A stretch of DNA of 63,763 bases, the filler included, from Bdellovibrionota bacterium (GTDB lineage Bacteria > Bdellovibrionota > Bdellovibrionia > Bdellovibrionales > JAEYZS01): the NCBI GenBank assembly GCA_963169515.1. It is 3 parts of 3 records of this genome, joined end to end, with 100 filler letters (N's around TTAATTAATTAA, not from the genome) between each part and the next. Parts side by side here need not be neighbours in the genome. Positions count along the whole stretch, not along the records: positions 26,326 to 55,877 come from CAUJEF010000094.1; 2 more parts are not named here. The stretch is one strand, 5' to 3'. The notes under the pieces are model-generated. The model was given only the letters and a program-made list of their open reading frames with translations. It ran no database searches and had not been told where the DNA came from. Every line of letters starts with the position of its first letter. The stretch's first letter is position 1. The position numbers and the translations under genes were made by a program. Below are positions 1 through 63,763 of the stretch, in pieces.

Positions 1-482
1 AGCACAGAACCTACGACACCGTCAGGAGTTATGACAGCCTGGCCGGCAACGATGCCAGATTTTTTTCCCTTATTGATAATAAGGGTCGCGTGTTGGCGAA
101 GTAGGTCGTGCCCAATAACTTTTGCGGGAATTAATTCAAACGGAGTTGTTTCTTTAAAATCAAGTAGGCGAGACAGCCTTTGATTTTCGAGGCGAATTTC
201 CTCTAGCTGTACAAGCTGTGCCTTCAGCATAGAGACTTCATTTTGTAAATTTTTATTGTCTTTTTTTATGTCGATCAAATTTAAGTATTGGGAAGTGGTA
301 CCCCGAACCTGAGAGCTGAAGCCGACATAGAGTTTTTGCAGACTTGTCGACACAATGTAGAAAGGTTTCAAAAACCAATCTATATCTCCCGACTTACGCT
401 GAACGTTAATCGTCAGAATTGGAACTGCAATGATCAAGCAGAGGAAAATGAGTTTTTTTAAACTAAGCGGAAAAAGCCCCAA
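1..482 (-). CDS. mreC: Rod shape-determining protein MreC (3'-truncated by window edge)
   Basis: Manual translation from TTG at 482: MGLFPLSLKKLIFLCLIIAVPIL...LENQRLSRLLDFKE...PAKVIGHD...IINKGKKSGIVAGQAVITPDGVVG. This gives an N-terminal TM helix, a coiled coil and MreC beta-domain motifs. Not in the ORF track. Confidence 0.9.
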   Translation of the reverse strand, partial: MGLFPLSLKKLIFLCLIIAVPILTINVQRKSGDIDWFLKPFYIVSTSLQKLYVGFSSQVRGTTSQYLNLIDIKKDNKNLQNEVSMLKAQLVQLEEIRLENQRLSRLLDFKETTPFELIPAKVIGHDLLRQHATLIINKGKKSGIVAGQAVITPDGVVGSV

Positions 483-625
483 ACGGTCACCCCTATGTCT
501 CTTTTAGGGTATCAAAATTTCAGCGAAAGTTTCAATCATTTAAAGTTAAAGATGTGGCTTAAGAAAAGGCTTGATATGTGACGGAAAAATGATTGAAATG
601 AGATCCTTAAATAGGGAGAGTTCTC

Positions 626-1621
626 ATGCTCGATCAACTGAAGAAAAATGTGACTAAAAAAAATCTTATTGCCTGGCTCATTTTCGGCGCAATCATCATC
701 GTATTTGTGTTTTTTGGATTTTCGTCAAATATGGGTGCTGGTGGCGGGTATGCGGCCCGCGTTAACAATGAATTGATCTCAATTCGTGACTTTCAAACTG
801 CAACGGAAAATATGTCGAGATACAAGTTCTTATATGGCGATGGGCCCGACGCAGACAAAAATATTCGCAATAACGCAATTAATCAACTTATTGATTTGGA
901 ATTGATTTCACAGTTTGCCCAAAAAGGCGGATTCAGAGTTTCAGACGCTGAGATTGTTGACAGCATTATGAGTAATGAGGGGTTTTTGGAAAACGGAAAA
1001 TTTCAGCGCTCAAACTATGAGCGTTACCTTCAATACGATTCAACTTTTGAAAAGCGCTTACGCAAACAGCTATTGTATCAAAAATTCATGAAAGTGTTGC
1101 AGTCGAGTTTTGTGACTTCGGATTTGGAAGTTGAAAAGGCAAAGCTATTGAAATCCAACCAAATGAATCTTGAGTTTATAAAGCTTGAACCGACTAAAAA
1201 TGAAAAGCTAAAAGATGGAGACGTTAAAGCCCAAATTAATGATATTGCCGCAATTTATGCGACAAACCCCAATGAGGCTGTCAAACGAGCTCAAGGATTG
1301 GGTTTGAAATGGGAGGAAACGGGTCCATTCACTTTAGAGGCTACGGATATTCCAAAAATTGGAAGAAACACTCAATTGATTGCAGACGCGTTTAGCTTGG
1401 AAAGAGGCGCTTTGGGCAAACGCCTGTATGACGCTTTCGGGACGCAATATATCGTGAGGCTCAAAGAAAAGAAAATTGTTACTCCAAAAGAGTCCGAAGG
1501 TATGTCCGATCGTATGGTTGCTTATCCGCGGATTAACAATGTTTTAGTGAACTGGAAAAAAGAAATTCGTGAGCAGAGCAAAGTGGATTTAAGCCCGACA
1601 ATTGCAAGAATGTTGGAATAA
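626..1621 (+). CDS. SurA N-terminal domain / PpiD-like periplasmic chaperone (no obvious rotamase domain)
   Basis: N-terminal TM anchor, AARVNNELIS, AINQLIDLELISQFA..GFRVSD.EI motif; GGGAGAG RBS. Confidence 0.75.
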   Translation: MLDQLKKNVTKKNLIAWLIFGAIIIVFVFFGFSSNMGAGGGYAARVNNELISIRDFQTATENMSRYKFLYGDGPDADKNIRNNAINQLIDLELISQFAQKGGFRVSDAEIVDSIMSNEGFLENGKFQRSNYERYLQYDSTFEKRLRKQLLYQKFMKVLQSSFVTSDLEVEKAKLLKSNQMNLEFIKLEPTKNEKLKDGDVKAQINDIAAIYATNPNEAVKRAQGLGLKWEETGPFTLEATDIPKIGRNTQLIADAFSLERGALGKRLYDAFGTQYIVRLKEKKIVTPKESEGMSDRMVAYPRINNVLVNWKKEIREQSKVDLSPTIARMLE

Positions 1622-1625
1622 AAGA

Positions 1626-3500
1626 TTAGTTCGCTTTTACGAGTTGTTTGGTCCAAGTATGGATTGTAAGCAACGATTTTTCTTGGACTTCGACGAAGCT
1701 TACACCAAAGCTGCCGCCATTTTCATTGCACCAAACGATCTTGCCGTGAACCTCAACGAATTCTTTTCCGTCTGGGGACTCGATGACCATTCGGACTTTG
1801 TCAGACATTGCCAGATGCTGGTCTGTTTTGAGCTCTAAACCGCCAATTGAAATTGTGCCGACAGATCCCAAGAATTCGCCGCGAATAGTTTCGACGTAAA
1901 TTTTTGAACCGAGCTTGAAACGATCCCAACGGCGTCGCGTTTGACCTTGCGTTTTGAGGGCCATTGCAAGCGCGAACGGGAGTGCAATCAAAAGTCCCAC
2001 AAGAACTATGTTTAGTGTCATGTTGTGAGGACCTTGAAATTTTGTTTGGTTGTCATTGTAGTCTTTGTAGAGTTTAGAAACTAATCCGCAGCCCCCGCCA
2101 CTTTGCATATCTGATGCGGGCCCACGGTTACCATTGGCTGAAACGTCATAAGAGGGTTGGTACGTATCTACGGCCGCTGATTGAGCAGCATTCAGTGAAT
2201 ACAGGGCATTCACGCGACCGCCAGTTTGGACAACGCCATTAAGATTTGATTTTGTGTCGACATTGTTTAATATCAGTTGCTTCAATTGATAGCCATTCAT
2301 TGTTTGCTTTTCACGAGCCATGATGGCCACGACTCCTGATACGAATGGAGCTGCCATACTGGTGCCCGATAGACTTGCATACATATTATTGAGGTATGTG
2401 CTGTAAATGCCCACACCTGGGGATGCAAGATGTACTTTCGAAACGCCGTAGTTTGAAAATGATGCAAGATTGTCTGCATCTGTTGTTGCTGAGACAGAAA
2501 TAATATTAGGTACATTATATGAGGCCGGATACATCGGGCTTACGTCGTTATTGAGGCCCGAGTTCCCGGCAGCGGCGACAAACGAAGCCTGGTGGGAATA
2601 AGAGTAAGCGATAGCTTCATGGAGCGAGTATGAGTAGCTTCCCCCGCCCCAGGAGTTATTGAGAACCCGTGCACCATTATTCACAGCATAATATATCGAT
2701 TGGACCGCCGCAGAGGTTGTTCCGTTGCCATTGCAGTCCAAAAATTTCACGGCCATTAATTTTATTTTTGCAGCAGGAAGGGGATTGGCCAAAATATCTT
2801 GGCTTGTCCCGCGAATAATGCCGGCTACGTGTGTTCCATGTCCGTCACAGTCATCGGGATTGTTGTTATTATTCACAAAATTCCAGCCGTTGATATCATC
2901 GACAAAACCATTGCCGTCGTCATCAATTCCGTTACTTGGAATTTCGCCGGTGTTCGCCCAAAGCGCGCTAGACAAATCAACGTGCTGAAGATCGATACCC
3001 GTATCGATCACCGCGATGGTAGGTTTATATGAGGTGGATGACATTTGTGCCCAAGCTTCGGGAATTTCAACCGGAGCGCCCGTCTGGGAATAAGAAATAT
3101 TTTGTGCGCCAACCTCTGCGTCGCTGTTTGAGTACTCATTAAAAAGAACTTCGAACTGTTCCTTTGTCATGACCTCGTCAGGCAGGTTCTCTGTGGCTTT
3201 TTTTAGATAGTAGTTTGGCTCGGCGTATTCTACGTTCGGGTCTTGCATCAGATCTTGGGCTGCAGCTTCAACGTCATCACCTGGCTTTAATGCAAAGTGA
3301 TCCATATTGAGACCGTGCCAAGATGATTTTAGGCTCATTCCCTTTTCGTTCATTATTTTTTGAGATGCAGATTGAGCTGAGGCAGAAAATTTTTTGCCCT
3401 TATATTTAACGATAAGTTCGCCAGGGACGTAGTCTTGGGCATGGGCAGACACTGATATCGTCAAGATAAACAAGATTAATCTATTGAGTTTTACGTCCAC
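1626..3500 (-). CDS. S8 subtilisin-like serine protease with C-terminal GGGCG motif, TM helix and PilZ domain
   Basis: Catalytic motifs IDTG, HGTHVAG, GTSMAAP. Signal peptide ending AHA from a GTG start at 3500 (GGGGG RBS). TM helix LNIVLVGLLIALPFALAMAL, then RRRWDR and TISIGG (PilZ-like). Confidence 0.85.
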   Translation of the reverse strand: MDVKLNRLILFILTISVSAHAQDYVPGELIVKYKGKKFSASAQSASQKIMNEKGMSLKSSWHGLNMDHFALKPGDDVEAAAQDLMQDPNVEYAEPNYYLKKATENLPDEVMTKEQFEVLFNEYSNSDAEVGAQNISYSQTGAPVEIPEAWAQMSSTSYKPTIAVIDTGIDLQHVDLSSALWANTGEIPSNGIDDDGNGFVDDINGWNFVNNNNNPDDCDGHGTHVAGIIRGTSQDILANPLPAAKIKLMAVKFLDCNGNGTTSAAVQSIYYAVNNGARVLNNSWGGGSYSYSLHEAIAYSYSHQASFVAAAGNSGLNNDVSPMYPASYNVPNIISVSATTDADNLASFSNYGVSKVHLASPGVGIYSTYLNNMYASLSGTSMAAPFVSGVVAIMAREKQTMNGYQLKQLILNNVDTKSNLNGVVQTGGRVNALYSLNAAQSAAVDTYQPSYDVSANGNRGPASDMQSGGGCGLVSKLYKDYNDNQTKFQGPHNMTLNIVLVGLLIALPFALAMALKTQGQTRRRWDRFKLGSKIYVETIRGEFLGSVGTISIGGLELKTDQHLAMSDKVRMVIESPDGKEFVEVHGKIVWCNENGGSFGVSFVEVQEKSLLTIHTWTKQLVKAN

Positions 3501-3523
3501 GATACATTCCCCCAACCTTTTAC

Positions 3524-3550
3524 TTTTCGGAGGCCAGGACGTTTTTTTAA
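3524..3550 (-). promoter_or_regulatory. Putative sigma28 (FliA)-type promoter of the S8-PilZ protease
   Basis: TTAA-N15-TCCGAAAA on the minus strand, just upstream of the RBS. Confidence 0.4.
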
Positions 3551-3630
3551 AGACGAAAGTCGAGGTCAATAGAGATATTTTTAAAAATTAAAAGCGCACG
3601 CTATTAAAGATTTAAAGGTGTCTTGGCCTA

Positions 3631-3659
3631 TTTTAGTGTCTCAACATGAGACACTAAAA
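3631..3659. repeat. Perfect inverted repeat TTTTAGTGTCTCA-aca-TGAGACACTAAAA (terminator or operator)
   Basis: 13-bp arms and a 3-nt loop, between the stop of 3680-4396 and the S8 promoter. Confidence 0.8.
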
Positions 3660-3679
3660 CGGCGGGCTGTTTGATAGTT

Positions 3680-4396
3680 TTACGGATAAGAACAGAACAC
3701 TTGAATTTGTTCTGGGTTACCGGCAAAGGTATTTCCGCAAAGGTTTCTATTTGCGACATCCATGATTTTTTCAATCTTTGTTCGGAAGCTTGGAAGAAGC
3801 GCATATTGGATTGCCTCTTGATCCCAAAACTTCTTATCAAAAAGATTAAATATGTCTTCATCGGCCATGGCCTGATAATTTTCTCCGGCATTGGCAGAAT
3901 AGGTAATCATTGTGAGAACTAATCCTGCAGTGGCGCGAAGCCCATAATTTCCTGCTCTAAGAGCCGCTTGACCCGGGTTTGTTTTAATGAAAATCCATGC
4001 CGCCCCTAAGCCCGCGCCGATAGTAGCCCATAAAGCAACTTCCGGTTCGTATGTCGTTTTGATTTTTTTTAGAGTCTCTTGATCTACAGCCTGAAAAATT
4101 TGTCTAAGTGCTAAAAACTTACCAATATAGATTTGGTCGATTTCGCGTCGGTCGACTGAATCGCCACTGCGATTTCCTGATGACCAATCGACGTCGTCCC
4201 AATTCCTGTCAGTTCCGCCAACGCTATCCGGAGAGTATTCGCCGTGTGTATCGTCGATGCTGCCGTCTTTACTGCCAGATCGGTCACTGCCACGATCAGG
4301 GCCTGATGATCGTGACCGATCAGGTGTGCTGCCTGCGGCAAAGCCAATGTTTGAAATTAATGTAAGGGCTAAAAAGCTACTTAAAATCGTATTCAT
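3680..4396 (-). CDS. Secreted hypothetical protein with a Ser/Asp/Gly/Arg-rich region and Gly-rich hydrophobic helices
   Basis: Signal peptide MNTILSSFLALTLISNIGFA; low-complexity N-terminus; ALWATIGAGLGAAW. Confidence 0.6.
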   Translation of the reverse strand: MNTILSSFLALTLISNIGFAAGSTPDRSRSSGPDRGSDRSGSKDGSIDDTHGEYSPDSVGGTDRNWDDVDWSSGNRSGDSVDRREIDQIYIGKFLALRQIFQAVDQETLKKIKTTYEPEVALWATIGAGLGAAWIFIKTNPGQAALRAGNYGLRATAGLVLTMITYSANAGENYQAMADEDIFNLFDKKFWDQEAIQYALLPSFRTKIEKIMDVANRNLCGNTFAGNPEQIQVFCSYP

Positions 4397-4497
4397 GGGG
4401 TCCTTTCGTGGGACCCCATTATAGACGAAGTTGGCCTGATATTCCCGCCTGTATACAGTAGCTTATAAAGATTACATCGACGATGCAAACAATGTGG

Positions 4498-5781
4498 TCA
4501 CTTATATTGTGGTTTCAAATCTTTCCAGCAGCTTAAGTAGTTCTTTTGTAGCAGGCCGCTATTAAGCGGGGATGGGGTGACATCAAATGGATATTGGCTT
4601 TCAAACATGAAGGCCATGGTGTTTTCAATTTTTTGTGGTTTCAGATTCTCGGCGCTGGCGTTTTCAAAAGTAATGGCGTCCGGGCCATGGCCCGACATAC
4701 GGTTGTGAAGGCTTGCCCCCCCGGGCAAAAAGCCCTCCTTTTTTGCGTCATATTCGCCATGAATAAGACCCATAAATTCACTCATGTAGTTTCGGTGGTA
4801 ATATGGCGGACGAAATGTATTTTCACCCACGAGCCACCGAGGAGGAAAGATAACAAAATCAATATTAGCCGTCCCTGTATCCACTGATGGCGATGTTAGA
4901 ACAGTAAAAATAGACGGGTCAGGGTGATCGAAGCTGATGGACCCAATCGTATTAAAATCGTTCAGGTTGTATTTATAGGGATAGTAATTCCCGTGCCACC
5001 CGACAACATTTAGGGGGGACTGTTTTAATTCCGAGGACCAAAAGTTACCACCAAATTTTGTAATCCATCGGACAGTTTTTTTTGTATCTTCGAACCAGGC
5101 GGTTGGAATTTTAAAATCACGAGCATTGGCAAGGCCATTGGCACCTATGGGACCGAGTTCAGGGAGCTGAAAGGGGCTACCATAGTTTTCGCAAATATAA
5201 CCACGAGCATTTTTTCCCAACAGTTCAGCTTTGAATTTTATTCCGCGTGGAATGACGGCGATTTCATTTGGAGAAACTTCGAGTTGTCCCATTTCAGTCG
5301 CCAAAAGAAGGGCCCCTTCTTGTGGGACAAAGAGCATTTGTCCGTCAGCATTTGAAAAATAATCTTTCATGGATTCGTTGCAGCTATACATATGGACGGC
5401 ACAGCCGACGTTCATTTTTAAGTTTCCATTGCCACAGTAGGTTGTTACGGAATCAATTAAATTCACGTCTATTTTAGGAAATGGGAAAGGGTCCCACCGC
5501 AATTGCAATGGACTTTGTTGATCGTTGATTGGGAAGCTTTGCCATGAGCTGTGTTTATAGGGTTTAAATTCAGAGTGAACTGCAGAGGGCAATATACGAT
5601 ACATCCACGAGCGTAAGTTGCGTGCGCGTGGTGCCGTAAATGCAGAGCCATTGATTTGCTCGGCATACAGACCATGGGCAACTTTCTGTGGGGAGTTTTG
5701 CCCGAGAGGGAGTGTGTTCTTGACGACTTCGGTCGAGATGTAATTTCCTAGACCTGATTCGTAATGGATCTTTGAACTCAT
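4498..5781 (-). CDS. hmgA: Homogentisate 1,2-dioxygenase
   Basis: LPLGQNSPQ, GLYAEQ, SWMYRILPS, FDHPDPSIFTVLT, FRPPYYHRN.MSEFMGLI, GGASLHN..SGHGPD; ATG at 5781 preferred. Confidence 0.95.
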   Translation of the reverse strand: MSSKIHYESGLGNYISTEVVKNTLPLGQNSPQKVAHGLYAEQINGSAFTAPRARNLRSWMYRILPSAVHSEFKPYKHSSWQSFPINDQQSPLQLRWDPFPFPKIDVNLIDSVTTYCGNGNLKMNVGCAVHMYSCNESMKDYFSNADGQMLFVPQEGALLLATEMGQLEVSPNEIAVIPRGIKFKAELLGKNARGYICENYGSPFQLPELGPIGANGLANARDFKIPTAWFEDTKKTVRWITKFGGNFWSSELKQSPLNVVGWHGNYYPYKYNLNDFNTIGSISFDHPDPSIFTVLTSPSVDTGTANIDFVIFPPRWLVGENTFRPPYYHRNYMSEFMGLIHGEYDAKKEGFLPGGASLHNRMSGHGPDAITFENASAENLKPQKIENTMAFMFESQYPFDVTPSPLNSGLLQKNYLSCWKDLKPQYK

Positions 5782-5851
5782 GCCCCACGTTCTCAAAATG
5801 ACGTAAAAAAGGCCAGTATTTTCTCAAAAAATAACCTCTGAAATCCGATCA

Positions 5852-6355
5852 GTGGGTATGCGATTGTTATTTGTAATGTGCCTAGTTTTGTTTGGGTTTT
5901 CGGCATTTGCTGAAATTGATGTCGAAGACCAAATTCGTATGGCCGAAGATCCAAATTATTTGGAGTATCTTCGCGAAAGGGATCGCGAAGAGGCACATGA
6001 ACGTGCCGCTGGATACGAATACGCTCAAGTTCGAGCGCGCGAAGCAGCTGACTATGAGCGCGCACGTAAAGAATATGTAGAATGGAGAGATCGGCAACCA
6101 ATTGAGGACAACTCTAAAGAAGAGCTCGCAGACCTGAAAGAGAAGGCCAGCGAAGCTGCGGAATATCAACGGCGGGAGCGTGTCCATGCAGATCATAGAT
6201 ACCAGCAGGATCGTCTGCAATTCGTGGCACAGCAGAAATTATTGCGAATGAATCGTAGACCAGCGTCGGTGTTGCCCCCACGAACCCCGAGAAAGCTTCG
6301 TAAATTCAGCGGTGCAACTCCTTTTAAACTCAAAAAAGTCAGCCCCGGCCTCTGA
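5852..6355 (+). CDS. Secreted coiled-coil hypothetical protein
   Basis: Signal peptide ending AFA, charged helical region, RRPAS motif. Confidence 0.6.
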   Translation: MGMRLLFVMCLVLFGFSAFAEIDVEDQIRMAEDPNYLEYLRERDREEAHERAAGYEYAQVRAREAADYERARKEYVEWRDRQPIEDNSKEELADLKEKASEAAEYQRRERVHADHRYQQDRLQFVAQQKLLRMNRRPASVLPPRTPRKLRKFSGATPFKLKKVSPGL

Positions 6356-6395
6356 GCTTGTCTTTGTAGGGCAATTCGTCTAAATCATTCCGTGT

Positions 6396-7277
6396 ATGAG
6401 ACAAAAAGCAGCTGCATTTTTTAAAACTACCCAAGATGAAATCTGCGCCAAGATTACTGAGATTAATAAAAAATCTTATATCCAAGATCTTTGGGATCGA
6501 AACGGGGGTGGCGGCGGTCGAACACGTGTGTATTCAGAGGGTGTATTTTTGGAAAAGGGCGGTGTTAATTTTTCTGAAGTCTATGGGGAATTAAATCCTC
6601 AATTTGCGGCCTCAATGCCCATGGGTGATGGCAATCAGTTTTATGCAACTGGAATATCACTTGTCTTGCATCCAATAAATCCCTTTGTTCCCTCGGTTCA
6701 TGCAAACTTCCGATACATTGAACGTGGGCAGGCAGGTTGGTTCGGTGGAGGAGCAGACTTGACCCCATATTATCCCTTTGACGAAGACTGTAGGCATTTT
6801 CATAAAACCTACTCTGAAGCATTAAGTCCATACGGCAAGTATTTGGAATTTAAAGAGAAATGCGACGAATACTTTTACCTTCCCCATCGTGGCGAAACCC
6901 GCGGGATCGGCGGAATCTTTTTTGATTATCAAGTGGCTTCAAACGAAACTTTTGAGATGGTTCAAGCTACGGCCAATCGGTTTTTAGATTCTTATATCCC
7001 CATTGTTTTGCGCCGAATGAATACGCCGTTTACGGATCAACAAAAAGAATTCCAAGAAATTCGCCGCGGCCGGTATGTTGAGTACAATTTGATTTATGAT
7101 CGTGGCACGTTGTTCGGTTTAAAAACAAATGGACGGGTCGAATCGATACTGATGTCATTACCAAAGCGGGTTCGTTGGGAGTACAACTTTACTCCAGAAC
7201 CAGGAAGTCCGGAATCTCGCCTATCTGATTATCTAAAACCACGAGACTGGGTTGACAGGCAAGAAGGTATCTTATAA
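6396..7277 (+). CDS. hemF: Oxygen-dependent coproporphyrinogen III oxidase
   Basis: GGGGRTRV, EKGGVNFSEV, HANFRY, WFGGGADLTP, RRGRYVEYNLIYDRGT.FGL. Confidence 0.95.
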   Translation: MRQKAAAFFKTTQDEICAKITEINKKSYIQDLWDRNGGGGGRTRVYSEGVFLEKGGVNFSEVYGELNPQFAASMPMGDGNQFYATGISLVLHPINPFVPSVHANFRYIERGQAGWFGGGADLTPYYPFDEDCRHFHKTYSEALSPYGKYLEFKEKCDEYFYLPHRGETRGIGGIFFDYQVASNETFEMVQATANRFLDSYIPIVLRRMNTPFTDQQKEFQEIRRGRYVEYNLIYDRGTLFGLKTNGRVESILMSLPKRVRWEYNFTPEPGSPESRLSDYLKPRDWVDRQEGIL

Positions 7278-7315
7278 ACAGGGCATGACGCTTATACCCA
7301 TTGCCAAGGATACCT

Positions 7316-7618
7316 ATGCCACTTAGCACGTTAAATTTTTACGGTTTTGAACCCGGCCAGGAAGCGCGCGAGCTTCTTGGTCTTCGAATTTCTCAAATTA
7401 TGGATGAGGCCCCAAGTGATGCGGCGGTTGTTGTATCGTTTCAATCAAACGAAAGCGTAATCGAAGGGGTTTTTTCGATCCACTCCAGCGCCGGCGCCTT
7501 TAAGACAAAAGTTTCTGGTTTAGAGTTTGAGGATGTAATGGAGGATCTGGTTAAAAATATTCAACGTCAACTAAAGCAATGGCGCAAAGAACGATTCTCA
7601 GATAACTCGCCAGCCTAA
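7316..7618 (+). CDS. Small protein, possibly HPF/RaiA-like ribosome-associated fold
   Basis: AAGGA RBS before ATG 7316; beta-alpha-beta-beta-beta-alpha pattern ending LVKNIQRQLKQWRKERF. Family call is tentative. Confidence 0.4.
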   Translation: MPLSTLNFYGFEPGQEARELLGLRISQIMDEAPSDAAVVVSFQSNESVIEGVFSIHSSAGAFKTKVSGLEFEDVMEDLVKNIQRQLKQWRKERFSDNSPA

Positions 7619-7619
7619 G

Positions 7620-8156
7620 TTAAAACTTGTATCGATCAATCCGCACCTCATCGAAAGGATATTTCACAGTTTCAGAGCGAAAAAACATTTGGCCGAAGAT
7701 GTTAGTGGCTTTTAGGTGCCAGGCACCCTGAGACATAAGTTGTGAACCTCGATAAATCTGGTATTGAGCAATCAAAAAATCGTCTGTTACGGCCACGTCT
7801 GTAATCTCAAATCGAGTTCCGTAAGATTCCGCGTTTCGTTTGAACATTCGAATCAGGTTGCCATTTTCATTTGACCATGACTGTTGTTTAAACTCTAGCC
7901 GTTGATAAACTTGACCATTGCTCTTAGTGTACTCGAGCGTAGCCGCTCCGCTGCCACAGCGGCTCTGCACAAAGTAATTCCATTTGTCGCAACCAAATCC
8001 CGAGCATGTTTCGCGCTCATATTCGTGTTTTTCCAAATTTGGGAAGGTCTCGCAGAAAGGTCTTTCCCCCACGTATTGATCGATTTGACTCAAATAATCA
8101 CTTGTCGTGAAGTCGGTAGCCAGCCCGACCGCTAAAAGAAAATAGAGAAAGTACAC
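7620..8156 (-). CDS. Secreted hypothetical protein
   Basis: Hydrophobic N-terminus, four Cys, GGGGG RBS. Confidence 0.55.
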   Translation of the reverse strand: MYFLYFLLAVGLATDFTTSDYLSQIDQYVGERPFCETFPNLEKHEYERETCSGFGCDKWNYFVQSRCGSGAATLEYTKSNGQVYQRLEFKQQSWSNENGNLIRMFKRNAESYGTRFEITDVAVTDDFLIAQYQIYRGSQLMSQGAWHLKATNIFGQMFFRSETVKYPFDEVRIDRYKF

Positions 8157-8175
8157 CGTCCCCCCTTTCTGGAAC

Positions 8176-9498
8176 TTATTGGCGGTTGATCTGGAATTCT
8201 ACACGACGATTTTTCTGGCGGCCCTGATAGTTGCCATTATCTGCGATTGGGCGGGTTTCACCGTAGCCTACAGAGGACAATTTTTCTTTGGCAATACCTT
8301 GGGAAATTAAGAATTCCATAACGGATTTTGCACGGTTTTCACTAAGCCTTTGATTGTATTCTTCAGGCCCAATGGAATCCGTGTGCCCCTGAATAACCAT
8401 TTGCTTAAGCGTAGGCGGTTTTTTTAGGTACTCGGCAAGGCGTTTTAGGACCTCCTGTGACAGAGGAGTGAGCGCAAAAGAATCGAATTCAAAGGTGATA
8501 CCCTCAACAACAAAGACCTCTTCGGCCTCCGGAGTGTCCTCTAGGTCTTCTTCCACCTCAGGGGTGCCCTTGGCGTAAATCCGGGCTCTGTCTTTACCCC
8601 AAAGCGGGCCCATTGTATAATTCACACCTGTGTAGATTCGCCAATCCGGGGTAGATGTCCCATGGGAAAGTTCGGTCCCAACCCCTGCATGCCATGCAAG
8701 TTCATGGGTAACGTTGTACTTTGTGCCGAGCAAAAGCTCGAGCGAAGACTGGGTTCGATCCGTGGATTCGTCGGTCTGATGGGCGGGAAAGCTTCCGAAG
8801 ATCTCGCTGATCAGTCGAACATTGTTCCATAGATAGCTTGCGGCCAGCGAGCCAATAAACTGATCTTCGAAGGGAGAAATCGGTATACTCACAACCGGGT
8901 CACCAGAGTTTCTCAGGCGATAACCGAGGTTAATGGCCGCAGCTGCAAGTTTTGAAATCGCACGGTCATATGCAAATTCAAAGTTAAAGGTTGGGCCGGC
9001 GCCAAGGCCCGTGTAGGGGTTATTTTCAATTCGATCAAAATTCATCGAAAAGATCGTGGCAAAGCCGCCATCGTCATTTCCAAACCATCGGTATTTAGTA
9101 TTAAACCGAACTTCGGTGTTTCCTTTTTTGGCAAAGTAGCCCTGTTCTAAATTGCCATCTACAGATTGGGCTATGATATGTGGGAAGCTAAATCCCATAT
9201 CCCAATTCTTCGTTAGGCCGACCCCAAAATTCAAATCAAGTCCGGTCAATGTGTCGTTGACGTGTGTTCGAGAGACCGCGTTCGGTTGAAAATAGGGTAG
9301 GGTGTTAACGCCATAGTTCAGAAATAGACCCAAGTTCAAGATCCCCGGGTTCAAGGTCTCAGACGAGTGAACCGTCACAAAATCCAAACCGTCTGTGACA
9401 GGGTTGAAGTTTTGAGCATCCGTTCCAACAACATTAGCCTGTGCAGAAAGGGAAATGAGAGCTGCGCTTAGGGTAGTAAAAATTCGGCCTAATTTCAT
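8176..9498 (-). CDS. OmpA family outer-membrane protein (beta-barrel plus OmpA C-terminal peptidoglycan-binding domain)
   Basis: Signal peptide; C-terminal ITFEFDS, IQGHTDSIG..EYNQRLSENRA, GYGETRP, NRRVEF. Confidence 0.9.
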   Translation of the reverse strand: MKLGRIFTTLSAALISLSAQANVVGTDAQNFNPVTDGLDFVTVHSSETLNPGILNLGLFLNYGVNTLPYFQPNAVSRTHVNDTLTGLDLNFGVGLTKNWDMGFSFPHIIAQSVDGNLEQGYFAKKGNTEVRFNTKYRWFGNDDGGFATIFSMNFDRIENNPYTGLGAGPTFNFEFAYDRAISKLAAAAINLGYRLRNSGDPVVSIPISPFEDQFIGSLAASYLWNNVRLISEIFGSFPAHQTDESTDRTQSSLELLLGTKYNVTHELAWHAGVGTELSHGTSTPDWRIYTGVNYTMGPLWGKDRARIYAKGTPEVEEDLEDTPEAEEVFVVEGITFEFDSFALTPLSQEVLKRLAEYLKKPPTLKQMVIQGHTDSIGPEEYNQRLSENRAKSVMEFLISQGIAKEKLSSVGYGETRPIADNGNYQGRQKNRRVEFQINRQ

Positions 9499-9623
9499 AT
9501 ACTTCCAGTATGAAAACGGAGTTATAGCAAATCAATGCCTTTCTTTCTTGCTGCGGGGAATTAAGCATTTGATTTTGATTATAAAACCCTGTAAATTCCT
9601 CGCTTCATAATAGAGGTGTCGTT

Positions 9624-9803
9624 ATGGCGAAAAAAGGTAAAGTCAGAATTATTACATTGGAATGCACAGAGGCTCGCAAGGAAGGGAAATCACCTTCTCG
9701 CTATACAACGACTAAAAACACGCAGACCCACCCGGAGCGTTTAGAAAAGAAAAAGTACAATCCTTTTTTGAAACGTCACACACTTCATAAAGAAGTAAAA
9801 TAA
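9624..9803 (+). CDS. rpmG: 50S ribosomal protein L33 (type lacking the zinc-ribbon Cys motifs)
   Basis: Manual translation: [59 protein letters not shown] (59 aa); GAGGTG RBS; below the ORF-track cutoff. Confidence 0.95.
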
Positions 9804-9807
9804 TTTT

Positions 9808-12123
9808 TTAATTCGAATTCGCAAATGAGAAAATTTGGACACAGAGTCGATCCTTTTCGCTTTGCGTGCGTCCTATTGCGGAAGTCGCTGTTGTTGCGGC
9901 TGCCTTCCTTGCTTTCATTTGCTCGTATGTTGTATAGGTGATTGCTGAAGTTTTGAGCGTAAGCCAACGGAGCACATCCTTTGCCGCTTCTAACGATTGG
10001 GGAATAACCTTAAAGTAGTAACCTATGAATTGTGAGTAAGGAATTTTGAACTCGTAATATTCTTTCCCGTCAGTGAATAGCGTTGAGATTTTTCGAATTT
10101 TGTATTCTTTTAAACTGTTCCATTTTGCACGAGCAAGCTGAGCTTCTTGTTGAATCCGACGTGCAAAAGGATGTGTTTCACCATAGACTTCATTTATTTT
10201 TTCAGCGTAGGCTGTTTTGTACCGAACTTGCTGAATTTCTCCAAATGGTCCCAAAAGTGCATAGAGTATGTGTCCCAGAGGAATACCCCAAATTGTATAT
10301 CCAAAACGCGATAGTAGCCCGATCGGGGTAGTCAATAACTGTGGTTTTTGTCCCTCAAAGCTTCGTTTTGGAATTTTTGTATCCCATGCAAGCTGAGTTT
10401 CTTCCCCTGTCTGTGGATTTGTTTCTTTGGTGTGAACCCATGGAACTTTGATTTTTAAATCTGGAATTGTAAAACGGAAATATTTTTCCCAATTCGCTTC
10501 GCCGAGTGGGTCTATCGAAAATAACTCAACGGCTTTTTTTGCATATTTCAACAGATCAAACGTGTTTTCGACGCTTTCAAATTCCATAAAATTATTGGCC
10601 TTCCAGGGGGCTGTAACTTTAAAATACGGAATTTTTAAATTTCCGTCCGACTCCCCCTTTCTTGCCCTGAATCGATATTTTTCTTGTAGCGAAGTTTTAG
10701 AAGAGGACTTAATCGATTGATTAATTAAAATATCGGAGTGTGCTTTGATTGCATTCAAATCGATTTGATCGTTTTGACTTAAGACAGAAAGGCTTTCCTC
10801 AGATACAAGATTAAAGTGATACGATTGACCGATGCCTGTCGACCAGTTCTTTAGAAAACGAATGAAATCATTTCCTCGATAAGTAAAATTCTGCCAGGTT
10901 TGCGTGAACACCCCAAAGAAAATGCTCCATCCAAGCGAAATGGAGCCCACCATTGCAGGGGTAAGGCCAAGAGGAAGCGAGTCTGGGAAAAATGATGACA
11001 TCAGAAAGGAAAGACCGCCAAGCGCCAATCCAAAGCCAAGTCCCATTAGGTAATCACCCGTGGCGAGAATTCGGATTTTCCCCCAGCCCGTACTGTTGGA
11101 CCAGGTCTCTTGGCTGTAATTTGGTGGCTCCCAGATTGCCCGCCAGTACTTTTTCCAATACTCCAGGGTCGTCGCCTTGGGTCTTTGTATTTTATTAACG
11201 ACGGGAGGTTGGCCAGAGTTTCCGTCGAAGAGAACAGTAAGAAGAGCTCGGTTTCCATCTTGTTTTTCCGAACCAATTTTTTCCTGTGCCGCATAGTCCA
11301 CCCACAAGGTATAGGCCTTATCGAGTTTTGATTTAAACCAACTTTTTTTACGGACTTCAGAAAACGGTGCTTGCAATACTGTAGCAACATCGTTTCGAAT
11401 ATTTTTGTCCACCTGAGGATCGATTTTTTTATCATCTAATTTTACGAGTGGTGAGTATTCCAAGCTCGGGTTCCATTTGGCCATTAATACTCCAGCCCAA
11501 ATTTTTCTGATTTTTTTAATTAACAGACGCTGATAGACTATCTCTGTATTAATTTGCTCTGGCGGGAGGCCTTTAAAAGGTTCGTATAAAGCCAGAAGCC
11601 CTGTTCGGTCGGCGAGTTCAAAGGCCTCCAAAGCAGCAAGATCAATTTGATTTTTATCGATAAAAAGGAGCGACATTTTTAATCCGTCATGACGAACTCG
11701 GGTGATAATAATCGGTTTTCGTCCCATGCCGACATCTATTACCATAGGCTCGGCCTTTCCAATCCCATTTACTTCATAGAAAATGTTTTCTGAGTCCTTT
11801 CTTTTTCTAAGAATCTTAATAATTGCTTCTTCGCCGAGCTCGCGTTCCTCATTGACCATCGTATTGTAGAGCCCTTTTAGTAGAGCTAAAATTTCTAGGG
11901 TGTGTTGCGTGGGGAGCTTTAAAATATCTTTGATTTCAGTCTCTTCGGCAGAGGAAAGAGGTTTGCCCTCAACGGCAGAATCGACATCGATGTTTGTAAG
12001 CTGGGTGTAGTCAAAAGCCAGTTGCGCTTGGACTGGAAATTGCGAAAAAAGGATGCTAATGGACATCAGGACCGAAACGAATTTCGATAAAAGTTTGCCC
12101 CTGACCGCCTCTGGATACGCCAT
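9808..12123 (-). CDS. Large exported/membrane hypothetical protein
   Basis: 771-aa ORF with GGGAGG RBS, signal peptide and several internal hydrophobic helices. Confidence 0.7.
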   Translation of the reverse strand: MAYPEAVRGKLLSKFVSVLMSISILFSQFPVQAQLAFDYTQLTNIDVDSAVEGKPLSSAEETEIKDILKLPTQHTLEILALLKGLYNTMVNEERELGEEAIIKILRKRKDSENIFYEVNGIGKAEPMVIDVGMGRKPIIITRVRHDGLKMSLLFIDKNQIDLAALEAFELADRTGLLALYEPFKGLPPEQINTEIVYQRLLIKKIRKIWAGVLMAKWNPSLEYSPLVKLDDKKIDPQVDKNIRNDVATVLQAPFSEVRKKSWFKSKLDKAYTLWVDYAAQEKIGSEKQDGNRALLTVLFDGNSGQPPVVNKIQRPKATTLEYWKKYWRAIWEPPNYSQETWSNSTGWGKIRILATGDYLMGLGFGLALGGLSFLMSSFFPDSLPLGLTPAMVGSISLGWSIFFGVFTQTWQNFTYRGNDFIRFLKNWSTGIGQSYHFNLVSEESLSVLSQNDQIDLNAIKAHSDILINQSIKSSSKTSLQEKYRFRARKGESDGNLKIPYFKVTAPWKANNFMEFESVENTFDLLKYAKKAVELFSIDPLGEANWEKYFRFTIPDLKIKVPWVHTKETNPQTGEETQLAWDTKIPKRSFEGQKPQLLTTPIGLLSRFGYTIWGIPLGHILYALLGPFGEIQQVRYKTAYAEKINEVYGETHPFARRIQQEAQLARAKWNSLKEYKIRKISTLFTDGKEYYEFKIPYSQFIGYYFKVIPQSLEAAKDVLRWLTLKTSAITYTTYEQMKARKAAATTATSAIGRTQSEKDRLCVQIFSFANSN

Positions 12124-12300
12124 CCCAATCCTCCCGTAACCGATGCCTTAACTTTTTGTTTATACCAGAGAATATAACTAAAATTAGACGGCATCACGAG
12201 CACTTTAACTGTTTATGGAACTATGACAGGGATCATGAAATTTTTCCAAAAAGCAGTATCGGCTCGACGATATAATGATCAATAGCCTAGAAATTCTTAA

Positions 12301-13305
12301 ATGAAAAAAATTGGTTTGATTATAGCGCTTCTACTTGCCGGGGTTTGGCTCTATCAGGCCCCAAAAGACAGTTGCATAGTTCGAAGGGCAGCTTTTGACG
12401 TAGGTTCGGCAGGTATTCGAATGAAGGTCGCCGACATTAATGTATGTACTGACTCGCTTAAGAGAATTTTGAGTGAAGATCAGGCAAAAATTGATTTCAA
12501 AGAGCTCTTTGAAAAATCAAAAGGCATTTTTCCGCAGAGTACTTTGGATCAGGCAAAGAAAACTTTCTGGGACTTTAAAGCAAAGGCCAAGGGGCTTGGT
12601 GTGGAAGAGGGAAACTATGCGGGCGTTGCAACGTCTGTTTTCCGAGATGCAAAAAACGCCTCTCAATTTTTCCAGTCCATTTATTCTGACCTTGGTATAA
12701 AAATTCAAGTGATTGCCCAAAAGGACGAGGCCATTTTGGGGCTTTACTCTGCAATGACCAAAGTTCCAAACAAGCAACTTATCGTGTGGGATATAGGCGG
12801 CGGAAGTATGCAGATCACAAGCCTGCGTGATGGTAAGATTTTGTTCTTTGGTGGAAAGCTTGCTGCGATTAGTTTCAGGGATCGAGTTCTAAAAGAAATT
12901 AAAAAAGCGAAATCAGGTAGCCCCAATCCATTGTCTGCGGTTGAAATTGAAGTGGCGGTTCGAATAGCCGAAAAAGACGGTTTGATGAGTGTACCCGCGG
13001 AAGTAAAAGAAGAAATCAAAATTGCAAATGGCGTTGTATATGGCGTTGGATCGGTCCATGGATTTAGCATCAAAGACCAGATCCATAAAACAGAATACGG
13101 GCCAGAGGACGTGCTGTCCGTATTGGAACAACAAGCGGATAAGACTGATGAACAAATTGGCGGAAAATATGCAAGCACTGATGTATCGAACCTAGCGCTC
13201 GTTTTGGGTTATATGAGGGCACTTAACATTAAAAAGGTTCGCGTCTTGGACGCGAACAATGCCGAAGGTATTTTAATCAGCAGAACTTTGTGGGCGACTA
13301 GGTAG
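12301..13305 (+). CDS. Ppx/GppA phosphatase family (ASKHA fold) protein with N-terminal membrane anchor
   Basis: AAFDVGSAGIR, VATSVFRDAKN, QKDEAILG, WDIGGGSMQ. Confidence 0.8.
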   Translation: MKKIGLIIALLLAGVWLYQAPKDSCIVRRAAFDVGSAGIRMKVADINVCTDSLKRILSEDQAKIDFKELFEKSKGIFPQSTLDQAKKTFWDFKAKAKGLGVEEGNYAGVATSVFRDAKNASQFFQSIYSDLGIKIQVIAQKDEAILGLYSAMTKVPNKQLIVWDIGGGSMQITSLRDGKILFFGGKLAAISFRDRVLKEIKKAKSGSPNPLSAVEIEVAVRIAEKDGLMSVPAEVKEEIKIANGVVYGVGSVHGFSIKDQIHKTEYGPEDVLSVLEQQADKTDEQIGGKYASTDVSNLALVLGYMRALNIKKVRVLDANNAEGILISRTLWATR

Positions 13306-13699
13306 TTGCGTTAGGATTTTTAGCCCAAGACATACACCAACCGTTTTCTTTCACCATATGTTTTGGATCAGGAAGCATTAGTGTGCATACTCCGATACCG
13401 TTGCCCTTTGCTTGATAAAGAATGCAGTTATGGCAAGCTTGTTTTGCAAATGGAACACCCATTTTTTCAACTTTAAGGGCAGGATCTTTTACATGAGAGA
13501 CGTCTTCAACGTATTTTAATTCTTTTGCTTTGCCCTTTGTCGGGTCTGCTAGAGCAGCTGCCCCACCCGTCGCCGAGCTTTCAGCTTTTTTCTTTTTCTT
13601 TTCTTCAGCGTGAGCGCCGAATACGCTCAGAGTAGTAAGACCTGCTACAGTTAAGGAAGCGCTTTTTAAAAAATCACGTCGGTTGCATTTGGTTTTCAT
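13298..13699 (-). CDS. High-potential iron-sulfur protein (HiPIP), Tat-exported
   Basis: Start MKTKCNRRDFLK (GGAG RBS); CHNCILY...GVCTLM...V..NGWCMSW. Confidence 0.85.
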   Translation of the reverse strand: MKTKCNRRDFLKSASLTVAGLTTLSVFGAHAEEKKKKKAESSATGGAAALADPTKGKAKELKYVEDVSHVKDPALKVEKMGVPFAKQACHNCILYQAKGNGIGVCTLMLPDPKHMVKENGWCMSWAKNPNATT

Positions 13700-13769
13700 T
13701 TGGTTTTCTCCTTTGCAAATAATCTCTCCGTGACCCTGCCTAGGCAAGGTGATATTTTGGCTTTGACTC

Positions 13770-14615
13770 ATGTCATCAGCAATTCGATACATTCTTTACT
13801 CCGTGGTCTTATTTACAATCATGAATGCGCTGGTGAAATACCTTTCGCATATACCGTTTCACGAAATCGCTTTTTTCCGCGCCCTAATATCGCTTATTTT
13901 GTGTGCAGTTTGGATGAAAAAGGAAAAGATTTCCTTTAAGGGAACAAACACTAAAGTCTTAATTTTACGAGGGTTTGCTGGGACCTTGGCATTGTTATTC
14001 TACTTTTATTCCCTTCAAAAGTTGCCGCTGGCCTCTGCCGTAGTAATTCAAAATCTCTCCCCATTGTTTGCAACGATAGCGGCAATTTTTGTTTTGAAAG
14101 AGCAGACATTCCGCGCTCAATGGTTCCTGATTTTTATCGCTTTTGCAGGCATCATATTGGTGCGCGGTTTTGACATGGCCATACCATGGTTTAATTTAGC
14201 CGTTGGGGTCATGGGGGCACTCTGTTCTGCAATTGCCTATACTTTTGTACGGAAGCTAAAGGACTTTGATCCGCCACTAAGAATTGTTTTTTATTTTCCG
14301 CTGACCTCGGTTGTGCTTTTATTTCCGATTTTATTTTGGAGGTTTGTCCTGCCGTCGCCATCTGATTTATTGATATTAGCGGCCATTGGGATTGTGACTC
14401 AGTTTGCTCAGTTTTATATGACAAAGGCTTATCATGCGGACAAAGCTTCAAAAATTTCGATATTCAATTATCTCGGAGTTCCCTTGTCGCTTATGATCGG
14501 TTACTTTTTGTTCAATGAAACACTCGATTTTTATGCCATGTTCGGGATCATTTTAATTTTAGGGGCAACTACACTTAGCGGAATTTTAAGTCGTTTCACA
14601 AGTCAAAATTCTTAA
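13770..14615 (+). CDS. DMT/EamA family transporter
   Basis: About 10 TM helices in two EamA repeats; SPLFATIAAIFVLKE, GYFLFNE. Confidence 0.9.
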   Translation: MSSAIRYILYSVVLFTIMNALVKYLSHIPFHEIAFFRALISLILCAVWMKKEKISFKGTNTKVLILRGFAGTLALLFYFYSLQKLPLASAVVIQNLSPLFATIAAIFVLKEQTFRAQWFLIFIAFAGIILVRGFDMAIPWFNLAVGVMGALCSAIAYTFVRKLKDFDPPLRIVFYFPLTSVVLLFPILFWRFVLPSPSDLLILAAIGIVTQFAQFYMTKAYHADKASKISIFNYLGVPLSLMIGYFLFNETLDFYAMFGIILILGATTLSGILSRFTSQNS

Positions 14616-15135
14616 ACATAAATGACTCGACGGGGATTGTTTTGCGGTCATTGTATTTTGCTGATGGCTTTTTGCTGTACAGATTCTGAATTTCACCTTT
14701 TATCTCAAAATAAATCAACTGGCCTATTGGCATATTATGATAAACTCGGACGGGCTTTTTTACTGAAATTTCTAATGTCCAGTGGTTGCAGAATCCGACG
14801 TCACCCTTACCAGCAGTGGCGTGAATATCAATTCCAAGGCGTCCAACGCTTGATTTGCCTTCTAAAAAAGGCACGTGTTCATGGGTTTCTGTGTATTCTT
14901 CGGTGACGCCAAGATAAAATTCATTTGGCTTCAATATGTATCCTTCCGGCGGAATTTGAAAATACTCTATTTGGTTGTGTTTTTTTGCGTCCAAAACTTC
15001 GTCTTTGTAGAGGCCAAGCGTTTTACCCAAGTGAACGTCATATGAGTTTGTGCCTAAGCATTTGGGATCAAAGGGAGAGACAACAATGGATCGGCGCTCA
15101 ATGCAGGCTAGAATTTCTTTGTCAGTCAGGATCAT
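14596..15135 (-). CDS. dcd: dCTP deaminase
   Basis: MILTDKEI, SYDVHLG, EGKSSVGRLGI, AGKGDVGF...WTLEI, PIGQL. Confidence 0.92.
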   Translation of the reverse strand: MILTDKEILACIERRSIVVSPFDPKCLGTNSYDVHLGKTLGLYKDEVLDAKKHNQIEYFQIPPEGYILKPNEFYLGVTEEYTETHEHVPFLEGKSSVGRLGIDIHATAGKGDVGFCNHWTLEISVKKPVRVYHNMPIGQLIYFEIKGEIQNLYSKKPSAKYNDRKTIPVESFMFKNFDL

Positions 15136-15211
15136 AATTGGCCCCCCGTTGGGATGGAACCAATTTATTCAATCCTAACGATCAAGACAACAAAAAGCAG
15201 GTGCGTCGCCG

Positions 15212-17797
15212 TTAATGAATGACGAGCTCGTTGTCTTTGACGTCAACTTTAAGGGTTTTGCCGTCTTTTATTTCACCGGCGATAACTTTGCGACCAATTT
15301 GGGTCTCCAGGTGTTTCTGCAAATACCGTTTAAGCGGTCGAGCACCATAGACCGGATCATACCCGTGTTCCGTGACAAAATTTTTGGCCCGCTCAGACAA
15401 GTCAATTGAAATCCCTCGGTCTTTGAGTCGATTTTCAATTTGCTTAATTTGAAGCTCAGCAATTTGGGCAATTTCATTTTTCCCAAGCGGGCTGAATAGA
15501 ATAACTTCATCAACGCGATTTAGAAATTCCGGCCTAAAATTATGGCGTAAATCATCAAGCACCTTATTTCGTGTCTTGTCTGGGATTTTTCCGTCAGCCA
15601 CTTCTTCGATCAGGTATTGAGATCCCACGTTTGAAGTCATTATGATTACAGTATTTTTAAAATCCACGGTGCGTCCTTGAGAATCCGTAACTCGGCCGTC
15701 ATCCAAGATTTGAAGCAGAATATTAAATACATCGGGGTGTGCTTTTTCAATCTCATCAAATAAAATTACAGAATAGGGTTTTCGTCGAACAGCCTCTGTT
15801 AATTGTCCGCCTTCTTCGTATCCAACATAACCCGGGGGCGCACCAATCATTCTGGCTACAGAATGTTTTTCCATATACTCGCTCATATCCAGACGGACAA
15901 TATTATTTTCAGTATCAAAAAGTGATTCTGCCAGTGCACGAGCAAGCTCTGTCTTCCCCACTCCGGTTGGTCCTAGAAAGATGAACGAACCAATCGGCCG
16001 TTTTGGATCTTTGATGCCCGCACGAGCGCGAATTACAGCATCGGCAACCAAATCTACGGCCTCGTCTTGTCCAATAACTCTTCGATGTAGGATTTCAGGT
16101 AATGACAACAACTTTTCTCGTTCGCCTTTCACAAGGCGGGAAACGGGAATGCCAGTCCATTTGGACACAATGTCGGCGATCTCTTCTTCTGTAACGACTT
16201 CAGTTAAAAGTTTATCGCCAGATTCTTTGGATTCAAATTCTTTTAATTTCTTTTCCACCTCTGGAATTCGACCGTATTTCAATTCTGCAGCTCTATTTAA
16301 ATCTGCTCCTCGCTCAGCTTTTTCGAGTTCATTACGAAACTGTTCTAGTTGGGCGCGTAGATCGCGAATTTTATTTTGAATCTCTTTTTCTGTTTGCCAC
16401 TGAAGCTTCATGGAATTTGTTTTTTCTTTCAAATCCGCAGTTTCTTTTTGTATTTTTTTAAGGCGCTCAAGGCTTGCGGAATCGGACTCCTTTTTCAAAG
16501 CTGTTTCTTCAATTTCTAGTTGCATAATTCGTCGTGTAGCTTGATCAAGCTCCGCAGGCATGGAATCTAATTCCGTACGAATTTTGGCGGACGCTTCGTC
16601 CACAAGGTCAATGGCTTTGTCGGGCAAGAAGCGATCAGATATATATCGGTTTGACAAGACAGCGGCACTCACAAGTGCGTTGTCGTTAATACGAACGCCG
16701 TGATGAATTTCAAATCGATCCTTTAGACCGCGCAAAATGGAAATTGTATCTTCGACTGTTGGCTGATCGATTAGGACCGTTTGAAAACGGCGCTCGAGTG
16801 CGGGATCTTTTTCGATATACTTTCGGTACTCAGTCAACGTGGTGGCGCCAATACAATGTAATTCGCCACGAGCAAGCATTGGCTTTAGCATATTCCCTGC
16901 GTCCATTGCGCCTTCAGACTTTCCAGCGCCGACAATGGTGTGCAATTCATCTATGAATAGAATGATCTGACCATCAGAGTTTTTGATTTCTTGCAATACG
17001 GCTTTCAGCCGCTCTTCAAACTCACCCCGATATTTTGCGCCGGCAACAAGCGCTCCCATATCAAGCGCAAATACAGTTTTATCTTTTAATCCCTCGGGGA
17101 CGTCACCGCGGACAATTCGTTGGGCGAGCCCTTCGGCCACGGCTGTTTTGCCGACGCCAGGTTCCCCAATAAGAACAGGATTATTTTTCGTTTTCCTCGA
17201 AAGAATTCGAATCACGCGCCGGATCTCTTCGTCGCGGCCAATAACGGGATCCATCTTCCCTGATGTTGCATCCTGGACAAGATCACGGCCGTATTTTTCC
17301 AGCACTTGATAAGTTGATTCGGGCGTTTGGGTTGTCACTCGCTGACCTCCTCGAAGATCGTTCATGGTTTTTACAAAACTGTCTTTTGTGACTTTATGAC
17401 GATTTAAAATTTCTACGATACTTGTTGCGTCTTTTATATTAAAAAGCGCGAGCATAAAATGTTCGACCGATACAAATTCGTCTTTTAATTTTTTGGCTTC
17501 GCTTTCGGCTTGAGAAAATAATCGATCTAAACGGCTTGTGATGTATACTTTTTCCGAGTCCGTACCCGAAATCTGAACGGATGGGCGTTTATCTAATTCA
17601 CTTTGAAGCTCCTTTTTAAGAGCAACTAAGGAAGCTCCAAGTTTCGTAAAAATTTGGGCTACAAATGAATCACCTGTTGTTACCAGTGCCATTAAAAGAT
17701 GTTCAATATCTACATTTTGATGATGGTGGTCTCGGGCAATTCGTTGAGACTGCTCCAGTACGGAGATGCTTTTTTCTGTTAACTTATTTGTGTCCAC
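15212..17797 (-). CDS. clpB: ATP-dependent disaggregase ClpB
   Basis: Two AAA+ modules ([16 protein letters not shown]), a middle coiled-coil domain and the N-domain repeats. Confidence 0.97.
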
Positions 17798-17896
17798 AAG
17801 CGTCCTTTCTTATACAGTTAATGTGTGTTCACTTGTGTGGTTGTCAAATAAAGTTGATTTTAAAGTTGGGAGTATAAGTAATTGAAACTAAACGCG

Positions 17897-17944
17897 AAAA
17901 GGAATGGTGCCCGGCCACTACCCAGGATGGGGGACCGAGCACCA
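17897..17944 (-). terminator. Stem-loop with U-rich tail between hsp20 and clpB
   Basis: Minus-strand TGGTGCTCGG...CCGGGCACCA followed by TTCCTTTT. Confidence 0.5.
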
Positions 17945-17963
17945 GTAGAGGGGGGAGAGGGGA

Positions 17964-18476
17964 TTAGTGGCGTTCTTTTTCCTTTTCAGTCCGTTCGCTT
18001 TTTATTTGCTTGCCGTTACCGTGCATACCGATCTGAATTTTCCGTGAACGTGTCGAAGTTTCAGACTTTCCAAGAGTAATTTCTAAAATTCCGTTTTTAC
18101 AATTGGCCTGAACATTGTCGATATCCACGTCGCTCGGAAGTTGGATCGCACGTTCGAAAGAACCGTAGGTCGATTCGTATCTTGAAAAGCGAGTGTCGGA
18201 TCGCTCTTCTTTTTTCTCGCCGCGGATACGCAATATATTGTCATCGAGACTGACGTCAATATCATCTTCGCTCACACCCGGCAGTTCTGCAGTCACTTTA
18301 TAAGAGTCCTCATTTTCGATGACATTAATCTTTGGCGTAAAGTTCACCAAACTTCTATCGAAAACAGGAATGGAAAGATCCGTTAAAAAATCATCAAACA
18401 ACTGCTGAATCGGAGAGTCAAAGCGACTTAAACGTGTTGTAAGATTTGAATTTGTTCTTTTCCATGGTAGTGTCAT
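17964..18476 (-). CDS. Hsp20/alpha-crystallin small heat-shock protein
   Basis: PKINVIE, AELPGV, LRIRGEK, YGSFERAIQLP, A..KNGILEI. Confidence 0.95.
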   Translation of the reverse strand: MTLPWKRTNSNLTTRLSRFDSPIQQLFDDFLTDLSIPVFDRSLVNFTPKINVIENEDSYKVTAELPGVSEDDIDVSLDDNILRIRGEKKEERSDTRFSRYESTYGSFERAIQLPSDVDIDNVQANCKNGILEITLGKSETSTRSRKIQIGMHGNGKQIKSERTEKEKERH

Positions 18477-18571
18477 TTTATTCCTCCTGTTAGTACAGTT
18501 TTGTGGCCTAACATTTAAAACATGTGAGCGACGAAAAATTTGTCAAGTCCGGAGAAAAAGAAAGGCAATTT

Positions 18572-18955
18572 ATGAAACAAAAATCCATTGAAACAGCGTC
18601 TGCCCCCAAACCAGTAGGACCGTATTCCCAAGCAATTTTTGCTGACACTTTTTTGTTTTGCTCGGGCCAGGTTGCAATCGACCCGAAAACAAACGAAGTT
18701 CTAAGGGGCAGCATCAGCGAGCAGACTAAGCAAGTCATGGAAAATATCCATTTCGTTTTAAAAGAAGCCGGACTCGATTTTTCTAACGTGGTTAAATCAA
18801 CAATATTTCTTACGGATATGAATGACTTTTCGCAAGTGAACGAAATCTATTCAAAATATTTTAAAGTACCTTATCCGGCGCGTTCGACGATCGCTGTTTC
18901 GGCACTGCCCAAAGGAGTGGATGTCGAGATTGAAGTCATTGCACTTAAGGCTTAG
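18572..18955 (+). CDS. ridA: RidA/YjgF family enamine/imine deaminase
   Basis: APKPVGPYSQA, SGQVAIDP, PARSTIAVSALPKGVDVEIE; ATG 18572 preferred. Confidence 0.9.
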   Translation: MKQKSIETASAPKPVGPYSQAIFADTFLFCSGQVAIDPKTNEVLRGSISEQTKQVMENIHFVLKEAGLDFSNVVKSTIFLTDMNDFSQVNEIYSKYFKVPYPARSTIAVSALPKGVDVEIEVIALKA

Positions 18956-18963
18956 GTGAGTTT

Positions 18964-19533
18964 TTGAAATTTAAAGACATGGGTTCTTTTATTTTTCTAT
19001 TTGTTTTTTTGGCGGTATTGCTGCTAGCCGCCTTTTTTATGAAAGAACTGCAAAATGTTCAGTCATACAAAGTCAATTCTTGGTCTGAAAATCATCATGG
19101 GGACTGTGCGGTTGTTTTAACGGGTGGGGCGGGGAGAATTAAAGAGGGGATAGATCTTTTATCCACGCGTGCGGTTCAAAAACTAATAATCTCTGGAGTT
19201 TTTAAACACACGGATTTGCGGGATCTTTTTTCAGAAGTGCCTTATTATGGAAGCCTCCGCGAAGAGGATATACTTTTGGATAAATTTTCAAAAACCACAT
19301 TTAGTAATGCGTTGGAAACGATGACTCTTGTCGAGGGGCTTCATTGTCGGGATCTTATTTTGATTACGTCTCAGGTCCATATGTACAGAGCATATAAGAC
19401 TTTTAAAAGCGTTTTTCCAAAAAACTTCCCAATCATTCAAAGAACCGTTGTCGGCAGTGATTTTACCCCAAAAAAATTAGACATCATGGAAGAAGCCGCC
19501 AAATCTTTATTTTATTCCATGTGGGCGTATTAA
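18964..19533 (+). CDS. YdcF/DUF218 (ElyC/SanA-like) protein
   Basis: N-terminal TM; VVLTGG..RI, LIISG, TTFSNA, LITSQVHMYRA. Confidence 0.85.
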   Translation: MKFKDMGSFIFLFVFLAVLLLAAFFMKELQNVQSYKVNSWSENHHGDCAVVLTGGAGRIKEGIDLLSTRAVQKLIISGVFKHTDLRDLFSEVPYYGSLREEDILLDKFSKTTFSNALETMTLVEGLHCRDLILITSQVHMYRAYKTFKSVFPKNFPIIQRTVVGSDFTPKKLDIMEEAAKSLFYSMWAY

Positions 19534-20498
19534 GCTGCTTGTGAGCGTTTGCTGAATATTCCGCAGAATACTTTTAACAACTGCGAATCGAATTTACCTT
19601 GTTCTGTCGTGAGCATGGCAAGCGCATCTTCCGGATTGTAAAGAGCACGACCTCCTCGACGTGTGGTAAGGGCGCTAAATGAGTCTGCGATAGCTACGAT
19701 TCGTGCAGGATAGAATATGGCGGGGCCTTTTAAACCGAGTGGGTATCCAGATCCGTCCCAGCGTTCGTGATGTTGAGCAATAATCAATTTTACTTCTTCG
19801 GGGAAACCTTTCATGTCTTGGATCATGCCAACGCCAAGCTGAGGGTGCTGCTTTACCTTTGCCCATTCTTCGCGGGTTAATTTTCTATTAACGTCATCTA
19901 TGTCCTTTGGAATAAGGCTCATTCCGACATCATGGAGAAGGCCACCTAGGCCAACGACATTTAATGTTTTGTCATTCTCATTATCAGCGGCACGGGCAAG
20001 TAAGATCGAAAAGACTGCTGTCGCAATACCGTGACGGCAAGGGTATGTTTCATTTCGTGACAAATTGAGGAACGATGCTAGGCTTTTTGGATTAGCCTTC
20101 AATGTATCAACGTAGGCTTTCACAATTGTTTGGGCTCGACGTACTGAGTGTTCGTCAAAGATTCTGTCTTCGTAAATTTCAAATAGAGTTTGTTCTGTTA
20201 GTTCTTCAACTGCTGTTTTTGCAATTTCATCAGTCAAAGGTTGTGTTGCTAAGATTTTTTTAACGAGCCTTTCAGTAGCGGCTATATATTCGCGACGTTC
20301 TAATTTGTGAATGAAAAGTTCCTTTACGCCCTTTTCAGCATAAGTTTGAAAACGACTACGATCAGGTATGTCGCCCTGGTGGAAAATTTTAGTGAATTTG
20401 TTATCGCTGAGACGGATGTAGACGGCAAATGGAAGTTCACCTTGCATTGAGAGGAAATTTTCTATGTTGATCTCTGAATATTCGCCTATAGCGCCCAT
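19530..20498 (-). CDS. HD-GYP domain c-di-GMP phosphodiesterase-like protein
   Basis: LLHDVG, HP..G, QHHERWDGSGYP.GL.G..I...ARIVAIADSF. Confidence 0.9.
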   Translation of the reverse strand: MGAIGEYSEINIENFLSMQGELPFAVYIRLSDNKFTKIFHQGDIPDRSRFQTYAEKGVKELFIHKLERREYIAATERLVKKILATQPLTDEIAKTAVEELTEQTLFEIYEDRIFDEHSVRRAQTIVKAYVDTLKANPKSLASFLNLSRNETYPCRHGIATAVFSILLARAADNENDKTLNVVGLGGLLHDVGMSLIPKDIDDVNRKLTREEWAKVKQHPQLGVGMIQDMKGFPEEVKLIIAQHHERWDGSGYPLGLKGPAIFYPARIVAIADSFSALTTRRGGRALYNPEDALAMLTTEQGKFDSQLLKVFCGIFSKRSQAA

Positions 20499-20637
20499 GA
20501 TCCCTCGCTTTAAATTTTTCGGCTATGTCACCGCACAAATGAATGAGAGTTGGGCGAAACTGGACCAAAGGGGAGTAAAATAGTTTTCCTTCAAATCAAG
20601 AGAGCCAAAAACCGATACATCTTTATAGGAAAACCGA

Positions 20638-21471
20638 ATGATTTTACGAAGCTACGTGCTAGTGAATATTGATAATATTGGCCGCCGATTTCTGAAGGGT
20701 ATCGAATATACCTTCAATATTATTTTTATGGTCTATGTGGCGATTCGCGAGGGTTTTAAAGACAATGCACACAGTTTTCGTTCTATATTCAGTGTGGTGT
20801 CTGCACAAATTTATTTCACAGGTTTTCAAGCGCTTCCATTAGTAAGCCTCCTTGCGGTAGCATCGGGCGCGCTGGTAATTGTGCAGTCAACGTCACAGTT
20901 GTCTTTGCTGGGGGGCTCGAACATGATGGGTCCGCTTTTGATTGCGGTGATTATCCGCGAATTGGGTCCTTTGATGACTTCGCTTATTGTGGTTGCGCGA
21001 TCGGGCACCGCAGTGGCAACAGAACTTGGAAACATGAAGGTAAATCGCGAAACTGAAGCTCTTGAAAGCATGGGCATAAATCCAATGAGCTATGTTGTTT
21101 TTCCACGGCTAATTGGCGGGATTATAAGCGTCATTACATTGGCATTCTATTTTAATTTCATCGCACTTCTGGGTGGATTTGCAGTCACGCAGTTTTTTCA
21201 AGATGTTCCATTTCATCATTTTGTGAGTTCATTAGCACAAGCATTCACGATAGATGATTTTTGGGTTTTCTTGATTAAAAATACTTTTAGCGGTGCAATT
21301 ATTTTTACGATTTCTAGTTATCAAGGGCTTCAGGTGAGCAAAAGTCCGCATGAAGTACCGCAGGTGACTACACAGGCCGTCGTAGACAGTATTTTATATG
21401 TCATTGGTTTTAATATAATCGTAACACTCCTGTTTTATCTAAACAAACTTGTGCGTTTGGGAGTTTTTTAG
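20638..21471 (+). CDS. mlaE: MlaE family ABC permease
   Basis: RELGPLMTSLIVVARSGTAVATELGNMKV..E.EALESMGINP. Confidence 0.9.
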   Translation: MILRSYVLVNIDNIGRRFLKGIEYTFNIIFMVYVAIREGFKDNAHSFRSIFSVVSAQIYFTGFQALPLVSLLAVASGALVIVQSTSQLSLLGGSNMMGPLLIAVIIRELGPLMTSLIVVARSGTAVATELGNMKVNRETEALESMGINPMSYVVFPRLIGGIISVITLAFYFNFIALLGGFAVTQFFQDVPFHHFVSSLAQAFTIDDFWVFLIKNTFSGAIIFTISSYQGLQVSKSPHEVPQVTTQAVVDSILYVIGFNIIVTLLFYLNKLVRLGVF

Positions 21472-22190
21472 TGGCGACTCTAAAGCGGGTGGAAATTCAA
21501 AGCGTCGCCCTTGAAAATGCGAGCATAGGATATACGCTGGACGATTCTGTTGCGCAGAATGTGAATTTTGAACTGCCTTTGGGAAAAAACTATTGGCTAA
21601 AGGGTGAAAGTGGGGCTGGGAAATCGGCACTGCTAAAAATTTTTTCAAGTCTTTTAGTTCCTCCGGCAGGATATTTGAAGATTAATAATTCGGCTGTATC
21701 AGAAATGGCCTTTGAGGAATTTTTGCCATATAGACTTAACATTGGTTACGGTTTTGACTTTGGCGGTCTTTTAAATAATAAAACCTTGTTTGAAAATATG
21801 ATTTTGCCGCTTGAGTACCACCAAGAGATTAGTCGAAATGATGCCAAAGAGCGGGTGGAAAGTTATTTTGAATTCTTTGGGATTGCTTCATATAAAAATA
21901 TTCGCCCGGCGCTTGTGGGTGGAAGTTTTAGAAAATTAACGTGCATATTGCGTGCGTTTGTTCAGAAGCCAAAACTTATCTTGCTCGACGACATCACAAC
22001 TGGATTGTCAGAAGGACACTTGAAAAATTTGGTAAAATGGATTCATAGTTATAGGGATGAAAATCCTAAATGCACAATCATTATTACCGCGCAAGATAGT
22101 TTTTTAATGAACAAGATCAGTTGTGACGAATTGTGGATAACCCGAGGCAAAGGTGTTTTTGTAAGGACGAATTTAAAAGAGGCTGTGTAG
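21471..22190 (+). CDS. mlaF: MlaF-like ABC ATP-binding protein (degenerate motifs)
   Basis: Walker A variant GESGAGKS; Walker B ILLDD; position between mlaE and mlaD. Confidence 0.75.
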   Translation: MATLKRVEIQSVALENASIGYTLDDSVAQNVNFELPLGKNYWLKGESGAGKSALLKIFSSLLVPPAGYLKINNSAVSEMAFEEFLPYRLNIGYGFDFGGLLNNKTLFENMILPLEYHQEISRNDAKERVESYFEFFGIASYKNIRPALVGGSFRKLTCILRAFVQKPKLILLDDITTGLSEGHLKNLVKWIHSYRDENPKCTIIITAQDSFLMNKISCDELWITRGKGVFVRTNLKEAV

Positions 22191-23159
22191 ATGAAGATTA
22201 AATTTAATAAGTTCGAAAGAGTTGCAGGCTTATTTGTGCTTGTTGCTGTCATCGGCAGTATTGTTTCTTTGGCTTTTGTTGCAATTCAAAAGAAATGGTT
22301 TGAATCCAAAACATACTATAGCAGTACATTTGAAGTGGCAGACGGTTTATTTCCGGGAACCGAAGTGCAAATGTCGGGCTTGCGCATCGGTGCTGTTTCA
22401 AATGTTGAATTTCAAGAAGATGGACAGGTGACAGTTCACTTTTACGTTCTTGAAAGCTACAAGGAACGCGTAAAAACAGACAGCATGATCCGGACATATC
22501 GCCCATTTGTTCTGGGAGACAAGGTGTTGGACCTTTCAATGGGCTCGAAAAATGCCGCTGGTTTAGTAGCGGGCGCACGTATCCCAACCGAAAAGTCCAT
22601 GGATTTGATGGAGCTATTTAGTGGCAGAAAATTAGCACCTTATTTTGAAACCCTTACTTCTGTGATAGAAAATGTTCAAATTTTGGTTGAGGCCTTTACC
22701 AAAGGGGGAAGAACCCAAACCCTTATCAACATTTTTGATAAAATGGAGCCGTTGGTTGTGAATTTGGATAAAATGTCTCGAGAGTTTGTCTACTTGAGCA
22801 GCCAGATGAGCAAAGAGCAACGAATGAAATCGGTCATGTCAAATCTGGTAACGGTGACTGGAGAGATGAACACATTCCTTAAAAAAAGTCCTGAGACCAT
22901 GGCAGATGTATCTGAAATTCTTAAAAATTTGAATTCGATTACAAAGGATCTCAATACAATTCTCCCAGCCCTTACAGCGGTTGCTCCCGACCTCCCAAGA
23001 GCGAGCAAACAGGCTATAGAGGCTATGAACGAGGCTCTGATTGTTTTAAAAGCGATGCAAAAATCGTTTTTGTTGAGCGGCGCCGTCAAAGATGTACGTG
23101 AAGAGGAAAGGCAAAAAGAACAAAGTCGAATGCCTGCGTCAGATGGGCCGGAAAAATAA
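22191..23159 (+). CDS. mlaD: MlaD/MCE family protein with long helical C-terminus
   Basis: TM anchor; ADGLFPGTEVQMSGLRIGAV; LGDKVLDL. Confidence 0.88.
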   Translation: MKIKFNKFERVAGLFVLVAVIGSIVSLAFVAIQKKWFESKTYYSSTFEVADGLFPGTEVQMSGLRIGAVSNVEFQEDGQVTVHFYVLESYKERVKTDSMIRTYRPFVLGDKVLDLSMGSKNAAGLVAGARIPTEKSMDLMELFSGRKLAPYFETLTSVIENVQILVEAFTKGGRTQTLINIFDKMEPLVVNLDKMSREFVYLSSQMSKEQRMKSVMSNLVTVTGEMNTFLKKSPETMADVSEILKNLNSITKDLNTILPALTAVAPDLPRASKQAIEAMNEALIVLKAMQKSFLLSGAVKDVREEERQKEQSRMPASDGPEK

Positions 23160-23638
23160 TGGAGGCGCGTCAGTCTTCACTTTATTTTTTTGATCCTAAA
23201 AAGGTGGGTGAGGATCTTTCAGAAGTTGCGCTTGAGCTGATCAGCGTTGAAGACCAAGAGATTCAGAGCCGTTGGTTTCACGGACAGTCTGATACGGATC
23301 TTTTTATTTGGTCTGATTTAAATGGCCGAGTTATTAAGCAACAAATCTCATTCTACGGCCAAGTTGTTGAGTGGAATTTCGTGGATGGGGTTCGCACGGG
23401 CTATATCGTAGAGGACGAAGTCGAATCACAGGCCATCAACGCCAGTGAGACCGTGCATTTTGACAAAGAGCCACAGGCAACAACGGTTGAAATGGCTGTC
23501 CAAATCATCGAGCATGTTTATATGGATGAAGTCCTAAAACAGAGTTTGCTGGCTAATTTCCAAGAAACAGCGAAAACAACAAAGAAGTCTTTTAAAAAAT
23601 CAAAATTTGCATCTTTGCTGAATCGCTTGAAAAAGTAA
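23159..23638 (+). CDS. Hypothetical protein translationally coupled to mlaD
   Basis: 159-aa ORF whose start overlaps the mlaD stop (TAATG). Confidence 0.65.
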   Translation: MEARQSSLYFFDPKKVGEDLSEVALELISVEDQEIQSRWFHGQSDTDLFIWSDLNGRVIKQQISFYGQVVEWNFVDGVRTGYIVEDEVESQAINASETVHFDKEPQATTVEMAVQIIEHVYMDEVLKQSLLANFQETAKTTKKSFKKSKFASLLNRLKK

Positions 23639-23660
23639 AAGTAACAGCGTACCGTTTGGT

Positions 23661-24923
23661 ATGGCGTGGTTTTTCTTTCGAAGGTACCTTTTTTCAAAAT
23701 ATTCGGGGTCATTGACGCGGGTTATTTCACGTTTGTGCGTGATCGGAATCGCTGTAGCAGTTTTTGCCATGGTTGTTATCTTAAGTGTTATGGGCGGGTT
23801 TGGTGACCATATCGAAAAGCGTCTGCTTGCTTACGAGCCACATCTGACCATTAAGAGTAAAAAAGAAAAAACTTATGATCAGCTGTATGAGCTTAAAAAA
23901 CTCATTTCTGATTTTAAGTCGGACGAGATAGATATGTTTTTAATGGATCGGCAGGAGGCAATTGTAAGAACTGTCGATAGTTTTTATAGCGGGGCTCGGG
24001 TCGAAGGTTTGGAGCGCGGCTCTTATGTACGTTTAATGAAACAGATCAAGGCTGAGGCTATGAAAAAACCGACGGCAGTATTTACTTGGCGAGGATTGAA
24101 GGATTCCTCTATTGACCCGCTTGAGGTTGACCAATTGGCAAAAGATGAGGTTGTGATTGGAGCGGACCTGGCGCACGCCCTGGGGGCCTTTGTTGGGGAT
24201 CGTTTGGTTATGACCACTCCGGAGTCGTTATTATTACCGCCAGGGGAAATCCCTGAATTTAAGACCGTTAAGATTAAAGATATTGTTAGAACCAATTTGC
24301 CGGAGCTGGATAATCAACTGATCATTTATAGCAAAGAACAAAATGAAAAATTATTTCGTGAGGCTTTAAGTTTACAATCGTATATTGAAGTTTATGTGAA
24401 CGATATCACTCAAATTGATAGTTTTAAAACTCAATTTCAAGATATGGGTTTCGTGGCCGAGACCTGGAAAGATCGGAATTCGACATTGTTTTATTCTCTA
24501 AAGATGGAAAAGCTTTTGATTGGTTTATTTTTGGGGTTGGCTCTTTTTATTGGAAGCTTTTCTATTTTGACTGTACTGCTTTTGCTTGCGACCCAAAAGC
24601 AACAGGACATTGGAATTTTAAAAACGCTGGGAATGAATCAGCGGGTGATTCAGTCAATTTTTACTCGTGTTGGAATTTATTTGTCTAGCTCTGGAATTCT
24701 ATTCGGATTTATTTTGGGAATTTTATTTTGTATTTTTATCGACCGATTCCCATTGGTCGAGTTACCGGATATCTACTATGACCGTACGATTCCAGTACGG
24801 TTTGAATACGGTATTTATATGCTAATTCTAGGGGTAGCTTTTTTTGTGACCTTATGGAGCTCATGGGTCCCGGCACTATGGGGATCTAAAACAATTCCCA
24901 CAGACGCCCTTCGAAAACGCTAG
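23661..24923 (+). CDS. LolC/LolE-family (MacB/FtsX) lipoprotein-release ABC permease
   Basis: RRYLFS, VILSVMGGF, DIGILKTLG, IYY...P, PA....IP.DALR. Confidence 0.85.
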   Translation: MAWFFFRRYLFSKYSGSLTRVISRLCVIGIAVAVFAMVVILSVMGGFGDHIEKRLLAYEPHLTIKSKKEKTYDQLYELKKLISDFKSDEIDMFLMDRQEAIVRTVDSFYSGARVEGLERGSYVRLMKQIKAEAMKKPTAVFTWRGLKDSSIDPLEVDQLAKDEVVIGADLAHALGAFVGDRLVMTTPESLLLPPGEIPEFKTVKIKDIVRTNLPELDNQLIIYSKEQNEKLFREALSLQSYIEVYVNDITQIDSFKTQFQDMGFVAETWKDRNSTLFYSLKMEKLLIGLFLGLALFIGSFSILTVLLLLATQKQQDIGILKTLGMNQRVIQSIFTRVGIYLSSSGILFGFILGILFCIFIDRFPLVELPDIYYDRTIPVRFEYGIYMLILGVAFFVTLWSSWVPALWGSKTIPTDALRKR

Positions 24924-24999
24924 GTACCCACTCACTTTTGGCGTAGCGGCGCGTCTATTTGGACGCGCCGTTACGCCAAAAGTGAGTGGGTACCTAGCG
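24918..24999. repeat. Long near-perfect palindrome (38-bp arms, 6-nt loop) between convergent genes
   Basis: CGCTAGGTACCCACTCACTTTTGGCGTAGCGGCGCGTC-tatttg-GACGCGCCGTTACGCCAAAAGTGAGTGGGTACCTAGCG, with one G-T mismatch. Confidence 0.95.
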
Positions 25000-26225
25000 A
25001 ATCGGCATATGCCTAATGCTGAAAGTATCCTTGCTATCTTGGCAGATAATTGAAAATGCACTTTCGCCTTGTTGTCCCCATGGGACAGGGTTCTTAGATA
25101 TACAGTTGGGCGGGATCTGAATGTTCAGATCCAAAGGTACGATTAATTGGTCGTTTTGTGGGATCAGGACATAGGCGTGTTGGGCATTGATGCTCGTGGC
25201 ATCTACATAGATCGCTGGAATTTTTTGATTTCCAGTGCCTGCCGTTAGGGCCTCGATGTTTTCACCAAAAGAATAGGTTGGAAGGGATGAGGACTTTGTA
25301 ATTGGTCGTTCTACCTGTTTTTCAACTGAGCCACTTTGATATTTCATAATAAGGTTTTCAAAGGTCATTACAAACGTGTATGTTGCATTTCCTTTTTCAT
25401 ATCCACGAATAAAGTATCGGCCTGGGAATTTATGTTTTTCATTGATCGGGCTCAGATTTACAGACTGGGACATAAATGCGCGGTCTGCATTGTCTATGTA
25501 GGCCACGCGTGAGCTTGTGAAGCTATACAGGGTATCCAGGGTCAAACTTCCTTGGGTTGGTATCACGCCGTCCAAGTTAATCGCCGTTTTGGCAACGTGG
25601 CCGACGAGATTTGTTCCACCCACATCCATCGGGGAAATGGTGTACTCACGCTTATAGAAGCTATTTCGATCCATTGAAAGTTTTGAGTAGTACAATTCAT
25701 CATTTTTTGACCATGCGATACCCAGTTCAATTTTTCCATTGATCACATCTTGTGGGGTTTGCGGGAAGATAAATGCAAAATCTAAATAATCACGATCGCG
25801 TAATCCCAGTTCGACGCGGACTTTTTTAATGGTTTTATAGCTGATCCATGTACGGTTTATAAACTCGGCGCCATCGGGGGTCAGCTTTGGCTCATAATAA
25901 TAAAGGCGGCGCCGTAGGGAGATTACTCGCTCAAATGGATCAGGGTTTTGATCGATTTCGGGAATGTATCCCTCTGCCATAAATACAGGTGCAGCGATTG
26001 CGCCCAAGCCTGGGACCGTGTACGGCATAAATCGTAGGGATTCGTAAGAATCATCTCGGTCATTCAGGTCCAATTTAAATTTCAACCAGGCGGTGACGGG
26101 TTTAGAAAGTTTGAACACGGAATTCTGAGTGTTGCCAAAAAGCGGCTGCAAGTTGTCATTCAGATATGCGTAATAAAGAACATTATCAAAGGTTTTATAG
26201 TGCAAAAGATAATCTGGTCGACCGT
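24994..26225 (-). CDS. Hypothetical beta-rich protein, 5'-truncated at contig edge
   Basis: Open frame runs to the spacer; no recognisable motif. Confidence 0.65.
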
Positions 26226-26325
26226 NNNNNNNNNNNNNNNNNNNNNNNNNNNNNNNNNNNNNNNNNNNNTTAATTAATTAANNNNNNNNNNNNNNNNNNN
26301 NNNNNNNNNNNNNNNNNNNNNNNNN
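26226..26325. other. Artificial contig-joining spacer
   Basis: 44 N + TTAATTAATTAA (stops in all six frames) + 44 N. Confidence 0.97.
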
Positions 26326-26326
26326 T

Positions 26327-27484
26327 GGATTCAAGGGAAAAATTTATTGTACAGTTGGAACCCGGGAGCTAACTCGAATTATTTTATTGGATTCAGCACA
26401 TCTTCAGGAAGAAGATGCATTGTATGCAAACCGCTCTGGGTATTCGCACCATAGGCCCGCGCTTCCTCTGTATACAATTAAGGATGCAGAGAATAGCTTC
26501 CCACACTTTCAAGCTGTGGATCGGGACAAGTGGATCAATCTTGATTCGCAAATTCAATTCCGATTTTTACGATCGGGACATTTATTGGGTTCAAGTTTCA
26601 TACAACTTGCTTGCAACAATGACAATAGTCCGCTCATCATTACATTTTCTGGAGACTTGGGAAATGGCCGCTCGTATATTGTTAAACCGCCTGTTAAGTT
26701 GTCTCATACTGACGTTCTTGTTCTTGAATCAACATATGGAAATCGGGAATACAATCATACGGATCCATTATCGGAACTGGAGAGTATCGTTAACCGTGTC
26801 ATTGGACGCAATGGAACATTGCTAATTCCGGCGTTCAGCGTCGGGCGAGCCCAAGAGGTGCTCTATCTTTTACATCATCTAAAGAAAAATAATAAAATAC
26901 CATCTGTTCCTGTTTTTCTTGATAGCCCTATGGCTAATCATGTGACTGACATTTATGCTCAATATACTGAAGATCTCCAGTTTGTTTTGGATAAGGATCA
27001 GTTAGTATCCCCAATCTGTCTATCTGGCTTTACTCCAGTCAAAAGCGTCGAGGACTCAAAAGTTTTAAATTATAATAAAAAATCAAAAATAATAATTTCT
27101 GCTTCAGGTATGTTGACAGGTGGGCGTGTAATGCACCACCTCAAGACGATACTTCCTGACTCGCAAAATGGTATTTTATTTGTCGGTTTTCAGGCAAGTG
27201 AAACAAAAGGGCGCGTTTTGCTTAACGGTGTAGAAACCTTGCGTGTTCACCATCAAGAGATCCCAGTCCGATGCGAAGTTGTAATGATTGACTCTCTTTC
27301 TGCGCATGCATGGGCATCAGACACCATGAAATGGATTGAAGGTCTGAGGGGAAGCCAGACTAAGATTTTCCTAAACCATGGCGAATCAGATGCGCGCCAA
27401 ATTTTAGCAGAACGTATTCGACAGGAACTAGGTTTGCAGGTTGTAGTTCCTGAGAGTGGTGATGAATTTAAATTTTTTGACTAA
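26327..27484 (+). CDS. Beta-CASP metallo-beta-lactamase RNA-metabolising nuclease (5'-truncated)
   Basis: Frame open from the contig edge (GFKGKIYCT); SGHLLGS, FSGDLG, ESTYG, IPAFSVGRAQE, SASGMLTGGR, LSAHA, NHGE. Confidence 0.9.
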   Translation, partial: GFKGKIYCTVGTRELTRIILLDSAHLQEEDALYANRSGYSHHRPALPLYTIKDAENSFPHFQAVDRDKWINLDSQIQFRFLRSGHLLGSSFIQLACNNDNSPLIITFSGDLGNGRSYIVKPPVKLSHTDVLVLESTYGNREYNHTDPLSELESIVNRVIGRNGTLLIPAFSVGRAQEVLYLLHHLKKNNKIPSVPVFLDSPMANHVTDIYAQYTEDLQFVLDKDQLVSPICLSGFTPVKSVEDSKVLNYNKKSKIIISASGMLTGGRVMHHLKTILPDSQNGILFVGFQASETKGRVLLNGVETLRVHHQEIPVRCEVVMIDSLSAHAWASDTMKWIEGLRGSQTKIFLNHGESDARQILAERIRQELGLQVVVPESGDEFKFFD

Positions 27485-27501
27485 CCATAGCGGAGGACAT
27501 T

Positions 27502-28632
27502 ATGCGATCACTCATTTACATTTTTAGCTTCTTGCTAATTTTACAATGGGCCTATGCTAAGAATTTTGAAAAAGATACTGCCAGGATAAAACGTCTAATG
27601 CACACATTCGATGAACAGATCTCAAAAATAAGACCGTTTATCGTTTCGGATGAAAAATTCATAAGCGCTGAGGGCGGGAGAGCTGTTGGACAATCGATAA
27701 AAATTTTAAATGCCGAGACAAAAAAATGGTCATCCGAAGAGTTAGAGGCCGTTCCTGGATTTAGGGTTACCTTTAGATTGTTAAGGGATCATTTTGAAAA
27801 AACCAATGCTCTCTATAAAAATGGTGAATATGAATATGCGCGACTGATGCTTAATTCAGTTCCCAATTACTGCGTAACATGTCATACACAGCTACCGGAA
27901 AAAAGCAAAACCTATGAATTTATTGATGGCTCTGGGAAAAAAGCACGCACCCTTGATGATAGCGAGTTTTTATTTATTACGCGCAGATTTGACCGTGCCT
28001 TAGAGGGCTATGACGAGCTTATAAAAAACTTTCCGAAGGGCTCTTTGAGGGCAGAGCATTTGCCACTGGTATATCGCAGAAAACTAGCCATCTTTGCTCG
28101 TGTAAAGCGAGATCCGGATTTGGCCATCCGGTCACTGCGCAACGATTTGCAAAATAAAGAACTTCCTGTTGACACTAAGAATAATATTGAAGCTTGGGTT
28201 AGTTATTTCGAAGCTTGGAAAGCTTCCAAAGATGATCCGGAAAAAATGAGCGATTCAAAACTATTGGAGTATGCAGAAAAAAATATGCTTGACTCTGATG
28301 GGCGTAAGATTGCCCCCGCCGATCCGAGAGCTGTGACCTATTTAAGAATATCCGGTTTGTTATATGAAAGAATTGCCAAAAGGAAAGACGACACCTTGGC
28401 CCCGAATATGCTTTATTATCTTGGAATCAGCGAAAAGAATATAGGATCATTATACTGGTATTCGCTGGGCGATATTTATTTCACTGAGTGCATAACGAAA
28501 TATCCTCATAGGACGATTACTAAAAAATGTTACAAAGCATACGAAAGCAGTGTCTTGGCGCGATACAAAACCGAAGGTGCTATACCCGCTGAAACAAAAG
28601 ATAGCTTAAAGTCTTATCGTAAGTACTTGTAA
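27502..28632 (+). CDS. Exported monoheme c-type cytochrome with TPR-like helical repeats (paralog A)
   Basis: Signal peptide, a single CVTCH at the end of a helical N-domain, helical repeats; GGAGG RBS. Confidence 0.7.
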   Translation: MRSLIYIFSFLLILQWAYAKNFEKDTARIKRLMHTFDEQISKIRPFIVSDEKFISAEGGRAVGQSIKILNAETKKWSSEELEAVPGFRVTFRLLRDHFEKTNALYKNGEYEYARLMLNSVPNYCVTCHTQLPEKSKTYEFIDGSGKKARTLDDSEFLFITRRFDRALEGYDELIKNFPKGSLRAEHLPLVYRRKLAIFARVKRDPDLAIRSLRNDLQNKELPVDTKNNIEAWVSYFEAWKASKDDPEKMSDSKLLEYAEKNMLDSDGRKIAPADPRAVTYLRISGLLYERIAKRKDDTLAPNMLYYLGISEKNIGSLYWYSLGDIYFTECITKYPHRTITKKCYKAYESSVLARYKTEGAIPAETKDSLKSYRKYL

Positions 28633-28708
28633 GTGAGACAATCTTTCTCGCACAAGTGACAGGTCGTCTTGTGATTGCCTCTGAGCTCACTTTTATCGAG
28701 TTTTGTTT

Positions 28709-28724
28709 TGGCATTAAAGTTGCT
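28709..28724 (+). promoter_or_regulatory. Sigma54 -24/-12 promoter of CBS gene 28757
   Basis: TGGCATTAAAGTTGCT (GG-N10-GC). Confidence 0.7.
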
Positions 28725-28756
28725 CTATAGATTGGAGCTGTTGAAAAGGAGTAATT

Positions 28757-29230
28757 ATGAGTAATCGCAAAAATGTAGCTGTAAAAAATATATTGAGTGA
28801 AAGAATTATCGCTGTTCAGACGTCTACGCCAGTATCAGTCGCCTTACAAATGATGAGAGATCGCCAGTTTCGACATCTCCCTGTTATGAACCAGGATGAA
28901 TCAATAGTTGGTGTGGTTTCATACCGAGATTTAACAAACATCGGTCGTGGAGAACGCTATCCAATTGAACTATTTATGTCGAGTCCAGTTGAATCGATTA
29001 ATCAAAATGAGAGTTTACGGGTAGCTATTTTAAAAATGTTAGAAAAGAAAATTTCATGCCTTTTGGTGACTGGGGATATGGACAAAGTCGTTGGTATTGT
29101 GACAACGGATGATATTCTGTTTTACTTGGCGGAGATTTTGAAAGATGAGACGCAAGCACCGCTTTCAAAATTAATGAATTTGCCAATTATTGGCGAGATA
29201 GCAAATAAGCTGGCTGCGCTGGGTATTTAA
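28757..29230 (+). CDS. CBS domain pair protein
   Basis: FRHLPV..IVGVVS.RD and ISCLLV...VGIVTTDD. Confidence 0.9.
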   Translation: MSNRKNVAVKNILSERIIAVQTSTPVSVALQMMRDRQFRHLPVMNQDESIVGVVSYRDLTNIGRGERYPIELFMSSPVESINQNESLRVAILKMLEKKISCLLVTGDMDKVVGIVTTDDILFYLAEILKDETQAPLSKLMNLPIIGEIANKLAALGI

Positions 29231-29629
29231 TTATGCACTCAAAATTGCATCAGACAGTGCTCGATATGCGTCGCTCTCAGTAAATATTCCAACCAAGACA
29301 TTATCAGCTATTACAAGAACACATGTAGGCTCCTTCCATGATACACGGGCAGTGATTTCGGACAAAAATGTGTCGGGTGTTGTTGTATGCGTAACTGGAA
29401 CTAAAATATCTTCAACTTTTAAAGAGGTTAAATCGTGAGGTTTTAATTTTGTAGCTAAACCTATGTCATGATCAGTGAGTACGCCAATCGGTTTTCCCGC
29501 ACGTAAAACGGGAAGGTGCCGTATGCGTAATTTTCGCATATAATTTAGCGCTTCTGAAACAGATTGATCATGGGCGATAGCTTGAGGAGCATAAGTCATG
29601 TATTCTCGAACAGTTGGATTTCTTCCCAT
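29231..29629 (-). CDS. CBS domain pair protein
   Basis: ATG 29629 with AGGAG RBS; IRHLPVL..IGVLTDHD, LVGIFTESD. Confidence 0.9.
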   Translation of the reverse strand: MGRNPTVREYMTYAPQAIAHDQSVSEALNYMRKLRIRHLPVLRAGKPIGVLTDHDIGLATKLKPHDLTSLKVEDILVPVTHTTTPDTFLSEITARVSWKEPTCVLVIADNVLVGIFTESDAYRALSDAILSA

Positions 29630-29654
29630 TTGGAACTCCTGCACTTACTGCTGA

Positions 29655-29670
29655 TCCAAAAGCCTTGCCA
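29655..29670 (-). promoter_or_regulatory. Variant sigma54-like promoter of CBS gene 29629
   Basis: TGGCAAGGCTTTTGGA (GG-N10-GG; non-canonical -12). Confidence 0.4.
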
Positions 29671-29848
29671 GCGCTATATCGAAAGAATTTGACAAAGAAC
29701 CATATCGAGCCGACAATTTGGCACGAAGTCCATATTATATGGTGACAATTTGTCATATGCTCTTCAACTAAGTGGCCTTTATTCCTCATAAATGCGGCAT
29801 AGGCCTTGATACTGTGGCTAGCGTAAAGGTTTGCAACGGGTACCGAAT

Positions 29849-31231
29849 ATGAAAAATAATGTTGCAGTTGTTGATGATGACCTTGAAATGGGTCGGTTGG
29901 TTAAGGACATTTTATCAGAAGAAGGGTTTAGTGTTTCTCAGTTCTCGTCAGCTGCGGACGCTTTAGTAAAATTCAAAAAAGATCCCCCCCATGTTTTAAT
30001 TACAGACCACAAGATGAAAGAAATTGATGGCATGATGTTTTTGCGAAAAGTGCGCACTGATTATCCTGATGTCGTTTCAATAATGATGACAGGGTTTGGC
30101 TCTATAGACACAGCGATTGAAGCGATGAAATTGGGAGCTTACCATTATATTGTAAAACCTTTCAATAATGAAGAAATGGTTCTTCTTGCCAAGCGGGCAA
30201 TGGAGAGGGCGAGACTTTCTAAAGAAAATACTATTCTAAGAAATGCTTTGAGTAAGAATTTTAGTCTTGAATCCATTATTGGAAAAAGTCCCGCAATGTT
30301 AGAGGTGTTTGAGATTATTAAAATGATCGCAACTGCCACGGCCAATGTACTTGTCTCGGGGGAGAGCGGTTCTGGAAAAGAACTTGTTGCTCGCGCTATT
30401 CACAATTCAGGCCCAAGGAAAGCAAATCCATTTATTCCTGTGAATGTGACGGCAATCCCAGAAACCCTTTTAGAGAGCGAACTTTTTGGCCATGTGAAAG
30501 GATCGTTCACTGGAGCTATCGGTGACAAGAAAGGTCTTTTTGAGGAGGCAAATCGTGGGACGCTATTTCTGGATGAGATTGGCGATTTGAATTTAAATCT
30601 ACAGGCTAAACTCTTGCGTGTGCTTCAGGACAAGCAAATTCGCCCCGTTGGCAGTAATCAGTTGAAACAAGTAGATGTCCGCATTATATCTGCAACCCAT
30701 CGTGATTTAAAAACAATGGTTAAAGACGGAAAGTTTCGTGAAGATTTGTTTTACCGTCTTAATGTTGTGCCGATTCGCGTTCCACCGTTACGTGAGCGTC
30801 GGGAAGACATTCCCATATTGGTCGATAATTTTATTATAAAATATGTGGCCCAAAATAATTCTCGCGTTAAAGGTATTTCGCCAGAGGCGTTAACCGTTCT
30901 GGTTGCACATCCATGGCCAGGAAACGTCAGGGAACTTGAAAATGTCATTGAAAGAGCCATTGTGCTTACACGTGGTGAAACGATAGAAAAGGATATAATT
31001 TTAGGTAGTGCACTAGAGGAAGCTAAAAATAGCATTGATGATCTGTATAAAGATACGCCGACGCTGGAAAGGCTTGAAGAACGTTATATTAAATCCATTC
31101 TGGCTCGCGTAGATTACAAAAAAGACGAGGCAGCAACCATTTTGGGGATCAGCCGACGCACCCTATATAGAAAAGAGCGCGCATACGGAATGGTGTCTGA
31201 GGACGTTCCCGAGCCGATCGAAGATGTGTAG
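29849..31231 (+). CDS. Sigma54-dependent response regulator (NtrC/AtoC family)
   Basis: REC domain (VVDDD, LITD), GESGSGKE, GSFTGA, LFLDEIG, FREDLFYRL, WPGNVREL, Fis-type HTH (LGISRRTLYRK); ATG 29849 preferred. Confidence 0.95.
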   Translation: MKNNVAVVDDDLEMGRLVKDILSEEGFSVSQFSSAADALVKFKKDPPHVLITDHKMKEIDGMMFLRKVRTDYPDVVSIMMTGFGSIDTAIEAMKLGAYHYIVKPFNNEEMVLLAKRAMERARLSKENTILRNALSKNFSLESIIGKSPAMLEVFEIIKMIATATANVLVSGESGSGKELVARAIHNSGPRKANPFIPVNVTAIPETLLESELFGHVKGSFTGAIGDKKGLFEEANRGTLFLDEIGDLNLNLQAKLLRVLQDKQIRPVGSNQLKQVDVRIISATHRDLKTMVKDGKFREDLFYRLNVVPIRVPPLRERREDIPILVDNFIIKYVAQNNSRVKGISPEALTVLVAHPWPGNVRELENVIERAIVLTRGETIEKDIILGSALEEAKNSIDDLYKDTPTLERLEERYIKSILARVDYKKDEAATILGISRRTLYRKERAYGMVSEDVPEPIEDV

Positions 31232-31258
31232 TCCAAATATCGAGAGTGAAAATCAAGC

Positions 31259-32710
31259 ATGAGTTTAGATGAATATAAAATTTTGTTAATTGATGACAAA
31301 AAAGATGAGTATATCAATATACGAAACTTATTATCGCAAATCGCAAGCGTTAAATACAGTTTAATTTGGGAATCTACGTATGAAGATGGCCTTCAGGCAT
31401 TAACAAGTGAGGGATTTGATGCCTGCCTTTTAGACTCTAATTTAGGTGAACGGACGGGATTGGAGCTTTTGCAGGAAGCCAGGGGACGCGGCATCAATAA
31501 TCCCGTTATTTTTCTTACGGAAAAAACTGACTTTGAAGTCGATGTTCAGGCAATGCAAGTGGGCGCATCAGATTATTTAGTAAAAACACAACTCACATCG
31601 CATCTGTTGGAGCGTTCGATTCGGTATGCCATTAAGCATGGATTCGACTTTCAACAGCTCCGTGAAAGCAATGATCGATTTAAGGTTCTTTTTAACTCAA
31701 CTTTTGCCGGTTTTTTTGTTTTGAAAAACGACATCATATTTGATGTGAATTCGCCGATGGAACCAATTTTTGGCTACAGAAGGGAAGAGATGACCGGTCT
31801 TTCGGTGCTTAGGTTTTTACACCCTGACTTTCATGATCCATTTATAAAAGGTTTGCGAAGTGAGGCGACCGTTGGTTCGGAGATGATTGGAATTAGGAAA
31901 GATGGACAAGATATTCCCTTGGAGCTTTCATCGCGCATTATTAATTTTAGAGGACAATCAATGCATCTCATTGCGATTCGGGATTTGACGGAGCGAAAGC
32001 AAATGGAAGCCCAAATTCTGCAGCAAGATCGTTTGGCGTCTCTTGGCTTGCTTGCGTCTGGCCTGGCACATGAGATTGGAACCCCCATGGGAGTCATCCG
32101 GGGGCGTGCTGAAATGGTAATAAAGAAAGTTGAAAATGAATTTGTCAAAGAGAATATGAATCTGATCGTGTCGCAGATTGATCGTATTTCAAAACTTGTT
32201 CACTCACTTCTTCATTTGGCTAGGAGTAGTGCGCCGAACACGGGTGCTTCTGTATCACTCAATCGCGTGGTTGAAAGCGTGCTGACTTTAGTCAGACACG
32301 AACTGGCGCAAAAGGACATTCCTATCGAAATAAAATTCCCTGGCGAATCTGTCGTGCGAGCTGAAGCCGGTCCGTTGGGGCAAGTTTTTTTAAATCTTCT
32401 GGTGAATTCCATACACGCCATTGAAGAGGCAAGGCGTAGCGGTAGAACTGGCGGCCATAAAATTTCTTTGAGCGTTGAAGAGCTGGATAAGAAAATAAAA
32501 ATATGTATTCAAGATTCAGGGTGTGGTATTCCAGAAAAAAACCTATCACAGATTTTTAAGCCATTTTTTACGACTAAAGACATTGGCTCTGGCACCGGCC
32601 TTGGGCTGGCAATTTCTTTTAAATTAGTGCAATCGTGGAATGGTAACATCGATGTTAAGAGTCAAGTGGGATCGGGATCGCTATTTACAGTTACTTTGCT
32701 TCGCCCTTAG
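31259..32710 (+). CDS. Cytoplasmic hybrid histidine kinase (REC-PAS-HisKA-HATPase)
   Basis: LLIDD/CLLD receiver, PAS region, [29 protein letters not shown]; no TM helices. Confidence 0.92.
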
Positions 32711-32737
32711 CCGGGCAAGTGTAAAGGAAGGAAATAT

Positions 32738-33463
32738 TTGATGTCTTTGAAGTTTCTTAGAGAAGAACAAGAGTTTCTACGTGGTCCTCAGAAGCGGACA
32801 CGTGAGCTATTGCGTGCAGTTCGAATATTTTTTGAGTGTATAAGGGGATTTCGATTTCTTCATTTTGTTGGTCCATGCGTAACTGTGTATGGCTCAGCTC
32901 GATTTGATGAAAACCACAGTTACTATCGAATAGTTAGAGAGCTGGGACAAAAACTTGCTCAAAAGGGTTTCACAGTTTTGACGGGCGGTGGGCCAGGTTT
33001 AATGGAAGCCGCTAATCGGGGTGCAAAAGATATGAATGGGGTATCCATTGGATGCAATATCACATTGCCTCATGAGCAAAAGCCTAACCCCTATCTCGAT
33101 CGATGGATTCAATTTAGGTATTTCTTCGTGCGAAAATTTATGCTCGCAAAATACTCTTATGCGTTCGTTGCAGCACCCGGCGGTTATGGCACGCTGGATG
33201 AATTTTATGAAATTATGACTTTGATTCAAACTCGAAAAATGAAGAACTTCACTGTTGTTCTTTTGGGAACTGAATACTGGCAGCCTATGTTGGATTTTCT
33301 AAAAAATACAATACTCAAAGCTAATGCTATAGACTCGGCAGATATTGATTTAATCATAGTAAATGATTCTCCGGAAGAAATAGCAAAAATTATCCAAGAG
33401 CGAGCAGTTGATGAGTTTGGTTTGAGATATGGGCCAAAGCGTCGACGTGTTCTTTTCGAATAA
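32738..33463 (+). CDS. LOG family (TIGR00730-type) nucleotide phosphoribohydrolase
   Basis: VTVYGSAR, TGGGPGLMEAANRGA, FFVRK, PGGYGTLDE. Confidence 0.92.
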   Translation: MMSLKFLREEQEFLRGPQKRTRELLRAVRIFFECIRGFRFLHFVGPCVTVYGSARFDENHSYYRIVRELGQKLAQKGFTVLTGGGPGLMEAANRGAKDMNGVSIGCNITLPHEQKPNPYLDRWIQFRYFFVRKFMLAKYSYAFVAAPGGYGTLDEFYEIMTLIQTRKMKNFTVVLLGTEYWQPMLDFLKNTILKANAIDSADIDLIIVNDSPEEIAKIIQERAVDEFGLRYGPKRRRVLFE

Positions 33464-33560
33464 GTCTCAACACCATTGTCAAAGTGGCAGAAGGTTTTGC
33501 CAGACTTTCCCAAATTGATAAATAAACTCATATGAAACCGTATAGAATAGGCATTGAGTT

Positions 33561-33576
33561 TGGCACACATAATGCT
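33561..33576 (+). promoter_or_regulatory. Sigma54 -24/-12 promoter of gene 33629
   Basis: TGGCACACATAATGCT (GG-N10-GC). Confidence 0.7.
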
Positions 33577-33628
33577 TTATCGGAAATTGATCTGAAATAA
33601 AAATTTGCTTCAGTGAAAGGGGGCATAC

Positions 33629-34354
33629 GTGAAAACGATATTTTTGGTGTTATTTGTTTTAATGGCAGCTTCGATCAAGGGTTATGCGGGAAATGATCCA
33701 TTTCTTCCCAAAACGGTTGACGTTGCAATTGGACATGCATACATCCCACAAGGGTTTGATAGCAATGATCGAACACAATTTGTAATTGAAGGATATTTGC
33801 CAAATACATGTTACCGTCTAGCGGAAACTGAGACAAAATATGACGAGTTAAAAAAGACGCTCGTGGTTAAGCAAAAAGCTTACCTTTATAATGGCCTTTG
33901 CCTGCAGGTAATAGTTCCATTTAACCGAACAGTGGAGTTCGGCATTCTTGGTTCTGGATCTTACAATGTTAAAGATGGTTATACAGAACAGGCGTTAGGT
34001 CGCCTTCCTATTGCGCCATCTTTAAATTCAGGTCCAGACGATGACTTTTATGCGATGGTTGACGAGGTGCAGATGGGTGTGATCGACAATCAAGCAGCTA
34101 TTTTAGTTCGAGGAAACGTACCAGGTAGTTGTTGGTACATCAAAGAGGTAAAGCTAGTCATTGAAAGCGACGATGTTATTACGGTTCTCCCAGTTATGGG
34201 CTACGATCACAATTCTCCTGTTTTATGCACACGAGAGAACACTCCGTTTTCAAGTAGCGTGAAGTTGCCGACAAATTTAAACAAGGGGCGCTATCTTGTT
34301 CAAGTAAGGTCTTTAAGCGGTCAATCTGTTAATAAAATCTACGACTTAAAGTGA
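33629..34354 (+). CDS. Secreted two-repeat Cys-pair beta protein of unknown function
   Basis: Signal peptide; repeats GYLPNTCY...CLQVIVPF...SGSYNV and GNVPGSCW...CTRENTPF...KGRYLV. Confidence 0.7.
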   Translation: MKTIFLVLFVLMAASIKGYAGNDPFLPKTVDVAIGHAYIPQGFDSNDRTQFVIEGYLPNTCYRLAETETKYDELKKTLVVKQKAYLYNGLCLQVIVPFNRTVEFGILGSGSYNVKDGYTEQALGRLPIAPSLNSGPDDDFYAMVDEVQMGVIDNQAAILVRGNVPGSCWYIKEVKLVIESDDVITVLPVMGYDHNSPVLCTRENTPFSSSVKLPTNLNKGRYLVQVRSLSGQSVNKIYDLK

Positions 34355-34357
34355 TGG

Positions 34358-34386
34358 TATGGGGGGGCAGACCCCCGCCCCCCATA
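34358..34386. terminator. GC-rich hairpin between convergent genes
   Basis: TATGGGGGGGC...GCCCCCCATA. Confidence 0.55.
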
Positions 34387-34391
34387 TCGGC

Positions 34392-35540
34392 CTATTTCCC
34401 GTTAATCTTGTCACTCATAGTTTTTAATTCGCGTTGAACATCATCAGGAATATCAGTGCCCGCCGAACCAGTAAATGAACTGGTGATAATGTCCTCATAT
34501 TTCAAAAAACATTTTTTTGCGATCTTAGAAGTGGGATATTTAATGACACATTCCTTTAAATAAAGTTCTGCAAGGGAATAAAAGAAGTTATTATTTAACT
34601 CGTGATCGCAGATGGCTAGGTAATAGAGTATCTCTGGCGTAATTTTTGTTATTGGATGGGTTGCCATGTAGTCATAAAGAACACCGGACACTCGCAAATA
34701 GGTCACAGAGCGAGGGCTTTCAGATTCTTGGAGCTTATCCCAAACATCCTTTTTCATCTGCTTTTCTATAAACTTAAGGATCTCTGAATCTGTGAGCTTT
34801 GTAACATCTACATCTTTTTCTTTCTTCCACTCGTTAAATAAAGCGATCCATGATTCTATATTTTTATGTAAATATTTAGGAATATTTTTATTTTTAAGAT
34901 CCTTTTCAAGTGCTTGTATTGCCACGGCAGGATCTCTTTTTATGCGCGCAAAAATTGCCACCTTCCTTTTTAAAGACGTTTCTAGTTTTTCCACTGGAAG
35001 TTTGTTTGTTGGAAAATTGTCTATCAATTCTGTGTACATTGGGAGTGCTTTGTCATAATTTCTTAAGACAAATCGAAGCTCTGCTTGGTCGTACTTTTCT
35101 TTAAAGTTATTTTGCCTGAAAAGATCATCGAAAGGCTGATTTGCTTTGGAAACTTGCGCGTGACAAGACATACAGATGGACAAGCTCGAGTTAACCATCC
35201 AGCGGGCGTAGCTCTTGTGACCAGAATTGAAAGCGTTCTCAGCATCAGCAAATTGCGTCGCCAATACCTCACCAGAAATTTTCATTATTGGATTTTTAAG
35301 TTCGTGCTGCTGTGTAGCCGTTTTCACAGACTGGGTTGTATCTTTGAGGAGCTGTTTGATCTCGGCCTCATGTTCTTTCTTTTTAAACTCGTCCTCTGAC
35401 AGGCTATATTTTGTTATTCGCGCAAGATTAGAAAAAATTCTATCCATTAGCCCCTGGACACTGGTCTTGCCACCTTCGATCTGTGCCCATAATATAACCG
35501 GAATTGTAGCGGTAATGACTCCTATTGCAAGGTGCCTCAT
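34392..35540 (-). CDS. Exported monoheme c-type cytochrome with TPR-like helical repeats (paralog B)
   Basis: ATG 35540 with AGGAG RBS, signal peptide, CMSCH; shares many motifs with 27502-28632. Confidence 0.72.
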   Translation of the reverse strand: MRHLAIGVITATIPVILWAQIEGGKTSVQGLMDRIFSNLARITKYSLSEDEFKKKEHEAEIKQLLKDTTQSVKTATQQHELKNPIMKISGEVLATQFADAENAFNSGHKSYARWMVNSSLSICMSCHAQVSKANQPFDDLFRQNNFKEKYDQAELRFVLRNYDKALPMYTELIDNFPTNKLPVEKLETSLKRKVAIFARIKRDPAVAIQALEKDLKNKNIPKYLHKNIESWIALFNEWKKEKDVDVTKLTDSEILKFIEKQMKKDVWDKLQESESPRSVTYLRVSGVLYDYMATHPITKITPEILYYLAICDHELNNNFFYSLAELYLKECVIKYPTSKIAKKCFLKYEDIITSSFTGSAGTDIPDDVQRELKTMSDKINGK

Positions 35541-35580
35541 GATAACTCCTTTGTTGTTCATTAATACAGTAACCATCAGA

Positions 35581-35596
35581 GGCAACGATGATGCCA
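35581..35596 (-). promoter_or_regulatory. Sigma54 -24/-12 promoter of monoheme paralog B
   Basis: Minus strand TGGCATCATCGTTGCC (GG-N10-GC). Confidence 0.7.
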
Positions 35597-35833
35597 TCGC
35601 CGATGCTTTCTATATTTTAAACAGCGCGAGTTATGTGACAGGTCGGCTTGGAAGTTTGTCAATTTGTCTCATTACTGCATTAGATCCCACATATTCGTTT
35701 TCCCTTTGGCTCAAATATTGAAATCACATGCTAACAAATCATTTCTTCCGGGGTGTGCGTGGTTTCAGGGCAAGGTGCGGGACTAGCAATAGATGTCGCA
35801 AACACAGTTTTAGAATTAAGTAGACGGTGGTTA

Positions 35834-36565
35834 ATGGCTCGCGAGGCTGCCTTTAAAAAGATATTTTTAAAAAGCAAGCCAGAAAGTGAATTTTTAACAC
35901 AGCTTGGTTGCATCGAAGAAGACCAGTTCGAAGATTTTTTGAAGTCAATATTTCTTAACTCTAGAAATCTTGGGTTGAGCTACCAAAAAGCTAAAAGTTT
36001 AACATGGGAGAAAAATGACTTTGCAACATTTGCGGCAGAGTTGGGATCCCCTTGTCTAATGGGTGTTTGGAGGCAAAAGACATCGGCGCATATTCTTAGC
36101 CGTGATGGTTGCAGTGGTGGAACATCAATGGGACAGCGATATTGCCGCTATTGGCGTGAAGCCATAGATGGATTTGTCGTCGGAATCAGCGATGCGGTCG
36201 GTTTTGTCAGGAATAGCTCTGCCAATTTCGGTGATGATAAGTGTGTGGATGTATTTTTTGATGAAGAGTTAAGCCCAACTGACGCTATTTGGGAGAACCC
36301 CAATAAATGGGGTGCCCTGCCAAAAAATATAAAAGAGGACCTTGACCTAATCCAGATAAAATTCAGTGAGATGAAGGTAGACCTCAAGTTTTTAGGACTA
36401 TCTGAGGGAAATCTTTTATATAAATTGGAGCCTAAGGAAAACTTAACTTGTGGTTCTGCAGGGAATATTTACCGCACGTATCTTGAAAAATTAGTTAAAG
36501 AAAAGTTTCCACTTTATAATCTCAAAGATGCCAGTCCCGTGGCGGTTTACGGGGAGCGTGCGTAA
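35834..36565 (+). CDS. Cys-containing protein, V4R-like domain plus degenerate NifU-C-like domain; first gene of the oxidoreductase operon
   Basis: LSRDGC...YCRYWREAIDG...FGDDKCVDVF; C-terminal DLKFLGLSEGNLLYKL...TCGS...LEKLVKEKFP; coupled to the next gene (TAATG). Domain calls are by eye. Confidence 0.55.
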   Translation: MAREAAFKKIFLKSKPESEFLTQLGCIEEDQFEDFLKSIFLNSRNLGLSYQKAKSLTWEKNDFATFAAELGSPCLMGVWRQKTSAHILSRDGCSGGTSMGQRYCRYWREAIDGFVVGISDAVGFVRNSSANFGDDKCVDVFFDEELSPTDAIWENPNKWGALPKNIKEDLDLIQIKFSEMKVDLKFLGLSEGNLLYKLEPKENLTCGSAGNIYRTYLEKLVKEKFPLYNLKDASPVAVYGERA

Positions 36566-36885
36566 TGGTTGTTTCAAGGCGTAATTTCTTCAAAGCTATG
36601 ATCTCAATGGCAGAACAAAAAAAATCGGCTGATGTGGATCAAGACATTGTTATCTTAGGCCACTTAACTTCTTTTCCGGTTCATTCGTCCACAAGAATTG
36701 AGCTGCTGGATACAGACTTTCTAGTGGAATCTCTTCCCGAAGGCATTCGTCTTAAAGATCCATATACGAATAAGAATTTAAAGCTGTCTTTGGGTAGCAA
36801 CGGGTTTATTCAGGCGCATATAAATGAGTTTTGGCCGTCATCAGCTGTGTTATCAATACTTACGGGTGAAATATCCAACATATGA
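36565..36885 (+). CDS. Small protein with twin-arginine-like motif and Rieske-like scaffold lacking cluster ligands
   Basis: SRRNFFK; LGHLTSFPVHSSTRIEL..FLVESLPEGIRL; no Cys; its stop overlaps the alpha-subunit RBS. Confidence 0.5.
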   Translation: MVVSRRNFFKAMISMAEQKKSADVDQDIVILGHLTSFPVHSSTRIELLDTDFLVESLPEGIRLKDPYTNKNLKLSLGSNGFIQAHINEFWPSSAVLSILTGEISNI

Positions 36886-36895
36886 GGAGCTTTAT

Positions 36896-39800
36896 ATGTC
36901 AGATAAAAAAAACAAATTAAGCCGAAGGGCATTTTTGAAGGGGTCTGCTGCTGGAGCAACAATTTTAGCAAGCACGCAAGTTTTTTCTGGTCCTTTGAAA
37001 TACTTTAAACCAACTGTTATTGATAATCCATTAGCTCAGTATCCGAACAGAGACTGGGAAAAAGTGTACCGCGATATCTTCAAGACAGATGGTGAATATC
37101 ACTTTTTATGCGCTCCCAACGATACGCATAATTGCTTGCTTCGAGCATACACCAAAAATGGTGTTGCTTTACGGATTGGTCCATCATTTGGATACGGTAA
37201 GGCAAAGGACTTATATGGCAATCAGTCCTCACATCGCTGGGACCCTCGTATTTGTCAAAAAGGACTGGCGCTGGTTAGACGAGTTTATGGCGACAGGCGT
37301 GTGAAAGCTCCGATGGTTCGACGAGGATTTAAAGATTGGGTTGATGCGGGATTTCCTAGAAATGAAAAGACTGGAGAACCTGAATCTAAGTATTTTCAAC
37401 GTGGTAAAGATAAATGGCTTCGCGTTAGTTGGGATGAAATAAATAAAATAACGGCAAAGGCAGCCGAAAATATTGCAAAAACTTATAATGGAAAGCGTGG
37501 TGAAGAATATCTTCGTGCTCAAGGGTATGACGAAGAAATGGTCCGTGCGATGGAGGGTGCAGGGGTCCAAACTTTTAAATTGAGGGGAGGGATGGCTTTC
37601 CTCGGATCAACTAGATTATTTGGTTTGTATCGATTTGCAAATTTGTTAGCCCTTATGGACTCAAAAATTCGAAATGTCGGGCCAGATAAAGCAATTTCAG
37701 CTAGAGGATGGGATTCATACAGTTGGCACACTGATTTGCCACCGGGGCATCCTATGGTTACTGGCGCACAGACGAATGACTTTGATCTGTTTTCAACCGA
37801 GTACGCCAACCTGATTGTCCCTTGGGGCATGAACTGGATTACTACAAAGATGCCAGATTCGCACTGGATGACTGAAGCGAGACTAAAAGGTGCAAAGATT
37901 GCAGCCGTTACTGTTGAATACAGTGCAACAGCATCGAAGTGCGATGAAGTTGCCATTATTCGCCCTGGATCTGATCCGGCCTTTGCGCTTGGTTTGGCAC
38001 AGGTTATTATTAAGAAGAATCTACATGATAAAGATTGGATCTCTAAAAACACAGACCTGCCCTTTTTGATTCGTATGGATACTCTTCTGCCGCTTCGCCC
38101 TCAGGATGTAATCGAAGGGTACAAGGCTCCAGAATTATCGAGTATCAAATTTCTAAAAAAAGGGGAGAAGCTAGCTTATGGAAATAAAAAGCAACAATCG
38201 GCGCCAGAAAAAATGAGGGACGATTTTCAACCATATGTTATTTTTGATAAAAATGGACAATTGATCCCAGTAACGCGAGATGATTTTGGTCCTAATTTTG
38301 AAAAGCTAGGCGTTGCGCCAAAACTAAGCGCGAGTGCTTCGATTAGGTTGCTTAATGGAAAATTAGTGAAAGTTCGTTCAAGCTTTCATTTGATGGAAGA
38401 GTATTTAAATAAGAATTTCACGCCAGAAAAGACAAGCGCTATCACTGGATGTCCAGAAAATGGGATTATAAAGTATGCCGAAATGATCGCCGCTAATAAA
38501 GAAAAAACATTATTTGCGGTCGGCATGGGGCCGAACCAGTTTTTTAATGCCGATTTGAAAGATAGGGCGATATTTTTAGTGGCGGCACTGACCAGGAACG
38601 TGGGTTTTCCGGGAGGTAATGTTGGAAGTTATGCAGGTAACTATCGCGCGGCTATTATTGACGGGCAACCGGTCTATACCTTCGAGGATCCGTTTAATCT
38701 CAACCTGGATAGGGGTGGCAAACCAACGATAAAAAAATACCTACATTACGAATCCCTTCACTATTTCAATTACGGTCAAAGGCCGAATAAGCATGGGGAT
38801 AAAATGTTTACGGGAGCGGGCCATATGCCAACCCCAACGAAGTTCATGTGGAACAATAATTCCAATTCGACGATTGGAAATGTTAAGTGGCACTATGATG
38901 TCGTAATGAATACTTTGCCTAAAGTTGAGTTTATTGCATATTCTGATTGGTGGTGGACTGGGTCATGCGAATACGCAGACGTTGTTTATGCCGTCGATAG
39001 TTGGGCTGAAACGAAAGTACCTGATATGACAGGGTCCTGTACAAATCCATTTGTTCAAATATTCCCAGAAACTCCTTTACCAAGGATTTTTGATACCAAA
39101 TCAGATCTTGAAATCATTGCCGGTGTAGCAAGGGCCATTGGCGACCAGATCGGTGAGCCTAGGTTAAAAGATGGATTTAAGTTCGTTTGGGACGGAAATG
39201 TAGAAGAATATTTACAGCGCATTATAAATGCATCGGATTCGCTGAAAGGCTACAAATTTAAAGATCTCCACGATAAGGCCAAGCAAGGTATTCCTGCCCT
39301 TATGAATATGAGAACTTACCCTCGGGCATCTTCTTATGAGCAGGCCAAGGGTGAAGACCCATGGCACACGAAATCAGGACGATTGGAGTTTTATCGATTT
39401 GAGCCCGAATTTATAGAGCACGGAGAAAATTTAGTAGTTTACCGGGAACCGGTTGATTCTACTCACTATGAGCCCAATGTCATTTTAGCTGAAAAACACG
39501 AGGCAATACGGCCAACGAAACCGGAAGATTGGGGCTTTTCTTCAAAAGATCTTTCCAGTGAAACTCGGCAAGTTCGAAACATAGTTATGAGTGGTGATAA
39601 AGTATTAAAATCAAAACACCCGCTCAAGCTTAAGCTTCAATTCTCACATGTTTATCATACTCCTAAATATCGGCATGGGGCTCACTCAACTCCAATTGAT
39701 ACCGATTTCAGCTCTGTCTTTTTTGGACCATTTGGAGATGTCTATCGTCATGACAAAAGACTTCCTTTTGTCACTGAGGGCTATGTTGATATTAATCCGT

Positions 39801-40369
39801 TGGATGCCAAGGCTCTTGGAGTGGAAGATGGCGATTATGTTTATATCGATGCTGATCCAGAAGATAGGCCTTTTCGGGGTTGGAAAAAAGGAACCGAAGA
39901 ATATAAGATATCTCGCCTTCTTTTGAGGGCAAGATATTACCCAGGCACTCCTCGAGGAGTAGCCAGGACGTGGCACAATATGTATGGTGCCACTTTTGGA
40001 AGTGTAAAAGGTCATGAAACTCGCCCGGATGGCCTAGCAAAGTCTTCAGAAACAAACTATCAAGCCATGTATCGATACGGAAGCCATCAAAGTGCTACGA
40101 GGGCATGGCTGCGGCCGACTTTAGAGACAGAGACTTTAGTTCATAAAACTATGTTTGGGCAAGGCATGGATAAAGGCTTTGAGGCCGACATTCATTGTGT
40201 GATTGGGGCACCTCGGGAGGCCTTTGTCAAAGTAACAAAGGCTGAGCCGGGTGGGATAGGCGGCAAGGGTAAGTTTAGGCCGGCACAGCTGGGTTTTAGA
40301 CCAACTTATGAGAATAAAGCAATGAAGCAATATCTAAAAGGTGGCTTCATGAAAAAGAAAAAGTTTTAG
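36896..40369 (+). CDS. nxrA: Type II DMSO-reductase-family molybdoenzyme alpha subunit, periplasmic NXR/NAR-like (NxrA-like), 1157 aa
   Basis: GAGGAG RBS; Tat signal SRRAFLK; FS0 motif CAPNDTHNC...PRIC; Asp Mo-ligand motif SWHTDLPPGHP; TKMPDSHW, IRPGSD.A, TKSGRLEFY, PKYRHGAHS, VDINPLDAKALG.EDGD.V. Confidence 0.88.
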   Translation: MSDKKNKLSRRAFLKGSAAGATILASTQVFSGPLKYFKPTVIDNPLAQYPNRDWEKVYRDIFKTDGEYHFLCAPNDTHNCLLRAYTKNGVALRIGPSFGYGKAKDLYGNQSSHRWDPRICQKGLALVRRVYGDRRVKAPMVRRGFKDWVDAGFPRNEKTGEPESKYFQRGKDKWLRVSWDEINKITAKAAENIAKTYNGKRGEEYLRAQGYDEEMVRAMEGAGVQTFKLRGGMAFLGSTRLFGLYRFANLLALMDSKIRNVGPDKAISARGWDSYSWHTDLPPGHPMVTGAQTNDFDLFSTEYANLIVPWGMNWITTKMPDSHWMTEARLKGAKIAAVTVEYSATASKCDEVAIIRPGSDPAFALGLAQVIIKKNLHDKDWISKNTDLPFLIRMDTLLPLRPQDVIEGYKAPELSSIKFLKKGEKLAYGNKKQQSAPEKMRDDFQPYVIFDKNGQLIPVTRDDFGPNFEKLGVAPKLSASASIRLLNGKLVKVRSSFHLMEEYLNKNFTPEKTSAITGCPENGIIKYAEMIAANKEKTLFAVGMGPNQFFNADLKDRAIFLVAALTRNVGFPGGNVGSYAGNYRAAIIDGQPVYTFEDPFNLNLDRGGKPTIKKYLHYESLHYFNYGQRPNKHGDKMFTGAGHMPTPTKFMWNNNSNSTIGNVKWHYDVVMNTLPKVEFIAYSDWWWTGSCEYADVVYAVDSWAETKVPDMTGSCTNPFVQIFPETPLPRIFDTKSDLEIIAGVARAIGDQIGEPRLKDGFKFVWDGNVEEYLQRIINASDSLKGYKFKDLHDKAKQGIPALMNMRTYPRASSYEQAKGEDPWHTKSGRLEFYRFEPEFIEHGENLVVYREPVDSTHYEPNVILAEKHEAIRPTKPEDWGFSSKDLSSETRQVRNIVMSGDKVLKSKHPLKLKLQFSHVYHTPKYRHGAHSTPIDTDFSSVFFGPFGDVYRHDKRLPFVTEGYVDINPLDAKALGVEDGDYVYIDADPEDRPFRGWKKGTEEYKISRLLLRARYYPGTPRGVARTWHNMYGATFGSVKGHETRPDGLAKSSETNYQAMYRYGSHQSATRAWLRPTLETETLVHKTMFGQGMDKGFEADIHCVIGAPREAFVKVTKAEPGGIGGKGKFRPAQLGFRPTYENKAMKQYLKGGFMKKKKF

Positions 40370-40390
40370 ATCGAAAGCATCGGAGAAATT

Positions 40391-41521
40391 ATGGCAAAAG
40401 TAAAGAATTGGCAGATTAACAGAGAGATGGAGTACCCATACAGTGAGAGCAGGCCTAAAAAGCAGTGGGCTATCGTGTTTGATTTAAACAAGTGTATTGC
40501 GTGTCAGACTTGTACGCTAGCTTGTAAAACGACTTGGACTAGTGGCAAGGGTCAAGAGTACATGTTCTGGAATAATGTTGAGACCAAACCATACGGTTCA
40601 TATCCTCTAGCGTGGGACGTAAAAGTTTTGGAAAAGCTTGGGCACCAAGAATGGGAAAAGAAAATGCCTTACTATGGAAAAACTATCTTTGAAGCAGCTG
40701 AAATCCATGAGACAGCGGCCCATTTTTCTCCTGAAGATGAAGATTGGATGTATCCAAACCATGGTGAAGATGATTGTTCTGGCCAGGTTAATAGGGGTGA
40801 TTATATATCTTTTCAGCATGATAAATGGTTTTTTTATTTACCGCGAACCTGCGCGCATTGCACGTATCCCGCCTGTTTGGCGGCATGCCCAAGGAAGGCT
40901 ATTTACAAACGACAAGAGGATGGCGTTGTGCTTATTGATCAGTCCCGATGTAAGGGGTATGGCGAATGTGTGAAAGCATGTCCTTACAAAAAGTCGATGT
41001 ACAATGCCCACACACGAATTAGTGAGAAATGTATCGGTTGTTATCCGTTTGTAGAGCAAGGTTATCAACCTCGATGTGTAACAAATTGTATTGGTAAAAT
41101 TAGAATAATGGGTTTTATAAATCCCCCGTGGAAGGTTCGAAACAATAATCCAGTAGACTATCTGGTTCACAAAACTGGATTGGCTTTGCCATATTACCCA
41201 CAATTGGGTCTTGAACCCAATATCTACTATATCCCTCCTATACACGCAGACAGAGAATATTTGGCTCAAATGTTTGGACCGAATGTTGACAACGCAATTG
41301 AAGCATATAGAAAACTAAAAGATGATCCAGTTGCCCAAGGTTTACTTGTTCTTATGGGCAGCACAGACCGAATTATCCATAATTTCGATGTTAAAAACGG
41401 TGTTGCATACGGTTACGATGAAAAGGGAGATGAGATTGTTCACGTTCCTATCATCGAACAAAGGTACGTACGTCCTGCCTTTGATGAAAAAATTGGTACG
41501 TCAAGAAATAACACTCCCTGA
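40391..41521 (+). CDS. nxrB: Fe-S beta subunit (NxrB/NarH-like)
   Basis: NWQINREMEYPY; CIACQTCTLAC, CAHCTYPACLAACP, CKGYGECVKACP (3Fe-4S type), CIGC...CVTNC; WNNVETKP. Confidence 0.9.
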   Translation: MAKVKNWQINREMEYPYSESRPKKQWAIVFDLNKCIACQTCTLACKTTWTSGKGQEYMFWNNVETKPYGSYPLAWDVKVLEKLGHQEWEKKMPYYGKTIFEAAEIHETAAHFSPEDEDWMYPNHGEDDCSGQVNRGDYISFQHDKWFFYLPRTCAHCTYPACLAACPRKAIYKRQEDGVVLIDQSRCKGYGECVKACPYKKSMYNAHTRISEKCIGCYPFVEQGYQPRCVTNCIGKIRIMGFINPPWKVRNNNPVDYLVHKTGLALPYYPQLGLEPNIYYIPPIHADREYLAQMFGPNVDNAIEAYRKLKDDPVAQGLLVLMGSTDRIIHNFDVKNGVAYGYDEKGDEIVHVPIIEQRYVRPAFDEKIGTSRNNTP

Positions 41522-41528
41522 GGTTTTT

Positions 41529-42377
41529 ATGAAATCAAAATATTTAATTTTATTATTGTTAGTGGTCAGTGCCAACTGTTGGGCAGAAATTGAAGTGAAA
41601 AAGGTTTTGGGGGATATATCAATAGATTACAAAAGCGATTCTATTTGGAAAAAGGCTAATGCAGATCAAGCAATTAGCCTTATGGGGCAGCCCATGGTTG
41701 TACCCAAACCTAAGAATACCGAAACATCTTCAATAAATGTTTCCGCCGTTCATGATGGAAAATGGATCGTTTTTAGACTCAAATGGAAAGATAGCGAAGT
41801 CAGTGAGGCAGAGAAATTAGCTACATTTTCGGATGCGGTTGCTTTGCAATTTCCAATTAAGAATAACGAGATGCCGCCGATGATTATGATGGGTGGAAAA
41901 GATGATCCTGTTCATTTATTTCATTGGAAGTATCAATATCAGGTGGATGCGAAAAAAGGGAAAAAAACAATTGATCAAATTTATCCGAACATGACCATAG
42001 ATATGTATCCAATGGACTTTAAAGAGAAGGGAAACTTTAAAGAAGCCTCCAGGGAGCAGAAGGATTCATTTGTCGGAGGAACTGCTGCGGGGAATCCGCA
42101 ATCCTTCCCTAAGTCAGGAGTTGATGAGATTTTTGCTGAGGGTTTTGGTTCTTCTGCAGTTTCAGAGTCCTGCCAAGCTCAAGGATTTGGTGAGTGGAAA
42201 AATGGCGAATGGACCGTATTTATTGCGAGGCCCCTTTACTACAAAAATGGGTCTAAACTTGCTGTAGGAGGAAAAAGTCATGTTGCATTTGCCGTGTGGC
42301 AGGGGGGTAAGAAAGAAATTGGCGCAATTAAATCTTTAACGATGATCTGGACGCCGCTTAATATTTTGGAGAAATAA
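41529..42377 (+). CDS. nxrC: Heme b gamma subunit (ethylbenzene dehydrogenase gamma / NxrC-like)
   Basis: Sec signal MKSKYLILLLLVVSANCWA; V.AVHDGKWIVFRLKWKD, FSDAVALQFP, IMMGG...VHLFHWK, AEGFG, W.V...RPL, AFAVWQG. Confidence 0.82.
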   Translation: MKSKYLILLLLVVSANCWAEIEVKKVLGDISIDYKSDSIWKKANADQAISLMGQPMVVPKPKNTETSSINVSAVHDGKWIVFRLKWKDSEVSEAEKLATFSDAVALQFPIKNNEMPPMIMMGGKDDPVHLFHWKYQYQVDAKKGKKTIDQIYPNMTIDMYPMDFKEKGNFKEASREQKDSFVGGTAAGNPQSFPKSGVDEIFAEGFGSSAVSESCQAQGFGEWKNGEWTVFIARPLYYKNGSKLAVGGKSHVAFAVWQGGKKEIGAIKSLTMIWTPLNILEK

Positions 42378-42378
42378 T

Positions 42379-43065
42379 ATGAAAAATTTAATTGTTCAAA
42401 CAACGCCTGGTCCGTTTGTGCTTGCATCAGTTTTGACGGGCTATCCTGATTCTGACTTTCAAAAATCTTTATCTGAATTACTAGAGGATGAGTCTATTTG
42501 TCTTCCGCAAAAATTGAGCGAACAACTCAGGGGAATGGTTGCAGATCCTACGCAAATAGATGATTTGCGATCCGATTATATTTGTATTTTCGATCAATCA
42601 AAGTCGCTTAATCCGCTTTACGAAACAGAGTACGGGCGAGAGCGTGCTATGTTTAAGGCTAATGAATTGTCCGATATTTCTGGATTTTATAGAGCTTTTG
42701 GTTTCGAAATGAATCAAGATGGTGATCGCGACATGGTAGACCATATATCGGTTGAGTTGGAATTTTATAGCCTCCTTCTGATGAAACTACTGTACCTTAA
42801 AGAAATTGATGATCAAAATGGGTTTGAAATTGTTAATGATGGAATGAAAAAATTTATGGATTCTCATCTTGGTAGGTTTGTACCTGCAATATTAGAGCGA
42901 GAGGGAATTAAGTCTTCGGATATTTACATGAATATTTTTAAGTGGGTCAATCAGGTCGTTTCTGAGGAATGCCGCCGAATAGGAGTTGTCCCGGAAATAG
43001 CCAACTGGTTCAGTTCGCAGGTTGCGGATGAAAACGTGTGTTGTGGTGGGACCGTTGTGAAATGA
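42379..43065 (+). CDS. TorD/DmsD-family maturation chaperone
   Basis: LRSDYICIF, PLYETEY, ISGFYRAFG, DHISVELEF, FMDSHLGRF; C-terminal CCGG. Confidence 0.88.
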   Translation: MKNLIVQTTPGPFVLASVLTGYPDSDFQKSLSELLEDESICLPQKLSEQLRGMVADPTQIDDLRSDYICIFDQSKSLNPLYETEYGRERAMFKANELSDISGFYRAFGFEMNQDGDRDMVDHISVELEFYSLLLMKLLYLKEIDDQNGFEIVNDGMKKFMDSHLGRFVPAILEREGIKSSDIYMNIFKWVNQVVSEECRRIGVVPEIANWFSSQVADENVCCGGTVVK

Positions 43066-43349
43066 AACTTCGTAAACCAAGACCGGCAAAGCCAGGTGAG
43101 ATAAATTATCCGATGCTAGACCGGTTTACTTTCGCTCATTTGGCGATCGGGTGTGTGTATTCTTTTTTGGGGTTTGATTTTATTTTAGTGGGTTTGCTTG
43201 CCATTGGCTGGGAGCTGATTGAAAACCCGATTAAGGCCAATATGCCATGGATGTTTCCACATGGTACATCAGATACATTACAAAATGCTATTGGCGACGT
43301 TCTAGCGGTTCTGGTAGGCTGGGGGGCGACACAGTATTTAAGATATTGA
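43062..43349 (+). CDS. Small membrane protein with H...WE..EN...D..N..D motif, coupled to the chaperone gene
   Basis: ATGA overlap with the chaperone stop; about three hydrophobic segments. Confidence 0.65.
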   Translation: MKLRKPRPAKPGEINYPMLDRFTFAHLAIGCVYSFLGFDFILVGLLAIGWELIENPIKANMPWMFPHGTSDTLQNAIGDVLAVLVGWGATQYLRY

Positions 43350-43429
43350 TGAATGGTGATCCTCTATGCTCGAAACTGCAGCGCATTGAGGAGAGCCAAC
43401 GATCCGCCCAGAGAATAGACTTTACGGTA

Positions 43430-44995
43430 ATGGCATTAGAGCAAAGGGCGCATACGCTTGCATTAGAATTCTTGAAGGTTAGCTCTCAATTTCGATTGGG
43501 CGAATTGCCAACTGAAATGCCCCATCTGAAAACGATAAATCTATCCGAGGATGCTAAATTTAACTTAAACGTAGCGATTCAAAATATCCAAAGTATTGAT
43601 TTAGACGCCTTTAAGCAGCTGCAAAATTATTTGCCCAAATTAGAATCTTTGAAGAAAGACATAAGGCAGACGCTTACAAGTGGGGGCCGTGTTTTTCTGT
43701 GCGGTTGCGGGGCAACCGGAAGGTTATCGCTCGCGCTCGAAACGATTTGGCGATACCAGCATCGAGATGTTTTTTCAGATCGGATTGTTAGCTTTATGGC
43801 GGGTGGGGATGTGGCGCTCATTCAATCCATAGAAAAGTTCGAAGATTTCCCAGAATATGGGGAGCGGCAACTGAAGGATCTTGGTTTTGATAAAAATGAC
43901 TTGCTTGTTTCGTGTTCAGAGGGGGGCGAGACCCCGTTTGTCATCGGCGCGACAGTGGCCGCAAGCAGGATCAGCGAGCGTGCACCGTATTTTCTGTACT
44001 GCAACCCGGATGATATTTTGTCCAGAACTGCAGAACGTTCAAAAAGGATTATCGAGGATCCGCTGATTCGAAAAATAAATCTCACCGTTGGCCCTATGGC
44101 ATTAACGGGGTCTACACGTATGCAGGCTACGACAATTCTGATGTACGCAGTGGGGCTCTGCCTGTGGTTTTATGATGCGCACTTCGCCGATCTGAAAAAT
44201 GAGTTGCAACGCGTGATCGACTTCTTAGAGAAAAATAATTTTGATTTCCTAAAACCTTTTATAGAGACCGAATCGGAACTCTATAGCAACAATGAATATC
44301 TATTTTACGAAGCCGATGGAGATCTGGGAATCAGCATATTGACCGATACGACGGAACGATCGCCGACGTTTAGTCTTTACCCATTTGAAAACCAAAACGA
44401 TAAAATCAAAAATCCCTCTCTTTCGTATCTTTTGTTTTCGCGTGAGCCGGATAGTGCATCTGCCTGGGAAAAACTTCTGGGGCGTAAACCGCGCACCTTT
44501 CACTGGCGCGAAGTAACGGACGAAACAAACTATGACAGATTGGTCGGTTTTGATTTCAGTAGAAAGATCGAGCAGCTAAGATTAAAATATCTAAAAGCGG
44601 CACACGCGCACTTTAAGATTCAGTTCGAAGCGAAAACGAATTCGTTTTTATTTCAGTTGAAAGGTGTTACGCACTCTCTTTATTTGAAGGATCTGAATTT
44701 CCTGTCAGCACATTTAATTTTGAAAATCTGCCTGAATAATCTATCGACGCTCGTCATGGGTCGGCTTGGACGATACGAATCCAACCTGATGACCTGGGTG
44801 CGTGCGAGTAATAACAAATTGGTCGATCGAGCGGTTCGATACGCAGCTCTTATGCTTGAGCGTAAAGGTGTAGTCGTTTCGTATGAAGATTTAGTTTTCG
44901 CTTGTTTTAGAAATGCAGAGAAACTGCCGAAGGACCAATCACTTGTGCTTTCTCTGGTCGGAGAATTCGCAAAGGTTCCAGGTTCCTTTTCTTAG
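43430..44995 (+). CDS. SIS-domain protein, MurQ / glucokinase-regulator-like
   Basis: LPTE.PH, GRVFLCGCGATGRLS, AGGD.AL..SIE.FED, SEGGETPFVIG, GPMALTGSTRMQA, N.M..V.ASNNKLVDRA; ATG 43430 preferred. Confidence 0.75.
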   Translation: MALEQRAHTLALEFLKVSSQFRLGELPTEMPHLKTINLSEDAKFNLNVAIQNIQSIDLDAFKQLQNYLPKLESLKKDIRQTLTSGGRVFLCGCGATGRLSLALETIWRYQHRDVFSDRIVSFMAGGDVALIQSIEKFEDFPEYGERQLKDLGFDKNDLLVSCSEGGETPFVIGATVAASRISERAPYFLYCNPDDILSRTAERSKRIIEDPLIRKINLTVGPMALTGSTRMQATTILMYAVGLCLWFYDAHFADLKNELQRVIDFLEKNNFDFLKPFIETESELYSNNEYLFYEADGDLGISILTDTTERSPTFSLYPFENQNDKIKNPSLSYLLFSREPDSASAWEKLLGRKPRTFHWREVTDETNYDRLVGFDFSRKIEQLRLKYLKAAHAHFKIQFEAKTNSFLFQLKGVTHSLYLKDLNFLSAHLILKICLNNLSTLVMGRLGRYESNLMTWVRASNNKLVDRAVRYAALMLERKGVVVSYEDLVFACFRNAEKLPKDQSLVLSLVGEFAKVPGSFS

Positions 44996-45101
44996 TAAAA
45001 ATGTCCGAATATCGAACCCATGTGACTTCGGGGCGCCACTTTAGGTGATCGCATTCTCCCCCCTATTATTGTAGTTGAACGGATAAATTTGTAGGTCTAA
45101 A

Positions 45102-45629
45102 ATGGATTCTATGAATCTTGTTAAAAGTTTTAGAGAAATCGTCGACTTTTTTAATTCGGAAAAAATTGGATATGCATTGATTGGCGGGTGGGCATTATCT
45201 GTTTATGTAAATGCAAGAGCAACCTATGACATTGATTTTTTGGTCGACGGAAACTGCAAAGATGATGTTAAACGGATATTAAAGAGGCATAGTTTTGATA
45301 TTTTTTTTGAATCTAATGAAGTGTTACAGCTATCGGGCGTTGTCAATGTCGACATCCTATATGCGAATCGACCGCTGACTCGTGAAATGCTGAAGAATGC
45401 TCAGAACGACCCCAGCAATACGTTTAAGGTAGTTCTTCCTGAGGATTTAATTGGTTTGAAGATTCAGGCTATGGTCAATGAACCAACGCGAGAACTTCAG
45501 GAAAAAGCTGATATTTCCAATATTTTAAGTAATGTTGAGACAATAGATATTGAAAAAGTTAAACAATACGCCGATATCTTTAATGTATGGGATCAAATCG
45601 TCTCTTTAAAAAATGGCCCAAAAAACTAA
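45102..45629 (+). CDS. Pol-beta-superfamily nucleotidyltransferase (DUF6036/AbiEii-like)
   Basis: YALIGGWAL, RATYDIDFLV, VDIL, EDLIGLK, D-containing C-terminal helix. Confidence 0.78.
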   Translation: MDSMNLVKSFREIVDFFNSEKIGYALIGGWALSVYVNARATYDIDFLVDGNCKDDVKRILKRHSFDIFFESNEVLQLSGVVNVDILYANRPLTREMLKNAQNDPSNTFKVVLPEDLIGLKIQAMVNEPTRELQEKADISNILSNVETIDIEKVKQYADIFNVWDQIVSLKNGPKN

Positions 45630-45724
45630 CTTTTTTGGAGTTCCTTTCCTTTTTGCAGGAAACTTTTCGCATATTTCCGCACAAAACTCGTCGGAAAATA
45701 ATTATTTCTAAACCGAAGCTCTAG
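45587..45724 (+). CDS. Putative 45-aa partner ORF overlapping the nucleotidyltransferase 3' end
   Basis: Manual translation: MGSNRLFKKWPKKLTFLEFLSFLQETFRIFPHKTRRKIIISKPKL. Confidence 0.4.
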   Translation: MGSNRLFKKWPKKLTFLEFLSFLQETFRIFPHKTRRKIIISKPKL

Positions 45725-45774
45725 GTAGGACTTTTTCTTTTGCTTTGCTTTTGCATAGGCGAACCCTTGACAAT

Positions 45775-45851
<77 letters not shown>

Positions 45852-45871
45852 GTGTGTTGATGTAGCTTAAA

Positions 45872-46738
45872 TTACCTTAATTGATATCTCTGCTCAACTT
45901 TAAAATCGTCCTTATTGGGGGATACTGTGGCCATATCGCAATACGGATCATGCTCAAAGTACAAGTACCATTTATTTTGAGCAGCTTCAGTCAGTAAGGC
46001 GCGCTTTTCCTCTATGATGGTGAGAGGTTCCAGATCATACCCCATTATCCAGGCAAGCCGCACGTGAGTGCTCGTAGGGATTACGTCACCACAATAAACA
46101 ACAGTCGTTTTGCCATCTGAAATCTTGACCATCTGATGCGCTTTCGTGTGTCCAAAACTTAATACTGTAGAAACAAATGGTACTACATTTTCAGTTGGAC
46201 CGTTAAGAAGGGTCAAAACCCCCGCATCCAGCAGGGGTTGAAAATTTGATGGCAAATAGCTTGCACGCTCTCTGATATTTGGTTCCTGTGCTGTTTTCAA
46301 ATTCTCTTTTTGAACGTAGTATTTTGCGTTTTGAAAGGTAGGAACAATTTTTCCATCGCGAACGCAGGTCGCGCCGCCTGCATGATCAAAATGCAGGTGG
46401 GTAAGCACCACGTCCGTAACGTCCTCTGGCTTAACCCCATATTTTTTTAATGAATCAATTAAGCGGTTGTCGTGGACCCCATACATTTTATTAAAATTTG
46501 TTCCCAATTTTTCACCATATTTTTCAATGAAATCCCCGCCATTACCTGTGTCGATTAAGACAATGCGATCTTTGCTTTTAAGCAGCAGCGCACGAGCTTC
46601 CATTTTGATTTGGTTTTGTTCATTCGTGGGATTTGTCTTTTCCCATAACACTTTTGGTACGGTTCCAAACATGGCTCCACCGTCCAATCCAAATTCACCG
46701 GTTGGCACCGACTTTAATTCGTAAGGTCCTATTTTCAT
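45872..46738 (-). CDS. MBL-fold hydrolase (YtnP/lactonase-like)
   Basis: LDGGAMFG.VPK.LW, THLHFDHAGG, GHT..H, GDVIP, FEHDP; ATG 46738 preferred. Confidence 0.88.
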   Translation of the reverse strand: MKIGPYELKSVPTGEFGLDGGAMFGTVPKVLWEKTNPTNEQNQIKMEARALLLKSKDRIVLIDTGNGGDFIEKYGEKLGTNFNKMYGVHDNRLIDSLKKYGVKPEDVTDVVLTHLHFDHAGGATCVRDGKIVPTFQNAKYYVQKENLKTAQEPNIRERASYLPSNFQPLLDAGVLTLLNGPTENVVPFVSTVLSFGHTKAHQMVKISDGKTTVVYCGDVIPTSTHVRLAWIMGYDLEPLTIIEEKRALLTEAAQNKWYLYFEHDPYCDMATVSPNKDDFKVEQRYQLR

Positions 46739-46855
46739 TGTCTTTTCGGTCAGGTTTTCGATCACCGGATCTCCTTGAAATTCATTGCCCACAGTACCAG
46801 AAAGGTAGTAAAAGGTCACGTGACTTCAGGAACTTAAAAAATGAGGGAGCTCCGA

Positions 46856-47524
46856 ATGACAGACTTGGAAAAAGAAATCATATTCAGTCCGAACGAGATT
46901 TTAGCCCGTGTTAGGCCCTCCCCACATCAAAACAATGGCAAAACAGATGAAGAAAAAATCAAGAAAATTAAAGAACACTTCGAAGGCATTTTAACAACTC
47001 TTGGAATGGATTTGAATAATGACAGTATCAGCAAGACTCCTGAACACATGGCTAAAATGTATGTGAACGAAATTTTCAGTGGCCTCAAAACAGAAAACTT
47101 TCCTAAGGTCACCGTAATCGAAAATGAAATGGAATACGATGAAATGATCGTCGTAAAAGACATCAGCGTCGTATCTGTCTGTGAACATCATTTTTCAACA
47201 ATTTGCGGCCGTGCCCATGTGGCATACATTCCTAATAAAAGGGTTGTTGGGTTATCTAAAATTAACCGCATCGTAAAATACTTTTGTCGTCGGCCACAGG
47301 TTCAAGAACGCCTTACAAAACAAATCGCAGACTGTTTGGAATATGTCTTAGAAACAAAAGATGTTGCAGTCATTATAGACGCGAAACACTATTGCGTAAT
47401 CAGTCGTGGGGTCGAAGATGTGAACAGCACAACGCTGACATCGGACCTGCGTGGCGGTTTCCGAGACGATGCGCGAACACGTACTGAATTTATGAATCAT
47501 TTAAAAATGCCAGGGTTGGGATAA
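46856..47524 (+). CDS. folE: GTP cyclohydrolase I
   Basis: CEHHF, HVAYIP, GLSKINR, RRPQVQERLT, HYCVISRGV. Confidence 0.95.
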   Translation: MTDLEKEIIFSPNEILARVRPSPHQNNGKTDEEKIKKIKEHFEGILTTLGMDLNNDSISKTPEHMAKMYVNEIFSGLKTENFPKVTVIENEMEYDEMIVVKDISVVSVCEHHFSTICGRAHVAYIPNKRVVGLSKINRIVKYFCRRPQVQERLTKQIADCLEYVLETKDVAVIIDAKHYCVISRGVEDVNSTTLTSDLRGGFRDDARTRTEFMNHLKMPGLG

Positions 47525-48483
47525 TGAACAGACGCCCGCGAAGAAACAGAAAGTCGGAAGTCATCCGGGACATGGTTGCAGAGACAGAGGTTTCTGCAAA
47601 GAATTTGATTTTTCCTTTATTTATTTTGGACGGCACCGAAAAGAACATTGAAATTTCATCCATGCCTGGAATCTTTCGAAAAAGTCCGGACGAAGTTTAT
47701 CGTGAAATTGAATTGTGCATGGAATTGGGGCTGAAAAGCTTTGCCTTATTCCCGGTTGTTGAGGAGTCTTTGAAAGATCCGTTTGCGAAAGTTTCTTACG
47801 ATAAAAGTTTTTTCTATCTAAAAGCGATCCGTGAAATTAAACAAAAATTCCCGGAATCTGTCATAATGACTGACGTTGCGATGGACCCTTATAGTTCCCA
47901 TGGGCATGACGGAGTTTACAAAAACGGAAAAATTTTAAACGACGAAACATTGCCGATCTTGGGACATATGGCATTGGCGCAGGCAGAGGCAGGCGCTGAT
48001 ATCATCGGCCCGTCTGATATGATGGATGGACGCGTCGGTTTTCTGCGCCAGGCACTTGACGAAAATGGATATTCAGACGTTTCTATTATGGCATACACTG
48101 CCAAATACGCATCCAGTTTTTATGGACCCTTCCGCGAAGCTTTGGATTCTGCACCTAAATTTGGAAACAAGAAAACGTATCAAATGGATTTTCGAAATCA
48201 AAAAGAGGCCTTGGTTGAAGCCGAACTGGATATTGCAGAAGGCGCGGACATGATTATGGTAAAGCCCGCTTTGGCGTATCTTGATGTGATATCACAGCTG
48301 AAAAATACGTTTTCGGTCCCAATCGCAGCTTATAATGTTAGCGGTGAGTACGCGATGGTGAAGGCCTCTTCCGCGAAGGGTTGGATTGACGAGGAGCTTG
48401 CGGTTTTGGAGATGCTGACGGCGATACGTCGGGCTGGGGCGTCCCAGATACTGACGTATTTTGCAAAGCAGTTTCTGCTTTAA
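47524..48483 (+). CDS. hemB: Porphobilinogen synthase
   Basis: RPRRNR, HGHDG, PSDMMDGR, KYASSFYGPFREA, MVKPA, AYNVSGEY. Confidence 0.96.
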   Translation: MNRRPRRNRKSEVIRDMVAETEVSAKNLIFPLFILDGTEKNIEISSMPGIFRKSPDEVYREIELCMELGLKSFALFPVVEESLKDPFAKVSYDKSFFYLKAIREIKQKFPESVIMTDVAMDPYSSHGHDGVYKNGKILNDETLPILGHMALAQAEAGADIIGPSDMMDGRVGFLRQALDENGYSDVSIMAYTAKYASSFYGPFREALDSAPKFGNKKTYQMDFRNQKEALVEAELDIAEGADMIMVKPALAYLDVISQLKNTFSVPIAAYNVSGEYAMVKASSAKGWIDEELAVLEMLTAIRRAGASQILTYFAKQFLL

Positions 48484-48877
48484 CTTTTAAATTTCGATCC
48501 AGTTCCCATACCGTGTTTCCGGTCTTGCTATCAATCAAGTGATATTGAACCAAAAGATTTAAATACTCTTTGTCTTGCCAGTCGTCGACGCCGATTTGTA
48601 GTGTATATTCCCCATCGGTATGGGTACGTATTGGCGCTTTAACTTTTTCTAAAAGTGTTTTAGCGCTATCGCTCAGGGGAATGTATTCAATGGTTTTAAT
48701 GTTTTGCCATTCCTTTGGAATTTTCTGATAGAGCAAAAGCTTTTCAATATCTTGTTTCCACAAATAATAAATCATTCCGTTCTTATCTTTTGACCAAAAT
48801 GGAGCAAGCTCCCTGTACAGAAAGACAACGATCACAAGGCCGAACAAGAAAATAGTCAGGCCAAAAATACGTCCCAT
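48338..48877 (-). CDS. Membrane-anchored hypothetical protein
   Basis: N-terminal TM helix and GGGGG RBS; 3' end overlaps hemB antisense by 146 nt. Confidence 0.6.
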   Translation of the reverse strand: MGRIFGLTIFLFGLVIVVFLYRELAPFWSKDKNGMIYYLWKQDIEKLLLYQKIPKEWQNIKTIEYIPLSDSAKTLLEKVKAPIRTHTDGEYTLQIGVDDWQDKEYLNLLVQYHLIDSKTGNTVWELDRNLKVKAETALQNTSVSGTPQPDVSPSASPKPQAPRQSNPSRKRPSPSRTHR

Positions 48878-48891
48878 TGCTTTCCCCCCTG

Positions 48892-49596
48892 TTATTCCCC
48901 TAAATAGGCTTTGCGAACGTCGTCTGAAGCCATGAGTTCCTTTGCAGAACCTTTCAAGGCAACCCGTCCGACCTCAAGCACGATCCCTTTGTGAGCGATT
49001 TCTAACGCCTGCAGAGCATTTTGTTCGACAAGCAGAACGGTTTTGCCATCTTTATTGATTTTCACAATGATTTCAAAAATTTTCTCGATGATCTGTGGGG
49101 CTAATCCTAGCGATGGCTCATCAAGGAGTAACAGCTCCGGGTGGCCCATCAGTGCGCGTCCGATTGCCAGCATTTGCTGTTCGCCGCCGGATAAAGTTCC
49201 TGCATTTTGTGATCGCCGTTCTTTAAGCCTGGGAAATAGTGAAAAGACGTGTTCAATATCGTCGTTAAAGGTCGATTTGTCTTTGACGGACCAGGCGCCG
49301 AGGTCCAAGTTTTCTTCAACGGTGAGATTAAGAAATATTCCGCGTCCTTCCGGGGCCTGGCAGATACCCCTTTGAACGATTTTATCGGCGGGGATGTTTA
49401 CAATCGATCGGTCTTTGAAAAGAATTTTTCCCGCTATTGGCGTGTTCAAGCCGGAAATCGTTCGCAAGATGGTTGTTTTGCCGGCGCCATTGGCGCCGAT
49501 GAGGGTGACAATTTCCCCTTTGGCAACGTCAAAGCTCACATTTTGCAGTGCTTGGATTGCGCCATAATTTACAGAAACATTTTCAACCTTTAACAT
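48892..49596 (-). CDS. livF: Branched-chain amino acid ABC ATPase
   Basis: GANGAGKTT, PEGRGIF, LSGGEQQMLAIGRALM, LDEPSLGLAP. Confidence 0.93.
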   Translation of the reverse strand: MLKVENVSVNYGAIQALQNVSFDVAKGEIVTLIGANGAGKTTILRTISGLNTPIAGKILFKDRSIVNIPADKIVQRGICQAPEGRGIFLNLTVEENLDLGAWSVKDKSTFNDDIEHVFSLFPRLKERRSQNAGTLSGGEQQMLAIGRALMGHPELLLLDEPSLGLAPQIIEKIFEIIVKINKDGKTVLLVEQNALQALEIAHKGIVLEVGRVALKGSAKELMASDDVRKAYLGE

Positions 49597-49605
49597 GCAT
49601 AATTC

Positions 49606-50388
49606 CTAATGTGTTGTTGCGCTTTTCCCCAGGTAGGCTTCGATAACCCGTGGGTTTTGTTGGATCTCGCTTGGTGTGCCTTCGGCGATTGTGACCCCGT
49701 AATCGAGCACAGTAATGCGCTCACAAATTCCCATAACAAGCTTCATATCATGCTCAATTAGCAAAGTTGTAATTCCCAGCTTGGATTTCACCATACGAAT
49801 GGTGCTCATCAGATCTACGGTTTCCTTGGTATTCATGCCAGCGGCGGGTTCATCCAACAAAAGAATTTTTGCTCCTGTTGCCATTGCCCGGGCAATTTCC
49901 AATCGGCGCTGGGCCCCATAGGGGAGATTTCTTGCTAGGTTTTGTTGCTTGTCTTCCAAGCCAAAAATTTTTAACAGTTCGTATCCGCGCCTGTTTTTTT
50001 CATTTTCATTTTCAATAAACTTTGCAGTCTTAAAAATGGAATGGAATATCGAGACACGCGGAAAATTGGGGTCCTGGTCAATTGCAACTTTTAAATTATC
50101 TAAAACTGTAAGGTCTTTAAACAAACGAATGTTTTGAAATGTTCGGGCCATTCCATAATGGGTGATCTTACAAGGGGCAAGGCCGGTTACTAAATTGCCA
50201 AAGGCCTCGATTGCTCCGGTGGTGGGTTTGTATACACCTGTTAGCATATTAAAGATGGTTGTTTTGCCAGCGCCATTGGGGCCGATCAACCCATAGATCA
50301 CACCTTCAGGAAGGTCGAGACAAAAATCTGTTACAGCTTTCAGGCCGCCAAATTGAATTCCCATTTTCTTGACACATAATACGTTCAC
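49606..50388 (-). CDS. livG: Branched-chain amino acid ABC ATPase
   Basis: FGGLKAV, GPNGAGKTT, RTFQNIRLF, LPYGAQRRLEIARA, IEHDM. Confidence 0.93.
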   Translation of the reverse strand: MNVLCVKKMGIQFGGLKAVTDFCLDLPEGVIYGLIGPNGAGKTTIFNMLTGVYKPTTGAIEAFGNLVTGLAPCKITHYGMARTFQNIRLFKDLTVLDNLKVAIDQDPNFPRVSIFHSIFKTAKFIENENEKNRRGYELLKIFGLEDKQQNLARNLPYGAQRRLEIARAMATGAKILLLDEPAAGMNTKETVDLMSTIRMVKSKLGITTLLIEHDMKLVMGICERITVLDYGVTIAEGTPSEIQQNPRVIEAYLGKSATTH

Positions 50389-51392
50389 TTTTTCTTCCCG
50401 GGTAAAAAGTCAAAAATTTCTTTAGTTCCAAACAGCCCGTTTGGTCGTGTGAGCATCAATACAATTAGCAAAAATGAGTAAATAATCATGCGAAGATCCA
50501 CCTGGGTAATTTCTTGTAAGGGGCGGAGCGCTTCACGAAGAGTTGTTAAAAAGACCGCTGCGACAATAGATCCAGAGATGCTGCCCATGCCGCCTAACAC
50601 TACCATGATAATAATCTCAAAAGAGCGATTGAAGTCAAACGTCACGGGGTTGATAAACTGCAACTGGTGCGCAAAAAGGCCGCCCGCCACACCGGCAAAG
50701 AAAGCTCCGATGACGAAAGCGCGTACTTTGGCGCCCGTGATATTCACGCCCATGGCCTCGGCTGCAATTTCATCCTCGCGAACACTTAGGAACGATCTGC
50801 CCTGTGGTGATTTGATAAGCCGCTCAACAACAAAGACTGTGAGCACGACGAACGAAAAGATCCAGCCGAAATTAGAAAGCGGTGGAATGCCCGGCATTCC
50901 ACGTGATCCGCCAACGGCGTCGACATTTAAAAATATAACACGGATAATTTCGCCAAAACCAAGGGTCACGATTGCCAGATAGTCACCTTTCAGTCTTAGT
51001 GAAGGAAGACCCACCAGATAGCCGGCAGCACACGAAACCAATCCACCCAAGATTAACGATCCAACAAAAATAGACTGTCCAATGAGCGGGTTTGAAAACA
51101 AGTCTACGTGATGGGCTTGAAAGTAAGTCGTGATAAAAGCTGATGCATAGGCACCAACCGACATAAACCCCGCATGCCCCATTGAGAACTGTCCCGTGAA
51201 CCCATTTACGAGATTCAGGCTAACGGCCAATATAATATTAATTCCGGAATATAAAATGATGTTGAGATAGTAGGGATTAATCTGGTCCGTTAGGAAAATG
51301 CTAATAAGCCAAATAAAAATGCCTGTGACAAGCCAGATCCAATTAGAGTGAAACTTTCCAAGTCTGTTAGAAATCTGGATCGGTCCACTCAT
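50385..51392 (-). CDS. livM: Branched-chain amino acid ABC permease
   Basis: GQFSMGHAGF, LRLKGDYLAIVTLGFGEI, VREDEIAA. Confidence 0.92.
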   Translation of the reverse strand: MSGPIQISNRLGKFHSNWIWLVTGIFIWLISIFLTDQINPYYLNIILYSGINIILAVSLNLVNGFTGQFSMGHAGFMSVGAYASAFITTYFQAHHVDLFSNPLIGQSIFVGSLILGGLVSCAAGYLVGLPSLRLKGDYLAIVTLGFGEIIRVIFLNVDAVGGSRGMPGIPPLSNFGWIFSFVVLTVFVVERLIKSPQGRSFLSVREDEIAAEAMGVNITGAKVRAFVIGAFFAGVAGGLFAHQLQFINPVTFDFNRSFEIIIMVVLGGMGSISGSIVAAVFLTTLREALRPLQEITQVDLRMIIYSFLLIVLMLTRPNGLFGTKEIFDFLPGKKK

Positions 51393-52291
51393 ACTTTTTC
51401 AGTCCTATTGGTTCCAAAAAGACCGGTAGGTTTCACGAGTAGAATGAAAATTAACAGGGCAAATGCCAAAGCGTCTCTGTATGTCGATGCCCAATATCCG
51501 ACTAGGAATGTTTCTGCCATTCCCAACGTAAGCGCGCCAACGACGGCACCAGCGATGTTTCCGATTCCACCCAGTACCGCAGCAACGAATGCTTTTAATC
51601 CTGGCATAACGCCCATCATAGGCTCAATGCGAGGATAGATGATTCCGACGAGCACACCGCCAGCACCAGCAAGTGCTGATCCCAGCATGAATGTAAGCGA
51701 AATAACTTTGTTTGTTGGTATTCCCATCAGAGAGGCAAGGTCGTGATTAAAGCTCACAGCTCTCATCGCACGACCAACACGCGTTCGAAAAACAATATAT
51801 TGCAGAAATCCCATCAGAATAAGAGAGATAATAAGCACGATAACCTGAAGTGGGTTAATCTTAATTTCTCCAATAGAAAGGTCTGTCTGAGGAATGTAAA
51901 GCTCTGGAAAAAACTTTGGGTCTGATCCAAAAATAAGCTGCCCCGAAAACTCTAAAAGAAGCGAAACACCCACCGCTGTAATTAACAAGTTGATTCGCGG
52001 TGCTTTTCTCAGTGGTCTATATGCGAATCGTTCAATAATATATCCCACACTCGCACACATCACCATGGCGAAGATCAGTACCAGGATTAAATTTGTAAGC
52101 GACGGTTTATCAGTAAAATGAAACCATTTGGCGCTATAGTAGCCGACAAATGCCCCCAGCATATAAACGTCGCCATGGGCGAAATTAATCAATTGCAGTA
52201 CGCCAAACACCATCGTATAGCCAATAGCGATCAGCGCATATATGCTACCAAGACTGATTCCGTTGATGACGTACTGGAAGAACTCAACCAT
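51389..52291 (-). CDS. livH: Branched-chain amino acid ABC permease
   Basis: GSIYALIAIGYTMVFG..INFAHG, KAFVAAVLGGIG. Confidence 0.92.
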   Translation of the reverse strand: MVEFFQYVINGISLGSIYALIAIGYTMVFGVLQLINFAHGDVYMLGAFVGYYSAKWFHFTDKPSLTNLILVLIFAMVMCASVGYIIERFAYRPLRKAPRINLLITAVGVSLLLEFSGQLIFGSDPKFFPELYIPQTDLSIGEIKINPLQVIVLIISLILMGFLQYIVFRTRVGRAMRAVSFNHDLASLMGIPTNKVISLTFMLGSALAGAGGVLVGIIYPRIEPMMGVMPGLKAFVAAVLGGIGNIAGAVVGALTLGMAETFLVGYWASTYRDALAFALLIFILLVKPTGLFGTNRTEKV

Positions 52292-53460
52292 TAGGGATTA
52301 ATCGTCGTTTGATATTTAAATGCTCCGTTTTCAACTTTTAAAACGACCGCAGATTTAATTGCGTTTCTGTCTGCATCGATGCTGATATTCCCAGTCACGC
52401 CCTGATAATTTCGAACAGCAGCGATGGCTTCTTTTATGTCTGGCCCACTAAGAGATTTTGCGCTTTTCATAGACGCAGCTAAAACCATTGCGGCATCGTA
52501 CCCCATTGCGGCTAAGCCATCCGGAATTTCGTTATTCATCGCTTTGAAGCGAGCAATGAAAGACTGGACGTGTGGGGATTTATCTTCGGCAGAGTAGTGG
52601 TTTGAAAAGTAAGAGCCGTTAACAGCTTTGCCACCAATTTCTTGCAATTTTGGAGAATCCCATCCGTCACCACCCAAAAGCGGAGCTTTGATTCCAAGTT
52701 CGCGGGCTTGACGGGCAATCAAACCCACATCTGTATAATATCCAGGTACAAAAATCGCATCAGGATGTTTTGCACGAATCGCAGTCAGTTGAGATTTGAA
52801 ATCAATGTCGCCAGCAGAATAGCTTTTGTCGAGGATGATTTCGCCGCCTAGTTTTTTGTAAGTTTCAATGAAAAAATCTGCCAGACCCACGCTGTAGTCA
52901 TTTTTTACGTCACGGAGAACGGCAACTTTTTTTGCCTTCAGTGTGTCGTGTGCGAATTTTGCCATGACTGTTCCTTGGAATGGATCAATAAAACAAACGC
53001 GGAAAATATAGTCACCTACGGCGGTTACTTTCGGATTTGTGGATGACGGTGTAATCATTGGAACTTTGTTTTGTTGAGAGATTGGGGCCATTGCCAGGCT
53101 GCGCCCGCTGGCAACCTCTCCCAGGATCGCAGAAACTTTATTCTGCGTTATAAGTTTGGTGACTGCGGTTGCGGCCTCTTCAGGTTTGCCTTGATCGTCG
53201 AGTGTGATGAGCTCCAACTTTTTTCCATTGATACCGCCAGCATCATTGATTTCTTTAAATGCAAGTTTGATCCCTTTATTTGTAGAAATACCGAAGGTCG
53301 CCTCTGGTCCCGTTAGAGAACCGACTTCCCCAACAAGAATTGAATCGTCTGAGGATTGGGTTTCTGCCCCGGTTGTGCCTGCATTCTTTTTAGTACATCC
53401 AATCAACGACAAACTCATAATTGACGTTAAAACTAATCCATAAAAAAATGATTGCTTCAT
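52291..53460 (-). CDS. livK: Branched-chain amino acid ABC substrate-binding lipoprotein (LivK/LivJ family)
   Basis: Lipobox LIGC; GGINGKKLEL..DD; IFRVCF.D..QG. Confidence 0.88.
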   Translation of the reverse strand: MKQSFFYGLVLTSIMSLSLIGCTKKNAGTTGAETQSSDDSILVGEVGSLTGPEATFGISTNKGIKLAFKEINDAGGINGKKLELITLDDQGKPEEAATAVTKLITQNKVSAILGEVASGRSLAMAPISQQNKVPMITPSSTNPKVTAVGDYIFRVCFIDPFQGTVMAKFAHDTLKAKKVAVLRDVKNDYSVGLADFFIETYKKLGGEIILDKSYSAGDIDFKSQLTAIRAKHPDAIFVPGYYTDVGLIARQARELGIKAPLLGGDGWDSPKLQEIGGKAVNGSYFSNHYSAEDKSPHVQSFIARFKAMNNEIPDGLAAMGYDAAMVLAASMKSAKSLSGPDIKEAIAAVRNYQGVTGNISIDADRNAIKSAVVLKVENGAFKYQTTINP

Positions 53461-53828
53461 CGATTACTCCCTATCGCCTGTAGCGATTCAATTAATGGGC
53501 CCACTATGCTTTTAAACGCTTATAATCAGGACGTTTTCAATTGTCATCACCACAGATTTACTGGAGCTAATTTTTTGGTATGCGTTGACTAATTTGTGCC
53601 GTTTTTTGCGCTGGGTACGGATTTGTGTCGGCCATGGTTTATTCAGCGTAACTATTCAAAAATACTTACAAAAATTGATTTAATTTTTTTTATAGCGTCA
53701 TTCTATTAGCCACTTCTTTGACTATACGGTTTTAGTGGGATTGAAAATCAATAATAAAATTAAATGCTTGGGCATCATAGAAATGGCACAGGTATTGGAA
53801 GTATGGAGCCTGATCACAGGAGAGTACC

Positions 53829-54938
53829 GTGCGCACTTTGCTAAGAATTTATTTGTCAGTTTCTATGGTTTTTGTGGCGATCTCATGTTCGGATGTGCGC
53901 TTTAAGAAAAGCAACAAAGACATTTGCCTTGGTGACGAGCGGGCGTGTTCGGTTGATCCATCCAGCAATGAATTAACTTTTGATTATACAGAAACGGTGC
54001 CTTATCCAGACACGCGTGTGGATATTTTGTTTATAGTGGATAACTCCAAGTCCATGATGGATGACCAAAGTCAAATGGCGGCCCGATTCAATGACTTTAT
54101 GAGTTCCATCAACGGTCTGGATTGGCAAATCGCAATTTCAACAACGGACACACGAGTGGGATCTAAAGAATATATGGGCGGAAAGCTTCTGCCATTTAAA
54201 GATTCTAGCGGTCAGACCGTAACATACGTGTTGAATAAAAATGTTTCTGGCTACGACTCTTTATTTAGAAGCACAATTCAACGAAAAGAAACTCAAGACT
54301 GCGTATGGTATTATCAGCAAGGTCGCCCTTGGGAATGCGATTTGAACGGTGACGAGCGTGGAATTTATTCTGCCGTGATTGCTCTGAATCAAAATCAAAA
54401 CGGTTTTATGAGAAGTGGCGTGCCCTTGAAAGTGGTCATTATTTCCGACGAGAACGAGCGTAGTAACGGTGGCAAGTATCCCAACCTTCCATTGGTAGAC
54501 GGACAAGATTTCGCAGAAGATTTGGTTGCTCTTGCAAACCAAAAAGGAAAATCACTTACTGCCTATTCAATCATCGTCCCATCAAATGACCAATTCTGCG
54601 CGGCCGCCCAAGCGAACAATTCGTATAATGACGCGACTTTTCCAGGTACGATTTACGAAAAATTGGCCTCGCTTACAGGTGGTGGCACATTTTCCATTTG
54701 TGCATCCAGCTTCACCCCGCACTTACAAGCCATTAGTAGGGACATTGATGATGGTGTTCGAGACACAATTAAAAACTTAGCTTGCGTACCCAAAGGCAAC
54801 ACTGTTGAACTGTACGTTCCCGCTACGGCAGGATCACCCAGGATAATTTCAAATGTAACAGGGCGTTCCTTTTCTGTCAGCCCAGCATTATCCCCTGGGG
54901 AAACCTACCGCGTCCGCTACCTCTGTATACCGTTCTAG
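53829..54938 (+). CDS. vWA-domain lipoprotein
   Basis: Lipobox AISC; VDILFIVDNSKSM (MIDAS DxSxS), TTD, VIISDENE, LASLTGG..SIC. Confidence 0.8.
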   Translation: MRTLLRIYLSVSMVFVAISCSDVRFKKSNKDICLGDERACSVDPSSNELTFDYTETVPYPDTRVDILFIVDNSKSMMDDQSQMAARFNDFMSSINGLDWQIAISTTDTRVGSKEYMGGKLLPFKDSSGQTVTYVLNKNVSGYDSLFRSTIQRKETQDCVWYYQQGRPWECDLNGDERGIYSAVIALNQNQNGFMRSGVPLKVVIISDENERSNGGKYPNLPLVDGQDFAEDLVALANQKGKSLTAYSIIVPSNDQFCAAAQANNSYNDATFPGTIYEKLASLTGGGTFSICASSFTPHLQAISRDIDDGVRDTIKNLACVPKGNTVELYVPATAGSPRIISNVTGRSFSVSPALSPGETYRVRYLCIPF

Positions 54939-55014
54939 GTGCCAGGCACCAGCCGTCCGGTGGTCGGACAAAGGTCGCCTTCAGAACTCATTAAAATGTG
55001 TCGAATTCTAAGGC

Positions 55015-55692
55015 ATGAAAGTTGTTGTTGCCGATTCAGATCTTCAGCACGGTAAGATTTTGCTCCAATACTTGCTTGATCTATGTGATGTGCATTTGGT
55101 TGCGCCGTCAGATGCACTCTCGCATGCAGAGAGAATTCGCCCGCGCATTTTTCTTGTCGCAGTTGAATCCATAAATCACTTCAAAACCTTGATAAAAGAA
55201 ATCCGCAGCCACCGAGATTTGTTTGATGCAGGAATTATTTGTCTGACGGCAGATGAAAGCCAATTCAACGAGCTTTATACGGTGGGTGCGGATCTGATTT
55301 TGAGGTACGATTCTGAACTAGACGACGTGTATTGGTCTGTGTATTCGCTTAAAAGACGACTGCAAGGATTTGCTCCACAGGGCGAAATTCAGCTTGGTCC
55401 ATACACAGTGAATCCCCACACATTTGAGGTCGAGCAAGGCGGAAAAAAGGAAAAAGTAAAGCCGGTGCAGGTGAAATTACTTTCTGCTTTCCATAAATAC
55501 CCAAATCGTCTTTTAACTCGGGAATGGTTGAAAAACAATGTTTGGGGTTCTGACGGAAAAATCACATTTCGTTCGATCGATGCGCAGATTTCTAAGCTCA
55601 AAAAGTCACTTCCTTTGCTTGAGACAATTATCGAAAGCATCTACGGGCAGGGCTATATTTATAAGCCAGATAGTGGCCAAAAAGCCTCTTAA
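55015..55692 (+). CDS. OmpR/PhoB-type winged-helix regulator with atypical receiver
   Basis: C-terminal LTREWL...VWG...RSIDAQISKLKK..IESIYGQGY; phospho-acceptor Asp not evident. Confidence 0.78.
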   Translation: MKVVVADSDLQHGKILLQYLLDLCDVHLVAPSDALSHAERIRPRIFLVAVESINHFKTLIKEIRSHRDLFDAGIICLTADESQFNELYTVGADLILRYDSELDDVYWSVYSLKRRLQGFAPQGEIQLGPYTVNPHTFEVEQGGKKEKVKPVQVKLLSAFHKYPNRLLTREWLKNNVWGSDGKITFRSIDAQISKLKKSLPLLETIIESIYGQGYIYKPDSGQKAS

Positions 55693-55720
55693 TTGTATCT
55701 AAAAATCAATATAAATCGTC

Positions 55721-55747
55721 TCAAGTTTATACGGTTCAGGCCGATAA
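55721..55747 (+). promoter_or_regulatory. Sigma28 (FliA)-type promoter
   Basis: TCAA-N15-GCCGATAA. Confidence 0.65.
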
Positions 55748-55786
55748 GACTTATGTATGGCTTTTATTATAAACAAAGTAAAAATC

Positions 55787-55877
55787 ATGAGATACACACT
55801 TCTGTCGCTTCTTATGCTGAGTGGAATTATGCTTTTATTCCAGAACTGTGAGCTGGCGGAATTGAAAAAAAATAAAA
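55787..55877 (+). CDS. N-terminus of an FQNC-type lipoprotein (truncated by spacer)
   Basis: MRYTLLSLLMLSGIMLLFQNCELAELKKNK; an alternative in-frame ATG lies at 55757. Confidence 0.6.
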
Positions 55878-55977
55878 NNNNNNNNNNNNNNNNNNNNNNN
55901 NNNNNNNNNNNNNNNNNNNNNTTAATTAATTAANNNNNNNNNNNNNNNNNNNNNNNNNNNNNNNNNNNNNNNNNNNN
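55878..55977. other. Artificial contig-joining spacer
   Basis: 44 N + TTAATTAATTAA + 44 N. Confidence 0.97.
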
Positions 55978-56488
55978 TGGAGCAATGGTGAATAATCCAT
56001 TTTTCTTTAACTACATGATTGGCTTGCGCTTGGGATATAAGTTGACAGTAATAGGGGGTATCGAAGCCACTTTTGGATACTTGATGCCAGCATGTCAGCG
56101 CATCTCCATAGATTTAGAAAGCGACAAACAAATTTTCACAAGCAGTTTTATTATTCCAGAAATGTTTTTCGGGGCGGACCTGCGATGGTCCCCAATCTAT
56201 GGGAAAATGAGCTTTTTTAATTCTTCCATCGTTCCATTTGATATGTACTTTTCGGCTGGCGGAGGAATTACCACAACAAATCAAGACACTTCGCCTATGA
56301 CCATTCACCTGGGGACTGGACAGATTTTTGCACTTTCAAAAGGTGTAGCTGCTCGTTGGGATGTGAGTGCGTATATGTATAATTCATCGACCTCAGTTCC
56401 TGAGGATGGTGCTCAAGAGGGGTCGTTTGTCGATTTGTATGTGTCGCTAGGGATGAGTTTCTTTTTTCCAGAAGCGAGCTACCGATGA
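55978..56488 (+). CDS. Outer-membrane beta-barrel, GltA/GltB-like (5'-truncated)
   Basis: WSPIYGKMS, VPFDMYFSAGGG, C-terminal LGMSFFFP; context in the glt operon. Confidence 0.7.
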
Positions 56489-58182
56489 GAAACTTTAAAA
56501 AGCTAATTATTTTTATGGTATTTCTGGCGGTTCTTAGTCCAGTAGAAATATCCAATTGGGGGTTTGAGCCTCAAGCTTCTTCAGCGGCTACAAAAACAAA
56601 AAGAGCAAAGAAAACTAATAAATCAAAATCAGCAAGAAAGACTAAAGCAGGAAAATCAGGATCGTCGACCCATGTGAAAGTGGGAAGTGCCGAGCTCAAC
56701 AGAGCTATGCAATTGGGGAAAGAGGGTCGATACGCGGAAGCGTCCGTTCTTTTGTTTAAATTAAGTCGCAGCCCTCGATTGGCTAGCCAAAGGAATCAAA
56801 TTAAATATCTGTTGGGTCTGATGCTATTTGATATGAAGCTGTATCAATTGGCTGCATTTCATTTTGTGGACGTTGTAAAAGAGGGTAACTCTCTTAATAT
56901 CAAAAAGGCGCTGGAGAAACTTTCGTTGGCAGCGGACAAGCTGGGCGATGAGACCTTGCTAAACTATGCAATGTCTAAAGTAGATCTTCGTGATTTTCCA
57001 CGTGAACACGTCGATAAATTAAGATATCGCATTGCTGAATTTCAATTTCAAAACGAACAATACGATAAAGCTGCGGAGAACTTTTCAAAGGTGAAAATGG
57101 AAAGTCCTCTGTATAGCAAAGCGAAATATATGGAAGGCCTGACCTGGGCGACATTGAAAAGAAACGATGAGGCAATTAAAGCGTTTTCAGACTTGGTACA
57201 ATATCGCGCTGATGCTAAGGTTACGGATCCAACCCGTGTCGCGGCTTTGATGGGTCTGGCGCGAGCCTACTATCAGAAAAAGGATTGGGAAAATTCAATT
57301 TTAACCTACAGGAAGGTCCCGAGGGATACAGAGTCTTGGCACGACGTGCTTTTTGAAATGAGTTGGGCCCAGATGAGATCTGCACAATTTAGAAGTGTCT
57401 TGAGTAATTTTCATTCGCTGCACTCTCCTTATTACGAAGATTTTTATATTCCAGAATCGATTTTGCTTCGTTCCCTTGTGTATTTGTATATTTGTGAATA
57501 TGACGAGATGGAAAAAACATTGGACTTGTTCGATCGCGTATATCGGCCGCTGCGCAGAAGTATCCGTGACTATCTGAAGAGCGAACCAAGTTCTGAAGAT
57601 CATTTTAAAAATATGGACGAAGTTGTAAAACATTACGACAAAATCAAATCAAATATGAAGGCCCGAAGTAAAATTAAAATACCATTCATGATTGCTCGAA
57701 AAATTATGAAGGAAGGTAATTTCTCTAAAGGTTATTCTTACGTATATAAGTTATTGGAAGAAAAAAGGCGTATGGAGAAAATGCCCGCATCATGGCAGAA
57801 CTCCCAGCTGGGAGTTTATTCGAAGAAGATTTTGGCAAATCGATTGGCTCGAGCGAAAGAAAATGTTGGTGACCGGGTCGAGGAACATATCAAAGATGCC
57901 CGAAAAGAATTGTTGGAACTTTTCAAACAAAAAGATTTTGCACGATTTGAAATGCTGAGCGGAAAAAAAGAACAGCTTCGTAAAGACGCGGTAACAAAAG
58001 AAGATCTTAAGTCTAAACATTCAAACTCAGACGAAGAGATCGATGAAGATAGCGATAAGGAATCGGATCAGCAACGCAGTTATTACATCCAAAACGGATA
58101 TGAATATTATCCGTTCCAGGGCGAGTACTGGCTCGACGAAATTGGTAACTATTATTATTTAGGAAAACAACGCTGTGAATAA
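56485..58182 (+). CDS. gltC: Gliding motility TPR protein, GltC-like
   Basis: TPRs, FEMSWA, LHSPYY, C-terminal YYPFQGEYWLDEIGNYYY...CE. Confidence 0.72.
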   Translation: MRNFKKLIIFMVFLAVLSPVEISNWGFEPQASSAATKTKRAKKTNKSKSARKTKAGKSGSSTHVKVGSAELNRAMQLGKEGRYAEASVLLFKLSRSPRLASQRNQIKYLLGLMLFDMKLYQLAAFHFVDVVKEGNSLNIKKALEKLSLAADKLGDETLLNYAMSKVDLRDFPREHVDKLRYRIAEFQFQNEQYDKAAENFSKVKMESPLYSKAKYMEGLTWATLKRNDEAIKAFSDLVQYRADAKVTDPTRVAALMGLARAYYQKKDWENSILTYRKVPRDTESWHDVLFEMSWAQMRSAQFRSVLSNFHSLHSPYYEDFYIPESILLRSLVYLYICEYDEMEKTLDLFDRVYRPLRRSIRDYLKSEPSSEDHFKNMDEVVKHYDKIKSNMKARSKIKIPFMIARKIMKEGNFSKGYSYVYKLLEEKRRMEKMPASWQNSQLGVYSKKILANRLARAKENVGDRVEEHIKDARKELLELFKQKDFARFEMLSGKKEQLRKDAVTKEDLKSKHSNSDEEIDEDSDKESDQQRSYYIQNGYEYYPFQGEYWLDEIGNYYYLGKQRCE

Positions 58183-61100
58183 TAAAAATATATTCATTGT
58201 GCTTGGCCTTGTTGCCTCTGTGACCGTGGCTCATGCTGCCACAAAGCCCAAAAAACAAAAGCAAAAAACGGTTGCGGATGTTTTGACTCAATTTAAAGAA
58301 ACGGACAATCGTGGTAAAAATCAAAAACTAAATAAATATTCGCTTATTTTCCCAACAGCAAAAGAGAACCAACCGAAGGCTCCGGCACGAAATATGAAAG
58401 CTGTAAAGCCACCCAGCACGGTTTCTTTTTTTATGGACCAGAATCAAACCGAGGGTCAGCTTGAGCGGTTGTTGGACGAACAAATTAGTGAATTATACAA
58501 GATCAACAGAAAATTTAGCAAAAGCCCAGAACGCGGTGAGCTTTGGCTGCGCCTTGGGGAATTGTATGTGGAAAAAGCAAAGCTTCTAAGTTTTCGTGCT
58601 CACGATGAATATGACAAAAAGATACAGGAATGGGATGCCAAAGGACAAAAAGGCGCACGCCCCCGATTTGATTCCGCCCAAGGGAAGGAATTTAACCGTA
58701 AGGCTATTGAGCTTTATAACTGGTACGTTAAAGACTTTCCGAACAGCAACAAGACAGATCAAGCGTTGTTTTTTCTTGGCTATAACTATTTTGAAATCAA
58801 TCAACCCACGCGTGGTACAGAATTCTATGAAGAGCTCACGCGCAGGTTTTCTAAAAGCAAATATGTTACGGAATCCCATTTCGCGTTGGCCGAGTATTAT
58901 TTTGACAATGACGACTGGAAAAAGGCCTTGATTAATTATAGAAACGTCATTGGGGACAAGCAAAGTCGTGTGTACCCATTCGCGCTTTACAAGATGGCAT
59001 GGTGTAATTACCGTCTGGGACAAGTGAATCTTGCAATTCAAACGATGGAGCAAGTGATTTCGTTTTCCAAACGTCAAGCTCGCTTGGGTGCCAAAGGTGA
59101 TAAGCAAGTCAACAAGATCCGGCTTTCTAAAGAAGCATACAACGATTTGATCCTCTATTTTGTGGATGTTCGCAGTTTCAAAGATGCCAGAGAATACTTT
59201 GGGCGAATCGGCGGGGAAAAAATTCTTTTTCCAACGCTTGAAAAGCTTGCCTATATTTACTCAGACCGGGGTCAAAGAGAAGCTGCAAGATATATTTTTC
59301 GGCAATTACTTGAAATCAATCCGATGGCGCCGAAAGCATTCGATTATCAATATCAAATTGTTCTGAACTATTGGTCAGCAGGTAACCGTAAAACCTTTCG
59401 ACAAGAACTGTACGATTGGGTTGTGGATTACGGCAAAGACAGTGACTGGGCCAAAGAAAACAAAGATCGGCTTGCTGAATCCGATGCTTTACGCGAAAAG
59501 ACTTTGCGTGAATATGTTCTTCAGCTTCACCAGACAGCCCAGAAAACTGCGACTTTGATGACTCAGAAACAAGCAAAAAGCGGATATGAGCTTTATATCA
59601 GCCAATTTCCAAAAATGGAAATGATTGGCGATATGCGCTTTTACTATGGCGATCTGCTTTTTGATATGAATCTTTTCGAAGATGCAAGCGAACAGCTCCG
59701 ATGGGTGATCCGCCACGCGCCCAAAAATGCAAATTATAAAACGGCGTTACTGAACAATATATTGGCAATCGAACGACTTCTCCCCAAAGAACAGGATCTA
59801 ATGAAAATGCGTGGTGATACACTACAGGCGTTCCCTTTGACGGAGAGAGAAAAAGAATTTGAAGGCAACGCCATTCTGTTTTTTAATCAGTTTGCTAAAG
59901 ACCCACAGATGATTGAAATTAAATTTCGCTTGGGCCGGATGTATTACAATCACAATGACTTTGATCGCGCTCTGGTTGTCTTTAAAGAAATCGTAAAGGA
60001 TCATCCGACTTCGAACGTGGCTGTATTTTCAGCAAATCTGATATTAGACATTTATAACCTTCGAAAAGACTATGATAATCTTGCAAAGGCTGGGAATCAG
60101 TTTTTGACCACACAAGGTTTAAACACAAAACTTATTGATCTGGACGTAAAGAATGTCGTTGAGAAAGCAAAGTTTAAAAAAGCCGAGGATTTAGAGGTAA
60201 ATAAAGATTACATCGGTAGCGCCAAGGAATTTGAAACCTTCATCAAGGACTATCCGACATCAAAGCTTGTACCAACGGCGCAATATAACGCCGCTATTAA
60301 CTATGAGCGTGGTGGCCAGGTATTAAGCGCAATTCGACTTTACAGTGGGGTGCTTTCTAAATCAGGACCAGAGGCAGAGAAGGTGAAAAAAGAATCGCGC
60401 CGTTTGCTTGGTGGGTTATACAATAAAACAGGACAGCTTCGAAAGGCGGCGACAGAATTTGAGCGATACGCCCACGATTATCCAACTGATCCGCTGAGCA
60501 CGAATCTTTTATATAACGCTGCAGTTATCTGGGGGGCACAACAGAGCTTTAGCCGAGCAATTACAGATTATGAAAAGCACATAGCGACTACAAAGAAAGC
60601 GGATTCGCGATTAGCGGCTGTATATAATATGGCAGAACTTAACGAACAGAGGGGCTCTATTTCAAAAGCCAATCAGCTTTTTGAGCAGTATTTGGTAAGC
60701 GGCGCGACTGACCATCAAAAAATTGTGGAAACGCATTTCCGTATCGCGAAAAATTATAAAAGGCTCGGCCAGATTCCCAAATACGAAGAATGGTTGCGGA
60801 AGACCATCTCTGTTCAAAGGCGTCTTGGTTCAAAAGTGGGCGCACGCGAAGCCGCCGAAGCAAAATTTACTTTTACAGCGAAACTCTATGACGATATCCG
60901 TAGCATTAAGATTTCTGGAACCCCTCAAAACCAAGCGGCAAATTTAAAGAGAAAGCTTGCCGTGATTGATCAATTAAATAAAGAACTGGCTCAGATCATA
61001 ACATTGGATGTGGGCGATTATATTGTGGCAGCTCTTGCGACCCTGGGATTATCTTATGAAAATTTAGCCAACAGTATTTATAGGGCGCCGATCCCAGGTG

Positions 61101-61339
61101 GGCTAACAGTAGAAGAAAAAAAAGAATATTTAGAAAAGGTTGTCGAGGCAAATGCAGCTCCGTTTAAAAAAATTGCAATGGATAACTTTACCAACGCAGT
61201 TTCAAAGGCACGCGAGCTTGAATTTTATAATGAATGGGTAGTTATTGCCCGTGATGGGCTTGCGAGAATGAACAAGGCTTCTCGCCCTGTGAAAGAGGAA
61301 GTACTTGAAGACTTTCAAATTGATTTGATGGGACTATAA
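58175..61339 (+). CDS. gltD: Gliding motility large TPR protein, GltD/AgmU-like
   Basis: 1054 aa of TPRs; LWLRLGELYVE, YKMAWCNY, P.PGGL..EE. Confidence 0.72.
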   Translation: MNNKNIFIVLGLVASVTVAHAATKPKKQKQKTVADVLTQFKETDNRGKNQKLNKYSLIFPTAKENQPKAPARNMKAVKPPSTVSFFMDQNQTEGQLERLLDEQISELYKINRKFSKSPERGELWLRLGELYVEKAKLLSFRAHDEYDKKIQEWDAKGQKGARPRFDSAQGKEFNRKAIELYNWYVKDFPNSNKTDQALFFLGYNYFEINQPTRGTEFYEELTRRFSKSKYVTESHFALAEYYFDNDDWKKALINYRNVIGDKQSRVYPFALYKMAWCNYRLGQVNLAIQTMEQVISFSKRQARLGAKGDKQVNKIRLSKEAYNDLILYFVDVRSFKDAREYFGRIGGEKILFPTLEKLAYIYSDRGQREAARYIFRQLLEINPMAPKAFDYQYQIVLNYWSAGNRKTFRQELYDWVVDYGKDSDWAKENKDRLAESDALREKTLREYVLQLHQTAQKTATLMTQKQAKSGYELYISQFPKMEMIGDMRFYYGDLLFDMNLFEDASEQLRWVIRHAPKNANYKTALLNNILAIERLLPKEQDLMKMRGDTLQAFPLTEREKEFEGNAILFFNQFAKDPQMIEIKFRLGRMYYNHNDFDRALVVFKEIVKDHPTSNVAVFSANLILDIYNLRKDYDNLAKAGNQFLTTQGLNTKLIDLDVKNVVEKAKFKKAEDLEVNKDYIGSAKEFETFIKDYPTSKLVPTAQYNAAINYERGGQVLSAIRLYSGVLSKSGPEAEKVKKESRRLLGGLYNKTGQLRKAATEFERYAHDYPTDPLSTNLLYNAAVIWGAQQSFSRAITDYEKHIATTKKADSRLAAVYNMAELNEQRGSISKANQLFEQYLVSGATDHQKIVETHFRIAKNYKRLGQIPKYEEWLRKTISVQRRLGSKVGAREAAEAKFTFTAKLYDDIRSIKISGTPQNQAANLKRKLAVIDQLNKELAQIITLDVGDYIVAALATLGLSYENLANSIYRAPIPGGLTVEEKKEYLEKVVEANAAPFKKIAMDNFTNAVSKARELEFYNEWVVIARDGLARMNKASRPVKEEVLEDFQIDLMGL

Positions 61340-61340
61340 G

Positions 61341-62198
61341 ATGTTTCGTTTGTTTTATATAATGGGTTTGGTACTTACTTTGGTGTTATCGGGCTGTGGT
61401 CACAAAGCGAAAAAAAGCAGCAGGGTTGTCGATGACTCCATGGATTTTTATGATGGCGAAGAAGAGGAAGTAAAAGATTCAAAAAAAGATCGCAAGGAAA
61501 ACCTGCACCCGAGTGTTTCTGATGGGTCGCTGAAGAGCTTCAGCCGCATCCTACAAACCAATGATGAAGATAAAATTCTTGACGAGGCTTCAAAAATTCT
61601 TGCTGTAAATCCAAACCAGGAAAAGGTTCTAAACGGAATAGGTGTTTTTTATTTAAAAAATAAAAAACAAGAGATGGCGAGATATTTTTTCAAAAAGGTT
61701 ATGGATATAAATCCAAATAATTCGTCTGCCTTGAACAACATGGGCGTTATTGCAATTGACAACAAGGAAGAGCGAAAGGCGATGGAGTATTTCAAAAAAG
61801 CTATTGATGCTGAAAATGATAATGTTGCCGCTCTTGGAAATTTGGGGACAATCTATTTGAAATACGAAGACTATGAAAAGGCCCAAGAAGCGCTGAAGAG
61901 AGCCTACAGTTACGACAAAAGTAACATAACAATAGCCAATAACTATGCAGTTGCTTTGACTGGGAATAATCAAATCGGGAAAGCTTTAGATATTTATGAA
62001 GATCTTGCCAAATCCCGCAACGTGTCAGTACAATTAAATGAAGCAATTCTATGGGGAGAATTCAAACAGGACTTTGTTAAGGCTAGAGAATTACTTAATA
62101 AAATCAGAATTATTACAACAGATCCTGTTATACTTAAGAAAGTTAACGACCTTTCCAAATGGATGGAAAGTAAACAAAAGAAAAACCTTCAGGGATGA
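61341..62198 (+). CDS. gltE: Gliding motility TPR lipoprotein, GltE/AglT-like
   Basis: Lipobox LSGC; TPR repeats (ALNNMGV, ALGNLG); operon position. Confidence 0.65.
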   Translation: MFRLFYIMGLVLTLVLSGCGHKAKKSSRVVDDSMDFYDGEEEEVKDSKKDRKENLHPSVSDGSLKSFSRILQTNDEDKILDEASKILAVNPNQEKVLNGIGVFYLKNKKQEMARYFFKKVMDINPNNSSALNNMGVIAIDNKEERKAMEYFKKAIDAENDNVAALGNLGTIYLKYEDYEKAQEALKRAYSYDKSNITIANNYAVALTGNNQIGKALDIYEDLAKSRNVSVQLNEAILWGEFKQDFVKARELLNKIRIITTDPVILKKVNDLSKWMESKQKKNLQG

Positions 62199-62515
62199 AG
62201 CGCATGAACGTCAGTACAAAGATTATTTCTTTTCTGATCCTGATCACCTTGGGATCTTTTGCGCTAGCTCAAGATGAAGACGATGCTCCGACACCGCCAC
62301 CAGCAAAAACAAAATCAACCAGATCGAAGAAAGAAAAAAGAACTGAAGTGAACTTTGAAGATCAATTAATCAAGGGAGAGGTTCAAAAGCCGGAACTTTT
62401 TTATTTACTTCAAAAGAAACAGTTTAATTTTAGTAAGCTTATTAAGCTGCGGGAAAATTTTTTACCGGAAATGAAAAAATCGGCAGAAGACGTTCCGCGT
62501 GGGGTAGAGGATTAA
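62195..62515 (+). CDS. gltF: Gliding motility protein GltF/CglF-like
   Basis: Signal peptide; VNFEDQLIKGEVQKP...LIKLRENFLPEM. Confidence 0.7.
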   Translation: MKRMNVSTKIISFLILITLGSFALAQDEDDAPTPPPAKTKSTRSKKEKRTEVNFEDQLIKGEVQKPELFYLLQKKQFNFSKLIKLRENFLPEMKKSAEDVPRGVED

Positions 62516-63763
62516 GTGGACTTAATTTTTTTACGGATATTTAAAGACGAAAAGCTGATAGAAGTAAAACAGTTTCCATTGGCCCAGGTGGTGATCGGTC
62601 GCGAGGGCGACGTGAATTTGAAGTTGCCGGATGCTGAAATTTCTCCAGTCCATGCGGTTATAGAAAAACGGGATTCTGGTTTTTTTGTGTGCGACATGGG
62701 ATCTGGCACCGGCACATATAAAAATGGGATGCGGGTCCTAGACGATGCAATTACATCTGGTGACGAGATCATCGTTGGACCATATAAAATTGAATTTCAT
62801 ATCGGAGTGCCGAAACCTGCGGCAAAACCTGCTGCGCCACCTCCAACCACCCCCCCGCCAAAACGGGAGCTGCCAAAAGAGATAAAGGTCGAAGCAAAAA
62901 CAGAAATTAAAAAGCCCGCTAAAAAAGATGTCGAACGCCCAACAATGCCGGCGGCTCCAGTAGCACTGAGCATACCTGCTGAGCCTTATTCGCAGCCCGA
63001 TGGCCCTGGGACATTTGCGCCCGAAAGTGAAATCAAAGACCTCAACAAAGTCATTAAGTCTTCACAAGGAAACCTTGTCGAAGTTATCGTCTGTTGGAAA
63101 GAGCGGGTTTTGACAACCTATCATTTCAGCAAAGCTGGAAAAACAGTTACGGTCGGGGCACATCCAAAAAACGACATTCTGCTTCCGGTATTTACTGATG
63201 CTAAATTTAGTTTTGCTTTGTTAAAGGTTGGAAATCCCGCCACTGTTTATGTCACAAGCGATATGAAGGGTGAAGTTCGAGTTAATGATTCGGGCCAAAA
63301 GATACAAGACCTTATTGCATTGAACAAACTGCGACACGAGGGTGTCGGTTTTGCAATTGATCTTCAGCAAAACAATGTTGTTCGTATTGAGTTAGGCGAA
63401 GTGACTATTTTCATTCGATACGGAACCGAAACGGTGAAGCCATTAATCGCTCCAATTCTAAATCTTACGTCAAGCGAATTAACAACGCTCGTGTTAACCA
63501 GCGTGTTCTTTGGTGTATTCTGGATTTATCTTCTTTTGTATTCACCTCCTCCTCCAGAGGAAAAGCCCGAAGATGAACCAAAGCGGACGGCTGTTTTTGT
63601 TTATAAGCGTGCGGAAAGAATTGAACCCGTGGAAGAAAAACCCGCCCAAAAAGCAAAAGGCGAGACAATTAAAGACCAAGAAGTTGCGAAATCCCGCATT
63701 GAAGAGGGGAAGGCTGCAGAAGCAAAACCGAATAAGTCCAAATCAGAAGTACAAAAATTGACA
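62516..63763 (+). CDS. gltG: FHA-domain gliding protein GltG/PglI (AgmX)-like, 3'-truncated
   Basis: Manual translation from GTG 62516: MDLIFLRIFKDEKLIEVKQF..QVVIGR.....L....ISPVHAVIE.....VCDMGSGTGT..NG (FHA), then a Pro-rich linker and a later TM helix. Not in the ORF track. Confidence 0.72.
   Translation, partial: MDLIFLRIFKDEKLIEVKQFPLAQVVIGREGDVNLKLPDAEISPVHAVIEKRDSGFFVCDMGSGTGTYKNGMRVLDDAITSGDEIIVGPYKIEFHIGVPKPAAKPAAPPPTTPPPKRELPKEIKVEAKTEIKKPAKKDVERPTMPAAPVALSIPAEPYSQPDGPGTFAPESEIKDLNKVIKSSQGNLVEVIVCWKERVLTTYHFSKAGKTVTVGAHPKNDILLPVFTDAKFSFALLKVGNPATVYVTSDMKGEVRVNDSGQKIQDLIALNKLRHEGVGFAIDLQQNNVVRIELGEVTIFIRYGTETVKPLIAPILNLTSSELTTLVLTSVFFGVFWIYLLLYSPPPPEEKPEDEPKRTAVFVYKRAERIEPVEEKPAQKAKGETIKDQEVAKSRIEEGKAAEAKPNKSKSEVQKLT

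Follow-up and report, generated by a model that had tools for sequence, protein, structure and literature searches.

A predicted soluble periplasmic nitrate/nitrite oxidoreductase module in a Bdellovibrionales genome and its proposed role in nitrate respiration

The operon described here, from a wastewater-dwelling relative of Bdellovibrio, itself a predator, encodes a predicted soluble periplasmic nitrate/nitrite oxidoreductase. On the strength of its sequence and genomic context, we propose that it acts mainly as a respiratory nitrate reductase at low oxygen, fed by alternative complex III (ACIII), a reading to which we give a probability of about 0.65. The window, the whole stretch of 63,763 nucleotides that was analysed, consists of three joined contigs, the operon's own being C94 only (26326-55877). 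The enzyme class is already known and the operon of the host genome (G000) is intact; what has been worked out here is a fold lead for gene 1, the ligand-less Rieske fold of gene 2 and a stop codon in the canonical narG of G000.

Operon organisation and subunits

34392..35597, minus strand: divergent gene, N-terminal hydrophobic stretch, one CxxCH
35753..36565, plus strand: gene 1, accessory protein, predicted V4R/H-NOX/Bet3-like N-domain and NifU-C-like C-domain
36565..36885, plus strand: gene 2, 106 aa, SRRxFF twin-arginine-like motif, Rieske fold
36896..40369, plus strand: alpha, Mo-bis-PGD catalytic subunit, 1157 aa, Tat signal
40391..41521, plus strand: beta, four Fe-S clusters, no signal peptide (TIGR03478)
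41529..42377, plus strand: gamma, soluble, Sec-type signal, predicted heme b (EB_dh/TIGR03477)
42379..43065, plus strand: delta, TorD/NarJ-family chaperone (PF02613, TIGR03482)
43062..43349, plus strand: ORF7, small membrane protein, tightly packed, outside the conserved module
45872..54938, no strand given: host block (MBL hydrolase, folE, hemB, small gene, livFGMHK, MIDAS adhesin), tying the contig to its family

The features of a type II DMSO reductase are all present: an Asp-ligated Mo-bis-PGD alpha subunit with FS0, the beta clusters, a gamma subunit with predicted heme b and a private chaperone. The alpha subunit carries the twin-arginine motif SRRAFLK, an FS0 site of the 3Cys/Asp type (C72-x3-D76-x3-C80...C120), the conserved substrate-facing N75, the Mo ligand D280 (aligned to Asp275 of Kuenenia) and the motif Y-4x-D-11x-QT, which bears out the Tat-exported catalytic subunit with a C-x3-D motif of the original prediction. 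The 15 cluster cysteines of beta fit three [4Fe-4S] and one [3Fe-4S], in line with the predicted four-cluster subunit, and the protein scores 386 bits against Kuenenia 7b04_A. The only hydrophobic stretch of gamma, by hydropathy, is its N-terminus, and its predicted heme ligands M121/K268 align to Met155/Lys305 of Kuenenia (E-values of 4.6e-23 for 7b04_C and 6.7e-16 for EbdC), so that a soluble heme-b subunit, as first proposed, is upheld. The same applies to the TorD chaperone, which matches both family models and is found in 67/79 related loci, and to the lack of NarK, NarI and Mo-cofactor genes nearby, since no narK, narI or moa was detected among the 29 ORFs of the contig that were scanned.

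The seven-gene operon originally described is indeed tightly packed, but its seventh member did not stand: the conserved module comprises six genes across the 79 related loci compared, and ORF7, which has no family match, occurs in none of them. Gene 1 had been given a start at 35834; the true start lies about 25 codons earlier, as the frame is open from a GTG at 35753 and a conserved Arg column precedes the ATG, the exact position being uncertain within 35753-35765. Gene 1 stands directly upstream in 68/79 related loci, three of the 11 misses being without upstream DNA, and its C98, C117, C128 and C161 are invariant among 50 sequences. No Pfam match and no signal peptide were found. Its structure model (pLDDT 93) gives VIA Z scores of 7.2 for Bet3, 6.5 for the DmpR V4R domain, 7.1 for CnfU and 6.7 for rice NifU-C; Foldseek E-values are at least 1.5e-3, consistent over many V4R-fold matches, and the atlas lead is V4R/MetOD1 at 0.80. 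As all Z scores are below 8, the putative V4R-like plus NifU-like fold is to be taken as a lead only.

Gene 2 was detected by HMM in 26/79 related loci, and its closest structure is a Kuenenia Rieske protein (9rk4, Z 11.4, rmsd 1.5 Å over 70 residues). It was rejected as a [2Fe-2S] Rieske protein: the fold fits, but there is no conserved Cys or His among 18 aligned members, the cluster-binding subdomain and its ligands being absent. Gene 2 has no hydrophobic h-region, and no Rieske motif was found in the ORFs shorter than 260 aa across the 79 loci. The divergent CxxCH gene, a possible candidate for a local cytochrome, lies beside the module in 0/79 related loci.

The operon is native to its host

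The operon is genuine and belongs to its Bdellovibrionales genome, for which completeness is 96.5% and contamination 0.02%; the sequencing runs come from wastewater, biofilm and sludge. The MBL-folE-hemB block is syntenic in 4/4 same-family loci examined and in one same-order locus, and the MIDAS gene adjoins it in 3/4 of those same-family loci; this flank and the low contamination support the assignment of host and flanking genes. The Bdellovibrionota-style genes that had been noticed on the contig hold up as regards the vWA/MIDAS lipoprotein (53829) and the start of the FQNC lipoprotein (55838), both on the operon's contig. A chimeric or mis-binned contig, which would make the host assignment wrong, might be suspected from the many Bacteroidota among the best global HemB matches (68-71% identity) and from the flanking genes, none of which is conserved beside the module in relatives; this reading, hardly credible now, is largely refuted by the contamination value and synteny, by the tetranucleotide composition of the operon, whose distance ranks at the 77th percentile among 226 genome windows, by the labels of the nearest alpha relatives (mostly Bdellovibrionota) and by read coverage, which extends over 30/30 bins in three runs from three studies with three single-letter differences, contigs in those runs crossing both module edges.

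Phylogenetic placement

The alpha subunit groups (100/100) with haloarchaeal, Inmirania, Magnetominusculus and Gaiellaceae proteins, and the group is sister to two anammox-like proxies, anchored separately, which make up the Nitrospira/anammox side of trees that took in no Ca. Nitrotoga NxrA. The phylogeny called for by the original prediction accordingly returned a periplasmic NXR/NAR-like protein, away from ClrA and NarG; neither a grouping with oxyanion or ethylbenzene enzymes nor foreign flanks nor a chimera, which it had named as grounds for giving the idea up, was found. Judged by sequence, alpha belongs to the sister clade of the Nitrospira/anammox NXRs, which corresponds, by description, to the known Nitrotoga-type group. 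This clade has already been described with 581 members counted (PMC12823411), the Nitrotoga-type group being termed 'NxrA2' in the review file of that paper. Monophyly with anammox-type NxrA (NxrA1) was rejected in a one-clade test with two proxies (p-AU 1e-108). A narrow-sense Ca. Nitrotoga NXR was also rejected, for the alpha motif ends in QT where the pattern Y-4x-D-11x-QM has QM; among 288 proteins matching the motif, the last residue is T in 283 and M in none. The motif CAPNDTHNC and an all-Cys first beta motif, put forward earlier as Nitrotoga markers, fail as such: the former also occurs in an anammox-like protein, and the latter is seen in Kuenenia NxrB as CIACQTCTMAC.

Distribution and respiratory context

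The module is horizontally spread or mobile and common in the phylum, occurring in 24/400 Bdellovibrionota genomes (~6%) and in 1/6 same-family genomes. It usually travels with Mo-cofactor genes, moeA standing beside it in 26/79 loci and moaA being found in 0/5 same-family non-carriers. Elsewhere in G000 are TatC, Moco biosynthesis genes, a caa3 oxidase, NirK, a NO-reductase-like oxidase and, on C154/C49, ACIII genes, so that the genome-wide search suggested at the outset recovered Moco, tat and ACIII alike. The ACIII NrfD-type subunit was present in 5/5 carriers tested, and no bc1 cytochrome b was found in G000.

Carriers usually show no respiratory nitrate reductase besides the module enzyme. 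The nitrate-reductase reading draws on the scarcity of NarG (2/26 carriers) and NapA (0/26), on the in-frame TAA stop in the G000 narG (C27) and on the absence of any NarK above cut-off in that genome. It further draws on RuBisCO, found in 0/26 carriers (positive controls scored in 5/14), and on nirK, present in 16/24 carriers against 63/376 non-carriers, a count that leaves out G000 and in which related genomes are not independent. Genes for nirK, nirS, qNor, nosZ/D, nnrS or ric lie near the module in 21/79 related loci, and an FNR-type box lies within 330 bp upstream in 11/65 loci against 10/623 control windows, the controls being coding DNA and several positive loci close kin. ACIII, TatC and the habitat point the same way. 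ATP citrate lyase (rTCA) scored in 0/26 carriers, as in no control genome either; nosZ was found in 5/26 carriers and nrfA in 3/26. Upstream of the G000 operon itself there is no FNR box (at most one mismatch), an observation that runs against the nitrate-reductase reading. On direction nirK is uninformative, being present in Nitrotoga and almost all nitrite oxidisers.

Proposed mechanism

We propose that the chaperone would load Mo-bis-PGD, that alpha and beta would leave by Tat, and that gamma would leave by Sec and carry a heme b of high potential. Substrates taken from prey could then supply electrons that pass from quinol through ACIII and a periplasmic cytochrome c to the gamma heme, FS4 to FS0 and Mo. 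Nitrate would be reduced to nitrite outside the inner membrane, which would make NarK unnecessary, and NirK with the NO-reductase candidate could continue to N2O. More speculatively, gene 1, with its four cysteines and NifU-like domain, may serve in Fe-S loading or redox/NO sensing, and gene 2 may be the relic of a Rieske/cytochrome b partner.

Alternative functions

The original prediction allowed for nitrate respiration or for energy from nitrite oxidation; the former is better supported, and the latter received no positive support, given the RuBisCO result, the denitrification neighbours and the FNR boxes of relatives. A heterotrophic predator might nevertheless pass electrons from periplasmic nitrite through cytochrome c to caa3 as a maintenance supplement between prey, with no CO2 fixation. 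The Nitrotoga-like architecture (soluble, Tat alpha, Sec gamma, ABCD order), the caa3 oxidase and ACIII, the missing FNR box at the G000 operon and the co-occurrence of module enzyme and canonical NarG in G000, G199 and locus L067 speak for it. Nitrotoga, too, relies on gamma heme, cytochrome c, caa3 and ACIII, and does so in the oxidising direction, and clade members might oxidise nitrite given high-potential cytochromes (Kitzinger et al, PMC6050957). Besides the three lines already given, the QT ending, the single copy against two or three in Nitrotoga and the interrupted G000 narG oppose it, and we regard nitrite oxidation in vivo as unlikely; should the narG stop be an assembly error, a second nitrate reductase would free the module enzyme for another role. 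It is an equally doubtful hypothesis that predatory Bdellovibrionota run a soluble NXR both ways, with aerobic nitrite oxidation for maintenance between prey and anoxic nitrate reduction, the V4R-NifU protein being a metal/NO-responsive maturation factor.

A non-growth redox valve, sending surplus electrons to nitrate, or the clearance of nitrite from the prey periplasm, in either case without anoxic predation, would suit the patchy distribution in the family and the presence of nnrS and ric, genes of NO stress, close to the module in relatives. Periplasmic nitrate reduction, furthermore, need not add a coupling site. For a minor valve, a whole Moco pathway travelling along would be expensive, and the module co-occurs with nosZ and qNor islands, all of which makes this role improbable.

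Another oxyanion (chlorate, perchlorate, selenate) or EbdA-type hydroxylation is very improbable: gamma is of EbdC type, the top-scoring NCBIfam models are those for type II DMSO reductases in general and nitrate reductases often reduce chlorate, but PcrA and EbdA (172 and 131 bits; NarG at most 122) score five times lower than Kuenenia NxrA (7b04_B, 889.7), Asn75 is conserved, grouping with ClrA is rejected (p-AU 1e-4) and chlorite dismutase was found in 0/5 genomes (G000 and four other carriers). Chlorate, perchlorate, selenate and ethylbenzene enzymes were rejected as the identity of alpha on the ClrA and chlorite dismutase results, PcrA and EbdA being compared by score alone and SerA left out.

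Implications

In about 6% of Bdellovibrionota genomes the enzyme comes as a transferable package that brings its Moco pathway along. Should it work as a nitrate reductase, it would explain how these bacteria might survive or hunt without oxygen in sludge and biofilms, and would add a first step of denitrification that narG and napA models overlook (alpha scores 138 against a cut-off of 1084, and 22 against 931). The literature already cites anoxic predation of B. bacteriovorus that depends on nitrate. If it oxidises nitrite, heterotrophic predators would do so non-autotrophically; apart from Nitrotoga, no cultured clade member had been tested for nitrite oxidation at the time of that study (Kitzinger et al, PMC6050957). 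A protein record labelled B. bacteriovorus (WP_374000201.1, P0359, on a 3.77-Mb contig) carries the enzyme, and this carrier, a closed genome, could give a tractable system for reaction direction in the clade if the strain is available in culture.

Comparison with known systems

The module resembles Ca. Nitrotoga NxrABCD (PMC6050957; 10.1101/317552) in ABCD order, a Tat alpha of ~1160 aa, an unsignalled beta with Cys45, a soluble Sec-exported gamma, a chaperone and the sister position to anammox-like proteins. It differs in the end of the Mo-site motif, compared via the published description of Nitrotoga, in gamma length (282 aa against 371-372), in two extra upstream genes, in lacking the downstream P-loop NTPase, and in a heterotrophic or predatory host. 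The best solved relative for all three subunits is the Kuenenia stuttgartiensis NXR-ABC (PDB 7B04; PMC8387239), a bidirectional enzyme which shares the FS0 Asn/Asp, the Asp Mo ligand and the Met/Lys heme. It belongs to a different clade (alpha scores 890 bits, where two anammox-like proteins reach 1590-1620) and has WHGDQAPG where the present enzyme has WHTDLPPG; no Kuenenia-type NXR-T or tubule partner was seen in the module. The Hydrogenobacter thermophilus NAR and the putative Thermogutta and Methanoperedens enzymes (PMC6050957, PMC10732223), likened by their published descriptions, fall in the same broad periplasmic NXR/NAR group and have nitrate-reducing hosts. According to PMC6050957, the Hydrogenobacter enzyme is the clade's characterised heterotroph-type member and a NAR, which counts for nitrate reduction; it is membrane-bound, whereas the present module has no membrane subunit, only the ligand-less Rieske relic. 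Cytoplasmic NarGHJI (E. coli, Paracoccus, the C27 copy of G000) is also a type II DMSO reductase acting on the nitrate/nitrite couple, but with a His-ligated FS0, no Tat signal, a NarI quinol site and a need for NarK, and NarG forms a far branch in both trees.

Operon content and accessory genes

The operon, carried by contig C94 (positions 26326-55877 of the window of three joined contigs), is real and native to its host, and belongs to a known but barely tested clade. The predicted subunits were all recovered: a Tat-exported Mo alpha subunit of 1157 aa (SRRAFLK, C72-x3-D76-x3-C80...C120, N75, D280), whose residues match Asn70, Asp71 and Asp275 as described for the structure from Kuenenia (PMC8387239); a four-cluster Fe-S beta subunit with 15 cluster cysteines; a soluble heme-b gamma subunit with a single, N-terminal hydrophobic stretch and putative heme ligands M121 and K268, aligned to those of Kuenenia; and a delta subunit matching the TorD-type chaperone profile. 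The seven-gene reading stands for six genes, which recur across the 79 related loci (alpha 79, beta 71, gamma 67, delta 67, gene 1 68, gene 2 26 by HMM and 14 by tblastn), but not for ORF7, found in 0/79. The start of gene 1, originally placed at 35834, lies about 25 codons earlier. A promoter and terminator scan remained at chance level (20 found, 23.4 expected). Identical contigs from the RNA run X16, which has depth in 8/30 bins, holds 0.14 of the operon words and may contain DNA, fall on alpha (four pieces), gamma (one) and the next gene (one).

The model of gene 1 (pLDDT 93, 50-row alignment) matches V4R/H-NOX/Bet3 folds at residues 24-168 and NifU C-terminal domains at residues 185-262; with Z 6.5-7.2, these predicted folds are suggestive only. 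Four of its cysteines are invariant. Gene 2 (pLDDT 80) adopts a predicted Rieske fold, with Z 11.4 to Kuenenia kuste4569, without the cluster ligands. Since Haloferax pNar keeps a true Rieske protein and cytochrome b upstream of narG, it is plausible by analogy that gene 2 is a relic of such a partner.

Direction of the reaction

Between nitrate respiration and nitrite oxidation, which the original prediction had left side by side, we favour nitrate respiration as the function of the enzyme, with a probability of about 0.65. In the simplest wiring, electrons would pass from quinol through alternative complex III (ACIII) and cytochrome c to the gamma heme, and onward along the Fe-S wire to Mo and nitrate. 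The genome-wide check returned both TatC and ACIII, and the host genome also encodes caa3, NirK and a heme-copper enzyme lacking the active-site Tyr. The Mo cofactor (Moco) genes moa/moe/mob, absent from the window, were located behind a canonical narGHJI.

Loci of the host genome related to nitrogen oxide metabolism
L083:11468-20000 (contig C27): narGHJI, then moaA/moaCB/moeA/mobA/moeB; second, canonical operon
L086:11323-14092 (contig C79): nirK fused to cytochrome c, then two genes, one with an FGE-sulfatase domain, the next SCO-like
L089:1433-4738 (contig C99): heme-copper oxidase subunit I without active-site Tyr, H226-x3-N230, accompanied by a subunit II (CuA plus cytochrome c) and an SCO-like gene

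Judged from its residues, the heme-copper oxidase is a candidate sNOR-type NO reductase, the Asn at N230 being what we take to be the sNOR mark. According to PMC11214002, the active-site Tyr is missing from NORs. The C27 narG contains one in-frame TAA within the conserved GGG-x-NHYVGQEK stretch, and a protein cluster look-up returned no full-length narG from the same species. No NarK exceeded the cut-off in the host genome; contig C27 ends just upstream of narGHJI, so narK could lie beyond. Searches of this genome also found no bc1 cytochrome b, Cld, FNT transporter or nrfA, and no nosZ, though the nosZ model matched in five other carriers.

Among 26 carriers (25 from the phylum sample including the host, plus genome G005), NarG occurs in 2, nirK in 18, nosZ in 5 and nrfA in 3, with no RuBisCO, no NapA and no match to an ATP citrate lyase model that had no working control. 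Present in 80/401 genomes of the phylum, nirK is found in 16/24 carriers versus 63/376 non-carriers, a contrast inflated by kinship, and it is carried by nitrite oxidisers as well. In 21/79 loci the module has denitrification or NO-stress genes in its neighbourhood, as labelled from one representative per cluster. FNR-type boxes occur upstream of 11/65 loci versus 10/623 coding windows, and none lies upstream of the window operon.

The same parts could run from nitrite through cytochrome c to caa3, and nitrite oxidation as an energy supplement is an unlikely reading that still deserves weight. A role as redox valve or in detoxification is more doubtful. A substrate other than nitrate or nitrite is very improbable; against the PDB, alpha scores 890 bits with Kuenenia NxrA, 172 with PcrA, 131 with EbdA and at most 122 with NarG.

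Host assignment and contig integrity

The host genome (2.38 Mb) is 96.46% complete and 0.02% contaminated. Among the flanking genes, the MBL-folE-hemB block is syntenic in 4/4 same-family loci examined, with a MIDAS adhesin beside it in 3/4. The tetranucleotide distance of the operon is ordinary (77th percentile of 226 windows). Read coverage, which the original prediction had proposed to check, extends over 30/30 bins of 34400-54300 in three DNA runs from three studies, with 3 single-letter differences. The left module edge is bridged by a contig of run X7, and the delta-ORF7 and ORF7-next gene junctions by contigs of run X4, whose study also contains possible source runs. A 41,358-bp contig is listed for each of the identical proteins, namely alpha, beta, kinase, HemB, LivK and MIDAS. 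At least half of the operon words occur in nine runs, six of which are not marked as possible sources and come from biofilm, wastewater and sludge in four studies. That the contig is chimeric or mis-binned is barely credible. Against the host assignment, global HemB matches are often to Bacteroidota, which makes HemB alone a poor taxonomic marker here, and the host was assigned by synteny instead.

The hemB gene (47524-48483) is 68-71% identical to Bacteroidota and 68-69% to same-family copies, an equal closeness that suggests an old transfer into the family. An AbiEii-like nucleotidyltransferase gene (45102-45851) adjoins tRNA-Arg(TCT), and the pair may delimit, on the right, an integrated island that holds the module. 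The FNNC/FQNC lipoprotein motif is found in 21 ORFs of the host genome, many with Pro/Thr-rich linkers, and the lipoproteins are expanded on contigs C62, C63, C79, C84, C90, C125 and C152.

Distribution and horizontal transfer

At E 1e-100, 2557 of the 8000 alpha candidates scored pass. The enzyme occurs in 24/400 sampled genomes of the phylum, spread over many families and including the closed single-contig genome G196, and in 1/6 same-family genomes; a protein labelled Bdellovibrio bacteriovorus (WP_374000201.1) is 72% identical and lies on a 3.77-Mb contig. The closest alpha (89-90% identical; L094, G251:C9) belongs to a genome of another order and the same-family copy reaches only 74%, which points to recent transfer. 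No host flanking gene is shared beside the module in the 79 related loci, and both observations indicate that the module moves horizontally. In relatives, Moco genes lie 3' of the module (moeA 26/79, moaC 24/79), often accompanied by a molybdate transporter, TauE or tatA; moaA was found in 0/5 same-family non-carriers. In a MAG labelled Turneriella (L067:82-12528), the periplasmic operon stands back to back with narGH, which is 89-94% identical to the C27 copy. The two nitrate reductase kits seem to circulate in one gene pool that spans phyla. The coding sequence for alpha is broken over two frames in carrier L095 (G381:C8:77663-81065) and, near the N-terminus, on a Natronococcus occultus plasmid (L099:6651-10201).

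Significance

What makes the finding valuable is a kit found phylum-wide, two accessory folds, an interrupted narG in the same genome and a possible culturable test organism. Outside subscription journals and bioRxiv supplements, a literature search returned no paper on this enzyme in Bdellovibrionota; it is undescribed in the available text of PMC13200544, PMC9944714, PMC11327836, PMC8494671 and 10.1101/2024.04.27.591411, and a term search of PMC11656739 for nitrate, nitrite and molybdenum gave no match. The preprint 10.64898/2026.07.03.736386 cites anoxic predation by HD100 that depends on nitrate and, in its available text, screens nitrite reductases only.

Comparison with known enzymes

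A FastTree of 60 rows places the window alpha in a fully supported 28-row subclade with Bdellovibrionota, Myxococcota, Sericytochromatia, Fibrobacteria and others; among its 31 named loci, L026, L062 and L076 were left out, having no called ORF >1000 aa, and the L067 row is its NarG. In a 17-row IQ-TREE, which uses the L067 periplasmic enzyme, alpha joins proteins of haloarchaea, Inmirania, Magnetominusculus and Gaiellaceae in a group with 100/100 support, to which two anammox/Nitrospira proxies (1590 and 1620 bits to Kuenenia) are sister. Grouping with these proxies (p-AU 1e-108) or with ClrA (p-AU 1e-4) was ruled out in this tree. The Nitrotoga-type assignment was upheld in part: the sister position is that described for the Nitrotoga clade (PMC6050957; 10.1101/317552), in trees that hold no Nitrotoga sequence, but Nitrotoga NxrA has a QM motif at the Mo site that the window alpha lacks. 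CAPNDTHNC and the all-Cys beta motif, proposed as Nitrotoga marks, also occur in anammox-type proteins and do not point to Nitrotoga. Nitrotoga NxrA was absent from the 50% representatives and from a search seeded with the Natronococcus homologue; motif scans of metagenome contigs gave 0 matches and then 2, the latter attributed to chance because neither has an ORF >=150 aa. The likeness between our at least 582 alpha relatives and the 581 Nitrotoga-clade sequences counted in PMC12823411 was taken as coincidence. The enzyme class is already known and widespread, and Planctomycetota MAGs carry NXR-like genes with or without NarG, their direction being left open (PMC10732223). SWHTDLxPG holds as a clade mark among the proteins compared, WHTDLPPG versus WHGDQAPG separating this clade from the anammox type.
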